Assembly: GCA_035712285.1 (NCBI GenBank)
Contig: DASTBA010000044.1
Coordinates: 1,954-65,953 of the forward strand
Reading direction: 5' to 3'
DNA from: Gemmatimonadales bacterium
Lineage (GTDB): Bacteria > Gemmatimonadota > Gemmatimonadetes > Gemmatimonadales > GWC2-71-9
Length of the DNA stretch: 64,000 nt
The notes under the pieces are model-generated. The model was not told the DNA's origin, made no database searches, and saw only the letters and a list, made by a program, of their open reading frames with translations. Made by a program: the position numbers and the translations under genes. How positions within the stretch are numbered: the first letter of the stretch is position 1; each line of letters opens with the position of its first letter. Positions 1 to 64,000 of this stretch are shown piece by piece.

Positions 1-99
1 CAGCGCTGCGGCTTTCCCGTCCCGTCCCGGCTTTCCGGCTGCAAGAATCCCTGTCCCAACTGCGGCACCATCTACCCGCTGGGTGACTGCTCCGATTGA
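1..99 (+). CDS. 3' end of an upstream CDS (partial), Cys-rich C-terminus
   Basis: The frame is open from the window edge and reads QRCGFPVPSRLSGCKNPCPNCGTIYPLGDCSD, then TGA at 97-99. The stop overlaps the TTG start of the next gene (TTGA). The family cannot be recognised from 32 aa. Confidence 0.35.
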   Translation, partial: QRCGFPVPSRLSGCKNPCPNCGTIYPLGDCSD

Positions 100-1232
100 C
101 GGCGCCACTCGCCGTTCTCGACGTCAGTGAGTATTACGCGCCTGACAGCGGGGGCGTCCGGACCTACCTGCACGAGAAGGGCCGGTACGCTGCGGCCCAT
201 CCCCCGGTGCGGCAGGTCGTGGTTGTACCGGGCCCGCGATACGAAGCCGGCCTGCTCAACGGGATGCCGATGTACCAGGTGCCGGCGCCCCGGATTCCAT
301 TCCAGTCGAGTTATCGCCTGCTCCTGCGCGGCGACCTGCTGGCGCGGATCGTGGCTGCCGAGCGCCCGTCGATCATCGAGGCAGGCAGCGCCTATGGCGT
401 GCCCTGGCACGCGGTGCGCGCGGCGCGCCGCGCGGGGATTCCGGTGGTCTGGTTCTATCATGCCCATCTGCCGCAGATCCTGGCGCCCTTCCCGTGGCTG
501 CGCGCGGCCGCCAGCCGGTACGTCCGTGCGATCGCCGGGCGGATGGATCGCGTGCTGGTGGCGAGCGAATCGGTGCGCCGCGATCTCGCGGCGCTCGGTG
601 TCGAGAACACCGCCCTCACTCCGCTCGGCGTCGACACGGCGACCTTCCATCCCGGGCGGCGCGAACGGCGCAGCGAGACGCTCGGGACGCTGGAGCTGCC
701 CGACGGGCCCCTGGTGCTGTACACCGGGCGCTTCACCCGCGAGAAGGAACTGGCGAGCGCCGTCCGCTCCTGGGTTCGGGTGAGGACACCGGGCGCAACA
801 CTGGTGCTTGCCGGCACCGGACCACGGGAATCCGAGCTCCGTGACCTCGCCGGTCCAGGCATCCGCTTCCTCCCATTCCAGCAGGATCGTGCGGTCATGG
901 CCGATCTGTGCGCCGCGGCGGATCTTTATCTCGCACCCGGCCCGGCCGAGACCTTCGGGCTGTCGGCGCACGAGGCGATGGCCTGCGGCACGCCGGTGCT
1001 GAGCGTGGACCGCGGTGCGGTGGCCGACACGGTGCGCGCCGCCGGCATCGGCGGCTGCTGGGTTCACGGCGATGGCGCCATGATGGCGGCTGAAGCCGAC
1101 CATCTGCTGGGCGTCGCAGCGTCAGAGCGGAATGCCGCCCGGCGCTACATCGAGAGCCATCATCGCTGGGACATCGCCTTCGACCGCATCTTCTCGGTGT
1201 ACACTGACGTCATCGCCGGAACTCCCGCATGA
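96..1232 (+). CDS. Glycosyltransferase, GT-B fold (family 4/1-like)
   Basis: 378-aa ORF. The N-terminus (LDVSEYYAPDSGGVRTYL) and the C-terminal half (LVLAGTGP...ETFGLSAHEAMACGTPVL) are typical of retaining GT4 enzymes. High GC3. Confidence 0.8.
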   Translation: MTAPLAVLDVSEYYAPDSGGVRTYLHEKGRYAAAHPPVRQVVVVPGPRYEAGLLNGMPMYQVPAPRIPFQSSYRLLLRGDLLARIVAAERPSIIEAGSAYGVPWHAVRAARRAGIPVVWFYHAHLPQILAPFPWLRAAASRYVRAIAGRMDRVLVASESVRRDLAALGVENTALTPLGVDTATFHPGRRERRSETLGTLELPDGPLVLYTGRFTREKELASAVRSWVRVRTPGATLVLAGTGPRESELRDLAGPGIRFLPFQQDRAVMADLCAAADLYLAPGPAETFGLSAHEAMACGTPVLSVDRGAVADTVRAAGIGGCWVHGDGAMMAAEADHLLGVAASERNAARRYIESHHRWDIAFDRIFSVYTDVIAGTPA

Positions 1233-2104
1233 CCCTGACGCCCATCGAAGCCCACGCCGCCTGTGTTCTCCTGGTCCTGGTGGACCTGGCGGCGCGCGCG
1301 TGGCGCATCGAATGGCTGCTGCGCGGCACCGGGACCCGCATCACCTTCGCCCAGGCCATCGGGATCAATGCGGTGGGAGATGCGGCCTGCGCCCTCTCGC
1401 CGATGCGGATCGCCGGCGAGCCGGCCCGCCTCTGGGGCATGCTGCGGGCCGGCGTTCCCGCCGCCGCCGCGTTCGTGGCCATCAGCGTGGAGATCCTTGC
1501 GGCCTGGCCGGTGATCGTTGCGGCGGCCGTCGTGCTCACGGTGCTGTTCGCCCCGGAGTGGATGGCGATGGCGCTCCCGCGGATCCGCCACGCCGCCGCG
1601 GCCGGCTGGCCGTGGATCGCCCTGGTGCTCGTGATCACCGCGGCGTCATGGCTCGTCGCGCGCCGGTGGACCACGGCTGCCGCCCATCGCCTGCGCCGTC
1701 CGGTGCAGCGGGTCCGCGTGTACTGGCGCCGCATGCCGCACTGGCCCGTGCTCGCGAGCATCCCGATGACGGCGCTCAACATCGTGTCCCGGAGCGGGAT
1801 CCTGGTGGCGCTGGCCCTCGCCGAGCCTTCCGGGATGTCGCCGGGCGCGCTGTTCTTCGGCTCGTTTGTCCTGCTCTACGCCCAGCTCATCCTGCCGACG
1901 CCGTCCGGTGCCGGGGTCGTGGACCTGGGCTTTCTGGGCGGCGCGGCCGGCGACCTTGGCGCCGGCGCCCTCATCTGGTGGCGGGTCTACAGCAACGGCG
2001 TCGGGATTCTCCTCGGCGGCGTGGTCCTGCTCCGGAACGCTCTCGGCGGGCCGGGCGGCAGGCGTGTTAGATTTCCGGCCGGAATTCGGCAAGGATCCAG
2101 TTGA
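1229..2104 (+). CDS. Flippase-like / lysyl-PG-synthase-TM-like (UPF0104) integral membrane protein
   Basis: 291-aa polytopic hydrophobic protein with an ATGA overlap with the upstream glycosyltransferase. The GT plus UPF0104 pairing is a common arrangement. Confidence 0.6.
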   Translation: MTLTPIEAHAACVLLVLVDLAARAWRIEWLLRGTGTRITFAQAIGINAVGDAACALSPMRIAGEPARLWGMLRAGVPAAAAFVAISVEILAAWPVIVAAAVVLTVLFAPEWMAMALPRIRHAAAAGWPWIALVLVITAASWLVARRWTTAAAHRLRRPVQRVRVYWRRMPHWPVLASIPMTALNIVSRSGILVALALAEPSGMSPGALFFGSFVLLYAQLILPTPSGAGVVDLGFLGGAAGDLGAGALIWWRVYSNGVGILLGGVVLLRNALGGPGGRRVRFPAGIRQGSS

Positions 2105-2107
2105 GCG

Positions 2108-3532
2108 ATGAGCAACACGACCCGGCTTGAAAAAGACCCCCTCGGCGAGCTCCCGGTGCCGGCCGACGCACTGTACGGCATCCAGACGCTGCGGGCCCAG
2201 CAGAACTTCCCGATCTCGGGGCTCCGTCCGCTGCCCGCCTTCGTGGACGCGGTGATCTGGATCAAGCGCTCCGCCGCCCTGGCCCACAAGCGTACCGGCC
2301 GCCTGGATCCGCGCCTTGCCGACGCCATTGTCACCGCCGCGGATGAGGTTCTGGCCGGCCGGCATCGCGACCAGTTCATCGTGGATGTCTACCAGGCAGG
2401 GGCCGGCACCTCGCACAACATGAATTGCAACGAGGTGCTGGCAAACCGGGCCAACCAGCTGCTGGGCGGGGCGCTCGGCACGTACACGCCGATTCACCCG
2501 AACGATCACGTCAACATGGCGCAGAGCACCAACGACGTGATCCCGACCGCCATGCGCCTGGCCACCCTGGCGACCCTGCCGGCGCTGCTCGGGGCGATGG
2601 ACCGGCTGGCGGAATCGCTGCTGCAGAGGGGGCAGGAGTTCGACGGCATCATCAAGAGCGGCCGCACCCATCTGCAGGACGCGACGCCGATCCGCCTGGG
2701 CCAGGAGTTCACCGCCTACGGGCGCACGGTGGCGCGCCACCGGCAGAAGATCGCCGATGCCGCCGAATGGCTGCGCGAGATGAACATCGGCGGGTCGGCG
2801 GTGGGGACGGGGCTCAACGTGGAGCCGGAGTATCCGGAGATCATGGTGGAGCTGCTCGCCGAGGTGAGCGGGCTCGACCTGCACGAGGCGACCGACCGCA
2901 TCCAGCTGATGCAGTCCATGGGCGACATCGCGACCTTCAGCGGCGTGGTCCGCGCGTGGGTGCTGGATCTCAACAAGATCGCCAACGACATTCGCCTGCT
3001 GGCATCGGGACCGCGGACCGGGCTCGCGGAAATCCTCCTGCCGGCGGTGCAGCCGGGCTCCAGCATCATGCCCGGCAAGGTCAACCCCTCCATCGCCGAG
3101 ATGGTCAACCAGGTCTGCTACCAGGCGCTGGGGCTCGATACCACGGTCGCGATGGCGGCGGAAGCGGGCCAGCTCGAGCTCAACGTGATGATGCCGGTGA
3201 TCACCCACAACGTGGTGTTCATGCTGATCATCCTCGGCAACGCCACCCGGGTGCTGGCGGAGCGCTGCGTGGATGGCCTCGAGGCCGATGCGGCGCAGTG
3301 CGCGCACTGGCTGGAACGCTCGCCGGCGCTGGTCACGGCGCTCGCGCCGAAGATCGGCTACGCGGAAGCGGCCAAACTGGCCAAGGAAGCGGTGGCCTCG
3401 GGACTCACGGTGCGCGAGCTGGTCATGAAGAAGGGCATCCTCGATCCGAAGGAGATGGACGCGGTGCTGGATCTTCGTGCCATGACCGAAATCGGGGTGC
3501 CGGGCAGAAGCGGCGTTCCCGCGGGCGGATGA
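2108..3532 (+). CDS. aspA: Aspartate ammonia-lyase (fumarase/aspartase superfamily)
   Basis: GSSIMPGKVNP signature followed by EMVNQVC. The N-terminus (LEKDPLGELPVPADALYGIQTLRAQQNFPISG) is closer to AspA than to FumC. Confidence 0.85.
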   Translation: MSNTTRLEKDPLGELPVPADALYGIQTLRAQQNFPISGLRPLPAFVDAVIWIKRSAALAHKRTGRLDPRLADAIVTAADEVLAGRHRDQFIVDVYQAGAGTSHNMNCNEVLANRANQLLGGALGTYTPIHPNDHVNMAQSTNDVIPTAMRLATLATLPALLGAMDRLAESLLQRGQEFDGIIKSGRTHLQDATPIRLGQEFTAYGRTVARHRQKIADAAEWLREMNIGGSAVGTGLNVEPEYPEIMVELLAEVSGLDLHEATDRIQLMQSMGDIATFSGVVRAWVLDLNKIANDIRLLASGPRTGLAEILLPAVQPGSSIMPGKVNPSIAEMVNQVCYQALGLDTTVAMAAEAGQLELNVMMPVITHNVVFMLIILGNATRVLAERCVDGLEADAAQCAHWLERSPALVTALAPKIGYAEAAKLAKEAVASGLTVRELVMKKGILDPKEMDAVLDLRAMTEIGVPGRSGVPAGG

Positions 3533-3575
3533 AATTCATGTCGGGCTCGGGCGTTCCCTGCCTGGAGGACAGACC

Positions 3576-4034
3576 ATGCGCGTGACCACCTGGACGGAAT
3601 ACAGCCTGATCATCGTGCTCCACCTGGCCCGCCGCGGCGAGGACGGTGCCGGAACGGTGGCGGCGCGCGAGCTGGCCGAGACCGAGCGCCTGCCGGGCGA
3701 CTACGTCGAGCAGATCCTGCTGCGGCTGCGCCGGGCGGGGCTCGTGGAGAGCGTGCGCGGGGCGCGGGGCGGATATCGCCTGGCCCGGCCCGCGCACGCG
3801 ATTTCCGTTCGCGATGTGATGACGGCATCGGAGCATCAGACCTTCGAGGTCAACTGCGCCACCCATCCGGTGGATGCAGACCGCTGCGGCAGCGGCACCT
3901 CGTGCAGCATCCGGCCGGTCTGGCAGGCGCTGCAGCGCCGGATTGACGATCTGCTCGAGAGCATTTCGGTGGCGGATCTCATGAAGCAGGAACCGGCGGT
4001 GCAGGAGCTCGTCACGCTGCAGCCGGCGTCGTGA
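3576..4034 (+). CDS. Rrf2 family transcriptional regulator
   Basis: The N-terminal winged-helix region (MRVTTWTEYSLIIVLHLAR...GYRLARP) and a C-terminal Cys cluster (C..C.....C) are typical of the IscR/Rrf2 family. Confidence 0.85.
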   Translation: MRVTTWTEYSLIIVLHLARRGEDGAGTVAARELAETERLPGDYVEQILLRLRRAGLVESVRGARGGYRLARPAHAISVRDVMTASEHQTFEVNCATHPVDADRCGSGTSCSIRPVWQALQRRIDDLLESISVADLMKQEPAVQELVTLQPAS

Positions 4035-4101
4035 CGAGAGGGGACCGCGAGACGAGCCCGGCCCCGCGGTCGGGCTTTTGTGTTCGAAAGGCAGGTGCAT
4101 C

Positions 4102-5250
4102 ATGACGGCCACGGAGCATGCACGGGAGCTGAGTCAGCGGGAACTGGTGCGGTACGCGCGGCAACTAACGCTGCCGGAGTTCGGGGCCGAGGGCCAGGCC
4201 CGGCTCCGCACGGGGCGGGTGCTGGTGATCGGCGCCGGTGGACTCGGCTCGCCGGCCCTGCTGTACCTGGCGGCCGCCGGCGTGGGCACCCTGGGCGTGG
4301 TGGACTTCGACGCGGTCGAGCGCTCCAACCTGCACCGCCAGGTGCTGCACGGGGAGAGCGGGCTGGGCCGCCGGAAGACGGAATCGGCGGCCGAACGGCT
4401 GCGCGACCTGAATCCCGACATCGCCATCACGACGCACGACGCACGACTCACCTCAGCCAACGCGCTGGACATCGTCTCATCCTACGACATCGTCGTGGAC
4501 GGGTCCGACAACTTCCCCACGCGCTACCTGGTGAATGACGCCTGCGTGCTGACCGGCCGCCCGCTGGTCTACGGCGCCATCTTCCGGTTCGAGGGGCAGG
4601 CGAGTGTCTTCGGCGTGCCGGACGGGCCCTGCTATCGGTGCCTTTACCCCGAGCCGCCACCACCGGGCCTGGTGCCGAGCTGTGCCGAGGCCGGCGTGCT
4701 GGGCGTGCTCCCGGGGGTTGTCGGAAGCATCCAGGCGGTGGAGGCGATCAAGCTGCTGGCGGGGATCGGCACGTCGCTCGCCGGCCGGCTGCTCCTGTTC
4801 GACGCCCTGCAGCTCCGGTTCCGGGAGCTCGCGCTGCAGAAGGATCCCGACTGTCCCGTGTGCGGCACCCATCCGACCGTGCGTCAACTCATTGATTACG
4901 AGGTGTTCTGCGGCATCGAGCCGGCGTCCGGCGAGGCGGAGATCGGTGCGCCCGAACTGGCGAACCAGCTGGCCGGCTCGGCGCCGCCGGTGGTGGTGGA
5001 CGTCCGGGAGCCGCACGAGATCGCGATCGCACGGATGCCGGATGCCGTGGAGATTCCTCTCGGGACACTGCCGGCGCGGCTGGGCGAGCTCGACCCGGCA
5101 CGGCCGATCGTGACGGTCTGTCACCGGGGCGCGCGGTCGATGAAGGCGCTGGAGCTGCTGAGGGCGGCGGGATTCGGGCGGGTGCGGAGTCTCAGGGGCG
5201 GGGTGGATGCCTGGGCCCGCGAGGTGGACCCGGGCATGTCCCGGTACTGA
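4102..5250 (+). CDS. moeB: MoeB/ThiF-type adenylyltransferase with C-terminal rhodanese domain (MoeZ-like)
   Basis: RYARQLTLPEFG...VLVIGAGGLGSP nucleotide loop, CxxC pairs, and a C-terminal rhodanese with CHRGARS. An alternative TTG start lies at 4078. Confidence 0.85.
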   Translation: MTATEHARELSQRELVRYARQLTLPEFGAEGQARLRTGRVLVIGAGGLGSPALLYLAAAGVGTLGVVDFDAVERSNLHRQVLHGESGLGRRKTESAAERLRDLNPDIAITTHDARLTSANALDIVSSYDIVVDGSDNFPTRYLVNDACVLTGRPLVYGAIFRFEGQASVFGVPDGPCYRCLYPEPPPPGLVPSCAEAGVLGVLPGVVGSIQAVEAIKLLAGIGTSLAGRLLLFDALQLRFRELALQKDPDCPVCGTHPTVRQLIDYEVFCGIEPASGEAEIGAPELANQLAGSAPPVVVDVREPHEIAIARMPDAVEIPLGTLPARLGELDPARPIVTVCHRGARSMKALELLRAAGFGRVRSLRGGVDAWAREVDPGMSRY

Positions 5251-5252
5251 AG

Positions 5253-5336
5253 TGCCGAAGGGGGGACTCGAACCCCCACGGGCTTGCGCCCACTGCGCCC
5301 TGAACGCAGCGCGTCTACCAATTCCACCACTTCGGC
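5253..5336 (-). tRNA. tRNA-Leu (anticodon CAG), class II with long variable arm
   Basis: The reverse complement reads GCCGAAGTGGTGGAATTGGTAGACGCGCTGCGTTCAGGGCGCAGTGGGCGCAAGCCCGTGGGGGTTCGAGTCCCCCCTTCGGCA. It has a 7-bp acceptor stem, a TTCAGGG anticodon loop and a GGTTCGAGTCC T-arm. CCA is not encoded. Confidence 0.92.
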
Positions 5337-5345
5337 AAGGCGCCA

Positions 5346-5375
5346 AAAGTACGAACGCGGCATCCCGCGAGTCAA
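5346..5375 (-). promoter_or_regulatory. Putative sigma70-type promoter of tRNA-Leu
   Basis: The minus strand reads TTGACT, an 18-nt spacer, then TACTTT, ending 9 nt before the tRNA 5' end. Confidence 0.45.
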
Positions 5376-5383
5376 GCTCGTCG

Positions 5384-5412
5384 TTGACCCGGCCCGGACC
5401 CGTTTCTATGCT
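5384..5412 (+). promoter_or_regulatory. Putative sigma70-type promoter of smpB
   Basis: TTGACC, a 17-nt spacer, then TATGCT. This is followed by the SD GAGGAGG (5415-5421) and the GTG start at 5433. Confidence 0.45.
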
Positions 5413-5432
5413 TCGAGGAGGATTCCGCTCGC

Positions 5433-5915
5433 GTGACTCGACCGACTGCTCCCGATGCCGATCAGAGGCACTCCGTCGCCCGCAATCCGAAGGCGACCCA
5501 CGACTACCATGTGCTGGACACGTGGGAGGCGGGGCTGGTGCTGACCGGGACCGAGGTGAAGTCGCTGCGCGCGGGCAAGGCGTCCATCAAGGAGGCCTGG
5601 GCGCGCCTCAAGAACGGCGAGGTCTTCCTGGAAGGGATGAACATCACCCCCTATGAGCAGGGCAACCGCTGGAACCACCAGCCGGTCCATTCCCGGAAGC
5701 TGCTGCTGCACCGCAAGGAGATCGAGCGGCTCATCGGCGCGGTGGAGCAGCAGGGGCTTGCGCTGGTGCCGCTCGAGGTCTATTTCCGCCGCGGGAAGGC
5801 CAAGGTGAAACTGGCGCTCGGCCGCGGCAAGAAGCTGCATGACAAGCGCGAGACGCTGAAGCGGCGGGAGGCGGACCGCGAGGCCCGCCGCGCCATCGCC
5901 GGGAGGTCCCGATGA
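5433..5915 (+). CDS. smpB: SsrA-binding protein SmpB
   Basis: [29 protein letters not shown]...[12 protein letters not shown] is a near-canonical SmpB sequence. Confidence 0.92.
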   Translation: [160 protein letters not shown]

Positions 5916-7147
5916 TCGGTGGAGTGCTGCTGGCCCTGGGCCTGGCCGCGACCGCGCCGGCGAGCATCACGCTCGCCACGCCATCGGGTGAACTGGTGCT
6001 GCCGGTCCGGAGTGACGACCGCGGCGCCCCGGTACTCTACGCGTCGCCGGTCGTGCTGGCGCTGCGCGGCACCATCAAGGTGTCGGGGGCCTGGGCCGAT
6101 GTGACGCTGTCCGGCCAGCCGCTCCGGCTCCTCATCGGCGCGCCGTTCTATGTCCGGAACAGCCACGTGCAGCCGATGGCCGGGCGTGTGGTGCTGCTCC
6201 GGGACACGCTCTACGTACCGCTCGCCTTCGTGGCCGAGGAGCTTCCACGCCTCTTTTCCGAACGGTTCCGGTGGGACGCCGCCAACGCGCGGCTCGTGGA
6301 GACCGGCTGGAAGCCGCAGCCGGACGCCGCCGGGGATGGCACGGTGGTCATGAACGCCGTGCCGGGGGCGCGATATACCGGGCCGCGCCTGGCCAACGGC
6401 CTCCGCCCCGGCCACCTGATCACCGTGGACGCCGGGCATGGTGGGGATGACCCGGGCAACCCGGGGCTGTTCTTCCCGGGCGGCTTGAAGGAAAAGGATG
6501 TCACGCTGCAGGTGGCCCTGCTGCTGCGCGACGAGCTCCGGAACGAGGGGATCCAGGTCCGGATGACCCGGACCACCGACGTCCGCCCCAACCTCTTCAA
6601 GCGGGCGCCCATGTGCGGCTCGGACTGCGACCTGTTCGTGAGTCTGCACGTGGATGCGCTGGACCCGAAACGGGCTCCCAACTACCGGAATGTCTCGGGC
6701 TTCTCGACCCTGATCATCGGCGAGGAGAACACGGAAGATGCCTCGCGCGTGGCCCGCATGGAGAACGAGGCGGTGCGCTACGAATCGGCCGCGGACCAGG
6801 CGGCTGCGGGAGGCCTGGCCTTCATGCTGCGCGACCTGCAGATGAACGAATACCTGCGGGAGTCGGCCCGCGCCGGGGCCCTGATCCAGGAGGAACTCGG
6901 CCAGGTGCACTCCGGCGTGAACCGCGGGGTCATCCAGTACAACAACCTGGCGGTGCTCAACACCGCCCGCCGTCCGGCGGTGCTGGTGGAGATGGGCTAC
7001 AGCACCAACCGGTCGGATGCCGCCCTCCTGACCTCGCCGGCGTCCCAGCGGCGGCTGGCGCATGCCATCGCCGAAGCACTGGTCCAGTACCTTCGCGAAT
7101 ACGAGCGACGTACCGGGGACACCGCACCGGGAGACAGCACACCGTGA
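5912..7147 (+). CDS. N-acetylmuramoyl-L-alanine amidase (Amidase_3 family)
   Basis: The catalytic domain motifs VDAGHGGDDPG, SLHVDA and VLVEMGY are present, with an N-terminal signal/anchor. ATGA overlap with smpB. Confidence 0.85.
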   Translation: MIGGVLLALGLAATAPASITLATPSGELVLPVRSDDRGAPVLYASPVVLALRGTIKVSGAWADVTLSGQPLRLLIGAPFYVRNSHVQPMAGRVVLLRDTLYVPLAFVAEELPRLFSERFRWDAANARLVETGWKPQPDAAGDGTVVMNAVPGARYTGPRLANGLRPGHLITVDAGHGGDDPGNPGLFFPGGLKEKDVTLQVALLLRDELRNEGIQVRMTRTTDVRPNLFKRAPMCGSDCDLFVSLHVDALDPKRAPNYRNVSGFSTLIIGEENTEDASRVARMENEAVRYESAADQAAAGGLAFMLRDLQMNEYLRESARAGALIQEELGQVHSGVNRGVIQYNNLAVLNTARRPAVLVEMGYSTNRSDAALLTSPASQRRLAHAIAEALVQYLREYERRTGDTAPGDSTP

Positions 7148-8541
7148 GACGGCTGGCCCTGGTCTCGCTGCTGCTCTGCGGCGGATGCGTGTACTACAAC
7201 GGGATGTACAACGCCCGGAAGTACACCCACGAGGCCGAGAAGGCCGAGCGCGAGGGACGCACGCTGGATGCGAGCACCGCCTGGGGCCAGGTGACGGTCA
7301 AGGCGGAGACCCTGCTCGCCCGGCACCCGGCGAGCCGGTACGCTCCCGCGGCCCGGGTGCTGATGGGACGCGCCTACGCCAGGCTCGGCGACTGCACCAG
7401 CGCCCGGACGGCGCTGGAGCCGGGGCTCGCGATGATCCGGGACTCGGTGCTGCTGCTGGAGGGGCAGCTCGCGCTGGCGCGCTGTTATGTCAAGCTGGAT
7501 GAGCCGGCCCGTGCCATCGGGATGTATCGCCAGGTGCTGGCGCACGCTCCCGACACCCTGCAGGCCGTGCTGCAACCGGAGCTGATCCGGGCCGTTCGCT
7601 TCTCGGGTGACTACGAGCGCGGCCTCGAGCTGGTGGATACCACCGCGCCCGGCCTGGCGGGAGAACGCATGGCACTCCTGGCCGGCGCCGGGCACTTTGC
7701 CGAAGCGCAGCGTCTGGCCGACTCGCTGGCGATCGCCGGCGACACGCTTGCCCCGTGGGATTCCACCGCGGCGGCCGCCGGGCGCCGGGATCCCCGATCG
7801 GCGTCGCGCATCGTGGACGCGATGCTCCGCATCAACGGCACACCGGCCGACCGCCGGGCGCGGTGGCTCCTCGCAGACGGCGAACGCCTCGCCCCGGTGG
7901 ATACCAGCGCGGCCATGGCCCGGTACCGGGCTGCGATCGAAACCCGCCCGCCCGAGGATGTCCGTTCGCGGGCGCGGCTGGCCATGCTGCGACTCGGCCT
8001 TTCGCACGCGGCCACACCCGGCCAGCTCGATTCCTTTGTCCCCGAGCTTCAGCAGGAAGCCGACGCATCGAGTCTCGCTTCGGACGCATCGGTCCTGCTG
8101 GCCGCGGTGCAGGAGATCCTGGAAGTCCGGGATTCGGTATCGGCTGCCACGCCACGCGGAGATCTTCGGACATTTCTGGCCGGCGAATCGGCCCGGGATG
8201 TTCTGCGCGCGCCGTTCCTGGCGCGTGCGGTCCTGGTTTCCGTGGCGGATCGCTGGCCGGCCTCGCCCTATGCCGCCAAGGCACTGCTCGCGGCCCACCT
8301 CCTGGCGCCGGAGGATACCGCACTCATGGTGCGGATCGATTCCGTATATGGGGCAAGCCCCTACGTCCTGGCTATGCAGGGCGACGACGTACCGGAACTC
8401 CGCGCGCTGGAGGATTCCCTCGGCGCCTTTGCCCGGTCCGAGGTCCGGCCCGCCACCCGCGGGCGCCGTCCGCCGGCCGCCGCACCGGGCACCTCACGCA
8501 AGGTGACCACTCCCGGTCAGCGCGCACCGGAGCTCCGGTGA
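7144..8541 (+). CDS. Lipoprotein, helical/TPR-like, unknown function
   Basis: The internal GTG start (GTGA overlap with the amidase stop) gives the lipobox VRRLALVSLLLCGGC. The remainder is Ala/Leu/Arg-rich helical repeats. The track ORF 6613..8541 is an upstream over-extension. Confidence 0.6.
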   Translation: MRRLALVSLLLCGGCVYYNGMYNARKYTHEAEKAEREGRTLDASTAWGQVTVKAETLLARHPASRYAPAARVLMGRAYARLGDCTSARTALEPGLAMIRDSVLLLEGQLALARCYVKLDEPARAIGMYRQVLAHAPDTLQAVLQPELIRAVRFSGDYERGLELVDTTAPGLAGERMALLAGAGHFAEAQRLADSLAIAGDTLAPWDSTAAAAGRRDPRSASRIVDAMLRINGTPADRRARWLLADGERLAPVDTSAAMARYRAAIETRPPEDVRSRARLAMLRLGLSHAATPGQLDSFVPELQQEADASSLASDASVLLAAVQEILEVRDSVSAATPRGDLRTFLAGESARDVLRAPFLARAVLVSVADRWPASPYAAKALLAAHLLAPEDTALMVRIDSVYGASPYVLAMQGDDVPELRALEDSLGAFARSEVRPATRGRRPPAAAPGTSRKVTTPGQRAPELR

Positions 8542-9404
8542 CGGTCCCGCTCGCGCGGGAACTCTTCGGCGTCACTTTCCAGAATCCCATTTTCCTCGCC
8601 GCGGGCACCGCCGCCTACGGGCTGGAGCTCGCGGGGACGATGGATCTCGAACGCCTCGGCGGCATCGTCTGCAAGGCGGTCTCGCTCGAACCGCGTGCCG
8701 GGAATCCTCCGCCCCGCGTGGCGGAGGCGGCCGGTGGCATGCTCAACTCGGTCGGCCTCGCAAATCCGGGGCTTCGCACCGTCGCTGCGCGGGAATTGCC
8801 GGCGGTGTGCGCCGCCCTTCGGCGTTGCCGTGTCCTCGTCAACGTGGTCGGCTTCGAGGTCGCGGAGTACGCTGCGGTGGTGCGCGGGCTCGAGCCGGTG
8901 GCGGGGCTCGCCGGATATGAACTCAACCTCTCCTGCCCCAACACCAGCGCCGGCGGCCTGGAATTCGGGGCAGATGCCGTTGCCGTTACCGCCGTCGTCC
9001 GCCAGGTGCGGGCCGAGACGCGGCGTGGCGTGAGCGTCAAGCTCTCGCCGGCGCTGCCGGACGTGGCGGCCATCGCCCAGGCGGCGGCTGATGCAGGGGC
9101 CGACGCCATCTCGGTCGTCAATACCCTGCCGGGCACCGCCTACGGCGATGACGCGATGACGCCCCGGCTGGGGCAGGGGTATGGTGGGATCAGCGGCCCG
9201 GCGCTGCTCCCGGCGGGGTTGCTGGCGGTGCAGCGCGTGCGGCAGCGCACGGGACTCCCGGTGATGGCCACCGGGGGCGTCCGAAGTGCCGGCGATGTTC
9301 GCCAGTATCTGTCGGCTGGCGCCACGCTCGTGGGAATCGGTACGGCGGCCATGGCCGATCCGCACCTGCCCGGGCGCATCGTCACGGCACTGGAGGCGGC
9401 GTGA
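8538..9404 (+). CDS. pyrD: Dihydroorotate dehydrogenase, class 1 (Cys active site)
   Basis: FQNPIFLAAGT, NSVGLANPG and LNLSCPNT motifs. GTGA overlap with the upstream gene. No pyrK is adjacent. Confidence 0.85.
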   Translation: MTVPLARELFGVTFQNPIFLAAGTAAYGLELAGTMDLERLGGIVCKAVSLEPRAGNPPPRVAEAAGGMLNSVGLANPGLRTVAARELPAVCAALRRCRVLVNVVGFEVAEYAAVVRGLEPVAGLAGYELNLSCPNTSAGGLEFGADAVAVTAVVRQVRAETRRGVSVKLSPALPDVAAIAQAAADAGADAISVVNTLPGTAYGDDAMTPRLGQGYGGISGPALLPAGLLAVQRVRQRTGLPVMATGGVRSAGDVRQYLSAGATLVGIGTAAMADPHLPGRIVTALEAA

Positions 9405-10087
9405 GCGAGGTGATCCTGGCCCTGGATGTGGCCACCGCCGAAAGCGCCGAGGCAATGCTGGACCGGATCCCCGAGGTGCGCTGGGTGAAGGTCGGCTCCA
9501 TCCTGATGACGCGGGAAGGCGGCGGGCTCGTGCGGCGGCTGGCCGCGCGAGGGCTCCGCGTCTTTCTCGATCTCAAGTGGCACGACATTCCGAATACCGT
9601 GGCCGGCGCGGTATCCCAGGCCCGCGACCTCGGCGCCGCCATGGCCACGGTACACGCCCTGGGTGGGCGGCGGATGCTGGAGGCGGCCGCGCGGGCGGCA
9701 GGGGACGGACTGCAACTCGTTGGCGTCACCGTGCTCACGTCGCACGATGCATCCGGCTATGCGGAACTGGCGGGGCGGGAGGCCGTCAGCCTGGACGACG
9801 AAGCACGGCGCCTTGCGGTGATGGCACGGCAGTGCGGACTGGCCGGCGTGGTCTGCTCCCCGGCGGAGACGGCCTTGCTGCGCCAGGCCCTCGGGCCTGA
9901 CGCGACGATCGTGGTACCGGGCATCCGGATGGGCACCGAGCGCACGGACGATCAGAAACGGGTCGCGACCCCGGCGGCCGCGGCGCGGGCCGGCGCGACC
10001 CATCTCGTGGTGGGGAGGCCGGTACTGGAGGCAGCGGATCCATACCAGGCATTCGCCGAGATCACCCGACAGGTTCTTGCACCGTAG
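9401..10087 (+). CDS. pyrF: Orotidine 5'-phosphate decarboxylase
   Basis: ILALDV...VKVG...FLDLKWHDIPNTV...VVGRP motifs. GTGA overlap with pyrD. Confidence 0.9.
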   Translation: MSEVILALDVATAESAEAMLDRIPEVRWVKVGSILMTREGGGLVRRLAARGLRVFLDLKWHDIPNTVAGAVSQARDLGAAMATVHALGGRRMLEAAARAAGDGLQLVGVTVLTSHDASGYAELAGREAVSLDDEARRLAVMARQCGLAGVVCSPAETALLRQALGPDATIVVPGIRMGTERTDDQKRVATPAAAARAGATHLVVGRPVLEAADPYQAFAEITRQVLAP

Positions 10088-10148
10088 TTGCCCTGATGCA
10101 TCACTCTGCACCGATTGACAAGACTGCGCCGCTGCCCATCTTGGGCTC

Positions 10149-10532
10149 ATGGTCACGTACGAATATGCACTCGATGCAGGTTACATCCTGATTCGTCGGG
10201 CCGGGGCGGACGCACCGGCCGAGATCGAAGTGCTGCTTCATGAACTGGCCCGCGACGCGATCCTGACCCCGGGCGCCCGGCTCCTCATCGATGTGCGGGA
10301 ATCTGCCCACCCCTGGACCGTCCGGCAGCTGGACGCCGTCGTGCCGGCTTTTCGCCTTCTGGCAGGGCGGGGTGTGAGCGCCATCGCCATTGTCGCGGAT
10401 GCCGACGTGGCGTACGGCATGGCTCGGATTCTTGCGGTGCACCTGGATACTCACGGTCTCGAGGCGCGCGTGTTCCGTGCGCTCGAGCCCGCCGAGCAAT
10501 GGCTGGAACAGACCGGAACCTCGAAGCCCTGA
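10149..10532 (+). CDS. Hypothetical protein, STAS/SpoIIAA-like pattern
   Basis: 127-aa ORF with an alternating beta/alpha pattern (LLIDVRES...IAIVADADVAYGMARIL...VFRALEPAEQWL). It visibly has more A/T-ending codons than its neighbours. Confidence 0.5.
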   Translation: MVTYEYALDAGYILIRRAGADAPAEIEVLLHELARDAILTPGARLLIDVRESAHPWTVRQLDAVVPAFRLLAGRGVSAIAIVADADVAYGMARILAVHLDTHGLEARVFRALEPAEQWLEQTGTSKP

Positions 10533-10996
10533 ACGGGCCGGCGCTCGACGTCACCTTTCAGGAGCGGCGCTGGCGATTCGTGGTGCGTCCCGCTCCTGGC
10601 ACGGCCCTCGGTGACGCCTGGCATCTCGAGGGGCCCGACGCGCAGTTCGTTCCCGCACGCCCCTATTTCGCCGACGAGCCCCGGGTCATTCTCGAGCAGC
10701 GTCTCCGCGACTGGCTGAGCGAATGGGTCTTCGTGAGCGCGGCGCGGATCATTCGCGTCGGCTCGGTGGTGTGGACGGTGCGCCGGGAACGGCGCCGGGT
10801 GCAGCCCCCCGGCACCCTGGTCGTTGTGCCGAGGTCGCCGCCGGTCGCTCGCATCGTGTTCGACAGCAGCGACGGCCGGCATGCCGCCCTGACGGCGCTG
10901 ATCGACGGCCTGAGCTTCGTGACCATGCCCGCCCGCCGGCTTCGGGAACTGATCCGGCTCGCCCTCCGCGCGGCACGGGGAAGCCGGCGCCCGTGA
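10499..10996 (+). CDS. Hypothetical protein
   Basis: 165-aa ORF with high GC3 and no motif I recognise. It overlaps the previous ORF by 34 nt, so its start is uncertain. Confidence 0.4.
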   Translation: MAGTDRNLEALNGPALDVTFQERRWRFVVRPAPGTALGDAWHLEGPDAQFVPARPYFADEPRVILEQRLRDWLSEWVFVSAARIIRVGSVVWTVRRERRRVQPPGTLVVVPRSPPVARIVFDSSDGRHAALTALIDGLSFVTMPARRLRELIRLALRAARGSRRP

Positions 10997-11036
10997 TCAC
11001 GCCGGCCCCACTCCCAGCAGTCCCAACCCCCATCCC

Positions 11037-11065
11037 TTGCACGACTTCCGTCCCGTGGGTATAAT
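11037..11065 (+). promoter_or_regulatory. Strong sigma70-type promoter of the rpmJ-rplQ (alpha) operon
   Basis: TTGCAC, a 17-nt spacer, then a perfect TATAAT (11060-11065), about 40 nt upstream of the rpmJ GTG. Confidence 0.6.
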
Positions 11066-11106
11066 GCAAAGCTAGTCCATAAACGGTCCACGGTCCGGGA
11101 GAGGGT

Positions 11107-11223
11107 GTGAAGGTTCGTTCCAGCGTCAAGCCGATCTGCGAGCACTGCCGCGTCATCAGGCGCGCCGGCGTCGTGCGCATCATCTGCAAGCGCAATCCCA
11201 AGCACAAGCAGCGGCAGGGCTGA
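11107..11223 (+). CDS. rpmJ: 50S ribosomal protein L36 (Zn-binding C3H form)
   Basis: Not in the ORF track because it is shorter than 60 aa. GTG start preceded by GGGAGAGGG. Translation: [38 protein letters not shown]. Confidence 0.9.
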
Positions 11224-11226
11224 CCC

Positions 11227-11607
11227 ATGGCACGTATCGCGGGCGTGGATCTTCCGCGCGAGAAGCGCGTCGAGATCGCCCTTACCTACATCTTCGGCAT
11301 CGGCCGCCCCACCAGCACCCGGATCCTGACCGAGACCGGCGTCAATGCCGACACCCGCGTCCGGGACCTGTCGGATGCGGAAGTGGCGCGGCTCCGGCAG
11401 TACATCGAGCGCACCGTGAAGGTGGAAGGGGCGCTCCGCACCGAAGTCGCCATGAACGTCAAGCGCCTCATGGACATCGGCAGCTATCGCGGCATCCGGC
11501 ACCGCCGGGGCCTGCCGGTCCGCGGGCAGCGCACCCATACCAATGCCCGGACCAAGAAGGGGCCGCGGCGCGCCATCGCAGGCAAGAAGAAGGTGACGAA
11601 GAAGTAA
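11227..11607 (+). CDS. rpsM: 30S ribosomal protein S13
   Basis: [26 protein letters not shown]...[17 protein letters not shown]. Confidence 0.96.
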
Positions 11608-11608
11608 T

Positions 11609-12007
11609 ATGACAGCACCAGCCAAGCCGACGACGGGCGGCAAGCGGGCCAAGCGCGTGGTCGAGAGCGAGGGTGTGGCCCACATCTCGGCGACGTTCAA
11701 CAACGTCCTGATCACCATCACCGACATGCGCGGCAACGCCCTGTCCTGGGGCACCGCCGGCAAGGCCGGGTTCAAGGGCTCCAAGAAGAGCACGCCGTTC
11801 GCCGCCACCGTGGCCGCCGAAAATTGCGCGCGCGAGGCGGTGAACATGGGCCTCCGCCGGGTGCATGTCCGGGTCCAGGGCCCGGGCAGCGGGCGGGAAT
11901 CCGCCATTCAGGCGCTGGCCTCCGCCGGCCTCAAGGTGCTGTCCATCCGTGACGTGACGCCGATCCCGCACAACGGCTGCCGTCCTCCCAAGAAGCGGCG
12001 GGTCTGA
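11609..12007 (+). CDS. rpsK: 30S ribosomal protein S11
   Basis: [22 protein letters not shown]...[13 protein letters not shown]...[19 protein letters not shown]. Confidence 0.96.
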
Positions 12008-12010
12008 GCC

Positions 12011-12652
12011 ATGGCGCGCTACGTCGAAGCGAACTGCAAGCTCTGCCGCCGCGAGGGCGTCAAGCTCTTCCTCAAGGGCGCCAAGTGCCTCACCGAGAAG
12101 TGTCCGGTGGAGCGGCGGCCGTATCCGTCGGGCCAGCATGGGCAGGGTGGCGGCGGCGGCCGCGGCCGGAAGACGTCGGAGTACGCCAAGCAGCTGCGCG
12201 AGAAGCAGAAGGTCAAGCGGATCTACGGCCTCACCGAGCGCCAGTTCCGGAACACCTTCGATCGCGCCACGCTCCAGCCGGGCGTCAAGGGCACCAACCT
12301 GCTCCTGGCGCTGGAGACCCGGCTCGACAACATCGCCTACCGCCTGGGCCTTGCGCCGAGCCGGAAGGCAGCCCGCCAGCTCATCCGGCACGGCCACGTC
12401 GAGGTGAACGGGGCGCGCGTGAACGTACCGTCGTACCGGGTGGCGGTGGGACAGGAAGTGCGCGTGGCGCCGGCCAGCCGCGAAATGGTGAGTGTGAAGA
12501 TGGCGCAGGAGCTGGCCAGCCGCGGCCAGCCGGTGCGCTGGCTCTCGGTGGATTCGGACAATGCGGCTGGCCGTCTGTCGGAGCTCCCGACACGCGAGGC
12601 CATCCCCGTCAACGCCCAGGAACAGCTCATCGTCGAGCTGTACTCGAAGTGA
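12011..12652 (+). CDS. rpsD: 30S ribosomal protein S4 (with N-terminal Cys cluster)
   Basis: MARY..ANCKLCRREGVKLFLKG.KC...KC, followed by an S4 RNA-binding domain (RLDNIAYRLGLAPSRKAARQLIRHGHV.VNG). Confidence 0.96.
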   Translation: MARYVEANCKLCRREGVKLFLKGAKCLTEKCPVERRPYPSGQHGQGGGGGRGRKTSEYAKQLREKQKVKRIYGLTERQFRNTFDRATLQPGVKGTNLLLALETRLDNIAYRLGLAPSRKAARQLIRHGHVEVNGARVNVPSYRVAVGQEVRVAPASREMVSVKMAQELASRGQPVRWLSVDSDNAAGRLSELPTREAIPVNAQEQLIVELYSK

Positions 12653-12654
12653 CC

Positions 12655-13713
12655 ATGAACATTGACCTGACCGGACTGGTTCGCCCGCAGCTGGTCGAGA
12701 TGGCCAAGCGGGAAGACAATCCCAACGTGGCGGAGTTCCGCCTCCAGCCGCTCGAGCGAGGCTTCGGCCATACGCTGGGCAACGCCCTTCGGCGCATGCT
12801 GCTGTCGTCGCTGCGGGGCAGCGCCGTCTGGGGCTTCCGCATGGATGGCGTGGTGCATGAGCACGCCACGGTGCCGGGCGTCCTGGAGGACGTCCACCAG
12901 ATCGTGCAGCGGCTCAAGGCCCTGACCCTGGTGCTGGCGGAAGACGTGGACGAGGCGGAGCTGCACATCAAGCGCGCCAGTGCCGGCCCGGTTTACGCCC
13001 GGGACATCCAGCAGAGCGGCAAGGTGACGATCGTGAATCCCGATCACCTGCTCTTCACGGTGCAGGATGATCGCGAGATCAACATGGAGCTGCGGGTCAA
13101 CAAGGGGCGGGGCTACGTCGAGGCCGAGCTGCACCCGGCCGACCGCTCGCAGCCGGTGGACCTGATCCGCATCGACGCCATCTACAACCCGGTCCGCCGG
13201 GCCAACTTCACCGTCGCGGAGACGCGCGTCGGCCAGCGCACCGACTACGACCGCCTGGTGGTCTCGGTGGAAACCAACGGCACCATCTCGCCCGAGGATG
13301 CCATCGCCTACGCCGCGGCGCTGGCGCAGGAACACTTCCGCCACTTCGTCGAGTTCGGCCGGGTGCCGGAGGGACGGCCGGAGGCGGCCGCCACGGACGG
13401 CAGCGAGCTGTCGCTGGGCGCCCGGCTCGAGCAGCCGATTGACGATCTCGGGCTCACGGTGCGCACGCTCAATTCGCTCAAGAACAACGGCCTCCGCTCC
13501 CTGCGTGACCTGGCCGGCTCCACCGCCGAGGATCTCGACAAGGTCCGCAACGTGGGCGGCAAGGCGGTCCGCGAGATCGCCGATCTCCTGCACAAGCAGG
13601 GGCTCAACTTCGGCATGACCTTCGAGGATGCCGATGGCGAGATCCGGATCGTGAACGAGGGCCAGACGCCGGAATCGGTGCTGGCGGCGCTCCAGGAAGG
13701 GGAAGGGGAGTAA
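12655..13713 (+). CDS. rpoA: DNA-directed RNA polymerase alpha subunit
   Basis: FRLQPLERGFGHTLGNALRRMLLSS. The C-terminal domain has LGLTVRTLNSLKNNGLRSLRDL. The track ORF 12085..13713 is an over-extension. Confidence 0.96.
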   Translation: MNIDLTGLVRPQLVEMAKREDNPNVAEFRLQPLERGFGHTLGNALRRMLLSSLRGSAVWGFRMDGVVHEHATVPGVLEDVHQIVQRLKALTLVLAEDVDEAELHIKRASAGPVYARDIQQSGKVTIVNPDHLLFTVQDDREINMELRVNKGRGYVEAELHPADRSQPVDLIRIDAIYNPVRRANFTVAETRVGQRTDYDRLVVSVETNGTISPEDAIAYAAALAQEHFRHFVEFGRVPEGRPEAAATDGSELSLGARLEQPIDDLGLTVRTLNSLKNNGLRSLRDLAGSTAEDLDKVRNVGGKAVREIADLLHKQGLNFGMTFEDADGEIRIVNEGQTPESVLAALQEGEGE

Positions 13714-14069
13714 TGCGCCACCGCGCCAAGGGACGGCAGCTCTCGCGCACGTCCACCCACCGGCGGGCGTTGCTCAACAACATGGCCACGAGCCTGTTCG
13801 AGCACGGTCGCGTCATCACGACCGAGGCGAAGGCCAAGGAACTGCGGCCGTTCGCGGAAAAGCTGATCACTCTCGCGCGGCGGGGTGATCTCCACGCCAT
13901 GCGCCTGGTGGAGCGGAAGATCAAGGACCGCGCGGTGCGGGAGCGGCTCTTCAAGGAGATCGGCCCGCGGTTCGCTTCCCGGCCGGGCGGCTACACCCGC
14001 ATCCTCAAGCTGGGGCACCGCCCGGGCGACGGGGCTGACGTGGCCCGCATCGAACTGCTGGCGGAGTAG
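13713..14069 (+). CDS. rplQ: 50S ribosomal protein L17
   Basis: MRHRAKGRQLSRTSTHRRALLNNMATSLFEHGRVITTEAKAKELR. The ATG shares 1 nt with the rpoA TAA stop. Confidence 0.96.
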   Translation: MRHRAKGRQLSRTSTHRRALLNNMATSLFEHGRVITTEAKAKELRPFAEKLITLARRGDLHAMRLVERKIKDRAVRERLFKEIGPRFASRPGGYTRILKLGHRPGDGADVARIELLAE

Positions 14070-14112
14070 GACCGCCCCGCGTGCCTCTGGTCCGGAGCAG
14101 CCTGGAAAGTCG

Positions 14113-14139
14113 AAAGGGGACCCGAGGGTCCCCTTTTTT
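14113..14139. terminator. Bidirectional intrinsic terminator between convergent rplQ and rpmB
   Basis: AAA GGGGACC cgag GGTCCCC TTTTTT: a 7-bp GC stem and 4-nt loop, with an A-tract 5' and a T6 tract 3'. Confidence 0.8.
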
Positions 14140-14164
14140 CTGGCCGGTCGCGGACAGGCCGCGG

Positions 14165-14356
14165 TCAGACCGCCTTGCGAATCCGGTTGCTCTTGATGCA
14201 GCGGGTGCAGACCTGGACTCGCCGGGGCGCGCCATCCACCAGCACCCGCACGGTCTGGAGATTCGGATACCAGCGCCGCTTGGTGCGGTTGTTCGCGTGG
14301 CTGACATTGTTGCCGGTGGCCGGTCCCTTGGCGCAGACAGAACAAACGCGTGCCAT
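14165..14356 (-). CDS. rpmB: 50S ribosomal protein L28 (Cys-containing form)
   Basis: [33 protein letters not shown]...VCTRC. The track ORF extends 3 codons further, to a GTG at 14365. Confidence 0.9.
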
Positions 14357-14404
14357 GGCTTTCACTCTGCTGAATGGTTCAATCCCGATCCTGCCAAGCC
14401 ATGA

Positions 14405-15418
<1,014 letters not shown>

Positions 15419-15422
15419 GCCG

Positions 15423-16376
15423 ATGCGCGTTCTCGTCACCGGGGCAGACGGATTCGCGGGACGGTACCTCGTGCGGAGCCTGGTGGCCGGCGGCCACCGG
15501 GTGACGGCGGCGGTACGGCCTGGCGGTGAGCCGGCCAGCCGGTGGCTCACGCGCAGTGAGGCAGAGCAGGTGACGGAGGCCGAATTGCAGCTTGAATCGG
15601 CCGAGTCGGGCGCAGCGCTGGTCAGCCAGCCGCACGACGCGGTGGTGCACCTTGCCGCCGTGGCCTCGGGTGCCGAGGCGCGGCAGGATCCGGGACACGC
15701 GTGGGTGGTGAACGCCGCGGGCACGGCCCGGCTTCTGGAGGGGCTCGGGCAGCGCCGGGTGGCCGGGACCGCAGATCCGCTCGTGCTGCTGGTCTCGACC
15801 GGCGAGGTCTATGGCGCCGGCTCGGGACGGCCACGGCTCGAGACCGATGCGGTGCTCCCGGTGTCGCCCTATGCGGCGAGCAAGGCGGGCGCCGAGGTCG
15901 CCGCCGCGGAAGTTGCCCGGCGAACGGGGCTTCGCGTGATCGTTGCGCGCGCCTTCCAGCACACCGGGCCCGGACAGGCGCCGATCTATGTGGTACCGGC
16001 GCTGGCCCGTCGCCTGGCGGAGGCACGTGCCAGCGGCGCCAACCGCGTGCCGGTTGGCAATCTTGCCCCGGTGCGGGACATCAGCGACGTGCGGGACGTC
16101 GTGGCGGCGTACATCGCCCTGCTGGCGCGTGGCGTGCCCGGGGCGGTCTACAACGTGTGCCGTGGCGAGGGACTGTCGCTCGCCGAGCTCTTCCGCAAGC
16201 TTTCGGCAATCATCGGGGTGGACGCGGAGCCGGAGACGGATCCGGCGCTCACCCGCCGTGCCGACATCGTTCACCTGGTGGGTGACAACTCCCGGCTCCG
16301 GGCCGACACCGGGTGGGCCCCGGCGCTGAGTCTGGACCAGACCCTTCGAGACGTCGTGGATGCCCAAGCGCACTGA
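15423..16376 (+). CDS. GDP-4-dehydro-6-deoxy-D-mannose reductase-like SDR (Rmd-like)
   Basis: [14 protein letters not shown] Rossmann loop and [11 protein letters not shown] (YxxxK). It sits directly after gmd. It looks closer to Rmd than to Fcl by eye, but this is not resolved. The 3' end overlaps carB by 17 nt. Confidence 0.65.
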
Positions 16377-19300
16377 CCTGAAGAGCATTCTCCTGATCGG
16401 CTCCGGCCCCATCGTGATCGGGCAGGGCGCCGAATTCGATTATTCCGGCACCCAGGCGGTGCGGGCCCTCAAGGAAGAGGGCTACCGCGTGATCCTGGTG
16501 AATTCGAATCCGGCCACGATCATGACCGACCCCGAACTGGCGGACCGGACCTACATCGAGCCGGTGACGCCCGAGTGGGTGGCCAAGGTGATCGAGCGGG
16601 AGCGCCCGGACGCCCTGCTGCCCACCATGGGCGGCCAGACGGCGCTCAACTGCGCCATGGCGCTGCACCAGGACGGGGTGCTGGAGCGGTTCGGCGTCGA
16701 GCTCATCGGCGCCAACGAACGGGCCATCCGGATCGGCGAGGATCGGGACGAATTCGCGGCCGCCATGCGGCGCATCGGCCTCGCGACGCCGGAAGGCCGG
16801 ACGGTGCGGAGCGTCGAAGAGGCGCGCGAGGCCGTCGCGGCCACCGGGTATCCGGCCATCATCCGGCCCTCGTTCACGCTGGGCGGTTCCGGCGGCGGGA
16901 TCGCGTACAACCCCGACGAATTCGAGACCATGGTGCGGCGGGGGCTGGATCTCTCCCCCGTGGGTTCCGTGCTGATCGAGCGCAGCATCATCGGCTGGAA
17001 GGAATACGAGCTGGAGGTGATGCGGGACGGCCGGGACAACGTCGTGATCGTCTGCTCGATCGAGAACCTGGACCCGATGGGCGTGCACACCGGGGACTCG
17101 ATCACGGTGGCGCCGGCGATGACGCTCTCGGACCGGGAGTACCAGCGGATGCGGGACGCGTCCATCGCGATCATCCGCGAGGTGGGCGTGGCCGCCGGCG
17201 GCTGCAACATCCAGTTCGCCGTGAATCCGGCCGACGGAGAGCAGCTGGTCATCGAAATGAACCCGCGGGTCTCGCGCAGCAGCGCCCTGGCGTCCAAGGC
17301 CACCGGCTTTCCCATCGCGCGCATCGGCGCCAAGGTGGCCGTGGGCTATACGCTGGACGAGCTCCCCAATGACATCACGCGCACCACGCCGGCCTCGTTC
17401 GAGCCGGTGCTGGACTACGTGGTGGTGAAGGTGCCCCGGTTCAACTTCGAGAAGTTCCCCGCGGCGGACCCGTCACTCACCACGCAGATGAAGGCGGTGG
17501 GCGAGGTGATGGCCATCGGCCGCACGTTCAAGGAGGCGTTCCAGAAGGCGCTGCGCGGACTGGAGACCGACCGTCCGGGCTGGAGCGCCGCCGGCCTGCC
17601 CGGTGACGACCGCCTCACCGACGACAGCCGCGAGGCGGTGCTTGCGGCAATCCGGAAGCCCACGCCGGAGCGGATCTTCCAGCTCAAGCGGGCGTTCGAT
17701 CTCGGCGTGCCGGTGACCGAGATCGCCGAGCGCACCGGGATCGATCCCTGGTTCCTGTACCAGATGCAGGAACTGGTGGAGGCGGAGCGCGCCTGGCGGT
17801 CCGCGTCATCGGTGGACGATCCGGCGCTCGTCCGCCGCATGAAGCGCATGGGCTTCTCCGATCGCCAGCTTGCGATGCTCCGCGGCGAGACCGAGGGCCA
17901 GGCACGCGAGCGCCGGCACCGCCTCGGGGTGCGGCCCGCCTACAAGACGGTGGATACCTGCGCCGGCGAGTTCCCCTCGGCCACACCATATCTCTACTCC
18001 TCCTACGACGAGGAGAACGAATCGGCACCGGCCGGCGACCGCACCGTGGTGATCCTCGGCTCGGGGCCGAACCGGATCGGGCAGGGGGTGGAGTTCGACT
18101 ACTGCTGCGTGCGCGCCGCCCTCGCCTTCCGCGAGATGGGCTACCGCACCGTGATGGTGAATTCCAATCCCGAGACCGTCTCCACCGATTTCGACATCTC
18201 GGATGTGCTGTACTTCGAGCCGCTGACCCTTGAGGACGTGCTCGAGGTCGTGCAGCTGGAGCAGCCGCTCGGGGTGGTGGTGCAACTGGGCGGCCAGACC
18301 CCGCTCCGGCTGGCGCGCGGGCTCGAGGCGGCCGGCGTGAAGATTCTCGGTACCTCACCCGAGGCCATCGACATCGCCGAGGACCGGGGCCGCTTCGAGA
18401 AGGTGGCCCGGGAGCTCGGCGTCGCGCAGCCGCCGGCCGGGATCGCCTTTTCGGTGGAGGAAGCGACGAAGGTGGCGGAGCGGGTGGGCTTCCCGGTGCT
18501 GGTCCGGCCCTCCTACGTGCTGGGCGGGCGCGCCATGGAGATCGTCTACGACACGGCCTCGCTCAGCGACTACTTCCAGCGGGCGGCGCGGGTGGCGCCG
18601 GAGCATCCGGTGCTGATCGACCGCTTCCTCGAGGACGCGTTCGAGGCCGATGTGGACGCCATCAGCGACGGCGCCCGCTGCGTGATCGGCGGCGTGATGC
18701 AGCACATCGAGGATGCCGGCGTCCACTCGGGCGATTCCGCCTGCGTGCTGCCGCCGTACCTCCTCACCGAGGCGCAGGTGGCCGAGATGCGGGAGCACAC
18801 CCGCGCCTTCGCGCTGAAGCTGGGAGTCGTGGGCCTGCTCAACGTGCAGTACGCCATCAAGGACGGCACCGTCTACGTGCTGGAGGTGAATCCCCGGGCC
18901 TCGCGCACGGTGCCGTTCGTCTCCAAGACGACCGGTGTGCCGCTCGCCAGCCTCGCGGCCGCGGTGGCGGTGGGCCGGACGCTGGACGATCTGGGGCTCT
19001 CGGACGATGTGATCCAGCCATACGTCGCCGTGAAGGAGGCGGTGTTCCCGTTCAACAAGTTCCAGGGCGTGGACCTGGTGCTGGGTCCCGAAATGCGCTC
19101 CACCGGCGAAGTCATGGGCATCGCCGACTCGTTCGGGATGGCATTCGCCAAGGCCCAGGCCAGCGCCGACGGTGCGCTCCCGCTCTCCGGCAGCGTCTTC
19201 ATCACGGTGAACGATCACGACAAGGACACCGTGGTTCCCATTGCGCGGCGCTTCCACGGGCTGGGCTTCCGGGTCTTTGCCACCGAGGGTACGGCGCGGC

Positions 19301-19614
19301 ACCTGCGCCACCGCGGTATCCCGGCCCAGCGGGTGCTCAAGGTGCACGAGGGCCGGCCCAACGCGATCGACCTCCTGCTGTCGGGCGAAATCCAGTTGCT
19401 CGTCAACACGCCGCTTGGCAAGCTGACCCAGCAGGATGACTACGCCATCCGGCGGGCGGCGCTGCAGCACCGGGTGCCCTACACGACGACCCTGTCCGCC
19501 GCCTCGGCGGCGTGCGATGCGATCATCGCCCTGCGGAGCCGTGCCGGCGAGGTACGCTCGGTGCAGGAGTGGCACGAACTCGCACGGGAAATGTCCGCCG
19601 AATGGGCCGGATGA
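16360..19614 (+). CDS. carB: Carbamoyl-phosphate synthase large subunit
   Basis: The 1084-aa protein starts with the canonical [33 protein letters not shown]. It has duplicated ATP-grasp halves and a C-terminal MGS-like domain. Confidence 0.97.
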
Positions 19615-19976
19615 CGCGCGCTGGCACCGTGACCGCGGTCGTGGTGACGCTGCTGCTGCGGGCGGCGCCCGCCGGCGCGCAAGGGTCCCGATACGGGATC
19701 GGCAGCGAGCGGGCCGCGGTCCGGCCCGGCCCGGTGACGACCTTTGCGGTGAACGGTGTCGGCTCGGCCATCGGCCGGGAGCGCACGCTCTGGTTTGCCC
19801 TCGGCGGCGCGGCCCTCGGCGCCGTGGCTTGTACGGCCATCTCGAACTACGTGAAGGATTCCGGTAGCGGATTCACCACCTGTACTGCCAGCGGATACGC
19901 CGCTTTCGTGGCCGGCGGCGCGCTCACCGGCGTCGTCGTGGCCCTGCTGACCGACCATCCGGCGTCGGGATCATGA
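19611..19976 (+). CDS. Small secreted/membrane protein, Gly/Ala-rich, unknown function
   Basis: The ATG in an ATGA overlap with the carB stop gives the signal peptide [25 protein letters not shown]. Two Gly-zipper-like hydrophobic segments follow. Confidence 0.5.
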
Positions 19977-20593
19977 CGGACTCACCCCGAGAGGCACCGG
20001 TGCCTGGCGACTACTTCGTGCATGAGTCCAGCTTTGTGGATGCGGGGGCCCGGATCGGCACCGGCACGAAGATCTGGCATTTCTGCCACGTCATGCCGGG
20101 CGCCGTCATCGGCTCCGGTTGCAGCCTGGGCCAGAACGTCGTCGTCATGAACGGCACCCGGATCGGCAACAATGTGAAGATCCAGAACAACGTCTCCATC
20201 TACGAGGGCGTGGAGCTGGACGACGACGTCTTCTGCGGACCGAGCTGCGTGTTCACGAACGTCCTCAATCCCCGCAGCCATGTCTCGCGCAAGCATGAGT
20301 ACTGGCCCACGCGGGTTGGCCGGGGAGCCACCATCGGCGCCAACGCGACGGTCGTCTGTGGCGCCACGCTCGGTGAGTACTGCTTTGTGGGGGCCGGCGC
20401 CGTGGTCACCGCCGATGTCCCGCCGTTCGCGCTGGTGGTAGGGGTGCCGGCTCACCAGGTGGGCTGGGTGTGCCGCTGTGGCGAGCGGCTGGCGGTGGCG
20501 GCCGGGGCGGCCCAGTGCCCGGCCTGCGGCACCCGGTACCGGGAAGCCGCCGGGGGGCTTTCCATCGTTGACCCTGAGGTCCGATCCCGATAA
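19973..20593 (+). CDS. Left-handed beta-helix N-acetyltransferase, WbpD/WlbB-like, with C-terminal CxC..CxxC ribbon
   Basis: Hexapeptide repeats ([46 protein letters not shown]) and a C-terminal [10 protein letters not shown]...CPACG. Confidence 0.8.
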
Positions 20594-20679
20594 TTTGCAA
20601 GGCTTTAGCAGAGTTGACCGGCGCGTCCGGGCTTGCCGAATCGGCTGGTGCTGGCGCGCTTTTCATTCGCGGGGACTTC

Positions 20680-21795
20680 GTGAACGTTCCGCTGCTCGAC
20701 CTGACGGCCCAGCATCGCGCCATCGCGCCGGAAGTGATGGCGGCGGCGGAGGCCGTGATCCAGCGCCAGGCGTTCATCATGGGTCCGGAAGTGGGTCAGC
20801 TGGAGCAGGCCATCGCCGGGCTCTCCCATGTGCAGCATGCGGTGGCGTGTGCCAGCGGCACCGACGCCCTGTTGCTGCCGCTCAAGGCACTGGATCTGGC
20901 GCCGGGGGACGAGGTGATCGTCCCGTCCTTCACCTTCTTCGCGACGGCCGGTGCGGTGCACAATGCCGGCGGCACGCCGGTATTCGTGGACATCGACCCC
21001 GGCACCTTCAACCTCGTGCCGGCAGCAGTCGAGGCGGCCATCACGCCCCGCACCCGGGCGGTGATCGCGGTACATCTCTACGGCCAGATGGCGGACGTCG
21101 GGGCGCTCAGGCAGCTGGCGGACCGGCATGGCATCGCGCTGATCGAGGATGCCGCCCAGGCCATCGGGGCCCGGCGCCTGGTGGAGGGGACCTGGCGCAT
21201 GGCCGGGGAGCTGGGGCACGCCGGTACCCTGTCCTTCTTTCCCAGCAAGAATCTCGGCGGCTGGGGTGACGGTGGCATGATCCTCACCCAGGACGCCGCG
21301 CTCGCGGCACGTCTGGGCCGGCTCCGGCTGCACGGCGGGGCCAAGCAGTACCATCACGACGAGGTGGGGTTCAACAGTCGCCTCGACACACTCCAGGCGG
21401 CCATCCTGCTGGTGAAGCTCCGGTACCTGGCGGGCTGGAGCGCGGCCCGGCGGGACCGGGCTGCGCGATACGACGAGCTGCTGGCCGGTCTCGGTGCCGT
21501 GCGGACGCCGGTGGTGGATGGATGTGCCGAGCACATCTTCCATCAATACACGATCCGGGCGGAGCGACGCGACGAGCTCGTGGCGCATCTTCGGGCCGGC
21601 GGCATCGGCTGCGCGGTGTACTATCCGGTCGGCCTCCACCTCCAGCCCTGCTTCCGCGACCTGGGCTATGCGGCCGGCAGCCTGCCCGAGACGGAGCGTG
21701 CCATGCGGGACGTCGTGTCGCTGCCGGTCTTCCCGGAGCTGACGGACGCGCAGCAGGACGCCGTCGTCCGCGCGATCCGCGCGTTCTATCAGTGA
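20680..21795 (+). CDS. DegT/DnrJ/EryC1 PLP-dependent sugar aminotransferase, WbpE-like
   Basis: VNVPLLDLTAQHRAI...FIMGPEV..LE...A..GTDAL...SFFPSKNLGGWGDGG (PLP lysine region). The track ORF begins at TTG 20614. I prefer the GTG at 20680 because of the family-typical N-terminus. Confidence 0.85.
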   Translation: MNVPLLDLTAQHRAIAPEVMAAAEAVIQRQAFIMGPEVGQLEQAIAGLSHVQHAVACASGTDALLLPLKALDLAPGDEVIVPSFTFFATAGAVHNAGGTPVFVDIDPGTFNLVPAAVEAAITPRTRAVIAVHLYGQMADVGALRQLADRHGIALIEDAAQAIGARRLVEGTWRMAGELGHAGTLSFFPSKNLGGWGDGGMILTQDAALAARLGRLRLHGGAKQYHHDEVGFNSRLDTLQAAILLVKLRYLAGWSAARRDRAARYDELLAGLGAVRTPVVDGCAEHIFHQYTIRAERRDELVAHLRAGGIGCAVYYPVGLHLQPCFRDLGYAAGSLPETERAMRDVVSLPVFPELTDAQQDAVVRAIRAFYQ

Positions 21796-21820
21796 ACTCC
21801 AGCCGCGAGGCCGTGCGCTG

Positions 21821-22882
21821 ATGTTCGTCACCAAGCCGTCCATCACGGACCGCCGGATCCGCTTTGCCCTCGTCGGGTGCGGCCGGATCTCCGCCAACCA
21901 TTTCGAGGCCCTGGCGAAGCATGCGGAGCATGCCGAGCTGGTGGGCGTGTGCGACATCGACCCGGCGGCGCTTGCCCGGGCGGCGGAGCGGACCGGCGCC
22001 CGGCCGTTCGATTCGCTGGACGCGCTGCTGGCGGGGTGTGACGCCGACGCCGTGGTGCTCGCCACGCCGAGCGGGCTGCATTCGGCGCAGGCCATCCGGT
22101 GCGCCGCCGCCGGGCGTCATGTCGTCACCGAGAAGCCGATGGCCACCCGCTGGCAGGACGGCAAGCGGATGGTGGAGGCCTGTGACCGCGCCGGGGTGCG
22201 TCTGTTCGTCGTGAAGCAGAACCGCCGGAACGCGACGCTCCAGCTGGTGCGGCGGGCGGTCCAGGCGCAGCGGTTCGGGCGGATCTTCATGGTGAACGTG
22301 AACGTGTTCTGGTCCCGCCCGCAGGAGTATTACGACAGCGCGCCCTGGCGGGGCACGTGGGAGTTCGACGGCGGGGCCTTCATGAACCAGGCGAGCCACT
22401 ACGTGGACCTGCTCGACTGGCTGATCGGCCCGGTGGAGAGCGTGCAGGCCTACACCGCCACGCTGGCGCGGCACATCCAGGTGGAGGACACCGGGGTCGT
22501 GTCCATCCGGTGGCGCACCGGGGCCCTGGGCTCGATGAACGTCACGATGCTGACTTACCCGCGGAATCTCGAGGGGTCCATCACCATCATCGGCGAGCGG
22601 GGCACCGTGAAGGTCGGCGGCGTGGCCGTGAACCGGATCGACCACTGGGAGTTTGCCGACCGCCAGCCGGAGGACGAGCAGGTGGCCCGGGCGAACTACG
22701 AGACGACGTCCGTGTACGGCTTCGGCCACCCGGCCTACTACGAGAACGTGATCCGGACGCTCCGGGGCGAGGCGCTGCCGGAGACTGACGGTCGCGAGGG
22801 GCTCAATTCCCTCGAGATCCTGATAGCCACCTACCTCTCGGCTCGCGACGGCAAGCGCGTGGCCCTGCCCCTGGAGTACTGA
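21821..22882 (+). CDS. Gfo/Idh/MocA NAD-dependent oxidoreductase, WbpB-like
   Basis: IRFALVGCGRISANHFEAL Rossmann N-terminus and EKPMA. It lies between the aminotransferase and the UDP-sugar dehydrogenase. Confidence 0.8.
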   Translation: MFVTKPSITDRRIRFALVGCGRISANHFEALAKHAEHAELVGVCDIDPAALARAAERTGARPFDSLDALLAGCDADAVVLATPSGLHSAQAIRCAAAGRHVVTEKPMATRWQDGKRMVEACDRAGVRLFVVKQNRRNATLQLVRRAVQAQRFGRIFMVNVNVFWSRPQEYYDSAPWRGTWEFDGGAFMNQASHYVDLLDWLIGPVESVQAYTATLARHIQVEDTGVVSIRWRTGALGSMNVTMLTYPRNLEGSITIIGERGTVKVGGVAVNRIDHWEFADRQPEDEQVARANYETTSVYGFGHPAYYENVIRTLRGEALPETDGREGLNSLEILIATYLSARDGKRVALPLEY

Positions 22883-22886
22883 TTCG

Positions 22887-24170
22887 ATGACGATTGCAGA
22901 GGACCTGATCGGGAAGGCCGAACGGCGTGAGGCGCTGTTCGGCATCATCGGCCTGGGCTACGTCGGGCTTCCCCTGGCGGTGGAACTGGCGCGGGCCGGC
23001 TACCGGGTGCTGGGCTACGACATCAGCCCGCGGGTGGTGGCGGGACTGAATGCCGGCACCTCGCACATCAAGGACGTCGCCGACCAGGACCTCAAGGAGA
23101 TCCTGGCGGCCGGCCGCTTCGAGGCCACCACGGACGCGAGCCGTCTCGCGGAGCCGGATGCCATCTCCATCTGCGTCCCGACGCCGCTGTCGAAGTACAA
23201 GGATCCGGACGTGAGCTTCATCGTCGCGGCGACGGACGCCGTGAAGAAAACGCTCCGGCGGGGGCAGGCCGTGATCCTGGAAAGCACGACGTATCCCGGT
23301 ACCACCCGCGAGATCATGCTGCCCGCGCTCGAAGGCACGGGACTCAAGGTCGGGACCGACTTCTTTCTCGCCTTCAGTCCGGAGCGCGTGGATCCGGGCA
23401 ATCCGGTCTATCACACGCGGAACACGCCCAAGGTGGTGGGTGGCATCACGCCGGCCTGTCGCGACGTCTGCTGCGCGCTGTACCAGCCGGCGATCGACGC
23501 GCTCGTGCCGGTCTCCTCGACCGAGGCGGCGGAGCTGGTGAAGCTGCTCGAGAATACCTTCCGGAGCGTCAACATCGGCCTGGTGAACGAGATGGCCATC
23601 GTCTGCGACAAGCTGGGCGTGGACGTGTGGGAGGTGATCGATGCCGCCGCAACCAAGCCCTTCGGGTTCATGAAGTTCACGCCGGGGCCGGGGCTGGGCG
23701 GGCACTGCATCCCGATCGATCCGCATTACCTCGCGTGGAAGATGCGCGGGCTCAACTACAAGACCCGCTTCATCGACATCGCCGGCGAGGTGAACTCGGA
23801 GATGCCGCTGTTCTGGGTGCGGAAGACAATCGACACCCTGAACATGAACGGCAAGGCGATGCGTGACGCGCGCGTCCTGATCGTCGGCGTCGCGTACAAG
23901 AAGGACATCGACGACCTGCGCGAGAGCCCCGCGCTCGACATCATCCGGCTGCTGGAACAGTATGGCGCGACGGTGTCGTACCACGACCCGTACGTCCCGG
24001 CGCTGGAGGAGGACGGGCATCAGTACGCGTCCGTGCCGCTGGACCCCGCGGCGCTGCGGGCGGCCGACTGCGTGCTCATCGTGACCGATCACTCGAGCAT
24101 CGACTACGGGCTCATCCGCCAGCACGCCCCGCTCGTGGTGGACACCCGGCACGCGCTGGCGCGGCGGTAG
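22887..24170 (+). CDS. UDP-N-acetyl-D-glucosamine (or ManNAc) 6-dehydrogenase, WbpA/WecC-like
   Basis: GIIGLGYVGLPLAVELA and PGPGLGGHCIPIDP place it in the nucleotide-sugar dehydrogenase family. Confidence 0.8.
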   Translation: MTIAEDLIGKAERREALFGIIGLGYVGLPLAVELARAGYRVLGYDISPRVVAGLNAGTSHIKDVADQDLKEILAAGRFEATTDASRLAEPDAISICVPTPLSKYKDPDVSFIVAATDAVKKTLRRGQAVILESTTYPGTTREIMLPALEGTGLKVGTDFFLAFSPERVDPGNPVYHTRNTPKVVGGITPACRDVCCALYQPAIDALVPVSSTEAAELVKLLENTFRSVNIGLVNEMAIVCDKLGVDVWEVIDAAATKPFGFMKFTPGPGLGGHCIPIDPHYLAWKMRGLNYKTRFIDIAGEVNSEMPLFWVRKTIDTLNMNGKAMRDARVLIVGVAYKKDIDDLRESPALDIIRLLEQYGATVSYHDPYVPALEEDGHQYASVPLDPAALRAADCVLIVTDHSSIDYGLIRQHAPLVVDTRHALARR

Positions 24171-25489
24171 TGCGGCTCGCGGTCATCGGCAGCGGGTACG
24201 TCGGTCTCGTGGCCGGTGCCTGTTTCGCGGAGACGGGCAACGAGGTGGTCTGCGTGGAACGGGACGCCGGGCGGGTCGGCCGGCTCAGGACCGGCGACAT
24301 GCCGCTCTTCGAGCCCGGACTCGAGCCGCTGCTGCGCCGGAACCAGGCCGAGGGGCGGCTGCGCTTCACGACCGACCTGCGGGAGGCGGTGACGCACGCG
24401 TCGCTGCTCTTCATCGCCGTCGGGACCCCGGCGGCGGACGACGGTGGGGCGGACATCTCCCTGGTGCTGGAGGTGGCGGAGGCGATCGCCCGGCTCGCCA
24501 CCAGGCCGGTGACGCTGGTGCTCAAGTCCACGGTGCCGGTCGGGACGGCGGCCCGGGTCGCCGCCGCCGTGGCCCGCGTGACGCCGGTGCCGGTGGCGGT
24601 GGCGTCGAATCCGGAGTTCCTCAAGGAAGGCGCCGCGGTGGATGACTTCATGCATCCCGACCGCGTGATCGTCGGCACCGACAGCGAAGCGGTGCGCAGC
24701 CTGCTGGGCGAGCTGTATGCGCCGTACACCCGCCGGGGCGGGGACCGGATCCTGTTCATGGACAGCGCCTCTGCGGAGCTCACCAAGTATGCCGCCAACG
24801 CGATGCTGGCCACGCGGGTGTCGTTCATGAACCAGATGGCGGTGCTCTGCGAGGCGGTCGGCGCCGACGTGGCCCTGGTCCGGAACGGCATCGGTTCGGA
24901 CCGTCGCATCGGGCGGGCGTTTCTCTATCCCGGCCCGGGGTTCGGCGGATCCTGCTTCCCCAAGGACCTGCGAGCGCTCCGCCGCATGGGGGAGATGCAA
25001 GGCGTCTCGCTGGACCTCGTGGCGGCCGTGGAAGCGGTCAACCATCGCCAGCGGGAGCTGATCTTCCGGAAGGTCGAGCAGGCGGCCGGCGGCGTCCGGG
25101 GCCGGACGGTGGCGATCTGGGGACTCGCGTTCAAGGCGGAGACCGATGACATCCGGGAAAGCCCGGCGATCATCCTGGCGGAGCGGTTGCTCGAGGGCGG
25201 GGCGGTGGTGCAGGCGCACGATCCGGAGGCGATGCCCGCGGCGGAGCGCCACTTCGGAAACCGGATCCGCCTCGCACCCGAGCCCTATGCCGCATTGGCG
25301 GGAGCCGACGTGCTTGTCGTGATGACCGAATGGCTGGTCTACCGCACGCCCGACTTCAGCCGGATTGCGAGCCTGCTGCGGCATCCGGCCCTGGTGGATG
25401 GCCGGAATCTGTACGACCCGCTGCGGGTACGGGCGGCGGGACTGACCTATGACGGTGTGGGGCGGCAGGCCACGCCGCCGCCAGCGTAA
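24170..25489 (+). CDS. ugd: UDP-glucose 6-dehydrogenase
   Basis: LAVIGSGYVGLVAGACFAETGNEV, GPGFGGSCFPKDL and GLAFKAETDDIRESPA. The GTG start shares 1 nt with the upstream TAG stop. Confidence 0.9.
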   Translation: MRLAVIGSGYVGLVAGACFAETGNEVVCVERDAGRVGRLRTGDMPLFEPGLEPLLRRNQAEGRLRFTTDLREAVTHASLLFIAVGTPAADDGGADISLVLEVAEAIARLATRPVTLVLKSTVPVGTAARVAAAVARVTPVPVAVASNPEFLKEGAAVDDFMHPDRVIVGTDSEAVRSLLGELYAPYTRRGGDRILFMDSASAELTKYAANAMLATRVSFMNQMAVLCEAVGADVALVRNGIGSDRRIGRAFLYPGPGFGGSCFPKDLRALRRMGEMQGVSLDLVAAVEAVNHRQRELIFRKVEQAAGGVRGRTVAIWGLAFKAETDDIRESPAIILAERLLEGGAVVQAHDPEAMPAAERHFGNRIRLAPEPYAALAGADVLVVMTEWLVYRTPDFSRIASLLRHPALVDGRNLYDPLRVRAAGLTYDGVGRQATPPPA

Positions 25490-25498
25490 GGGGCGAAC

Positions 25499-26203
25499 AT
25501 GCAGCCAAGCACTGACCAGCTGATGATGCGGGCGCGCGAGCGGTTTGTGCTCCAGGACTATCACGGCGCCGTGTACCTGCTGGAGGAGATCACCTCCCAG
25601 GGGAATGCATTTGCCGATGCGCACCACCTGCTCGGCGTGTCGCTGTCCCTCCTGGGCCACACCGAGCGCGCCCTGGAGGAGTTTGACCGTGCCCTGGCGC
25701 TGAATCCGCGCTATCTCGAAGCGCTGATTCACCGCGGATTGCTCCTGAACCAGCTCGGACTGTCGCGCGAGGCGGAGGAGTGCTTCCGGCGGGCGTCGCT
25801 GGCGGACACCGGCAATGTGCGCGGCTTCGCCGCGCCGGTCGCCGCGCAGCTGGCGAACCGCCACGCCGAGCTGGCCCACGCCTATGCCGAGGTGGGCGCC
25901 CTCGACCTGGCCGCCGAGCAGTACCGCCGTGCGCTGGAACTGGGGCCGACGTTCCACGACTTGCGGTATCGCCTGGCCCGGGTGCTGCTGGAATCCGGCC
26001 GGGCGCTGGAGGCGCGGGAGGAACTGGAGCAGGTGGTCGCGGCACGGCCGGCGTTCCTGGATGCCGGTGCGGCACTGGGGCTCGCGCGTTATCTGTCCGG
26101 GGACGCCGACGGTGCGCGCGAAGTATGGGAAAACCTGCTCTCGCACCGGCCGGACAATCCCCGGGTGCAGGCCTATCTCCACATGGTGGGGCGGCCCGAG
26201 TGA
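25499..26203 (+). CDS. TPR repeat protein
   Basis: 234 aa with several 34-residue TPR units (AHHLLGVSLSLLGHTERALEEFDRALALNPRYLEA...). Confidence 0.7.
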   Translation: MQPSTDQLMMRARERFVLQDYHGAVYLLEEITSQGNAFADAHHLLGVSLSLLGHTERALEEFDRALALNPRYLEALIHRGLLLNQLGLSREAEECFRRASLADTGNVRGFAAPVAAQLANRHAELAHAYAEVGALDLAAEQYRRALELGPTFHDLRYRLARVLLESGRALEAREELEQVVAARPAFLDAGAALGLARYLSGDADGAREVWENLLSHRPDNPRVQAYLHMVGRPE

Positions 26204-27111
26204 GGACCGCGCTGCTGGCCGGGATGCTGATCTGCGCCGGTTGCACCAGGGGCGGGCATCGCGAGCGCGACGGCGATCGTCTCTACTTGCGCGGGAACTA
26301 CGGGGCAGCGCTCCGGACGTATAGTGCGCTCGCGGCGGCGCACGGCGCACCGCAGCTCTGGGCCAAGACGGCTGCGGCGGCGCTGCATGCCGGTCGCCTG
26401 GATACGGCCGTGACCGCGCTCGTTGCCTTGGCGGACGCGGACTCGTCCCGGCGCACCGAAGCGGGCGACGGCCTGGCCGAGGTGGCACGGCGTGCCGCCC
26501 GGGATCATCGTCCCGGAACGCTGGCGGCCGCCGTGAGCGGCTTGCTCCGGGTCGCGCCGTCGTGGCGGGTCACCAGCTTCGCCTATGCCCTGGTGCAGGA
26601 TGGGTCGCTCAGCCCGGCGATGGAAGCGAGGATGCTGCCGCTGGCGCTCGCCGGAGCGCCGGATGCCGGAACCTTCGACTCGCTGCTGCTCCGGTATGGT
26701 GCGCTGCTGGCGAGCCACGGCGCGTGCGCGGACGCGGCGTACGCCTACCGCGGGGTGGCGCGCCGCACGCCGGATCCGCTGCTCAAGGATTCGGCCAGCG
26801 CCGGCTATGCCACCTGCGCGCTCCGGCTCGGCGTGACCGCATTCGACTCGAACGACGTGATCGGGGCGGACCGGTGGTTCGGCCGGGCGGCGCGCGCGGA
26901 CAGCGGAAACTGGACCGGCCGCCGGGCGCTGATCGGCCTGGGCGATGCGCGCCTCCGCCAGGGGGACCCGATCGCCGCGGCGATCGCCTGGCAGCGGGTG
27001 GCCGGCATGAGCGGCGGAGCCGATTCTCTGGGACAGGTGGCACGGGCGCGCCTTCGCGCGCTCGCCCCTGCAGCTACAATGCGTGACAGCTCCAGGACGG
27101 GAGTACCATGA
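26200..27111 (+). CDS. Lipoprotein, helical repeat, unknown function
   Basis: The GTG in a GTGA overlap gives the lipobox VRTALLAGMLICAGC. The body is Ala/Leu/Arg-rich and TPR-like. The track ORF 25780..27111 is an over-extension. Confidence 0.55.
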   Translation: MRTALLAGMLICAGCTRGGHRERDGDRLYLRGNYGAALRTYSALAAAHGAPQLWAKTAAAALHAGRLDTAVTALVALADADSSRRTEAGDGLAEVARRAARDHRPGTLAAAVSGLLRVAPSWRVTSFAYALVQDGSLSPAMEARMLPLALAGAPDAGTFDSLLLRYGALLASHGACADAAYAYRGVARRTPDPLLKDSASAGYATCALRLGVTAFDSNDVIGADRWFGRAARADSGNWTGRRALIGLGDARLRQGDPIAAAIAWQRVAGMSGGADSLGQVARARLRALAPAATMRDSSRTGVP

Positions 27112-27887
27112 CGGTTCGCCGCTTCTTGCCCCTGTTGCTGCTGTCCGGTGCGTGCAGTTCCGCCACCGGGCGGGGCGCCGTCACGACTCCCGCCGGCGGT
27201 TCCGACGCCCTCAATACCACGCAGCTGGACTCGCTCTGGAGCCAGGCGAATGCCGCCTACCAGGCCGGCAAGTGGCGGAAGGCCATCGAGGAAGTGGAGC
27301 GCTTCAACCTGGAGGCGCCGCGGGACGATGCGCGCCGGGTGGAGGCGCACTACCTGCTTGGCGAGGCGCACCTGGCGGGCCACCAGCGGCTGGAGGCGGC
27401 GCGGGAGTTCCGGCGGGTGAGCGACGAGACGCCCACCCACAAGCTGGCGCCCGAGGCGCTGCTGCACGTGGGCGATGCCTATGCCGAGCTCTGGCGCCGG
27501 CCGGAACTGGACCCGACCTACGGCCAGACGGCGCTGTCCACCTATCAGGAACTGGTCAACCGCTATCCCGATTCCGACGCGGCGACCCAGGCCAAGGCGC
27601 GCATTGACGACCTGAACGACAAGTTCGCCCTCAAGGAGTACAAGGCGGCGAGGTACTACCTCCGCTTCAAGGCGTGGGACTCCGCCGTCATCTACCTGCG
27701 GGATGTGCTGGCGACGTATCCCCGCGCCCAAGTGGCGCCCCAGGCGCTCGTGGACCTGATCGCCACCTACCGGACGCTGGGGTACGTGGAGGATGCCGAG
27801 CAGACCTGCGGGTACCTGCGCCGCTTCCACCCGGGCGCGGCCGGCACCGACCGCGTCTGTCCCACGAAGTCCCCGCAGGGACCCTGA
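27108..27887 (+). CDS. bamD: Outer membrane protein assembly factor BamD (YfiO)
   Basis: Lipobox LLLLSGACSS. The TPR-like body has YLLGEAH, Y.ELV.RYPDS and the KEYKAARYYLRFKAWDSA pattern typical of BamD. Confidence 0.8.
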   Translation: MTVRRFLPLLLLSGACSSATGRGAVTTPAGGSDALNTTQLDSLWSQANAAYQAGKWRKAIEEVERFNLEAPRDDARRVEAHYLLGEAHLAGHQRLEAAREFRRVSDETPTHKLAPEALLHVGDAYAELWRRPELDPTYGQTALSTYQELVNRYPDSDAATQAKARIDDLNDKFALKEYKAARYYLRFKAWDSAVIYLRDVLATYPRAQVAPQALVDLIATYRTLGYVEDAEQTCGYLRRFHPGAAGTDRVCPTKSPQGP

Positions 27888-28464
27888 TGCCCATCGGCCT
27901 GTTCGGGGGATCGTTCGATCCCATCCACCATGGCCACCTCATCGTCGCGCGCTCGGCGCTGGAACAGCTCGGACTGGACGAAGTCCGGTTTGTTCCGGCA
28001 CGGGAGCAGCCGTTCAAGGTGGGCACCCACGGTGCCGCGGCCTCGCACCGCGCACGCATGGTGGAACTGGCGATCGAAGGCGAGCCGGGATTCCGGCTCG
28101 AGCGCACGGAACTGGAGCGGTCCGGTCCCTCGTTTACCGTGGATACCTTGCGGGCGCTGCACGCACGCGAGCCCGGCGTCGAATGGACGCTGCTGCTCGG
28201 TGAGGACACCGTCCGGGATCTGCCCAAGTGGCGGGAGCCCGAAGCGGTGGCGCAGCTGGCCCGTATCGCGGTCTTCGCCCGGCCCGGCACGCCGGCCCCG
28301 GCTCCGATGGAGCCGGCCTGGCGCCGGATTCGGGTGCCGCTGGTGGAGATCTCCGCCACCGAGGTGCGGCGCCGGGTGCGCGAGGGCCATTCGATTCGTT
28401 ACTGGGTTCCGGACGCCGTGGCGGCCTACGTCACGGCCAACGGGCTCTATCGGGATGACGGCAC

Positions 28465-28468
<4 letters not shown>
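27887..28468 (+). CDS. nadD: Nicotinate-nucleotide adenylyltransferase
   Basis: [16 protein letters not shown] (HxGH motif) and ISATEVRRR (ISSTxxR-like). The ATG overlaps the bamD TGA by 1 nt. Confidence 0.9.
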
Positions 28469-31575
<3,107 letters not shown>

Positions 31576-31637
31576 CCGCCTCTTACCAGAATCCTCGTTC
31601 GGGATGAAATTGCAGGGTCACCCGACACCAGGGCACG

Positions 31638-34577
31638 ATGTCCCCACGAACGAAGCGCCGCTCGGCGGGCCGGACCCCGGCTCGCAAGCGGCGCGGCACC
31701 CTTGCGCAGCGCCAGTCGGCGCTGCTGCGACTCTCCGCCGAAGTGGCGGCGGCGTATGACGAGGCGGAAGTCTGCGAGCGGGTCGTGCGTGGCCTTCGCG
31801 ACGAGGCCCTCGGCTACGATTTCCTCGGCATGTTCCTGCTCGACGAGCAGGGCGACCGGGTGCTCAAGGCCAGCGCCGGCTGGCCGGATGCTCCCGCCGG
31901 CTGGCGGGTCCGTCCCGGCGAGGGGCTGAGCGACCGCGCCATCCGGGACGGGCAGCTGCATTACACGCCGCAGGTCCGGGCCGAACGCAGCTATCTCCCC
32001 AGTCTCAACTCGGGCTCCGAAGTCGACGTCCCGCTGCGCGTGGACGACCAGACCGTCGGCGTGCTGGTGGTGGAAAGCGCCGATCCCGAGGCCTTCACGC
32101 CGGCCGACTTCAAGGTGCTCTCCGCCGTGGCGGACTTCGCGAGCCTTGCCATCGGACGGGCGCGCCTGCTGGTCAGCGCCCGCCGCCGCGCCGACGAACA
32201 GCAGGCCCTGCTCGATACCATGGCCGACCTCTCGGGCCAGCTGGAACTCAGCAAGCTGCTCCACGCGGTGCTGGGGCGCGCGGTGGCCCTGCTGGGCGTG
32301 ACCGGCGGGGAACTCGCCATCTTCGAGGAGGCCACCGAGGAACTGGTGGTCGTCGCGAGCGAGGGCATCTCGCGGGACTCCACCGGCACCCGCCTCAGGC
32401 TGGGCGAAGGCGCCATGGGGAAAGTTGCGGTGTCCCACGAGCCGCTCATCATCCCGAATTACGATCGCTGGGCCGGGCGTTCCGCCAAGTACTCCGACGT
32501 ACGGGACACGGTGCAGGCGGTCATGGTGGCGCCCTTGCTGATCGGCACCCGGCTGGTGGGCGCCATTGCCAGCACCCACGCTGATCCCACCCGCCACTTC
32601 GGCGCCGACGATCTCCGGCTGCTGCAGCTGTTCGCCCCGCAGGCCGCCATCGCCATCGAGAACGCCCGGCTCTACACCTCGGCGCAGCGCCAGAAGGAGT
32701 ACTTCGAGGCGGTGGTGCTCAACAGCCCGGTGGCGATCGTGACCCTCGAGCTGGACGGGCGCATCACCTCGCTCAACCCGGCCTTCGAGCGGCTGTTCGG
32801 GTACGCGCGGGAGGAAGCGCTGGGCCGGGACCTGGACAGCCTCATCAACGACGAGCAGACCCTGGCCGAGGCCAACCAGTACACCACGCTCGCGACCCAC
32901 CACACCGCCAAGGGCATCGGCCGCCGCCGCCGGAAGGACGGGACAGTGCTCGACGTGGAACTCGCCGGCGTGCCGGTGAGCGTCGAGGGACGGAATGTCG
33001 GGATCATGGCCCTGTATCACGATGTCACCGACCTGCTCAAGGCCAAGTCTGAGGCCGAGTCGGCCAACCAGGCCAAGAGCCGGTTCCTGGCCAACATGAG
33101 CCACGAGCTCCGGACCCCGCTCAACGCGATCATCGGTTACAGCGAGATGCTGAAGGAGGACGCCGAGGAGTCCGGCGACGAGACGACGGTGGCGGACCTG
33201 GACAAGATCCGGTCGTCGGGCAAGCACCTGCTCGCGCTCATCAACGATGTGCTCGATCTCTCGAAGATCGAGGCCGGCAAGATGGAGCTGTACTTCGAGA
33301 CCTTCGACGTCCGGACCCTGGTGGACGACGTGGCCATGACGGTGCGGCCCCTGATGGCGCAGAACGCCAACACCCTCGAGGTGGAATGCGCAGCCGGCGT
33401 CGGGCTGCTCCGGGCGGACCTTACCAAGGTGCGCCAGATGCTCCTCAACCTGCTCTCGAACGCGAGCAAGTTCACCGAGCACGGGGTGGTGCGCCTCGGG
33501 GTGCACCGGCGCACCGGGGCAGGGGGGACCCAGCTGGAGTTCAGCGTGACCGACTCGGGAATCGGGATGACGCCGGAGCAGGTGGGGCGGCTGTTCGAGG
33601 CGTTCTCGCAGGCCGAGGCCTCCACCACCCGCAAGTACGGCGGCACCGGCCTCGGCCTCGCCATCACGCGCAAGTTCTGCGAGATGATGGGCGGGACGGT
33701 GGAGGTCCGGAGCGAGCCCGGCGTGGGCTCGACCTTCACGGTGCGGCTGCCCGACAACACCGAGCGCGGGGCGGACGCCGGCGCGCCCCAGGAGCCCGCC
33801 ACCGTCGCGCGCACCGCGGCGACCCGGGTGCTCGTCGTGGATGACGAGGAATCGGTGCGCACCCTCATGCGACGGTTCCTGGCGCGGGAGGGCTACGACG
33901 TCGAGGAAGCGAGCACCGGCCCGGAGGGCCTGCGGAAGGCGCGCGAGCGCCGGCCCGATGCGATCACGCTGGACGTGATGATGCCGGGCATGGACGGCTG
34001 GGAGGTCCTGGCCGCGCTCAAGGCGGACCCGGAGCTGGCAGAGATCCCGGTGGTGATGCTGACGGTGGTGGGCGACCGGAAGCTGGGCTATGCCCTCGGC
34101 GCATCCGAGTTCGTCACCAAGCCGATCGACCGGGAACTGCTGCGGCGGGTGCTGGCGCGCTACCGGACTGGCGCCTCGAGCGGCCCGGTGCTGGTGGTGG
34201 AGGACGACCCCGCCACGGCGGAACTGCTCCGGCGCACCCTCGAGGGCGAAGGCTGGCGGGTGGTGCTGGCGCCGAACGGACGCGCGGGACTGGAGCGCTT
34301 CGACGCCGAGCCGCCGGCCCTGGTCCTGCTGGACCTCATGATGCCGGAGATGGACGGGTTCACCTTCATCGAGACCGTGCGCGCGGCGCCGCGGGAGAGC
34401 CGGGTGCCGATCGTGGTGGTCACGGCGCGGGACCTGAGCGCCGAGGATCACCAGCGCCTCAACGGGCACGTGGCCGCGGTGCTGCACAAGGGCGGGTACT
34501 CCCGCGACGAACTGCTGTCGGAAGTGGCGTCGCGACTCGGTACGCGGCTCGGCGTGCCGCGGAAGGGGGAGGGCTGA
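31638..34577 (+). CDS. Hybrid sensor histidine kinase: GAF-GAF-PAS-HisKA-HATPase_c-REC-REC
   Basis: H-box [20 protein letters not shown] boxes ([24 protein letters not shown]), and two receivers (VLVVDDEE...[10 protein letters not shown]; VLVVEDDP...[10 protein letters not shown]). Confidence 0.92.
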
Positions 34578-34948
34578 TGTCGCGGGTGCTGCTGGTGGAG
34601 GACAACGAGCTCAACCGGGACATGCTTTCCCGCCGCCTCCGCAAGAAGGGGTTCGAGGTGGACATGGCCTTCGACGGCGCGCAGGGCGTGGCGATGGCGC
34701 GGGACGGGGCCTACGACATCATCCTGATGGACATGAGCCTGCCGGTCATTGACGGGTGGGAGGCGGCCCGGCAGATCCGCGCCACTGGCGGGCTCGCCGC
34801 GGTGCCGATCATCGCCCTTACGGCGCACGCCATGGCCGGCGATCGCGAGAAGGCGCTCGAGGCCGGCTGCAGCGACTACGACACGAAGCCGGTGGAGATC
34901 GAGCGGCTCCTGGCCAAGATGGCGGCGCTGCTGGGCGGCGGCGGGTGA
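34577..34948 (+). CDS. Single-domain (CheY-like) response regulator
   Basis: VLLVEDNELNR...ILMDMSLPVIDG...ALTAHA...KP. The ATG shares 1 nt with the kinase TGA stop. Confidence 0.92.
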   Translation: MSRVLLVEDNELNRDMLSRRLRKKGFEVDMAFDGAQGVAMARDGAYDIILMDMSLPVIDGWEAARQIRATGGLAAVPIIALTAHAMAGDREKALEAGCSDYDTKPVEIERLLAKMAALLGGGG

Positions 34949-36885
34949 GCACGGCCGCTCCCGGACTGCTGTCGGCGGCGGAGGTGAGTGCGCTGCGGCA
35001 CGACCTTCGTACGCCGGTCAACCACATTGTCGGGTACTGCGAGCTGCTGCTTGAAGACGCGGAGGCGGCCGGTCACGCGTCGCGCCGCGCGGCGCTGGCC
35101 GACGCACTCGCCGCGGTGCGCGAGGCGCTCGGCACGATCGAGTCGGGCCTCCCGTCCAGCGGGGAGCGCGTGACGCGGCCGGCTGTGGAGTCCCTGTACC
35201 GGCAGCTCGAAGGCCCGCGGGACCGGATCATCTCCGCTGCCACGGCACTCGCCGCAACAGCCACGGCGGGGAGCGATCCCGAGTTCGAGGCCGACGTACG
35301 GCGGATCGCCGAAGCCGCCCGGCGTCTTGCTGCACCGGCGTCACCCGGTGCCGCGGGGGCGGCGCCCGTTGCGCCGGCCCCGCGACCGGCGAGTCCGGGA
35401 TCGGCGCCGGTGCGGGGGGCCCGGATCCTCGTGGTGGATGACGTCGCCGAGAATCGGGACGTGCTGCGGCGTCACCTCGCCCGCCAGGGGCACGAGGTGA
35501 CCGAGGCGCCGGATGGGCCGACGGCGCTGGCCCGGCTGGCAGCGGCCTCGTTCGACCTGGTCCTGCTCGACATGCAGATGCCCGGGATGGATGGTTTCCA
35601 GGTGCTGGAACGGATCAAGAGCCAGCCGGCCACGCGTGACGTGCCGGTGGTGATGGTGTCGGCGTCCGATGATCTCGGTACCATCGCCGCGTGCATCGAG
35701 GCGGGAGCGGAGGACTACCTCCCCAAGCCATTCGACCCGGTCGTCCTGCGGGCGCGGGTCAGCGCGTCGGTGGAGAAGAAGCGCCTCCGGAACCTCGAAG
35801 TGGATTACCTGCATCAGGTGGACCGGGTCGTGGGGGCGGCGGGCCAGGTGGAGCAGGGCACGTACGTGGCCGGCTCTCTCTCGGAGGTGGCCCGGCGTGA
35901 CGATGCCATCGGGCACCTCGCGCGCGTCTTCGATGGCATGGCGGCCGGTATCCGGGCGCGGGAGGAGCGCCTGCGAGGCCAGGTGAACGATCTGCGGCGC
36001 GAGATCGACGCGGCGGCGCGCGGGACGCCGGCTTCGGCGGCCGAGGATACGGAAGCCGGCCTGCTCATTCCCGGGGAATCGTTTGCCGAGCGCTACCAGG
36101 TCCTGCGCCTGGTGGGGCGCGGTGGGATGGGGACGGTGTACAAGGCGGCGGATCGCGAACTCGGGGAGGAGATCGCGATCAAGCTCATCCGGGCCGACGT
36201 GCTGCAGGGCGACCCCACCATGGCGGAGCGCTTCCGCTCCGAGATCCGCCTCGCGCGCCGGATCTCGCATCGCAACGTGGTCCGCACGCACGATTTCGGC
36301 GAGTGGGACGGCCGCGCCTACGTGACGATGGAGTATGTCGAGGGCATCACCGTGCGCGACCTGATCGACGCGCGGCGTACCTTGTCGCCGTCGTCGGCGC
36401 TGGGCCTCGCGCGCCAGCTGGCGGAGGCGCTGGCAGTGGCGCATGAGCAGGGGGTCATCCACCGGGACATCAAGCCGCAGAACCTGCTGCTGGATGCCGC
36501 CGGCGTCCTCAAGATCATGGACTTCGGCATCGCACGCATGGCCGAGGGGGTGAGTTCCATCACCCAGACGGGCATGGTGGTGGGGACGCCGGCCTACATG
36601 GCGCCGGAACAGCTCCTTGACGAAGCGGTAGATGCGCGCGGCGACCTCTACGCGACTGGCGTGGTCCTGTACGAATGCCTGACCGGCCGCCTGCCATATA
36701 CGGCGACCTCACCCATCGCGCTGATCGCCAAGGTGCTGAACGGGGCGCCCGCCGCGCCGGTGGAGAGCAATCCGGAGATTCCGCCGGCGCTCTCCGCGCT
36801 GGTGCTGCGGCTCATGGCCCGGTCCCCGGATGACCGCCCGGCGAGCGCCCGTGAGCTGAGCGAACTGCTGAGCCGGATCGGCTAG
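34945..36885 (+). CDS. HisKA-like phosphoacceptor domain (no ATPase) + receiver + linker helix + Hanks-type Ser/Thr protein kinase
   Basis: GTG in a GTGA overlap. The H-box LRHDLRTPVNHIVGYCELLLED has its His codon at 34999-35001. The REC has DD, D209 (LLDMQMPGMDG), S and K. The kinase has GRGGMGTVYKA, AIK, HRDIKPQN, DFG and APE. No N/G1/G2 ATPase boxes are present. Confidence 0.85.
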   Translation: MSTAAPGLLSAAEVSALRHDLRTPVNHIVGYCELLLEDAEAAGHASRRAALADALAAVREALGTIESGLPSSGERVTRPAVESLYRQLEGPRDRIISAATALAATATAGSDPEFEADVRRIAEAARRLAAPASPGAAGAAPVAPAPRPASPGSAPVRGARILVVDDVAENRDVLRRHLARQGHEVTEAPDGPTALARLAAASFDLVLLDMQMPGMDGFQVLERIKSQPATRDVPVVMVSASDDLGTIAACIEAGAEDYLPKPFDPVVLRARVSASVEKKRLRNLEVDYLHQVDRVVGAAGQVEQGTYVAGSLSEVARRDDAIGHLARVFDGMAAGIRAREERLRGQVNDLRREIDAAARGTPASAAEDTEAGLLIPGESFAERYQVLRLVGRGGMGTVYKAADRELGEEIAIKLIRADVLQGDPTMAERFRSEIRLARRISHRNVVRTHDFGEWDGRAYVTMEYVEGITVRDLIDARRTLSPSSALGLARQLAEALAVAHEQGVIHRDIKPQNLLLDAAGVLKIMDFGIARMAEGVSSITQTGMVVGTPAYMAPEQLLDEAVDARGDLYATGVVLYECLTGRLPYTATSPIALIAKVLNGAPAAPVESNPEIPPALSALVLRLMARSPDDRPASARELSELLSRIG

Positions 36886-36968
36886 CCTCGAGGCCGGTGC
36901 TGCGTGGTATCGCACCGCCCTGCGCTGGAAGGGACGGCGCACGGCGCCTGCACGTGTTAGCGTCTCGC

Positions 36969-37646
36969 ATGCCTCACGATGTCCCGCCTCCGGTCCATGA
37001 TCTCCCGCGCGAGCGTCTCTGGAGGATCGGCCCCGGCTCGCTGACCGCCGCCGAACTGGTGGCGATCCTGCTGGGTACCGGCGGCGCCGGCGTCAGCGTG
37101 CAGCTGCTCGCGGACCAGCTTCTGGAGCACGGCGGCACCCTCCGCCGGCTGGCTGCGCGGCCTCCGGCGGAGCTGCTCAAGGCCCGCGGCGTGGGCCCGT
37201 CCAAGGCGGCCCGGCTGGTGGCGGCATTCGAAATCGCCGCGCGACTTTCCCGGGAGCAGCGCCCGCTGGCCCCCCGCATCCGCGAGCCGGACGATGTGGC
37301 GCGGCGGTTCGCGCCGCGGCTGCGGGATCTTCCGGTGGAAGAATTCCACCTCCTGGCGCTGGACAGCCAGAGCCGGGTGCTGCGCGAGGTGCTGATCACG
37401 CGGGGCATTCTCGACAGCTCGCTGGTGCATCCGCGCGAGGTCTTTCGCGCGGCGATCGCCGAGGCGGCGGCCGGCATCATCGTGGTCCACAACCATCCCA
37501 GCGGCGACCCGACCCCATCTGCGGAGGACCGCACCGTCACCCGTCAGCTGGTGGCGGCAGGCCAGCTGCTGGACCTGCCGCTCCATGATCATGTCATCAT
37601 CGCCGGGGACCGCTTCACCAGCTTCGCGGCGCAGGGGCTGCTCTAG
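36969..37646 (+). CDS. radC: RadC-like JAB domain protein
   Basis: LSAAELVAILLGTG...ARGVG.AKA...VHNHPSGDPTPSAEDRTVTRQL (JAMM motif). Confidence 0.85.
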   Translation: MPHDVPPPVHDLPRERLWRIGPGSLTAAELVAILLGTGGAGVSVQLLADQLLEHGGTLRRLAARPPAELLKARGVGPSKAARLVAAFEIAARLSREQRPLAPRIREPDDVARRFAPRLRDLPVEEFHLLALDSQSRVLREVLITRGILDSSLVHPREVFRAAIAEAAAGIIVVHNHPSGDPTPSAEDRTVTRQLVAAGQLLDLPLHDHVIIAGDRFTSFAAQGLL

Positions 37647-37726
37647 GGAATTTGCCGCCCGCCATTGACGTCACTCGGGGCTGGGCCACATCCTACGGGC
37701 ATGACGCGAGCCCGGCGGAACCCCTC

Positions 37727-39913
37727 ATGACGGCCGTGCCGAGTGCCGAACGCGCCGATCCGGCCGAATTCCGCGCTACCCTCCAGCGGCACGCGGACCG
37801 GCTCGATCTTGCCCTGATCGAGCGGGCCCTCGCCTTCAGCGCGTCCGCCCACCACGGCCAGAAGCGGATGTCAGGCGAGGCGTTCGTCTCCCACAGCATC
37901 GCCGTGGCCCAGATCCTGGCCGAGCAGCTCCTCGATACGACGTCCGTCATGGCGGCGCTGCTGCACGATGTGGTGGAGGATTCCGACGTCACCACCGCGG
38001 ATATCGAGCGCGAGTTCGGGGGGGAGGTCGCGGGGATCGTGGACGGGCTCACCAAGATCTCCCACCTGACCTTCCGTTCATCGGCGGAAGAGCAGGTCGA
38101 GAACTACCGCAAGCTGCTGCTGTCCATCGCGCGCGACGCGCGCGTGATCATCATCAAGCTCGCCGACCGGCTCCACAACATGCGGACGCTGGAGCACCTG
38201 CCGGCCGATCGCCGCGCCCGCATCGCCCAGGAGACGCGCGAGATCTACGCCCCGCTCGCCCACCGGTTCGGCATGGCCGGAATGAAGGCGGAGCTGGAGG
38301 ACCTGGCGTTCAAGTTCCTCGAGCCGGAGGACTACCGGGAACTGGTGCAGCAGGTGAATGCCAAGCGCGCCGAACGCGAGGCGATGATCCAGCGCCTCCG
38401 CGCGCCGCTCGAGGAGGAATTGCGGCGGGCGGGCATCGAGTGGTTCGAGGTCACCGGCCGCCCCAAGCACCTCTGGTCCATCTACCGGAAGATGAAGCTC
38501 CGCGAGAAGGCGTTCGACGAGATCTACGACCTCATGGCCGTCCGGGTCCTCGTGCGCTCCATTCCCGACTGCTATCACGTGCTCGGCATCATTCACCACC
38601 GGTGGACGCCGCTCCAGGAGCGGATCAAGGACTACATCGCGAGCCCCAAGTCCAACGCCTACCAGTCGCTGCACACCACCATCTTCGGACCCGGCGGCCA
38701 GCTCTTCGAGGTGCAGATCCGCACCCAGGAGATGCACCGCACCGCCGAGTACGGCATCGCGGCCCACTGGCTCTACAAGGACGGCGAGCGGCGGGACGAG
38801 CTGGATGAACAGCTGGGCTGGTTCCGCCAGCTGCTGGAACTGCAGCAGGACACCCACAGCCCGGAAGAGTTCCTCGAATTCCTGAAGATCAATCTCTACC
38901 AGGACGAGATCTTCGTCTTCACCCCCCAGGGGGACGTGAAGCGGCTGCCCAAGGGGGCAACACCGATCGACTTCGCCTTCACGGTGCACACCGAGGTGGG
39001 GCTCAAGACCCAGGGCGCCAAGGTGAACGGACGGATCGCGCCGCTCCACCGGGAGCTCAAGAACGGCGATACGGTGGAGATCCTCACCGCGGCGGGGGCG
39101 CGGCCCAGCCGGGACTGGCTGGCGCACGTGCGCACCGGGCGCGCCCGGCAGAAGATCAAGCAGTGGGTGCGCTACGAGGAAGAAACGGTGAGTCTCGCCC
39201 TGGGCCGGGAGCTGCTGACCCGCGAGGTGCGCCGCCGCCGCCTGGACAGCCCGGACGACGCCCGCCTCGCCAAGGCGGCGCACACCATGTCGCTCGCCGA
39301 CGGCCGTGCACTCGAAGTGGCGCTCGGCCGGGGCGATGTGGCCATCAAGAACGTGATGAAGGCGCTCTATCCCGAATTGCCCTCGGACGAACTGGTCGAG
39401 CCCAAGCCGACCGTGTTCGGGCGGGTCATTGACCGGCTCCGCCTGGGCCGCGGCATCAAGATCCAGGGCGCCGACGGCCTGATGGTGCGCTACGCCCAGT
39501 GCTGCCAGCCGGTCCCGGGCGACAAGGTGGTGGGCTACGTGACCCAGGGCCGCGGCATCTCGATCCACCGGGCCGACTGTCCCAACCTGCTGACGCTCTC
39601 CGCGGTCGAGCGGCGGGTGGACATCGACTGGCACGAGAGCGCGGGCGAGACCTTTGCCGTCCGGCTCGTGCTCACCGGCGAGGACCGCCGCGGCCTCTAT
39701 GCCGACATCATGGAGGCGATCAGCCAGAGCGGAACCAACATCCGCGGCGCCGACCTGCAGTCGAAGGATGGCAACGTATTCGGCAACATCTACGTCGAAG
39801 TGGACAACCTCACCCATCTGGCCAAGGTGCTGAAGGCGGTGCGGCGGGTGAAGGGCGTGATCACGATTGACCGCCGCGACGCGGGGCCGCCGGTCGCAGG
39901 CACGGAGGGGTGA
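37727..39913 (+). CDS. relA: Bifunctional (p)ppGpp synthetase/hydrolase RelA/SpoT homologue
   Basis: The HD hydrolase (HHGQKR.SGEAFVSH...LLHDVVEDS), synthetase (YRKMKLR...DLMAVRVLV...PKSNAYQSLHTT), TGS and C-terminal ACT-like regions are all readable. The track ORF starts 25 codons upstream. Confidence 0.92.
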   Translation: MTAVPSAERADPAEFRATLQRHADRLDLALIERALAFSASAHHGQKRMSGEAFVSHSIAVAQILAEQLLDTTSVMAALLHDVVEDSDVTTADIEREFGGEVAGIVDGLTKISHLTFRSSAEEQVENYRKLLLSIARDARVIIIKLADRLHNMRTLEHLPADRRARIAQETREIYAPLAHRFGMAGMKAELEDLAFKFLEPEDYRELVQQVNAKRAEREAMIQRLRAPLEEELRRAGIEWFEVTGRPKHLWSIYRKMKLREKAFDEIYDLMAVRVLVRSIPDCYHVLGIIHHRWTPLQERIKDYIASPKSNAYQSLHTTIFGPGGQLFEVQIRTQEMHRTAEYGIAAHWLYKDGERRDELDEQLGWFRQLLELQQDTHSPEEFLEFLKINLYQDEIFVFTPQGDVKRLPKGATPIDFAFTVHTEVGLKTQGAKVNGRIAPLHRELKNGDTVEILTAAGARPSRDWLAHVRTGRARQKIKQWVRYEEETVSLALGRELLTREVRRRRLDSPDDARLAKAAHTMSLADGRALEVALGRGDVAIKNVMKALYPELPSDELVEPKPTVFGRVIDRLRLGRGIKIQGADGLMVRYAQCCQPVPGDKVVGYVTQGRGISIHRADCPNLLTLSAVERRVDIDWHESAGETFAVRLVLTGEDRRGLYADIMEAISQSGTNIRGADLQSKDGNVFGNIYVEVDNLTHLAKVLKAVRRVKGVITIDRRDAGPPVAGTEG

Positions 39914-40323
39914 TGGCCGCTGGCCGCTGGATCTTCAAGACGGAACCGTCGGACTACAGCTTCCCGGACCTGGTCCGCGAAGGCCGCACCGCGTGGACCG
40001 GCGTCCGGAGCCCGGCCGCACAGTTGCACCTCCGGGCGGTGCACCAGGGTGATGAGGTGCTGATCTATCACACCGGTGACGAACGCGCCCTGGTCGGCCT
40101 TGCCCGGGTGGCGAAGGCGCCGTTTCCCGATCCCACCCAGCCCGGGAGCAGGGCGGTGGCCGTGGAACTGGTCCCGGTCCGGGCCCTCGCCCAGCCGGTG
40201 TCCCTCTCGACCATCAAGGCGGACACCGCCTTCAAGGACCTCGGCCTGGTGCGGATCGGCCGGCTCTCGGTCATGCCGGCGACCGATGCCCAGTGGGGCA
40301 AGCTGCTCAAGCTGGGCGCCTGA
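39910..40323 (+). CDS. EVE (PUA-like) domain protein
   Basis: WIFKTEPSDYSFPDL...WTGVRSPAAQLHLRAVHQGDEVLIYHTG pattern. ATGA overlap with the relA stop. Confidence 0.75.
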   Translation: MMAAGRWIFKTEPSDYSFPDLVREGRTAWTGVRSPAAQLHLRAVHQGDEVLIYHTGDERALVGLARVAKAPFPDPTQPGSRAVAVELVPVRALAQPVSLSTIKADTAFKDLGLVRIGRLSVMPATDAQWGKLLKLGA

Positions 40324-40367
40324 CCGGCCCCTGAACAAATCCCGAAGCTCCGGCTATATTGGGCGCC

Positions 40368-42407
40368 ATGGCATCCCGATTCGAAGTCGTCGCCCCGTTC
40401 CAGCCGGCGGGGGATCAGCCCAAGGCCATCGCCGAGCTCGCGGGCGGGCTCCGCCGGGGTGACAAGTACCAGACGCTCCTCGGCGTCACCGGCTCCGGCA
40501 AGACGATGACGCTCGCGCACGTCATCGCCGACTACGGCAAGCCCACCCTCGTGCTCTCCCACAACAAGACCCTCGCGGCCCAGCTCTACGGCGAGCTGCG
40601 CCAGTTCCTGCCCGGAAACGCCGTCGAATACTTCGTCTCCTACTACGACTACTACCAGCCCGAGGCGTACGTCCCGCAGACCGATGTCTACATCGAGAAG
40701 GACGCCTCGATCAATGCTGACATCGAGAGTCTCCGCCTCCGTGCCACGTCGAGCCTCATGGAACGGGAGGACGTGGTCATCGTCGCCACGGTGAGCGCCA
40801 TCTACGGCCTCGGCGACCCGGTGGAGTACCGGAAGCTCCTGGTGCAGGTGAAGGTGGGCGAGGAACGGGGCCGGGACGGGATTCTCTCGGAGCTGGTGCG
40901 CATCCAGTACCAGCGCAACGATGCCGCCTTCGAGCAGGGCACCTTCCGGGTCCGGGGTGATTCCATCGAGATCTTTCCCGCCTACGCCGAGCAGGCCATC
41001 CGGATCGAGCTCTGGGGCGACCAGGTGGAACGGATCAGCAAGATCCATCCGGTCACCGGGAACACCATCGCCACGCTGGATCAGTGCGTGATCTATCCCG
41101 CCAAGCACTTCGTCACCCAGCGCGCCACCATCGAGCGCGCCGTCACGGCGATCCGGGCGGAACTCGTCGAGCGGCTCCGCGAGCTGCGGACGGCAGGCCG
41201 CCTCCTGGAAGCGCAGCGGCTCGAATCGCGCACCCAGTTCGACATCGAGATGCTGCTGGAGGTCGGCACCTGCGCCGGTATCGAGAACTACTCGCGCCAC
41301 CTGACCGGCCGCCGGCAGGGCGAGCGGCCTGCCTGCCTGCTGGACTATTTCCCGCCCGATTTCCTCGCCGTGGTGGACGAGTCGCATGTCTCGCTGCCGC
41401 AGATCGGCGGCATGTTCAACGGCGACCGCGCCCGGAAGCTCACCCTGGTGGAGTACGGCTTCCGGCTCCCCTCCGCCCTCGACAACCGGCCACTCCAGTT
41501 CGACGAGTTCATGTCTCTCGTGCCGCAGATGGTCAATGTCTCGGCCACGCCGGGCGACCTCGAGCTCCGGCTCTCCGAGGGTGCCGTGGTGGAGCAGATC
41601 ATCCGGCCCACCGGGCTGGTGGACCCCGAGGTGGATGTGCGGCCGGTCCGGGGCCAGGTGGACGACCTCCTGAACGAGATCCGCGCCCGCGAGCGGGCCG
41701 GCGAGCGGGTGCTCGTCACCACGCTCACCAAGCGGATGTCGGAGGATCTCACCGACTACCTCCAGCAGGCGGGTGTGAGGGTGCGTTACCTGCATTCCGA
41801 CATTGACGCCATCGAACGGATGGAAATCCTGCGTGGTCTTCGCCTGGGCGATTTCGACGTGCTGGTGGGCATCAACCTGCTGCGCGAGGGGCTCGACCTG
41901 CCGGAAGTCTCGCTGGTGGCGATCCTCGACGCCGACCAGGAAGGGTTCCTGCGGAGCGACCGCTCGCTGGTGCAGACCATCGGCCGCGCCGCGCGCAACG
42001 TGAACGGGCGGGCCATTCTCTACGCTGACAAGATCACCGGCTCCATGCAGCGGGCACTGGGGGAGATGGACCGCCGCCGCGAGATCCAGCGCGCCTTCAA
42101 CCGGGAGCACGGCATCACGCCACAGTCCATCGTCAAGTCACTCGAGGAGGTGCGTCTCTCCACCCACGTGGCGGATGCCCGCACCGAGAAGCCGGCGCCG
42201 CGGACCCGGCCCACCGAGGTGGTGGACCTGCACGACCCCGCCGCCCGCGCGGCGTACATGCTGAAGCTCGAGCGCCGCATGAAGGAGGCCGCCGCCAACC
42301 TGGAGTTCGAGAGCGCCGCGCTGCTCCGCGACGAGCTCAACGAGCTGCGCGCGATGGGTGCGCCCGACGTCCGCCGGGGCGACAGCCGTGTCCGGCGCCG
42401 TGCCTGA
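40368..42407 (+). CDS. uvrB: Excinuclease ABC subunit B
   Basis: [11 protein letters not shown]...[15 protein letters not shown], the helicase motifs, and a C-terminal UVR domain (FE.AA.LRDEL). Confidence 0.96.
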
Positions 42408-42816
42408 GGAGCGCGTGGTCAGCGAGCGCGAACTCTCGGAACTCGGTGAAGCCCTGGGGCGGCGCCTGGCGTCGGGGGCGGTGGTGTTCCTGGAAGGCGA
42501 TCTCGGCGCCGGGAAGACCACCCTGGCCCGGGCGATCGTCCGGGGCCTCGGTGCCGCCGACGCCGTGTCCAGCCCGACCTACGCGCTGGTGCACCACTAC
42601 CACGGGCATCGCGGGGACATCTACCACGTGGACTGCTACCGGCTTCGCAGCCCGGACGCCGCCGCTGACCTCGACTGGGAGCAGCTCGTGAACAGCGAGG
42701 CGCTCATCATCGAGTGGCCCGAGCGGGGCGGGGCCTGGGTGCCGGAACCCTCGGTGCGCGTCACGCTCAGGCATCTGGATGACGATGCGTCGAGACGCCG
42801 CATGGTAGTGCAATGA
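42400..42816 (+). CDS. tsaE: tRNA t6A biosynthesis ATPase TsaE (YjeE)
   Basis: [23 protein letters not shown]...SPTYALVH.Y...YHVDCYRL. The start is ambiguous: in-frame GTGs occur at 42358, 42388, 42400 and 42415. Confidence 0.8.
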
Positions 42817-43457
42817 CCTGGCTGGCGATCGACACGGCGACGCCCCGGCTCTCGGTCGCCGCCCGGTGTCGGGGCCGGGTGGCCGGGCGGCATCTGGACG
42901 GTCCCCGGCAGCATGCCCGGGCCCTGCTCGCACTGGTGGAAGAGGTGCTTGCGGAGCTCGGCACCGCGTTGCCGCAGGTGGAGGCCGTGGTGGTGGCGGA
43001 CGGCCCCGGAAGCTTCACCGGCCTTCGAGTCGGTGCCGCCGTCGCCAAGGCCCTGCATGACGCCCGCGGCATCCCGGTGTACGTTGCGGCGTCGCTCAAG
43101 GCGTCGGCTGCGGCGGCGCGCGAGATCGGTGAGGTGCTGGTCACCGCGGATGCCCTGCGGGGTGAGGTGTACGCGGCGGTCTATGCATTCGACGGTGCGG
43201 CCGTGCGGACGCTGGCCGCGCCGCGGGCGATGGATCCCGCGGCGGCGCGCGCGCTGGCACCATCGGCCCGGCTGCTGCACGATCCGCACGCCGATGCCCG
43301 GAATCTGCTGGCGCTCGCCGATATCGCCGGCGGGCTGGAACTGGTGGCCGATGCCGCGGCGTGGGTCCCCACGTATGGCCGGCCCGCCGAGGCGCAAGCC
43401 AGATGGGAACAGGCGCATGGACGACCCCTCTCGGCTCCGCCCCGCCTGGCCGGCTGA
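42813..43457 (+). CDS. tsaB: tRNA t6A biosynthesis protein TsaB (YeaZ)
   Basis: WLAIDTAT....VA...GPGSFTGLRVGAAVAKAL. ATGA overlap with tsaE. Confidence 0.8.
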   Translation: MTWLAIDTATPRLSVAARCRGRVAGRHLDGPRQHARALLALVEEVLAELGTALPQVEAVVVADGPGSFTGLRVGAAVAKALHDARGIPVYVAASLKASAAAAREIGEVLVTADALRGEVYAAVYAFDGAAVRTLAAPRAMDPAAARALAPSARLLHDPHADARNLLALADIAGGLELVADAAAWVPTYGRPAEAQARWEQAHGRPLSAPPRLAG

Positions 43458-43884
43458 TGCGCCGGTGCTCGCCGCCCTGGAGCGCCGCTGCTTCGGCGAT
43501 CCCTGGAGCGCCGACGCCTTTCGGGACCTGCTGCGGCAGCACGAGGCGTTCGGGGTGATCCTCGAGGAGCGCGGCGAGATTGCCGGCTATGCGCTCGCCC
43601 GGAGTGTCGCAGGCACGGGCGAGATTCTCAACATCGCGGTGGCGCCGGAGCGGCGGCGGCAGGGATTCGCCCGGCAGCTGCTTCGCCAGACGCTCGCCCA
43701 GCTGGTGCAGCGCCAGGCGGCCGAGGTCTTTCTCGAGGTGCGGGCCTCCAACCTCGCGGCGCTCGCGCTCTACGGCGAATACCACTTCCGGCCGGTCGGG
43801 CGGCGGGCCGAGTACTATCGCCGTCCGGTGGAAGACGCCCTGATTCTCCGTCGCGACCTGGATCCGGGGGAGCGATTCGGATGA
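43417..43884 (+). CDS. rimI: Ribosomal-protein-alanine N-acetyltransferase (GNAT)
   Basis: ILNIAVAPERRRQGFARQLL..........FLEVRASNLAALALY...F (GNAT motif A). It completes the canonical tsaE-tsaB-rimI order and overlaps tsaB by 41 nt. Confidence 0.8.
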   Translation: MDDPSRLRPAWPADAPVLAALERRCFGDPWSADAFRDLLRQHEAFGVILEERGEIAGYALARSVAGTGEILNIAVAPERRRQGFARQLLRQTLAQLVQRQAAEVFLEVRASNLAALALYGEYHFRPVGRRAEYYRRPVEDALILRRDLDPGERFG

Positions 43885-43982
43885 CACCAGCGTAGTTTTG
43901 ATGATGGAGAGTTCGTGCAATCAGTTACCGTGCTGGCGTCCGCCGTTACCGGAACTGACCCAGCCGTCCCCTGGAGGTACCC

Positions 43983-44447
43983 GTGAGCCGCAGCCTGAAC
44001 AAAGCCACCCTGATCGGCAACCTCGGCGCCGATCCCGAAGTCCGGAGCACCGCCAACGGCTCGCGCGTCGCGACCGTCTCCCTCGCCACCAGTCGTCGGT
44101 GGAAGGGGCAGAACGGCGAGTGGCAGGAGAAGACCGAGTGGCACCGCGTGGTGGCCTGGAACAACCGCGGGTCCACCCTGGCCGACGTGATCGAGCGCTA
44201 CTGCAAGAAGGGCGACAAGATCTACGTCGAGGGGAGCATCGAATACCGCTCGTGGCAGGACCGCGAGGGCCAGACCCGCTACACCACCGAGATCAATGCC
44301 CGCGAAGTGATCCTGCTCTCGGGCAAGGGCGACCCGTCCGATACCCTTCCGGTGCCCGCCAAGGCAGGCGTCGCGGCCAAGGCCGACGCCTCGCTGGACG
44401 AGGTGCCCGAGTCGCTGGATGCCGAGGATGATGACCTTCCGTTCTAG
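43983..44447 (+). CDS. ssb: Single-stranded DNA-binding protein
   Basis: LNKATLIGNLGADPEVRSTANG..VATVSLATS..W...........TEWHRVV.W and the acidic tail DDDLPF. GTG start with GGAGG upstream. Confidence 0.92.
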   Translation: MSRSLNKATLIGNLGADPEVRSTANGSRVATVSLATSRRWKGQNGEWQEKTEWHRVVAWNNRGSTLADVIERYCKKGDKIYVEGSIEYRSWQDREGQTRYTTEINAREVILLSGKGDPSDTLPVPAKAGVAAKADASLDEVPESLDAEDDDLPF

Positions 44448-44530
44448 GTAGCGGGCGGTCTGTCGTTCTGCGCGGGAAGCCCGGTTTTGCGCTGGAAGGC
44501 TCGGGAAGAGGCCTGATACTGGACTGATGA

Positions 44531-44586
44531 CTGAAGGCTGAACGCCATGGGCCACAAGCCTTTAGCGTTCAGCCTTCAGGCTTTTT
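44531..44586 (+). terminator. Intrinsic terminator downstream of ssb
   Basis: Perfect 15-bp stem: CTGAAGGCTGAACGC (44531-44545) pairs with GCGTTCAGCCTTCAG (44565-44579). The loop is 19 nt and is followed by GCTTTTT. Confidence 0.7.
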
Positions 44587-44667
44587 CTCCATGGCTCCCA
44601 TCTTGCTCCCGCGAGCCGTAGCAGTGGCGGTGGTGGTTCCTGTTTCGGCACACGGTACCAGCAGTCT

Positions 44668-45822
44668 ATGGAGAGACCCATGGCGCGACTCCCGATCGTC
44701 AGGATCGGCCTCGTCCTGCTTGGACTGGCCGGCACCACGCACGTGCTCGCCGCGCAGAATGCGCGTCCCGAGACGTACACGGTGAAGCCCGGCGACACCC
44801 TCTGGGACCTGGCTCGCCGCTTTTTGAGCGATCCGTTCCTGTGGCCCGAGATCTACCGGATCAATACCAGCGTCGTGGAGGATCCCCACTGGATCTACCC
44901 CGGCGAGGTGCTTCGGCTGGCGGCCACCGGGCCGGTGAGCAGCGTGCCCGCGACCGACACGCCGCCGCCCGAGCCGGTGGCGGCCGCGCCGGCCGCCGGC
45001 GCCGGTAATGCCGATGCCGCGCAGGCCATGGACACCCTCGGTCCCCGGGGCGAGGAGTGGAAGAAGTACTTCGTCAACCGTGACGACGCGATGCGCCAGG
45101 CGATCACCGGCTACGGCGTGTCGGAGTATCGTCCGCTCCGCCAGGGCGAGTTCTACTCGTCCGGTTTCCTGACCGAAGGCCGCAAGCTCCCGCTCGGCCG
45201 CCTGGTGAGCCCGGTGGTGCCGAGCCAGATCGAGGCCCGTCTCACCCGGCCCACCGCGCTGCTGACCAACCGGGTCTATATCACCCCGCCGTCGGGGGCG
45301 TCCTACCGCACCGGAGATTCGCTGCTCATCGTGACCCTGGGTCCGGATGTCGGCGGCTACGGCCGGATGGTCATGCCTTCCGGCATGCTGACGGTGACCG
45401 AAGTGGCGCCGGGCCGTACCGTGGGCCGGGTGATCGCCATGTACGGTGAAGTCGCGTCGGAGCAGTACGTGCTCCCGGTGGAGCCGTTCACGCCCGGCGG
45501 CACCCGCCAGGCCGTGCCGGTGACCGACGGGGTGCACGCCCATGTGCTGGCCGGCCCGCTCACCCAGGTGCTGCGCAGCCCGCAGGACGTGCTGTTCCTG
45601 GACAAGGGTCGCCGCGACGGCGTGGCGCCCGGCGACATCTTCGAGATCCGGCGCTCCGAGAAGCGCCGCTCCGATGGCGTGGTCACCGCGCCGGACGTGC
45701 TGGCCGTGGTGCAGGTGGTGCACGTGGGCGAGCGCTCGGCCACCGTGCGGATTCTCACCGCCACGGTCGGGGTCATCGCCGACGGCAGCGACAGCCATCA
45801 GGTGGCACGCCTGCCAAGCTGA
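44668..45822 (+). CDS. LysM domain-containing secreted protein
   Basis: Signal peptide (LVLLGLAGTTHVLAAQ) followed by a LysM domain (YTVKPGDTLWDLARRFL.DPFLWPEIYRIN......PHWIYPGEVL). Confidence 0.75.
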   Translation: MERPMARLPIVRIGLVLLGLAGTTHVLAAQNARPETYTVKPGDTLWDLARRFLSDPFLWPEIYRINTSVVEDPHWIYPGEVLRLAATGPVSSVPATDTPPPEPVAAAPAAGAGNADAAQAMDTLGPRGEEWKKYFVNRDDAMRQAITGYGVSEYRPLRQGEFYSSGFLTEGRKLPLGRLVSPVVPSQIEARLTRPTALLTNRVYITPPSGASYRTGDSLLIVTLGPDVGGYGRMVMPSGMLTVTEVAPGRTVGRVIAMYGEVASEQYVLPVEPFTPGGTRQAVPVTDGVHAHVLAGPLTQVLRSPQDVLFLDKGRRDGVAPGDIFEIRRSEKRRSDGVVTAPDVLAVVQVVHVGERSATVRILTATVGVIADGSDSHQVARLPS

Positions 45823-45852
45823 ACCGGGTTCCGTCCTCCGGACCCTGCCGAA

Positions 45853-45893
45853 GCGAAACGGCGTCCCGCAGCACGGGGCGCCGTTTTCGCTTG
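45853..45893 (+). terminator. Intrinsic terminator downstream of the LysM gene
   Basis: GCGAAACGGCGTCCCG cagca CGGGGCGCCGTTTTCGC: a long GC-rich stem (one mismatch) whose 3' arm runs into TTTTCGCTT. Confidence 0.6.
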
Positions 45894-45982
45894 CCCGCCT
45901 CGGTGCCCTCGCGGCGAGGGCGCCTCTATATTGCGGCACGCTCCGGCTCGGGGCGCTCCTTCAGCCGGAGGTCGTGGCCCGG

Positions 45983-46936
45983 ATGACTCGACGTGCGCTC
46001 ATCACCGGCGGAGCCGGGTTCATCGGTTCCCACGTGGCGGAGGCGTACCTGGCCGACGGCTGGGACGTCACGGTGGTGGACGATCTCTCGCGGGGGCGCG
46101 AGGCCAACGTGCCGGCGCGCGCGACCTTCCGGAAACTGGATGTGCGGAGTCCCGAGGCGCGCACCGTGATCGCGGAAGGCGGCTTCAGCGTCGTGAACCT
46201 GCAGGCGGCCCAGATCGACGTGCGGCACTCGGTGGCCGATCCGGCACACGATGCCAGCATCAATCTGCTGGGTCTCCTCAACCTGCTCGAGGGCGCGGCG
46301 GCCGGGGGGGTACGGCGGGTGGTCTTCGCCAGCAGCGGCGGGGTGCTCTACGGCGAGGCGGACCAGGTGCCCACGCCCGAGTCGGCTCCGGTGGGGCCGG
46401 TGTCCCCCTATGGCGTGAGCAAGCTCGCCGGCGAGCACTACCTGCGCTGCCTGGCCGCCCTGCGCGGGCTGGAGTGGGTGGCGCTCCGCTACGCCAACGT
46501 CTTCGGCCCGCGCCAGGATCCCAGGGGCGAGGCCGGCGTGGTGAGCATCTTCCTCGACCGGCTGCGGCAGCGCGAGCCGCTCACCGTGTTCGGCGACGGA
46601 CTGCAGACGCGCGACTACGTGTACGTGCGGGACGTGGCCCGCGCCAACCTGCTGGCGGCCACGGCCGCGATGCCGGCGGCGTCCGATCACAACTCCAGCG
46701 CCTTCAACATCGGCACCGGGCGCGAGATCTCCGTGCTGGATCTCGCACGGATCATGGCGGCAACGCTCGATACCCGTCCCGAAGTCCGGCACGAGGCCCC
46801 GCGGGCGGGCGAGCTCGCGCGCAGCGCACTCGACGCCGGCAAGGCGAGGCAGATCCTGGGCTGGCTGCCGGCCCATTCCTTCGAGGACGGCTTCCGCGAG
46901 ACGGTGGCCTGGTACGATGCGGAGACGAACGGATGA
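45983..46936 (+). CDS. NAD-dependent epimerase/dehydratase (GalE-like SDR)
   Basis: ALITGGAGFIGSHV and SPYGVSKLAGE (YxxxK). The stop overlaps the tolQ start (ATGA). The track ORF 45542..46936 is an over-extension. Confidence 0.8.
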   Translation: MTRRALITGGAGFIGSHVAEAYLADGWDVTVVDDLSRGREANVPARATFRKLDVRSPEARTVIAEGGFSVVNLQAAQIDVRHSVADPAHDASINLLGLLNLLEGAAAGGVRRVVFASSGGVLYGEADQVPTPESAPVGPVSPYGVSKLAGEHYLRCLAALRGLEWVALRYANVFGPRQDPRGEAGVVSIFLDRLRQREPLTVFGDGLQTRDYVYVRDVARANLLAATAAMPAASDHNSSAFNIGTGREISVLDLARIMAATLDTRPEVRHEAPRAGELARSALDAGKARQILGWLPAHSFEDGFRETVAWYDAETNG

Positions 46937-47649
46937 TGCTGCTGCAACAGGGCGGAGCGGTACCCCAGAGCGTGCTCGAACTGGTGCGAACCTCGAGCAT
47001 CGAGACCAAGGTCGTGCTTGTGGTCATCGCCCTCTTCTCGCTGGCGAGCTGGTTCGTCATCGGCCTGAAGTGGTGGCAGTTCCGGCGGCTCAACCGCCAG
47101 GCCGAGCGTTTCTTCGCGGAGATGGAGCGAAGCACGCGGCTGGAGGAGGCCTACCAGCATGTGATGCGGCAGCCGGGATCGCCCTATACCCGTCTCTTCA
47201 GCGAGGCGATCCAGTTCTACAACGAACTGCGTCCCGGCGGGATGAAGGCGGGACCGGACGCACGGCACGACGTACTGACGCTCACCCAGCTCGAGGCGCT
47301 GAAGATGGTGCTGGGCAAGGAGGTCTCCTCCGAGCGGGACATGCTGGGACACTACATCACCTGGCTGGCGACCATCGGCTCCGTGGGCGTGCTCCTGGGG
47401 CTGCTCGGCACGGTGCTCGGCGTGATGGATGCGTTCATCGGCATCGCGACGCGCGGCTCGGGGAACATCGGGGCGGTGGCGCCCGGTGTGGCGGAGGCGC
47501 TGGTCACCACGGTGGCCGGCCTCGCGACCTCGATCCCGGCGATCATCGGCTACAACTACTTCGTGAACAAGGTGCGGCTCTTCACCGGGGAGCTCGAGGG
47601 CTTCGCCAACGAGCTGATCGGCACCATGGCGCGCGAGGGGCTGCTCTGA
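46933..47649 (+). CDS. tolQ: Tol-Pal system protein TolQ (MotA/TolQ/ExbB proton channel)
   Basis: Three TM segments and the conserved C-terminal GLLGTVLGVM.AF...........VAPGVAEALVTTVAGL. Confidence 0.85.
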   Translation: MMLLQQGGAVPQSVLELVRTSSIETKVVLVVIALFSLASWFVIGLKWWQFRRLNRQAERFFAEMERSTRLEEAYQHVMRQPGSPYTRLFSEAIQFYNELRPGGMKAGPDARHDVLTLTQLEALKMVLGKEVSSERDMLGHYITWLATIGSVGVLLGLLGTVLGVMDAFIGIATRGSGNIGAVAPGVAEALVTTVAGLATSIPAIIGYNYFVNKVRLFTGELEGFANELIGTMAREGLL

Positions 47650-47650
47650 G

Positions 47651-48085
47651 ATGGCGGGGAGCCTGGGCGGCGGGCTGGGCCAGCAGCGCGGCGACCTTCC
47701 GCTCAACGCGGACATCAATGTCACGTCGCTGGTGGACGTCGCCTTCGTGCTGCTGATCATCTTCATGATCACGGCCCCGATCATGCAGGGCGGCGTGGAC
47801 GTGCAGCTCCCGCGGGCCGAGGCGCGCCCGATCGAACCGAAGGAAGGCATGGTCGTCACGGTGAACCGGAGCGGGCAGATCTTCATCGACGAGACCGCGA
47901 TCACCTACAGCGACTTCAAGATCACGTTCCCGTCCATCGTGGCCGCGAAGAAGCCGAATGGCGTGTTCCTCCGGGCGGACAGCCGTGTCCCCTATGGCGA
48001 CGTGGTACGGGTGCTGGCCGTGATCCGGGTGGCCGGGGTGCAGAACGTGGGGCTCGTGGCGCAGGAGGAGGAGCAGGGCAAGTGA
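47651..48085 (+). CDS. tolR: Tol-Pal system protein TolR (ExbD/TolR family)
   Basis: INVTSLVDVAFVLLIIFMITAP (conserved Asp in the TM helix) and VFLRAD..VPYG.VV.V. Confidence 0.85.
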   Translation: MAGSLGGGLGQQRGDLPLNADINVTSLVDVAFVLLIIFMITAPIMQGGVDVQLPRAEARPIEPKEGMVVTVNRSGQIFIDETAITYSDFKITFPSIVAAKKPNGVFLRADSRVPYGDVVRVLAVIRVAGVQNVGLVAQEEEQGK

Positions 48086-48816
48086 TGGGGCGGGCCGGGG
48101 CGCAGCGTCCGCGGGGAGTGGCCGCCGGCTTCTGCTGGACGCTGGCGGTGCATGGGGCGGCGCTCGGCTTCCTGCTGGGCGTCGTGAAGGAACCGCCTCC
48201 CTCGCCGCCGGTGTATGCCATCGAGCTGGTCGCCGCGCCGCCGCCGTCTCCCCGCCAGCGGCTGGCGCCGGAGGCGCTGCCGACCGCACCTGCTCCGGAG
48301 CCGCCAGCGCCGGCCAGGTCCACTCCGAAGCCGGCCGAAAAGACCGCGCCGGTGCCGAAGCCGAAGGACACGCCGAAGGTGGAACCGAAGAAGCCGTCGC
48401 CCCCGTCCGCCGAGGCGAAGGCAAACGCGGAGCCGGCGGCGAAGACCTCGGCGCCGGAGGCCCCGGCACCGGGCGAGACGCCGAGCACCGGCCGCGATGC
48501 GACGACGGTCAAGACCCCGGGACTTGATTTCCCGTTTCCGGAGTACCTCCGGAACGTCGCCAACCAGATCTACCGCCGGTGGAGCCGCCCGACCGGCAAC
48601 GTGCGGCTGCGCGCCGAGATCTTCTTCCTCATTCACCGGGACGGATCGGTGACCGATATCCGCTTCGTGACACGCTCCGGCAGCTTCTCGTACGACCTCG
48701 ACGCCCAGGGCGCCATCGAGGCGTCGGGCCGGGCCGGCGCCTTCGGTGCGCTGCCCGACGGCTGGGCCAACGACGTACTACCGATCAGCTTCTACTTCGA
48801 GCCTCGCACCCAATGA
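48082..48816 (+). CDS. tolA: TolA-like / TonB-C-terminal-domain energy transducer
   Basis: N-terminal anchor, a Pro/Ala/Lys-rich spacer, and a C-terminal TonB_C-like fold (YL..V...I.R.W..P....LRAEIFFLIHRDGSVTDI). Its position between tolR and tolB supports the call. Confidence 0.7.
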   Translation: MMGRAGAQRPRGVAAGFCWTLAVHGAALGFLLGVVKEPPPSPPVYAIELVAAPPPSPRQRLAPEALPTAPAPEPPAPARSTPKPAEKTAPVPKPKDTPKVEPKKPSPPSAEAKANAEPAAKTSAPEAPAPGETPSTGRDATTVKTPGLDFPFPEYLRNVANQIYRRWSRPTGNVRLRAEIFFLIHRDGSVTDIRFVTRSGSFSYDLDAQGAIEASGRAGAFGALPDGWANDVLPISFYFEPRTQ

Positions 48817-50120
48817 GATCACATCTTCTGCTCGCGGGCCTGACCCTTGCCGCCGCGGCCGTCCCGCTGGCCGCGCAGAATCCCGACCAGGACCGGGCGC
48901 AGGACGCAATCCGCATCGGGATCACCTACCGGCCGGGCACGCGCCCCGGGATGGTGGTGGTGCCCGGTCCGGGGCTGGACTCGGTCCGGGCGATCGTGCG
49001 CCGCGATCTCGACTACAGCGACAAGTTCCAGATGATCGCGGTGCCGCTCACCGGCGCGGGCGGGCCGCTCAACGCGGATCTCTACCATCGCCAGTTCGGG
49101 GCTGACCAGGCGGTGGAGATCCTGCCGGCGCCGGGCGGGGTCCAGGTCCGGCTGCACGACCTCGCCGCCGGACGCATGCGCAACCAGCAGTCGTTCGCCC
49201 TGCCGCCGGCAACGTCATCCGCATTCCGCCTGGCGGTGCACCGGGTCAGCGACGAGATCGTGCGCTGGGCGGCGGGCAGCGACGGGTACGCCGCGAGCCG
49301 GCTGCTGTATCTCGAGAATGGCCGCATCTGGCGGGTGGACAGCGACGGAGCCGACGCGACGCCGGTGACGCCCGCCAATGAACGCGCGCTCTCCAACGCC
49401 TGGGCGCCGGACGGCCGGCGCATCGCGTACACCCGCTTCGATGCCGGCCGCGGCGCGATCGTGATCGAGGATCTCCAGACGGGGGCGCGCAGCGTGGTGG
49501 CGGGCACCGACCGCGACCTCAACTTCGCCCCCGCATTCTCCCCCGACGGGCGGATGATGGCGTACTCGCGTGCGGAAGAGAGCGGCGCCACCAACATCTT
49601 CACCAGCAATGTGGCCTCCAACTGCTGTGCGCAGCGCTTGACCGTGCGCGGCTTCTCGGACAACTTGAGTCCCACGTACTCGCCGGACGGGCGCCGCATC
49701 GCCTTCGTCTCGACCCGGGCCGGCCCGCCGCAGATCTACGTGATGAGCGTGGACGGCACCGACCAGGAGCTGCTGGCGGCGTTCGATTTCGGGGCGACGG
49801 GGCCGTCGTTCGCGCCGGAATGGTCCCCGGATGGCGCGAGCGTGGTGTTTCACCGCGAGGTTTCCCGGAGCCCGCAGATCTTCATCCTGGACGTCGCCTC
49901 CGGCCGCGTGAAACAGCTGACGTCGGTGGGGCGGAACGAGGACGCCACATGGGCGCCGGACAGCCGGCACATCGCGTTCGTGTCGGACCGGACCGGGCGC
50001 CGGCAGCTGTGGGTGGTGGACACCGAGACGGGACGTGTCCGGCAGATCAGCACGGCGGGCGCCGCCCGCCTTCCTTCGTGGTCCCGCCGGCTCGGCGGGG
50101 CCGGTGGTGCCAATCCTTAA
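48813..50120 (+). CDS. tolB: Tol-Pal system beta-propeller protein TolB
   Basis: Signal peptide followed by repeated WxPDG blades (WAPDGRRIAY, FSPDGRMMAY, YSPDGRRIAF, WSPDGASVVF, WAPDSRHIAF). Confidence 0.88.
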   Translation: MRSHLLLAGLTLAAAAVPLAAQNPDQDRAQDAIRIGITYRPGTRPGMVVVPGPGLDSVRAIVRRDLDYSDKFQMIAVPLTGAGGPLNADLYHRQFGADQAVEILPAPGGVQVRLHDLAAGRMRNQQSFALPPATSSAFRLAVHRVSDEIVRWAAGSDGYAASRLLYLENGRIWRVDSDGADATPVTPANERALSNAWAPDGRRIAYTRFDAGRGAIVIEDLQTGARSVVAGTDRDLNFAPAFSPDGRMMAYSRAEESGATNIFTSNVASNCCAQRLTVRGFSDNLSPTYSPDGRRIAFVSTRAGPPQIYVMSVDGTDQELLAAFDFGATGPSFAPEWSPDGASVVFHREVSRSPQIFILDVASGRVKQLTSVGRNEDATWAPDSRHIAFVSDRTGRRQLWVVDTETGRVRQISTAGAARLPSWSRRLGGAGGANP

Positions 50121-50142
50121 AAGCGTACTGGAGTGCCGAGTC

Positions 50143-50742
50143 ATGAAGCGAATCAGCGGAATCCTGGTCCTGATGGGTGCATCGGTCCTGGCGGCGGGCT
50201 GCGGCGGCAAGCCCGCGCCGGAGCAGCCGGCCCCGGTGGCGTCCACGGTGGACAGCGCGGCCATCCGCGCGCGCCAGCGCCAGGACTCGATTGATGCGGA
50301 GAACCGGCGCCGGGCCGAGGACGAGGCGCGCCGCGCCGCCGCCGCCAACGCCGCGTCGGAGGCGATGGCCGCCCTCCGGAACGACATGACGGCCATGATC
50401 CACTTCGACTACAACGTGGCTGACATCCGGCCGGAGGATCAGGGGATCCTCGACCGCAAGGCGGCCATCCTGAACGCGAATGCCGCGGTCCGGCTCCGGA
50501 TCAGCGGGCACGCCGACGAGCGGGGCTCCGACGAATACAACCTCGCGCTCGGCAACCGCCGCGCTGCCGCGGCCAAGCGCTACCTGGTCAACCGGGGCGT
50601 GGCGGACAGCCGCATTGACGTGATCTCGTACGGCGAGGAGCGGCCCATCGCGATGGGCAGCACCGAAGAGGCCTACGCGCAGAATCGCCGGGACGAGTTC
50701 GAGATGACGGCGGGCGGTGACGCGCTCGTCGCGCCGCAATGA
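50143..50742 (+). CDS. pal: Peptidoglycan-associated lipoprotein Pal (OmpA-like)
   Basis: Lipobox VLAAGCGG. OmpA_C domain: IHFDYNVADIRPE....L......L......L.ISGHADERGSDEYNLALGNRRAAAAKRYLV..GV. Confidence 0.88.
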   Translation: MKRISGILVLMGASVLAAGCGGKPAPEQPAPVASTVDSAAIRARQRQDSIDAENRRRAEDEARRAAAANAASEAMAALRNDMTAMIHFDYNVADIRPEDQGILDRKAAILNANAAVRLRISGHADERGSDEYNLALGNRRAAAAKRYLVNRGVADSRIDVISYGEERPIAMGSTEEAYAQNRRDEFEMTAGGDALVAPQ

Positions 50743-51536
50743 TCCGGCGCGGCCTGGTGGCGGTGTCCGCGCTGCTCCTCGGGGCGTGTGCCCTGAGGAG
50801 CGACGTGCGGCGGGTGGAGGACCAGGTCACCCAGCTGCGGGACGTCCAGGAGCGGCGGGACACGGAGCGCGCCCGCCAGCTGGCGGACATCATCCGGCTG
50901 CAGCAGGCGATGCTGGACTCCATTGCCAGCACGAAGGCGTCGGTGGCGCAGCTCCGCGGCGACGTGGCCAACGACCTCTACAACGTGCAGCAGCAGCTGG
51001 TGCAGCTGCAGGAACTGACCGGCCAGAGCCAGCGGCGGCTGACCGAACTCCGCACCCAGCTCGAGCGGCGGGCCGAAGAGCTGCAGCAGTCGGGTGAATC
51101 GACGGGTGCCGCCCCGCCCCGGGACAGCACGGCCGGCGCCGCGCCTCCTGCGGCCCCGCAGCCCTCCGCCGACCAGATGTACGAGACGTCCCTCGGCCAG
51201 CTGCGGCTGGGCAGCGCCAGCACGGCGCGCCTGGGCTTCCGCGAGATGCTCAAGGCCTGGCCGGCGAGTGACAAGGCGCCGGACGCGGTGTACTACATCG
51301 GCCAGAGCTTCGAGACGGAGAACGCCGATTCGGCGCTGTACTACTACACGCAGGTGACACAGAGCTATGCCTCGTCGCCGCGCGCGGGCGCCGCGTACTA
51401 TCACATCGGGCTGATCAGGGAGCGCGCCAACGACAGGGCCGCCGCCCGCGCGGCGTACCAGAAGGTGGTCCAGGGCTTTCCCAACTCGGACGAGGCCTCG
51501 CTCGCCCGCGACCGTCTGAAGGCGCTCGGGTCCTGA
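50739..51536 (+). CDS. cpoB: Tol-Pal system protein CpoB/YbgF
   Basis: Signal/lipobox (LLLGACAL), an N-terminal coiled coil, and C-terminal TPR units (ALYYYTQV...YASSPRAGAAYYHIGLI). ATGA overlap with pal. Confidence 0.75.
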   Translation: MIRRGLVAVSALLLGACALRSDVRRVEDQVTQLRDVQERRDTERARQLADIIRLQQAMLDSIASTKASVAQLRGDVANDLYNVQQQLVQLQELTGQSQRRLTELRTQLERRAEELQQSGESTGAAPPRDSTAGAAPPAAPQPSADQMYETSLGQLRLGSASTARLGFREMLKAWPASDKAPDAVYYIGQSFETENADSALYYYTQVTQSYASSPRAGAAYYHIGLIRERANDRAAARAAYQKVVQGFPNSDEASLARDRLKALGS

Positions 51537-51564
51537 GCCCGGGCGCCGCCGCCTGGTTCCCGCC

Positions 51565-54500
51565 ATGAACGGCTCCGGCGCCGAAATGCCGTTCCTCGAC
51601 CACCTCGAGGAACTCCGAACCCGCCTCCTCCGCGCGCTGATCGCGCTGGTGGCGGGTTTTGCGCTGGGGTTCTACCTGGTCCAGCGGTACCAGCTCGTCG
51701 GCGTCATCTCGAAGCCGATCCAGCCGTTCCTGGGCGCCACCGGCAAGCTCACGGTGCTCACGCCCACCGAGCCGGTGATGATCGTGTTCAAGCTGGCCTT
51801 CGTCGTGGGCCTCGTGTTCGCCGCGCCGTTCGTGCTCTGGCAGATCTGGGCCTTCCTCGCGCCGGCGCTGTACCTGAAGGAGAAGCGGGTCATCGTGCCG
51901 GCACTGTTCGTCGGCAGCGGGCTGTTTGTGGTGGGCGCCGTCCTCGGCTGGCTGTTCGTCGTCCCGCAGTCGCTGCGGGTGCTCTTCAGCTTCCAGACCG
52001 AAGCGCTCTCGCCGATGATCACCTACGACGGATACTTCTCCTTCCTCGTGCAGGTGCTCATCGCCCTCGGCGTGTCCTTCGAGCTGCCCCTCATCATCTT
52101 CGTGCTCGCGTGGCTCGGCGTGGCCACGCCGGCCCGGCTCAACAGCTTCCGGCGGTTCGCCATCGTGCTGGCGTGCATGGCAGGCGCGATCCTCTCCCCC
52201 GGCACCGATCTCATCACGATGGTGATGTTCACCATCCCGCTGCTCATCCTCTACGAGATCGGCTTCCTGGCGAGCGTGCTGCTCAGCCGGCGGCGCCGGA
52301 AGGTGGAGGCCGCCGCCGTCCTCGTGCTGCTGCTGCTGGGCGCCGGCCGGGCGGACGCGCAGGGCGTGCCGGGGCGAGCCAGGCCGGCGCCTGCGGACAC
52401 CGGCAAGCCCGCGCCTGCCGCCCGGACCGACTCGCTGCGCCCCGATTCGGCGCTCCAGGCCCAGGGAACGGACAGCGTGCTCGACGCACTGCTGCAGCGC
52501 GCCGGCTTTGTGGTGACGAAGTACCGGGCGGACTCGGCGTCCTTCACGGCCAGCGACCGGCGGCTGGAGCTCAACGGTCATGCGCATGCCGAACGGGAGG
52601 GGGCCGTGCTCGATGCCCGGCACATCGCCTACGACCAGGCGGAGTGTCTCCTCACCGCGAACGGGAAGCCGGTCCTGAAGGAGGGCGAACGGACCCTCGC
52701 GGGCGAGGGAATCCGCTATGACACCTGCCGCAAGCGCGGCACGGTGCATGGCGGCCAGACGGAGTTCTCCGAGGGAGGAACGACCTGGTTCATCCGCGGG
52801 AATGTGCAGAAGGATTCCAGCTCCACGCGGCTCTTTGCCGGCTCGAGCGAGATCACCTCGTGCGTGCTGCCCTCGCCGCACTATCACTTCGCCGCCCGCC
52901 GCATCAAGTGGCTGTCGGGCGACATGCTGGTGGCGCGGCCGGTGGTGCTCTACATCCGCGACGTCCCGATCCTCTGGCTGCCGTTCATCTTCCAGGACAC
53001 GCGGCCGGGCCGCCATTCGGGCATCCTGGTGCCCAAGGTCGGCATCAACGACATCTTCCGGACCTCCCGCACCTACAATCGCCAGATCACCAACATCGGC
53101 TATTACTGGGCGCCCAGTCCCTATCTGGACCTCACGGCGCGCATGGACTGGTATTCGGGGCGCTATCTCCAGTTCGGCGTGGCCAGCCAGTATCGCGTGC
53201 TCAACCGGTTCCTGAGCGGGGCACTGGAGGTGAACCGGCAGTTCGAGTCGGGCGGGGGCAGCGGCTTCGGGGTGCGGTGGTCCCACCAGCAGGCGTTCAA
53301 CATCTCGACCAACCTGAACCTCGACATCAACTACCTGAGCAACACGAAGATCGTGGACCGGAATGCCCTCGATCCGCTCCTCAACACGCAGCAGGTGACC
53401 AGCAGCTTCAACTTCACCAAGCGATACGGGTGGGGGTCGCTGTCGCTGGGCGGCAATCGCCGGCAGAACCTGTCCGACAGCACCTCCACCACCCAGCTGC
53501 CGTCGCTCACCATCTCGCCCAAGCCGCTGGACCTGGGGCGGAACATCACCTGGACGCCGGGACTCAGTCTCGTGCGGACGGAGGACCGGAACCGCCCGCT
53601 GGCGCCGCTCCTGGTGTTCAATCCGGATGGCAGCACCGACACGGTGCCGCAGGTGGCCAGCAACCGGGTGACGTCGCTCAACTTCGACACGCCGTTCCGG
53701 ATCGGCGGCTTCAACTGGCGGAACACGCTGACGATGCAGGACGCCCGCCTGAGCGGCCGGCAGGTGGACTCGCTGCGGCAGCCGGACCTGACCACGCCGG
53801 ACCCGAACGACTCGGTCACCGTCTACACCACCGCCCCCGGCGATTTCGAGACCGACCTCAACTGGGACACCGGCATCAACCTGCCGCTCCTCCTGCGTTC
53901 GACTTGGAAGTTGCAGCCAAGTGTCGGCATCACCAACGCCTCGACCCAGAGTCCGTACTATGCGGTGCGCAACCGGGAAACGGGCGGGGCCTGGGTCTTC
54001 CAGAAGAAGCGCCTGCTCCTGAGCGCCACGCTCTCGCCGACCTTCTTCTTCCTGTCCCGGGGCGGCATCGGGCCGGTCACGCGGTTCCGCCACAGCTTCT
54101 CCCCGCTGATCCGCTGGGACTACGCACCGGCAGCCACCGTGCCCGAGGCCTTTGCCCGGGCCGTGGTCGGGCCCAATGGCACGCCGGTGCTGCGAAGCGA
54201 CGCCCGCCAGACGCTGAGCGTCTCGCTCACCCAGAGCCTGGAGGGGAAGGGGCGGTCCAGGCCGGGCGATTCCCTGGGCGTCTCCGCGCGGAAGTTCCGC
54301 ATCCTGAGCATCTCCACCAGTGGCGTCACCTACGACTTCGAGCAGGCGAAGAAGCCGGGGATGAACGGGTGGACCACGCAGAGCGTCACGAACACCGTCC
54401 TCAGCGACCTGCTGCCGGGGTTCAACGTGAGCATCACGCACAACCTCTGGGCGGGGCAGGTGGGCGTGGACACTTCCCGGTTCTCGCCGTTCCTGCAGAA

Positions 54501-55056
54501 CGTGAGCGCGAGCTTCTCCATCACGGGAGGGGGTTCCCGGGGGCTCTCGTCGCCGTTCGGCACCGGGCTCTCGCCCCGGCCGGGCCAGATGGATCCTGCC
54601 GGCCAGCCGCTCTACCGGCCCGGGATCGGCACATCGAATTTCGGCCCGACCGGCTTCGGCACCGGCCCGCAGAGTCCGGGCGCCTTCTACTCGAACGACC
54701 AGATTCCGATGGGCGGCGGCCGCCGGTTCTCGGCGAACTTCACCTACACGCTCTCGCGCCAGCGGCCCAATCCGCTGGCGGCCCCCGGCGCCCAGTCCTC
54801 CCAGCAGAACGTCAATTTTTCCACGGCATTCTCGCCGACGCCGCTCTGGGCGGTGTCGTGGCAGACCCAGTACAACATCACCGAGAAGCGGTTCGAGTCG
54901 CATGTGGTCCGGCTGGAGCGGGACCTGCACGACTGGCGCGCCGCCTTCAATTTCGTCCGCAATGCGAACGGCAACGTGGCGGTCTATTTTTCGGTGTACC
55001 TGATCAATCTCCCCGAGCTGAAGCTGGACTTCAACCAGTCCACCCTCGGGAACTGA
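51565..55056 (+). CDS. Single 1163-codon ORF encoding a complete TatC domain fused in frame to a complete LptD/OstA-like outer-membrane protein
   Basis: Residues 1-245 read as TatC: MPFLDHLEELRTRLL plus six TM segments, ending LLSRRRRK. A signal-peptide-like segment follows (AAAVLVLLLLGAGRADA/QG). Next comes an OstA_N-like region (LELNGHAHAEREGAVLDARHIAYD). Then LptD barrel motifs appear (CVLPSPHYHFAARRIKW, VPILWLPFIFQDTRPGRHSGILVP, IGYYWAPSPYLDLTARMDWYSGRY). No stop codon occurs anywhere in this frame. Confidence 0.8.
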   Translation: MNGSGAEMPFLDHLEELRTRLLRALIALVAGFALGFYLVQRYQLVGVISKPIQPFLGATGKLTVLTPTEPVMIVFKLAFVVGLVFAAPFVLWQIWAFLAPALYLKEKRVIVPALFVGSGLFVVGAVLGWLFVVPQSLRVLFSFQTEALSPMITYDGYFSFLVQVLIALGVSFELPLIIFVLAWLGVATPARLNSFRRFAIVLACMAGAILSPGTDLITMVMFTIPLLILYEIGFLASVLLSRRRRKVEAAAVLVLLLLGAGRADAQGVPGRARPAPADTGKPAPAARTDSLRPDSALQAQGTDSVLDALLQRAGFVVTKYRADSASFTASDRRLELNGHAHAEREGAVLDARHIAYDQAECLLTANGKPVLKEGERTLAGEGIRYDTCRKRGTVHGGQTEFSEGGTTWFIRGNVQKDSSSTRLFAGSSEITSCVLPSPHYHFAARRIKWLSGDMLVARPVVLYIRDVPILWLPFIFQDTRPGRHSGILVPKVGINDIFRTSRTYNRQITNIGYYWAPSPYLDLTARMDWYSGRYLQFGVASQYRVLNRFLSGALEVNRQFESGGGSGFGVRWSHQQAFNISTNLNLDINYLSNTKIVDRNALDPLLNTQQVTSSFNFTKRYGWGSLSLGGNRRQNLSDSTSTTQLPSLTISPKPLDLGRNITWTPGLSLVRTEDRNRPLAPLLVFNPDGSTDTVPQVASNRVTSLNFDTPFRIGGFNWRNTLTMQDARLSGRQVDSLRQPDLTTPDPNDSVTVYTTAPGDFETDLNWDTGINLPLLLRSTWKLQPSVGITNASTQSPYYAVRNRETGGAWVFQKKRLLLSATLSPTFFFLSRGGIGPVTRFRHSFSPLIRWDYAPAATVPEAFARAVVGPNGTPVLRSDARQTLSVSLTQSLEGKGRSRPGDSLGVSARKFRILSISTSGVTYDFEQAKKPGMNGWTTQSVTNTVLSDLLPGFNVSITHNLWAGQVGVDTSRFSPFLQNVSASFSITGGGSRGLSSPFGTGLSPRPGQMDPAGQPLYRPGIGTSNFGPTGFGTGPQSPGAFYSNDQIPMGGGRRFSANFTYTLSRQRPNPLAAPGAQSSQQNVNFSTAFSPTPLWAVSWQTQYNITEKRFESHVVRLERDLHDWRAAFNFVRNANGNVAVYFSVYLINLPELKLDFNQSTLGN

Positions 55057-55176
55057 CCGTCCCTGCGGTGAGACAGTACGGGCCCGCCGGGCTGGAGATG
55101 ACCGGGCCGCCATCTGCCTCGTGCTGGCACAGGCTGTGCGCTCGCGACCTTCATCACCCTCTGGAGATGAGACCTC

Positions 55177-56019
55177 ATGTACCGACTGTTCGCCCTGGCG
55201 GCCGCGGGCATCCTGGCGGCATGCAGTTCGGACTCGACCGGGCCCGGCACGCCCCCCCCGACCCCCAGCGGCCTCAGCTCGACATCGCTCGATGGGGCGG
55301 TGGCCCTGGACTGGCCGGACAACGCGTTCGAGGCGGACCCCTCGAACTTCAGCAACTACGTGGTGTACAGCACCAGCTACAACCTGGACCAGGATCAGTG
55401 CGGGACCGGCTGGAACGTGGAGGGAACGACGGTCGCGCCGGAATTCATCGTGGGCGCACTGACCAACGGCGTGCCGCGCTGCTTCGGCGTGTCGGCGGTG
55501 AGCGTCGGCGGGAACGAGAGCGGGCGGTCACCGCTGCGGAACGATACGCCGCGGCCCGATGCGCGGAACGTGGTCGTCTATGCGCGGCAGTCCCAGAACA
55601 CCGGATCGGGCTTCCGGTTCTGGCAGGATCTCAATGGCAATGGCACCGTGGAGAGCAATGAGCTGGGCCTTTCGCTCGCGGGCTCGGATGCCGGCGCGGA
55701 CTTCACCGTCGAGCGCGACGGGACCGGCAATCTGTTTCTCACGCCGGCGCGGGCCGGCACCACGGTGGCGCTGTACGGGACGGCTCCGGTAGAGGATCTC
55801 ACGAGCATCGATATTGCGCCCGTCAGCGGGTACGATGCCGCAGGACTCGAGGCGCTGCCCGGGTGGGGCTACGTGTTCCAGATGACGGAGCCGGACGCGT
55901 TCTTCCGCTATGGGGCGGTGCGCGTCACGCACGTGGGGCAGAACTTCCTCATCCTGGACTGGGCCTACCAGACCGACCCCGGCAATCCGGAGCTGCTGCG
56001 CCGTTCCACCCATGACTGA
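55177..56019 (+). CDS. Lipoprotein with fibronectin-III-like domain, unknown function
   Basis: Lipobox ILAACSSDSTGP. An FN3-like segment follows (PSGLSSTSLDGAVALDWPDN....NFSNYVVYST). It overlaps hutH by 8 nt. Confidence 0.6.
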   Translation: MYRLFALAAAGILAACSSDSTGPGTPPPTPSGLSSTSLDGAVALDWPDNAFEADPSNFSNYVVYSTSYNLDQDQCGTGWNVEGTTVAPEFIVGALTNGVPRCFGVSAVSVGGNESGRSPLRNDTPRPDARNVVVYARQSQNTGSGFRFWQDLNGNGTVESNELGLSLAGSDAGADFTVERDGTGNLFLTPARAGTTVALYGTAPVEDLTSIDIAPVSGYDAAGLEALPGWGYVFQMTEPDAFFRYGAVRVTHVGQNFLILDWAYQTDPGNPELLRRSTHD

Positions 56020-57535
56020 TGCCACGCTGGTGCTCGACGGCCGCTCGCTCACGGTGGAAGCCGTGGTGCGGGCGGCTCGCACGCCTGCCCTCAAGCTTGC
56101 CTTGGCGGCGGATGCGCGGGAGCAGCTCGCCCGGAGCCGGGCGCGGGTGGAAGCGGCCATCGCCTCCGGCGGTGCGATCTACGGGATCAATACCGGATTC
56201 GGCAAGCTGGCCAATGTCCGGGTGGCCGCCGACCAGCTCGACCAGCTTCAGGTGAACCTGCTGCGGAGTCACGCGGCGGGAGTCGGCGCACCGCTCCCGG
56301 CTGACGCGGTGCGGGCGCTGATGCTGCTGCGCGCCAACGTGCTTGCCCGGCCCACCAGCGGGGTCCGGCCCGGGCTGGTGGACGCCCTCGTGGCGCTCTT
56401 CAACAGCGGGCTGGTGCCCTGGGTGCCGGAGCAGGGCAGCGTCGGGGCGAGCGGCGACCTGGCTCCGCTCAGCCATGTGGCGCTGGTGCTGCTGGGCGAA
56501 GGGACCCTGAAGACGGAAGCCGGTGCCCAGGTGCCTGCCGCGGATCGGCTCTCCCGCGAGGGGATCACGCCGTGGCGGTTCGGCCCGAAGGAGGGCATCT
56601 CGTTCATCAACGGGACCCAGGCCCAGACGGCGCTGCTGGCGCTGCTGGTGCATGACGCCGAGCAGCTCTGGCGCACCGCCGTGGGAGCGGCGGCGCTGAG
56701 TCTCGAGGCGCTCCGCGGGACCCCGGTGCCGCTCGATCCCCGCATTCACGCCGCGCGCCCGCACCGGGGCCAGCTGGAATGCGCCGAACTGATGCGCGCA
56801 CTGCTGGAAGACAGCGAGATTCGCGAATCCCACCGGGAGAACGATCCGCGGGTACAGGACGCGTACAGCCTGCGCTGCACGCCCCAGGTGCTCGGGGCGT
56901 GCGCCGATGCGATCCGGTTCGCCCGCGAGACCGTGGAGGTGGAGCTGAACGCCAGCACCGACAATCCGCTGGTCTTCGAGAACGGCGATGTACTGAGCGG
57001 CGGCAACTTCCACGGGCAGCCGGTCGCCCAGGCGCTCGATGTGCTCGCCATGACACTGACGACGCTGCAGGCAATCAGCGAACGCCGCATCGAGCGGCTG
57101 GTGAATCCCGACCTCTCCCAGGGCTTGCCGGCGTTCCTGACCCGGGATCCCGGGCTCTCCTCGGGCTTCATGATGGTGCAGATCACCGCCGCGTCACTGG
57201 TGGCCGAGTCGCGGACCCTCTGCGTCCCGGCGAGCATCGGCTCGATCCCGACCGATGCCAACCAGGAGGACTTCGTGCCGATGGGAATGGCGGCGGCCTA
57301 CAAGTGCCGGCGGATCCTGGAGAACGCGGCGCGGGTGGTGGGTGCTGAATTCCTGTGCGGGGTCCAGGGGATCGAGTTTCACCGGCCGCTCAAGGCAGGT
57401 CGCGGGGTGGAACGCCTGGCGGAATTGGTGAGGGGCCCACGGATCGGCATTGCCCCCCTCGATGGGGACCGTCCCCCGGCACCCGATCTGGAGCGCATGG
57501 CCAGCGCGGTCCTCGGCGGCTTGCTGTCCAGCTGA
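56012..57535 (+). CDS. hutH: Histidine ammonia-lyase (MIO-dependent)
   Basis: GSVGASGDLAPLSH (the ASG triad that forms MIO), YGINTGFG, and SH in LLRSHAAGVG (the histidase-type selectivity residues). Confidence 0.9.
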   Translation: MTDATLVLDGRSLTVEAVVRAARTPALKLALAADAREQLARSRARVEAAIASGGAIYGINTGFGKLANVRVAADQLDQLQVNLLRSHAAGVGAPLPADAVRALMLLRANVLARPTSGVRPGLVDALVALFNSGLVPWVPEQGSVGASGDLAPLSHVALVLLGEGTLKTEAGAQVPAADRLSREGITPWRFGPKEGISFINGTQAQTALLALLVHDAEQLWRTAVGAAALSLEALRGTPVPLDPRIHAARPHRGQLECAELMRALLEDSEIRESHRENDPRVQDAYSLRCTPQVLGACADAIRFARETVEVELNASTDNPLVFENGDVLSGGNFHGQPVAQALDVLAMTLTTLQAISERRIERLVNPDLSQGLPAFLTRDPGLSSGFMMVQITAASLVAESRTLCVPASIGSIPTDANQEDFVPMGMAAAYKCRRILENAARVVGAEFLCGVQGIEFHRPLKAGRGVERLAELVRGPRIGIAPLDGDRPPAPDLERMASAVLGGLLSS

Positions 57536-57556
57536 CGCCGGCAATTCCGCTTGTCC

Positions 57557-57582
57557 GGCCCGAGCGGCGGGCCTATCTTTTT
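57557..57582 (+). terminator. Weak intrinsic terminator candidate downstream of hutH
   Basis: GGCCCG agcgg CGGGCC (6-bp GC stem) followed by TATCTTTTT. Confidence 0.4.
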
Positions 57583-57626
57583 CACCTCCAAGCGCCACGC
57601 CTGTTCCCCTCATTCCAGCCGGCCGA

Positions 57627-59939
57627 ATGAATCTAGAGAAGCTCAAGGACACGGCCCGGAAGCACGAGCAGAAGGAGGACTGGCGGAAGGCCATTGACGC
57701 CTACCAGAAGATCATCCAGCAGTTTGACGCCGGCCGTGACGCCGACGCCGACCTCACCATCTACAACCGGGTCGGGGATCTCCAGCTCAAGCTGAATGAC
57801 CCCGGCGCCGCCGTGCAGTCCTACGAACGGGCGGCGGAGCTCTACGCCGAACAGGGATTCCTCAACAACGCCATCGCGCTCTGCGGCAAGGTGCTGCGGG
57901 TGAACCCGGGCCGGGTGCAGGTGTACCTGCAGCTGGCGCACCTGCACGCGCGGAAGAACGTCGTGTCGGAGGCCAAGCGGAATCTCATCGAGTACATGGA
58001 GCGGATGAACACGCTCGGCAAGCTCGATGAGGCCTTTGCCCAGCTCAAGGCCTTCGCCGACCAGCACAGTGCCAACCAGGACATCCGGATGATGCTGGTG
58101 GAACTGCTGCGGGCCGCCTCGCGCGCCGAGGAGGCGCAGGAGCAGCTGGAGAAGATCGCCACCGAGCTGGAGGCGCGCGGTGACCGGGCGGGCGCCCGGC
58201 TGACGCGCGAGCGGCTCCAGCCCGCCGGCAGGGAGGAGTCGCCGGAGCCGGCGGCCAAGAATGACCTGGTGTTTCTCGAGACCGGATTCGAGCCGCCGCG
58301 CGCGCCCACCCGCGAACCGGCAGCAGCCGCAGCGGCGCCAGAGCCAGTCCCGGTCCCGGCTCCGGCGCCGGTGGAAGGGCTGGAGGTGGTGGCTGGAGGG
58401 GCGGTACCGGGCGTGGAGGACGCGGCCCCGGCCCCGATTGCCGGGCTCGACGTATTCGAGCCGGCGTCGCTGGATGCTGGCACGGCGGAAGCGGGCCCGT
58501 TGCTGGATCTGCAGGCAGGGAGTTTCGAGCCGGAAGTGGCCCCGGAGATCGCGCCGGTGGAAGGGCTGGACCGCGTGTCGGCCGACGACGCCATGGCGGT
58601 CGGCGGCGAGCTCGACATCATCCATGCCCCCGACCTGGCCGATTCGCTGCTGGGCGACGCGCTCCCGGCCGAGCCGGAGTCGGGTGATGCGGCGGTGGAA
58701 CTGACGGATACCGGGTTCACCGACCGCTACCTGGATGATTTCGACATCGGCGATCCGCTGTCGCTGGAGTCCCGGCGCTCGGAGTCGGAGGACCTCCTCG
58801 AAGAGGAGGAGCCGCTCCTGCCGTCGCCGGAACTGGCGTCGGACATCCTCAGCCTTCCCGATGAGGCGGTTCCACCGGCACCAGCGGATTCCACGGCCCT
58901 GTCGGAGCTCCAGATTCCGGAGCTGGAGGACCGGATCATTGACGATCCGGAGAGCGGCGAACTGCATCGCGCGCTGGCCGACCGCCTGGTGCGGGAGGCG
59001 GACCTCGGCCGCGCGGTCGAGGAATACCTGCTCGCCATCGGCGCTTTCGAGCACCATGACGCGTGGATGCCCGCGCTGGATGCGGTGGACGCGCTGCTCG
59101 AGGTCGAGCCCGATGCAATCCGGCATCAGCAGAAGCGGGTCGAGCTGGCCTATCGCAGTGGCGACCGTGACCGGCTGCTCGCGGCGTACCTGAGCCTGGC
59201 CGAAGCCCTGGTCCGGGCCGAAGCGCTGGACAAGGCGATCGCGGTCTACCACCGGGTCCTCGAACACAATCCCGACAACGCCTCGGCGCGCGATGCGCTG
59301 ACCTGGCTCGCCTCCGTGCAGCAGCAGAAGGCGCCCGCAGCCGAGGAGAAGCCGGTCGCGGCGCCGGCAGTCCTGCCCGTCCCGCCCGCCTCGTCCGTCT
59401 CGTCCGCCGGCTTCGTGGACCTGGGGTCGATGGTGATCGAGCCGGGCGACCCGATGGACACGCGCATGCGGGTGGACGGCGAACGCCCGACCGGCGATGA
59501 GCAGAAGGACTTCCAGGAAACCCTGGCGCAGTTCAAGAAGGGCATCGAGGCGAACCTCGGCACGGAGGACTACGAGGCGCATTACGACCTCGGCGTCGCC
59601 TTCAAGGAAATGGGGCTCCTCGACGAGGCCATCGCCGAGTTCCAGAAGGCACTGCGGTCGCCCGATGGCCGGCTCCGGACCTCGGAGGCACTGGGCGTCA
59701 CATTCTACGAGAAGCAGCAGTATGCGATCTCCGAAACCATCCTGCGGCGGGCGGTGGAGTCGCTGCCCGGCGGCGACGAGGAGAAAATCGGCTTGCTGTA
59801 CTGGCTGGGCCGCTCGTCCGAGGCACTCGGCAAGCCGGCGGACGCGCGGCAGGCCTACGAGCGGGCCCTCGCGGTGGACATCCGGTTCATGGACCTGGGC
59901 GAGCGGGTGAAATCCCTCGGCGCGGGACAGCGGGCATGA
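57627..59939 (+). CDS. Large TPR protein with central acidic Pro/Ala/Glu/Asp-rich disordered region
   Basis: 770 aa. N-terminal TPR-like helices come first, then about 250 residues of acidic low complexity (EPVPVPAPAPVEGLE...DLLEEEEPLLPSPE). C-terminal TPRs follow (DYEAHYDLGVAFKEMGLLDEAIAEFQKAL). The track ORF starts 59 codons upstream. Confidence 0.7.
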   Translation: MNLEKLKDTARKHEQKEDWRKAIDAYQKIIQQFDAGRDADADLTIYNRVGDLQLKLNDPGAAVQSYERAAELYAEQGFLNNAIALCGKVLRVNPGRVQVYLQLAHLHARKNVVSEAKRNLIEYMERMNTLGKLDEAFAQLKAFADQHSANQDIRMMLVELLRAASRAEEAQEQLEKIATELEARGDRAGARLTRERLQPAGREESPEPAAKNDLVFLETGFEPPRAPTREPAAAAAAPEPVPVPAPAPVEGLEVVAGGAVPGVEDAAPAPIAGLDVFEPASLDAGTAEAGPLLDLQAGSFEPEVAPEIAPVEGLDRVSADDAMAVGGELDIIHAPDLADSLLGDALPAEPESGDAAVELTDTGFTDRYLDDFDIGDPLSLESRRSESEDLLEEEEPLLPSPELASDILSLPDEAVPPAPADSTALSELQIPELEDRIIDDPESGELHRALADRLVREADLGRAVEEYLLAIGAFEHHDAWMPALDAVDALLEVEPDAIRHQQKRVELAYRSGDRDRLLAAYLSLAEALVRAEALDKAIAVYHRVLEHNPDNASARDALTWLASVQQQKAPAAEEKPVAAPAVLPVPPASSVSSAGFVDLGSMVIEPGDPMDTRMRVDGERPTGDEQKDFQETLAQFKKGIEANLGTEDYEAHYDLGVAFKEMGLLDEAIAEFQKALRSPDGRLRTSEALGVTFYEKQQYAISETILRRAVESLPGGDEEKIGLLYWLGRSSEALGKPADARQAYERALAVDIRFMDLGERVKSLGAGQRA

Positions 59940-60928
59940 GGACGGAGCCGGCGGCCACGCCCACGCTCGCCGACCTGCAGGCCCCGATCCGGGACCGCCT
60001 CGAGGGCGTCACGCGGGAACTGCGCCGCGTGGTGGAAGCTGATTTCCCGCTCATCAGCGAGGTGAATTCGCACCTCTTCCGGATGCAGGGCAAGCTCTTC
60101 CGCCCGACCCTGCTGCTCCTGGCGGACGATGCCACCGGCGGCCCCAGCGGCCGGGCCGTGGCGCTGGCCGCCATCGTGGAGCTGATCCACCTGGCCACGC
60201 TGGTGCATGACGATTCGGTGGATCACTCGGTGCTCCGCCGCGGCATGCCGACGATCAATGCGCTGTTCAGCCACCAGGTGTCGGTCATCATGGGCGACTA
60301 CCTGTACTCCCGGGCGGTGATCGAGCTCGTGCGGCTGGACGATCTGGAGCCGCTGCGCGTGATGAGCCGGGTCACGAACGAGATGACGATGGGCGAGATG
60401 CGCCAGCTGCTGGCGCATGACCGGCTCTCGTTCGATGAAGCCGCCTATGACCTGCTGATCCGCGCCAAGACCGCCTCGCTCCTGTCCGGCGCCTGCGAGG
60501 TGGGCGGCATCGGCGCACCGGCGCCGCAGCGCGGTGCATTGGCCCGGTTCGGGGATGCGCTGGGAATGGTGTTCCAGATCGTGGACGACCTGCTCGACTA
60601 CACCGAGGACGAGGCGATGACGGGCAAGCCATCCGGCCTCGACCTCCGCGAGCACAAGGTGACGCTGCCCCTCATCGCCGCCCTGCCGCGCATGTCCGAG
60701 GCGGGGCGGCGGGACGTGAATGCCCTGATGCGGAGCGAGGAGCCGGATGCCGACCAGGTTGCCCGGGTAGTGGCCCTGGTGGCCGAGGCCGGCGGCTTGG
60801 AGTACGCCCGGGAGCGCGCCCAGCGATGGGCGGAGCAGGCCGACCGCGAACTCGACCATCTGCCCCCGTCATCGGCTCGGGAACTGTTGCGCTCGAGCGT
60901 GGTCTATGCCCTGGAGCGGAGGCGATAA
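59936..60928 (+). CDS. ispB: Polyprenyl diphosphate synthase (IspB-like, trans-IPPS)
   Basis: First and second Asp-rich motifs are present: LVHDDSVD and FQIVDDLLDY. ATGA overlap with the upstream gene. Confidence 0.85.
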   Translation: MRTEPAATPTLADLQAPIRDRLEGVTRELRRVVEADFPLISEVNSHLFRMQGKLFRPTLLLLADDATGGPSGRAVALAAIVELIHLATLVHDDSVDHSVLRRGMPTINALFSHQVSVIMGDYLYSRAVIELVRLDDLEPLRVMSRVTNEMTMGEMRQLLAHDRLSFDEAAYDLLIRAKTASLLSGACEVGGIGAPAPQRGALARFGDALGMVFQIVDDLLDYTEDEAMTGKPSGLDLREHKVTLPLIAALPRMSEAGRRDVNALMRSEEPDADQVARVVALVAEAGGLEYARERAQRWAEQADRELDHLPPSSARELLRSSVVYALERRR

Positions 60929-61200
60929 TGCCGAGCGGTCCCCGCAGGCCCGGATTCTACATCGGCGTGCTGCTCACCGGTTTCATTCTGGGCGGCTTTC
61001 TGGCGGCCTTCCTGCGGCGATGGCTTCCGGAAGGCGCCCCCCGTGATTTCTTCACCACCGCGTGGACGCCGACCTTCGGCCCTGTCTCCGCCGACCTGCT
61101 GGTGCTAAACTTCACCCTGGGACCGGTCGGGATACACGTGACCCTGCTCAGCCTCGTCGGCGTGCTGGTGGCGTACCTGATCGCACGGTCCCTCTTCTAG
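60928..61200 (+). CDS. Small two-TM membrane protein (DUF4321-like)
   Basis: 90 aa with two hydrophobic helices (FYIGVLLTGFILGGFLAAFL; VTLLSLVGVLVAYLIA). The ATG shares 1 nt with the ispB TAA stop. The family name is from memory only. Confidence 0.5.
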   Translation: MPSGPRRPGFYIGVLLTGFILGGFLAAFLRRWLPEGAPRDFFTTAWTPTFGPVSADLLVLNFTLGPVGIHVTLLSLVGVLVAYLIARSLF

Positions 61201-61208
61201 GAGGCCAT

Positions 61209-61460
61209 GTGTTCGGCAATCTCGGCATGCCGGAGATCCTGCTCATCCTCGTGGTGGTGCTGCTGGTGTTCGGAGCCAAGCGGCTGCCCGAGGTGGGCTC
61301 GTCCATCGGCAAGGGAATCCGGGAATTCAAGCGGAGCCTGAGCGACACGCAGGATGCCATCTCCGGCGGCGACGAGCAGCAGCGGACCCTGTCGTCGCGC
61401 CAGATGGATGCGTCGCAGCCGCCCGCGAACAGCGGCGAGCCCAAGCGCCTGTCGCAGTAG
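61209..61460 (+). CDS. tatA: Twin-arginine translocase subunit TatA/E
   Basis: GTG start 4 nt after GGAGG. The translation (M)FGNLGMPEILLILVVVLLVFGAKRLPEVGSSIGKGIREFKRS is near-consensus TatA. Confidence 0.85.
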   Translation: MFGNLGMPEILLILVVVLLVFGAKRLPEVGSSIGKGIREFKRSLSDTQDAISGGDEQQRTLSSRQMDASQPPANSGEPKRLSQ

Positions 61461-61489
61461 GGGCGCACGGCCGTGCGCCCCTACTGCGA
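61452..61489. terminator. Perfect 19+19 nt palindrome between convergent tatA and the ppiD-like gene (putative bidirectional terminator, no U-tract)
   Basis: TCGCAGTAGGGGCGCACGG / CCGTGCGCCCCTACTGCGA are exact reverse complements. The left arm contains the tatA TAG stop (61458-61460). Confidence 0.55.
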
Positions 61490-61504
61490 CACGGGGTCAC
61501 GGCG

Positions 61505-63328
61505 TCACGATTTCGCCCGCGCGGCCTGCTCGGCGCTCTCCTGCAGGACCTTCTGGCGGTTGTCCACCACCTTCGCCTGCTGGCGCAGCGCGTCCAGGTA
61601 GTTCCTCACGCGCTCCTGACGGGCCACCCGGATCAGCTGCACCCGGTAGCCATCCAGCTGCTTGACGAACTCGGCCGAGTCGGCCGGTTCGTGCGCCAGC
61701 ACGTTCACCACGTAGAGGCCGGCGGTGGTGTGAATCACCTTGCTGCTCTGTCCGGCCGGGATGCCGAACGCCGCGCCCACGATCTCGGGGATGTCGAGTG
61801 GCGGCGAAACCCGGGTGAAGGGGCCGAATTCGCCGTGGGTGATTCCCAGCGCCTTGGCGGCGTCCGCCGGTGAACTCCCCTCCGACACCCGCTTCAGGTA
61901 GTTGTCCGCGATCACTCCTGCCAGGGCGAACTTCTTCTGGTTCCGGACGGCTTCCTCCACGCCGGTCCGCACGTCGGCGAGGGTCGGTGCGCTCTGGTCC
62001 TTGAGGGAATCGAGCCGGAAGAGATAGTACGCATCCGGCGTCTCGATCACGTCCGAGATCTCGCCGACGGCCGTCTGGAAGGCCCAGATACCGGCATCCG
62101 GCACGACCTGGTTCCCGACCTGGGCCCGCCCGCCCGCCTGCAGCGGCTCGGCGTGCAGGACCTTGAGCTTGAGCCACGCGGCCACGCTGTCGAGGGCCGA
62201 CGGATCGGGCTTGCCGGCGGCGTACTGGTCGAGCGTGTCGAGGCGTGCGTCCATCCGGTCGCGGTTGGCGCCGGCCAGCTCGATCGGGATCAGGATGTGG
62301 CGGCCGGTCGCGGAATCGGCGGTGCGCTTCGTGATCTCGATCAGGTGATACCCGAACGAGGAGAGCACCGGCTCCGACACGGTGTTGAGGGGCAGGGCGA
62401 ACGCCGCGCTGTCGAACGCGGGGTCCATCTGGCCCTTCTTCCAGGTGCCGAGATCGCCGCCCCGCTCCGCCGATCCGGGATCGCCCGACTCCCGGCGGGC
62501 CACCTCGTCGAACGCCACGCCGCCGGCGATCTCCTGGCGCAGGTCCTTCGCACGCTGGAGCGCCGCGGCCGTATCCTGCGCGCTGATCACCCGCGGCACC
62601 GTCACGGCGCTGAGGTAGGCCACCTTGCCGCGCTTGAAGTCGTCGCGGTGGGTGCTGAAATACTGCTCGACATCGGCGTTGGTGATGTGCACCGCCGAGT
62701 CGGGGACCACGTTGCGCGGCACGATCGCGGTGAGGCCGATCTTGACGGTCTCGTGCGCATCCTTCCAGCGCTCCCAGAGCGCTTCATCCGAGAGGTACAC
62801 GTCGGCGGTGACGAGGGCGAGCAGCTTGCTGCGCAGGATCTGCTCCCGCGCCTGGTCCCCCAGCGCCTCGACGTACGGGGCCGACGTGGGCGCCGTCAGC
62901 CAGCGCTGGTACTTGGCGAGGTCGAACTTGCCGTCGGTCTGGAACTGGTCCGACTGGGTGATCTCGGCCGGGGGGCTCTGCTGCAGCACCGCGGCGATTT
63001 CCTCGTCCGTCGCGCCCAGGCCGAACTTCTTGTACTCGCTGTTGAGCACCGCCTGCTGGACCAGCTGGTCCCAGACCTGGTTGCGGATCTGGGTCTGATC
63101 CTCGAGCGAGAGCGCGGTCGGCGAGTTCTGCTGCTGCGCCTGGGTCTGCTGCGACACCAGCGCTTCGTAGGTGCGGGCGTCAATGGACTTGCCGTTGATG
63201 CGGCCGACCTTGCCGGCGCCGCCCAGCGCGCTCAGATCCACGCTGGTGAGCAGGAAGATGACCATCAGGGCGGCGAAGAACACGACGGCGGCCGCCTTCG
63301 CGGCCCGGCTGCGGAAGATCTGGATCAT
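61505..63328 (-). CDS. ppiD: Periplasmic chaperone / peptidyl-prolyl isomerase, PpiD-like (SurA_N + parvulin)
   Basis: N-terminal membrane anchor (AAVVFFAALMVIFLL). The parvulin domain reads FDEVARRESGDPGSAERGGDLG.....MDPAFDSAAFALP...VSEPV.SSFGYHLI. Confidence 0.8.
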   Translation of the reverse strand: MIQIFRSRAAKAAAVVFFAALMVIFLLTSVDLSALGGAGKVGRINGKSIDARTYEALVSQQTQAQQQNSPTALSLEDQTQIRNQVWDQLVQQAVLNSEYKKFGLGATDEEIAAVLQQSPPAEITQSDQFQTDGKFDLAKYQRWLTAPTSAPYVEALGDQAREQILRSKLLALVTADVYLSDEALWERWKDAHETVKIGLTAIVPRNVVPDSAVHITNADVEQYFSTHRDDFKRGKVAYLSAVTVPRVISAQDTAAALQRAKDLRQEIAGGVAFDEVARRESGDPGSAERGGDLGTWKKGQMDPAFDSAAFALPLNTVSEPVLSSFGYHLIEITKRTADSATGRHILIPIELAGANRDRMDARLDTLDQYAAGKPDPSALDSVAAWLKLKVLHAEPLQAGGRAQVGNQVVPDAGIWAFQTAVGEISDVIETPDAYYLFRLDSLKDQSAPTLADVRTGVEEAVRNQKKFALAGVIADNYLKRVSEGSSPADAAKALGITHGEFGPFTRVSPPLDIPEIVGAAFGIPAGQSSKVIHTTAGLYVVNVLAHEPADSAEFVKQLDGYRVQLIRVARQERVRNYLDALRQQAKVVDNRQKVLQESAEQAARAKS

Positions 63329-63423
63329 AACCCTGGCTGGTCACTCCGGATGGGTCGGAAACGAGAATCCCAAGCATAAGCGCGGCGCCGGGAAAAATGA
63401 AGCGGGCCGGGGCATCCGGACAG

Positions 63424-63452
63424 TTGACACCCGGAGAGCGGGTTGCTAACGT
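63424..63452 (+). promoter_or_regulatory. Putative sigma70-type promoter for the downstream TPR gene
   Basis: A perfect TTGACA, a 17-nt spacer, then TAACGT, about 70 nt upstream of the ATG at 63522. Confidence 0.4.
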
Positions 63453-63521
63453 GTCGTGAAGTCCCGCAACGACTTACGGCCCCCGGACGCGGCTCCTTCA
63501 CCCATCCTGACCGGACCAGTG

Positions 63522-64000
63522 ATGTCCACCAGCGAGATCGCCAAACTTGAGAGTCGGTGGCGCGAGAATCGGCAGGGGCTCACCTTTGCGCCGCTCGCCG
63601 AGGCGTACCGCAAGATGGGCGAGCATGCGCGGGCGCTCGAGGTGCTCGGGGAAGGGCTCGCCGTCAACCCGACTTACATCCCCGCGAGCATCGTGCTGGG
63701 CCGGGTGCATCTCGACATGGGCAACGACGCCGGCGCCGAATCGGCATTCGCACGGGTGCTGGAGCTGGATGGCGAGAATGTGATCGCCCTGCGCGCCCTG
63801 GCAGACCTCGCGGAGCGGCAGCACCGCCTGGCCGAAGCGCGCGAGCGGCTGGCAAGCCTTCTCTCGGTGGACCGGGGCAATGACGAGGCCCGCGCCCAGC
63901 TGGCCGCGCTGGAAGCCCGACTCGCATCGGGCGAGAACGAGGCATCGGTCCCATTGGCGGAACCGAGGGCTGGGTCTTTGCCGGGCGACAGCGCCTGGGA
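63522..64000 (+). CDS. TPR repeat protein (5' partial; runs off the window end)
   Basis: Frame-3 reading from ATG 63522 (MSTSEIAKLESRWRENRQGLTFAPLAEAYRKMGEHARALEVLGEGLAVNPTYIPA...) has no stop to position 64000. It is absent from the ORF track, presumably because it is unterminated. Confidence 0.6.
   Translation, partial: MSTSEIAKLESRWRENRQGLTFAPLAEAYRKMGEHARALEVLGEGLAVNPTYIPASIVLGRVHLDMGNDAGAESAFARVLELDGENVIALRALADLAERQHRLAEARERLASLLSVDRGNDEARAQLAALEARLASGENEASVPLAEPRAGSLPGDSAW

What the first reader, a model, noticed from the sequence alone, without database searches (positions are those of the whole stretch)
51565..55056. Complete TatC fused in frame to a complete LptD-like outer-membrane barrel through a signal-peptide-like seventh helix
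**Seen in sequence**
- One uninterrupted 1163-codon frame runs through the whole region.
- The first ~245 residues read as a full six-TM TatC, ending LLSRRRRK.
- Next comes AAAVLVLLLLGAG-RADA/QG (nt 52276-52360).
- About 900 residues follow with OstA_N-like and LptD barrel motifs.
- I see no convincing SD/start for independent initiation at the in-frame GTGs 52276 or 52303.

**Established knowledge**
- The TatC C-terminus is cytoplasmic.
- LptD is a Sec-exported, BAM-assembled barrel.
- Signal peptidase I uses the -3/-1 AxA rule.

**Inference**
- The basic cluster followed by a hydrophobic stretch obeys the positive-inside rule. It would insert N-in/C-out, so the fusion is topologically legal.
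- It could be an internal signal peptide that releases LptD after cleavage at ADA/QG, giving obligate 1:1 co-synthesis of an inner-membrane translocase subunit and the LPS insertase.
- I do not know of a described TatC-LptD fusion.
- The ORF lies 28 nt downstream of the complete Tol-Pal cluster, while tatA is 6 kb away.
Basis: partly seen in the sequence, partly recalled or inferred. Interest (0 to 1): 0.7.

Follow-up and report, generated by a model that had tools for sequence, protein, structure and literature searches.

The report
Conserved natural TatC–LptD fusion gene
In a whole order of soil bacteria (Gemmatimonadales), the inner-membrane Tat translocase subunit TatC and the outer-membrane LPS insertase LptD are made as one polypeptide joined through LptD's own signal peptide, which most likely is cut afterwards to release two normal proteins.

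Summary
Window 51565-55056 (+) is one 1163-codon ORF. It holds a complete TatC (aa 8-246), a signal-peptide-like segment (aa 242-265, RRRRK + hydrophobic run + ADA|Q), a low-complexity linker, and an LptD-type beta-jellyroll plus barrel.

It is not an assembly artefact. More than 1000 database proteins share the architecture, and so do the best 80 GTDB species loci returned (all kept), down to 46% identity. All sit directly after the tol-pal-cpoB cluster.

Unfused relatives in eight other contexts have tatC and lptD as adjacent genes, from a 4-nt overlap to a 5-nt gap. Their LptD starts with an ordinary N-terminal signal peptide that ends in the same A-x-A|Q, followed by the same linker. So the "seventh helix" is LptD's ancestral signal peptide, captured when TatC's tail and stop codon were deleted. 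This seems to have happened at least three times.

Several features argue that signal peptidase I still cuts the fusion. The -1 residue stays small, +1 Gln is invariant, some linkers are only 6-10 residues, and fused and unfused sisters interchange. Cleavage itself, and the absence of second gene copies, remain untested. No publication describing the fusion was found.

Verdict: real, moderately interesting, a new variant of a known kind.

The parts
51565..55056 (+). Whole tatC::lptD fusion ORF (1163 codons plus stop)
   Evidence: Homologues with the same architecture.
51565..52287 (+). TatC core, aa 1-241 (six TM helices)
   Evidence: Pfam PF00902 covers aa 12-225 (E 1e-56) and TIGR00945 scores 188 bits, above its cutoff. 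Aligns to 4B4A over aa 8-250. Foldseek TM-score to solved TatC chains is 0.80-0.84. E15/E16, E106 and E173 are invariant or nearly so.
52288..52302 (+). Basic cluster RRRRK (aa 242-246). It is TatC's cytoplasmic post-TM6 positive patch and also serves as the n-region of the internal signal peptide.
   Evidence: Conserved at 0.86 majority fraction. Net charge is +3 to +6 in 78 loci. The equivalent TRKKKE is present in Aquifex TatC.
52303..52347 (+). Hydrophobic h-region VEAAAVLVLLLLGAG (aa 247-261) of the internal signal peptide
   Evidence: The uncharged run is 10-21 aa (mean 15.7) in 78 loci. Sequence conservation is low at 0.55. pLDDT is below 50 and the segment is not packed on TatC. It is homologous in position to the N-terminal signal peptide of unfused LptD.
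52348..52362 (+). c-region and predicted signal peptidase I site R-A-D-A(265)|Q(266)
   Evidence: -1 is A 68, G 7, S 3. -3 is mostly A/L/G/T/V. +1 is Q in 78 of 78. Q266 is invariant in alignment A1. The same A|Q boundary occurs in unfused LptD, TolB and LysM precursors.
52363..52470 (+). Pro/Arg/Asp/Ser/Thr-rich low-complexity linker (aa 267-302) at the N-terminus of predicted mature LptD
   Evidence: Rich in indels and poorly conserved at 0.47. Length is 6-80 aa in fused forms and 11-93 aa in unfused forms, median 53 in both. pLDDT is below 50.
52471..52815 (+). LptD N-terminal beta-jellyroll (aa 303-417), OstA/LptA-like
   Evidence: DSSP strands span 318-417 with pLDDT 74-82. Weak TIGR03002 LptA match at aa 345-399. 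Included in the Foldseek alignments to full-length LptD.
52816..55053 (+). Conserved connector (aa 418-505, includes QDxRPGRHSG) and large C-terminal beta-barrel (about aa 506-1145) of LptD_2 type
   Evidence: Pfam PF19838 (E 2e-30). About 26-29 long strands predicted. Foldseek hits 7omm_A, 8h1s, 4q35 and 5iv9 with E 8e-21 to 1e-16.
50739..51536 (+). TPR lipoprotein (CpoB/YbgF-like), last gene of the Tol-Pal cluster. It ends 28 nt before the fusion ORF.
   Evidence: Pfam TPR_6/TPR_16. This position is conserved in all loci with upstream DNA. No terminator-like site lies between it and the fusion.
46900..50742 (+). tolQ - tolR - TonB_2 (TolA-like) - tolB - pal cluster upstream
   Evidence: Pfam MotA_ExbB, TonB_2, PD40 and OmpA. 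Synteny conserved in the 80 loci and in unfused relatives.
61209..61460 (+). tatA (TatA/B/E family), about 6 kb downstream. The start coordinate is approximate.
   Evidence: The ORF translation contains [29 protein letters not shown]. The same position after polyprenyl synthase and DUF4321 carries PF02416 in relatives.

Best explanation
This is a genuine, vertically inherited gene fusion that works as a two-protein precursor (a polyprotein).

**Ancestral state (shown in relatives).** tatC and lptD were adjacent, translationally coupled genes at the end of the tol-pal-cpoB cluster.

**How the fusion arose (inferred).** A short deletion removed TatC's acidic C-terminal tail, its stop codon, and the start codon and n-region of lptD. 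That joined TatC's post-TM6 basic cluster directly to the hydrophobic core of LptD's Sec signal peptide.

**How it is made and processed (inferred).**
- TatC is inserted co-translationally, N-in and C-in.
- The former signal peptide then inserts N-in/C-out like a seventh TM segment.
- This starts Sec-dependent export of the roughly 900-residue LptD moiety.
- Signal peptidase I cuts after A-D-A265.
- That releases mature LptD starting at Gln266, for chaperone and BAM-dependent assembly in the outer membrane.
- TatC is left carrying the uncleared signal peptide as an extra C-terminal helix.

**Net effect.** The same two functional proteins result as in unfused relatives. The differences are obligate 1:1 synthesis and co-translational membrane delivery of LptD.
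For: **Fusion is real and conserved**
- 1034 and 882 homologues scored in two searches. Every one of the 120 listed in each has both PF00902 and PF19838 and is 1034-1218 aa long, the few below about 1125 aa being partial entries.
- All 80 species-representative loci kept by the scan show the fusion. 74 are intact in one frame. None has a stop at the junction.

**Both halves look functional**
- Majority-residue conservation is 0.80 for TatC and 0.70-0.83 for LptD.
- Divergence of the two halves is correlated (r = 0.94).
- TatC residues E15/16, E106 and E173 are invariant.

**Ancestral state**
- Eight unfused contexts have cpoB-(nrdR)-tatC-lptD, from a 4-nt overlap to a 5-nt gap.

**The junction is LptD's own signal peptide**
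- Unfused LptD precursors begin M/V + short n-region + hydrophobic run + A-x-A|Q(V)(P).
- They then carry the same P/R/D/S/T linker and the 'DSV..LL.R.GY' jellyroll start.

**Cleavage site is maintained in fused forms**
- -1 is A/G/S in 78 of 78. -3 is A/L/G/T/V in 74 of 78. +1 is Gln in 78 of 78.
- The h-run is only 10-21 aa.
- A|Q is also the usual signal-peptide boundary of TolB (43/65) and LysM (34/40) orthologues in these genomes.

**Against a permanent tether**
- Linkers are as short as 6-10 aa (P0019, P0017).
- The linker length distribution is identical in fused and unfused forms.

**Fused and unfused forms interchange**
- Fused and unfused sisters are interleaved in the tree: P0123/P0125, P0127/P0124, P0183/P0185, P0181/P0204.
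- The shared nrdR insertion supports the P0183/P0185 pairing.

**No conserved internal start**
- 19 of 78 loci have no usable in-frame start codon.

**Structure**
- The h-region and linker have pLDDT below 50 and do not dock on TatC.
Against: - No direct evidence of cleavage. No SignalP or DeepTMHMM was available and no proteomics exists.
- 59 of 78 loci, including this window (GTG 52276 = V238), do have an in-frame GTG near the end of TM6. That could in principle start an independent pre-LptD with a good n-region. Some internal initiation in some species cannot be excluded.
- Whether SPase I can reach a site behind a six-TM protein in this organism is assumed by analogy.
- The tree is neighbour-joining without support values, so the number of fusion events is approximate.
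- A second tatC or lptD elsewhere in the genomes was not excluded. Only the 64-kb window was checked.
- The AlphaFold model is of moderate quality (mean pLDDT 65.8).
Confidence: 0.75

Rival explanations
1. Uncleaved trans-envelope protein. The hydrophobic segment is a permanent seventh TM anchor. LptD stays covalently tied to TatC, and the low-complexity linker spans the periplasm, physically linking the Tat translocase (or the inner membrane) to the LPS insertase.
For: - The single frame is conserved.
- The median linker of about 53 disordered residues could in principle span about 15-18 nm if fully extended.
- The gene sits next to the trans-envelope Tol-Pal genes.
Against: - Some fused members have linkers of only 6-10 residues, which cannot reach across a periplasm.
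- The SPase I-type -3/-1/+1 pattern is kept as strictly as in unfused precursors, where it is certainly a cleavage site.
- The hydrophobic run is short, at 10-21 aa with a mean of 15.7, and ends with Gly/Pro-containing c-regions.
- Close sister lineages are unfused with no other change in LptD architecture.
Confidence: 0.07
2. Two products by internal translation initiation. LptD precursor is mainly made from an in-frame GTG near the end of TM6 (52276 in the window). The read-through fusion is a tolerated by-product of a lost tatC stop codon.
For: - 59 of 78 loci have an in-frame GTG/ATG/TTG upstream of the h-region with basic residues after it.
- In the window, GTG 52276 would give MLLSRRRRKVEAAAVLVLLLLGAGRADA|Q, a plausible signal peptide.
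- The unfused ancestors used coupled re-initiation at this position.
Against: - 19 of 78 loci have no such codon, and no alignment column holds a conserved Met or Val.
- No SD-like sequence precedes 52276 or 52303.
- Without a stop codon, every ribosome translating tatC continues into lptD, so the fusion polypeptide is made in any case.
- The fused state has persisted over divergence down to 46% identity without regaining a stop.
Confidence: 0.1
3. Artefact or pseudogene. A sequencing or assembly error, or a strain-specific lost stop, created a meaningless read-through.
For: - Two long-read MAG loci (L056, L079) do carry frameshifts, which shows that assembly errors occur in this gene.
- Unfused relatives exist.
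Against: - The same in-frame junction is found in more than 1000 proteins from NCBI, JGI, ENA and Logan assemblies, and in 74 intact GTDB species loci.
- The two frameshifts lie inside TatC (aa ~100-118), not at the junction.
- Both halves are under strong conservation.
Confidence: 0.01
4. Functional coupling beyond co-synthesis. The tethered arginine-rich signal peptide engages TatC's own signal-peptide binding and insertase site, or the retained seventh helix stands in for a TatB-like partner. In this reading the fusion changes how Tat or LptD export works.
For: - The junction carries consecutive arginines next to a hydrophobic segment.
- TatC alone is reported to have signal-peptide insertase activity (review PMC13186574).
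- Only one TatA/B-family gene is seen near the locus.
Against: - The arginines are TatC's normal post-TM6 patch, present in Aquifex TatC and in unfused relatives.
- Unfused LptD signal peptides have no twin-arginine motif.
- The h-region sequence is poorly conserved at 0.55 and does not dock on TatC in the model.
- A 900-residue unfolded barrel precursor is not a plausible Tat passenger (established knowledge of Tat and BAM pathways).
Confidence: 0.05

Closest known systems
TatC (PF00902 / TIGR00945), e.g. Aquifex aeolicus TatC (PDB 4B4A) and E. coli TatC (9DZZ/9E01)
   Same: - Full-length alignment over aa 8-250, about 38% identity to 4B4A.
- Six helices, TM-score 0.80-0.84.
- Conserved Glu residues and the post-TM6 basic patch.
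   Different: - It has no stop codon after the basic patch.
- The acidic C-terminal tail seen in unfused relatives is missing.
- It is encoded away from tatA, after tol-pal.
- The mature protein would carry an extra C-terminal hydrophobic helix if cleavage occurs as proposed.
LptD of the LptDE LPS translocon (PDB 7OMM, 8H1S, 4Q35, 5IV9); Pfam LptD_2 (PF19838)
   Same: - N-terminal beta-jellyroll plus a very large C-terminal barrel.
- Foldseek E 8e-21 to 1e-16 at probability 1.00.
- Pfam LptD_2 above its cutoff.
- Unfused orthologues are named 'putative LPS assembly protein LptD' by NCBI.
   Different: - Only 8-14% identity to solved LptDs.
- Far below the proteobacterial LptD equivalog cutoffs (NF002997, 21.8 bits against 683).
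- A long low-complexity N-terminal linker.
- Three invariant Cys in the jellyroll region rather than the E. coli disulphide pattern (the comparison is from my own knowledge).
- The signal peptide is internal.
Unfused tatC-lptD gene pairs of related Gemmatimonadota lineages (loci L081, L082, L083, L086, L087)
   Same: - Same operon position after tol-pal-cpoB.
- Same LptD signal-peptide end (A-x-A|Q), linker and domains.
- 34-45% identity in the LptD part.
   Different: - tatC keeps a 20-25-residue tail and a stop codon.
- lptD has its own GTG/ATG start and n-region, with a 4-nt overlap up to a 5-nt gap between the genes.
Bacterial polyproteins split by signal peptidase at an internal signal peptide, e.g. 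Bradyrhizobium japonicum FbcH (cytochrome b-c1 precursor). This rests on my own knowledge; it was not retrieved in the paper search.
   Same: One ORF encodes a polytopic inner-membrane protein, followed by an internal signal peptide and an exported partner. Processing yields two mature proteins.
   Different: - FbcH joins two subunits of one complex.
- Here the two products belong to unrelated machines in different membranes, and the second product is an outer-membrane barrel that must travel on to BAM.
- Cleavage is unproven here.
Bacteroidetes Q-rule (Gln at +1 of signal peptidase I substrates, cyclised to pyroglutamate; PMC5837995, PMC10653852)
   Same: +1 Gln is invariant at the internal site and frequent in TolB, LysM and unfused LptD precursors of this clade.
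   Different: - The rule was described as Bacteroidetes-specific, and Gemmatimonadetes are not mentioned in that paper.
- Only three protein families were examined here, with a crude heuristic.
- Glutaminyl cyclase was not looked for.

Membership tests
TatC (twin-arginine translocase subunit C) | Match to the family HMMs above the curated cutoffs | tested here: met
   PF00902 scores 192.4 bits (cutoff 25.1). TIGR00945 scores 188 bits (cutoff 132.7).
TatC (twin-arginine translocase subunit C) | Six-TM glove-like fold with both termini cytoplasmic | tested here: met
   Helices 9-41, 69-101, 104-142, 154-183, 189-210 and 216-24x in the model. TM-score 0.80-0.84 to 4B4A, 9E01 and 9DZZ. End-to-end alignment to 4B4A. 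Topology is inferred from homology.
TatC (twin-arginine translocase subunit C) | Conserved acidic residues used for twin-arginine recognition and the TM4 polar Glu (E. coli E15, E103, E170; numbering from my own knowledge) | tested here: met
   E15/E16, E106 (in PALYxxE) and E173 (in SFELP) are invariant or nearly so in 37 fusion proteins.
TatC (twin-arginine translocase subunit C) | TatA-family partner encoded in the genome | tested here: met
   TatA-like ORF at about 61209-61460. PF02416 genes are at the same position in relatives.
TatC (twin-arginine translocase subunit C) | Tat transport activity; only tatC of the genome | not testable with these tools
   Only the 64-kb window could be checked for a second copy, and none was found.
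LptD (LPS-assembly outer-membrane protein) | N-terminal OstA/LptA-type beta-jellyroll | tested here: met
   Strands 318-417 with pLDDT 74-82. TIGR03002 LptA weak hit at aa 345-399. Faint PF03968/PF13100 hits in orthologues.
LptD (LPS-assembly outer-membrane protein) | Very large (26-strand) C-terminal beta-barrel | tested here: inconclusive
   About 26-29 long strands are predicted between aa 506 and 1145. The first barrel segment (aa 416-509) has pLDDT below 50, so the strand count is uncertain. The best fold matches are all LptD, with E 8e-21 to 1e-16 and TMt 0.41-0.53.
LptD (LPS-assembly outer-membrane protein) | Match to a curated LptD family model | tested here: met
   Pfam LptD_2 PF19838 scores 106.4 bits (cutoff 22.5). 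NCBI names unfused orthologues 'putative LPS assembly protein LptD'.
LptD (LPS-assembly outer-membrane protein) | Match to proteobacterial LptD equivalog models (NF002997, NF003358) | tested here: not met
   21.8 and 12.9 bits against cutoffs of 683 and 944. It is a distant LptD_2-type member, not an equivalog of E. coli LptD.
LptD (LPS-assembly outer-membrane protein) | LptE-like plug lipoprotein partner; LPS transport function | not tested
   A conserved 280-aa lipoprotein follows the gene. It has no family match and was not modelled.
Sec-type signal peptide cleaved by signal peptidase I | Positive n-region, 7-20-residue hydrophobic h-region, c-region with small residues at -1 and -3 | tested here: met
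   In 78 loci the net charge is +3 to +6 and the h-run is 10-21 aa. -1 is A/G/S in 78 of 78, and -3 is A/L/G/T/V in 74 of 78.
Sec-type signal peptide cleaved by signal peptidase I | Located at the N-terminus of the precursor | tested here: not met
   It lies at aa 242-265, behind a six-TM protein. In unfused orthologues the homologous segment is N-terminal.
Sec-type signal peptide cleaved by signal peptidase I | Actual cleavage | not testable with these tools
   This needs proteomics or a western blot. No signal-peptide predictor was available.
Twin-arginine (Tat) signal peptide | S/T-R-R-x-F-L-K motif belonging to the passenger's signal peptide | tested here: not met
   The arginines are TatC's own post-TM6 patch. 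Unfused LptD signal peptides (MRAGW.., VRGFG.., MMRFLAIV..) lack a twin-arginine motif.
Signal-peptidase-processed bacterial polyprotein (FbcH type) | One ORF: polytopic membrane protein, internal signal peptide, exported protein | tested here: met
Signal-peptidase-processed bacterial polyprotein (FbcH type) | Two mature products demonstrated | not testable with these tools
   Requires experiment.

The most novel reading that the evidence does not exclude
The fusion may not be a neutral polyprotein.
- **Option 1:** a fraction stays uncleaved and forms a covalent inner-to-outer-membrane link next to Tol-Pal.
- **Option 2:** the signal peptide retained on TatC acts as a functional seventh helix, for example taking a TatB/TatA-type site or TatC's signal-peptide groove. 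Tat activity and LPS-insertase biogenesis would then be mechanistically coupled in Gemmatimonadales.

The evidence does not exclude this for the long-linker majority. It argues against it through the short-linker members, the poorly conserved h-region and the free interchange with unfused forms.
Probability: 0.1. Interest if true: 0.85.

Novelty: new variant of a known kind. Interest (0 to 1): 0.55.

Why it matters
- **A natural test of OMP export.** In the best-studied bacteria, outer-membrane barrels are exported after or late in translation with cytosolic chaperones. Here a 900-residue essential barrel precursor is necessarily delivered to the membrane co-translationally, as the tail of a polytopic inner-membrane protein. 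This holds across a whole bacterial order and arose several times. It shows such delivery is compatible with periplasmic chaperoning and BAM assembly.
- **Gene evolution.** It shows how 4-nt-overlap translational coupling can collapse into a fusion, with a signal peptide reused as an internal processing site.
- **A 7-helix TatC.** The model predicts a TatC that permanently carries a spent signal peptide. That is relevant to how TatA and TatB dock on TatC.
- **Annotation.** More than 1000 database entries are named only 'TatC', which hides the organism's LptD. Surveys of LPS-transport genes in Gemmatimonadota may wrongly score LptD as absent.
- **Signal peptides.** The conserved +1 Gln hints that the 'Q-rule' extends beyond Bacteroidetes.

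Tried and rejected
- **Assembly error or lost stop:** rejected by conservation.
- **Motif-only detection of fusions:** exact-pattern matching of the TatC and LptD motifs gave only 43 of 80 loci because the patterns were too strict. It was replaced by BLASTP coverage of stop-free frames.
- **Cultured strains:** a second homologue search seeded with a 'Gemmatimonas sp.' locus returned only MAG proteins. No experimental host was identified.
- **Literature:**
  - Five searches found nothing on a TatC-LptD fusion: TatC/LptD/fusion/Gemmatimonadetes, Gemmatimonas + TatC, Gemmatimonadota + LptD, internal signal peptide/polyprotein/fbcH, and Q-rule.
  - 'TATC' hits were primer strings.
  - The FbcH precedent therefore rests on my own knowledge.
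- **First signal-peptide heuristics on the window:** these were too strict, or confounded by Pro in c-regions. They were replaced by a first-polar-residue count, which is still crude.
- **LptD as a Tat substrate tethered to its own receptor:** rejected, because the arginines belong to TatC and unfused LptD signal peptides are Sec-type.
- **Downstream 280-aa lipoprotein as an LptE analogue:** not followed. It has no Pfam match and an Fn3-like hint in one orthologue.
- **Second tatC or lptD in the same genomes:** could not be tested.

Full report

Yes. Window 51565-55056 (+) is one uninterrupted frame of 1163 codons (junction sequence).

- **TatC half.**
  - Pfam finds TatC (PF00902) over aa 12-225 (E 1e-56).
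  - NCBIfam's tatC equivalog scores 188 bits, above its cutoff of 132.7.
  - Residues 8-250 align end-to-end with the crystallised Aquifex TatC (4B4A). The alignment includes the basic patch after TM6, SRRRRK here and TRKKKE there.
- **LptD half.**
  - Pfam finds LptD_2 (PF19838) from aa 456 (E 2e-30), and there is a weak LptA-like match at aa 345-399.
  - An AlphaFold2 model built on 37 homologues has mean pLDDT 65.8. The jellyroll and barrel are mostly at 70-90.
  - In the PDB its best matches are LptD chains of LptDE complexes (7OMM, 8H1S, 4Q35, 5IV9; E 8e-21 to 1e-16). TatC chains come next (TM-score 0.80-0.84).
- **Surroundings.**
  - The ORF begins 28 nt after a TPR (CpoB-like) gene that closes a tolQ-tolR-TonB_2-tolB-pal cluster.
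  - tatA lies about 6 kb downstream, at about 61209-61460.

**2. Is it an artefact?**

No.

- A homologue search returned 1034 scored relatives. All 120 listed are 1125-1218 aa and carry both Pfam domains. Identity falls from 99% to 54%, and the sources are NCBI, JGI, ENA and Logan assemblies.
- A second search, seeded from the most divergent locus, gave 882 more of the same kind.
- In a scan of one genome per GTDB species, the best 80 loci all encode the full-length protein, down to 46% identity. Nearly all are labelled Gemmatimonadales, Gemmatimonadaceae or Gemmatimonadota.
- 74 of these loci have one intact frame covering aa 1 to ~1160.
- Four are cut by contig ends. Two long-read MAGs have a frameshift inside TatC (aa ~100-118), not at the junction.
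- Synteny is constant: LysM gene, tolQ, tolR, TonB_2, tolB, pal, cpoB, the fusion, usually a 280-aa lipoprotein, hutH, then a TPR gene, all on one strand.
- No terminator-like site separates cpoB from the fusion. The first convincing one is at 57557-57573, after hutH.
- Both halves are strongly conserved, with majority-residue fractions of 0.80 for TatC and 0.70-0.83 for LptD. Their divergences are correlated (r = 0.94), as expected for one vertically inherited functional gene.
- The TatC glutamates corresponding to E. coli E15, E103 and E170 are invariant. The E. coli numbering is from my own knowledge.

**3. What is the junction?**

Across 78 loci the pattern is the same:

| Element | Finding in 78 loci |
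|---|---|
| Basic cluster | net charge +3 to +6 |
| Uncharged Ala/Leu-rich run | 10-21 residues, mean 15.7 |
| c-region | often contains Gly or Pro |
| -3 residue | A/L/G/T/V in 74 of 78 |
| -1 residue | A 68, G 7, S 3 |
| +1 residue | Gln in 78 of 78, often followed by V-P |

- After the site comes an indel-rich Pro/Arg/Asp/Ser/Thr linker, and then the conserved jellyroll start 'DSV..LL.R.GY..TRY'.
- The hydrophobic run is poorly conserved in sequence (0.55), whereas Q266 is invariant.
- In the model this run and the linker have pLDDT below 50 and do not pack on TatC.

**4. The decisive comparison: unfused relatives.**

I searched the LptD part alone against 1.84 billion cluster representatives. 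This recovered fused forms (P0122, P0123, P0126, P0127, P0181, P0183) and many unfused LptD-like proteins of 900-1040 aa at 33-45% identity.

- **Same precursor design.**
  - The unfused proteins start with an ordinary N-terminal signal peptide that ends in the same A-x-A|Q(V)(P). Examples are MRAGWIAAFALALAATSGVA|QVP and MMRFLAIVAALLLGALLPATAEA|QRR.
  - The same low-complexity linker and jellyroll start follow.
- **Same gene neighbourhood.**
  - Eight such genes sit directly after a separate tatC in the same tol-pal context.
  - The spacing runs from a 4-nt overlap (GTGA/ATGA; L082, L083, P0185) through 1-nt and 3-nt gaps to a 5-nt gap (L081, L086, L087).
  - There, TatC carries a 20-25-residue Glu/Ala/Arg-rich tail after its basic patch.
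- **What the fusion lacks.** The fused forms lack that tail, the stop codon and the lptD n-region.

The "seventh helix" is therefore LptD's ancestral Sec signal peptide. TatC's own positive patch now serves as its n-region.

**5. How often did it happen?**

A neighbour-joining tree of the LptD part (93 sequences, no support values) shows three things.

- Most fusions fall in one large clade that contains the query.
- That clade also contains truly unfused members: P0124 as sister of fused P0127, and P0125 as sister of fused P0123.
- P0181 and P0183 are lone fused members of otherwise unfused clades.

P0183 and its unfused sister P0185 share an nrdR gene inserted between cpoB and tatC, which the main fused clade lacks. 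This points to at least three independent fusions, or some reversions. That is plausible because a small deletion at a 4-nt overlap is enough. The exact count is uncertain.

**6. Most likely mechanism (inferred).**

The gene encodes a polyprotein.

- TatC inserts co-translationally.
- The former signal peptide inserts N-in/C-out and starts Sec-dependent export of the LptD moiety.
- Signal peptidase I cuts after Ala265.
- Mature LptD, starting at Gln266, goes on to the outer membrane.
- TatC retains the spent signal peptide as an extra C-terminal helix.

Arguments for continued cleavage:

- (a) The -3/-1/+1 pattern is kept as strictly as in the unfused precursors, where it is certainly a cleavage site.
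- (b) A|Q is the usual signal-peptide boundary of other exported proteins in these genomes. It holds for TolB in 43 of 65, LysM protein in 34 of 40 and unfused LptD in 47 of 80, against a 17% background share for Q.
- (c) Some fused members have only 6-10 residues between the site and the jellyroll (P0019, P0017). That is too short for an uncleaved protein to reach the outer membrane.
- (d) The linker length distribution is the same in fused and unfused forms, with a median of 53 in both.
- (e) Fused and unfused sisters interchange without other architectural change.
- (f) The hydrophobic run is of signal-peptide length, not TM length.

**7. Rivals.**

- **Internal initiation.**
  - It cannot be excluded everywhere. 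59 of 78 loci, including this window (GTG 52276), have an in-frame start candidate near the end of TM6.
  - But 19 of 78 have none, and no column holds a conserved Met or Val.
  - No SD-like sequence precedes the window's GTGs.
  - Without a stop codon the read-through polypeptide is made regardless.
- **Permanent inner-to-outer-membrane tether.** Disfavoured by points (a)-(f) above.
- **Self-engagement of TatC by the arginine-rich segment.**
  - The arginines are TatC's native patch.
  - Unfused LptD signal peptides are not twin-arginine type.
- **Artefact.** Refuted (section 2).

**8. Comparison with what is known.**

- The components are ordinary: a canonical TatC and a distant, LptD_2-type LptD. 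The LptD fails the proteobacterial equivalog models (21.8 bits against a 683 cutoff).
- The arrangement resembles signal-peptidase-processed bacterial polyproteins such as Bradyrhizobium FbcH (cytochrome b-c1). This comparison is from my own knowledge and was not retrieved in the paper library.
- It differs in joining proteins of two unrelated machines in two membranes.
- Databases already hold more than 1000 such entries, named only 'TatC'.
- Five full-text searches found no paper that mentions the fusion. A 2026 Tat review lists other TatC oddities but not this one.

**9. What remains open.**

- Cleavage is unproven.
- Second copies of tatC or lptD elsewhere in these genomes were not excluded. 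Only the window was checked, and none was found.
- No cultured carrier was identified.
- The strand count of the barrel is uncertain, because aa 416-509 are poorly modelled.
- The number of fusion events rests on an unsupported NJ tree.

**10. Verdict.**

The fusion is best seen as a new variant of a known kind: a naturally recurring TatC-LptD polyprotein with an internal, probably cleaved, signal peptide. It derives from tightly coupled neighbouring genes.

- Interest: moderate (0.55). It would surprise envelope-biogenesis specialists and is directly testable, but the likely outcome is two normal proteins.
- Confidence that the fusion is real: about 0.99.
- Confidence that it is processed as proposed: about 0.75.

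Noticed in passing
window 44668-45822 (LysM protein), 48813-50120 (TolB), 52348-52362 (LptD site); loci L001-L080: Exported proteins of this clade very often have Gln as the first residue after the signal peptide (..LAA|QN..AEA|QV). Counts are TolB 43/65, LysM 34/40 and unfused LptD 47/80, against a 17% background. This resembles the 'Q-rule', which was described as Bacteroidetes-specific (PMC5837995). It may extend to Gemmatimonadota.
   Followed up: partly
window 55177-56019 (+): A 280-aa predicted lipoprotein (MYRLFALAAAGILAAC|SS..) with no Pfam match lies directly downstream of the fusion in most loci (53 hits). A gene of unknown function also follows lptD in unfused relatives, with an Fn3-like hint in L086. 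It may be an LptD partner, but its function is unknown.
   Followed up: no
L056 (about 9957-13491) and L079 (about 6102-9673): Two long-read MAG loci (MFD assemblies) have a frameshift inside the TatC half at about aa 100-118, while the junction stays in frame. These are probably assembly or homopolymer errors rather than pseudogenes.
   Followed up: partly
L005 (JBLMWC010000166.1): A contig with the complete tol-pal and tatC::lptD locus, 59% identical to the query, belongs to a MAG labelled 'Bacillota bacterium'. This is most likely mis-binning or a wrong label.
   Followed up: no
window 59936-61460 (+); L081-L084: tatA is not next to tatC. It sits after a polyprenyl synthase and a DUF4321 gene, and this arrangement is conserved in fused and unfused relatives. 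Only one TatA/B-family gene is seen in these regions.
   Followed up: partly
L084 7504-8001, L085 7486-7995, L086 2633-3172, L087 3657-4124: In several lineages an nrdR gene (Zn_ribbon_NrdR + ATP-cone) is inserted between cpoB and tatC. The main fused clade lacks it. It serves as a synteny marker for independent fusion events.
   Followed up: partly
window 52816-53079 (aa 418-505): The segment between jellyroll and barrel (…VLYIRDVPILWLPFIFQDTRPGRHSGILVP…) is the most conserved part of the LptD half at 0.83. Yet it is modelled with pLDDT below 50. It may be the plug or first-strand/lateral-gate region of LptD_2-type proteins.
   Followed up: no
window 51415-55113 (-): A 1232-codon antisense ORF overlaps the whole fusion gene, and there are several other long shadow ORFs. 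This is typical of high-GC DNA (GC3 0.93 in the sense frame). It is not a gene.
   Followed up: partly
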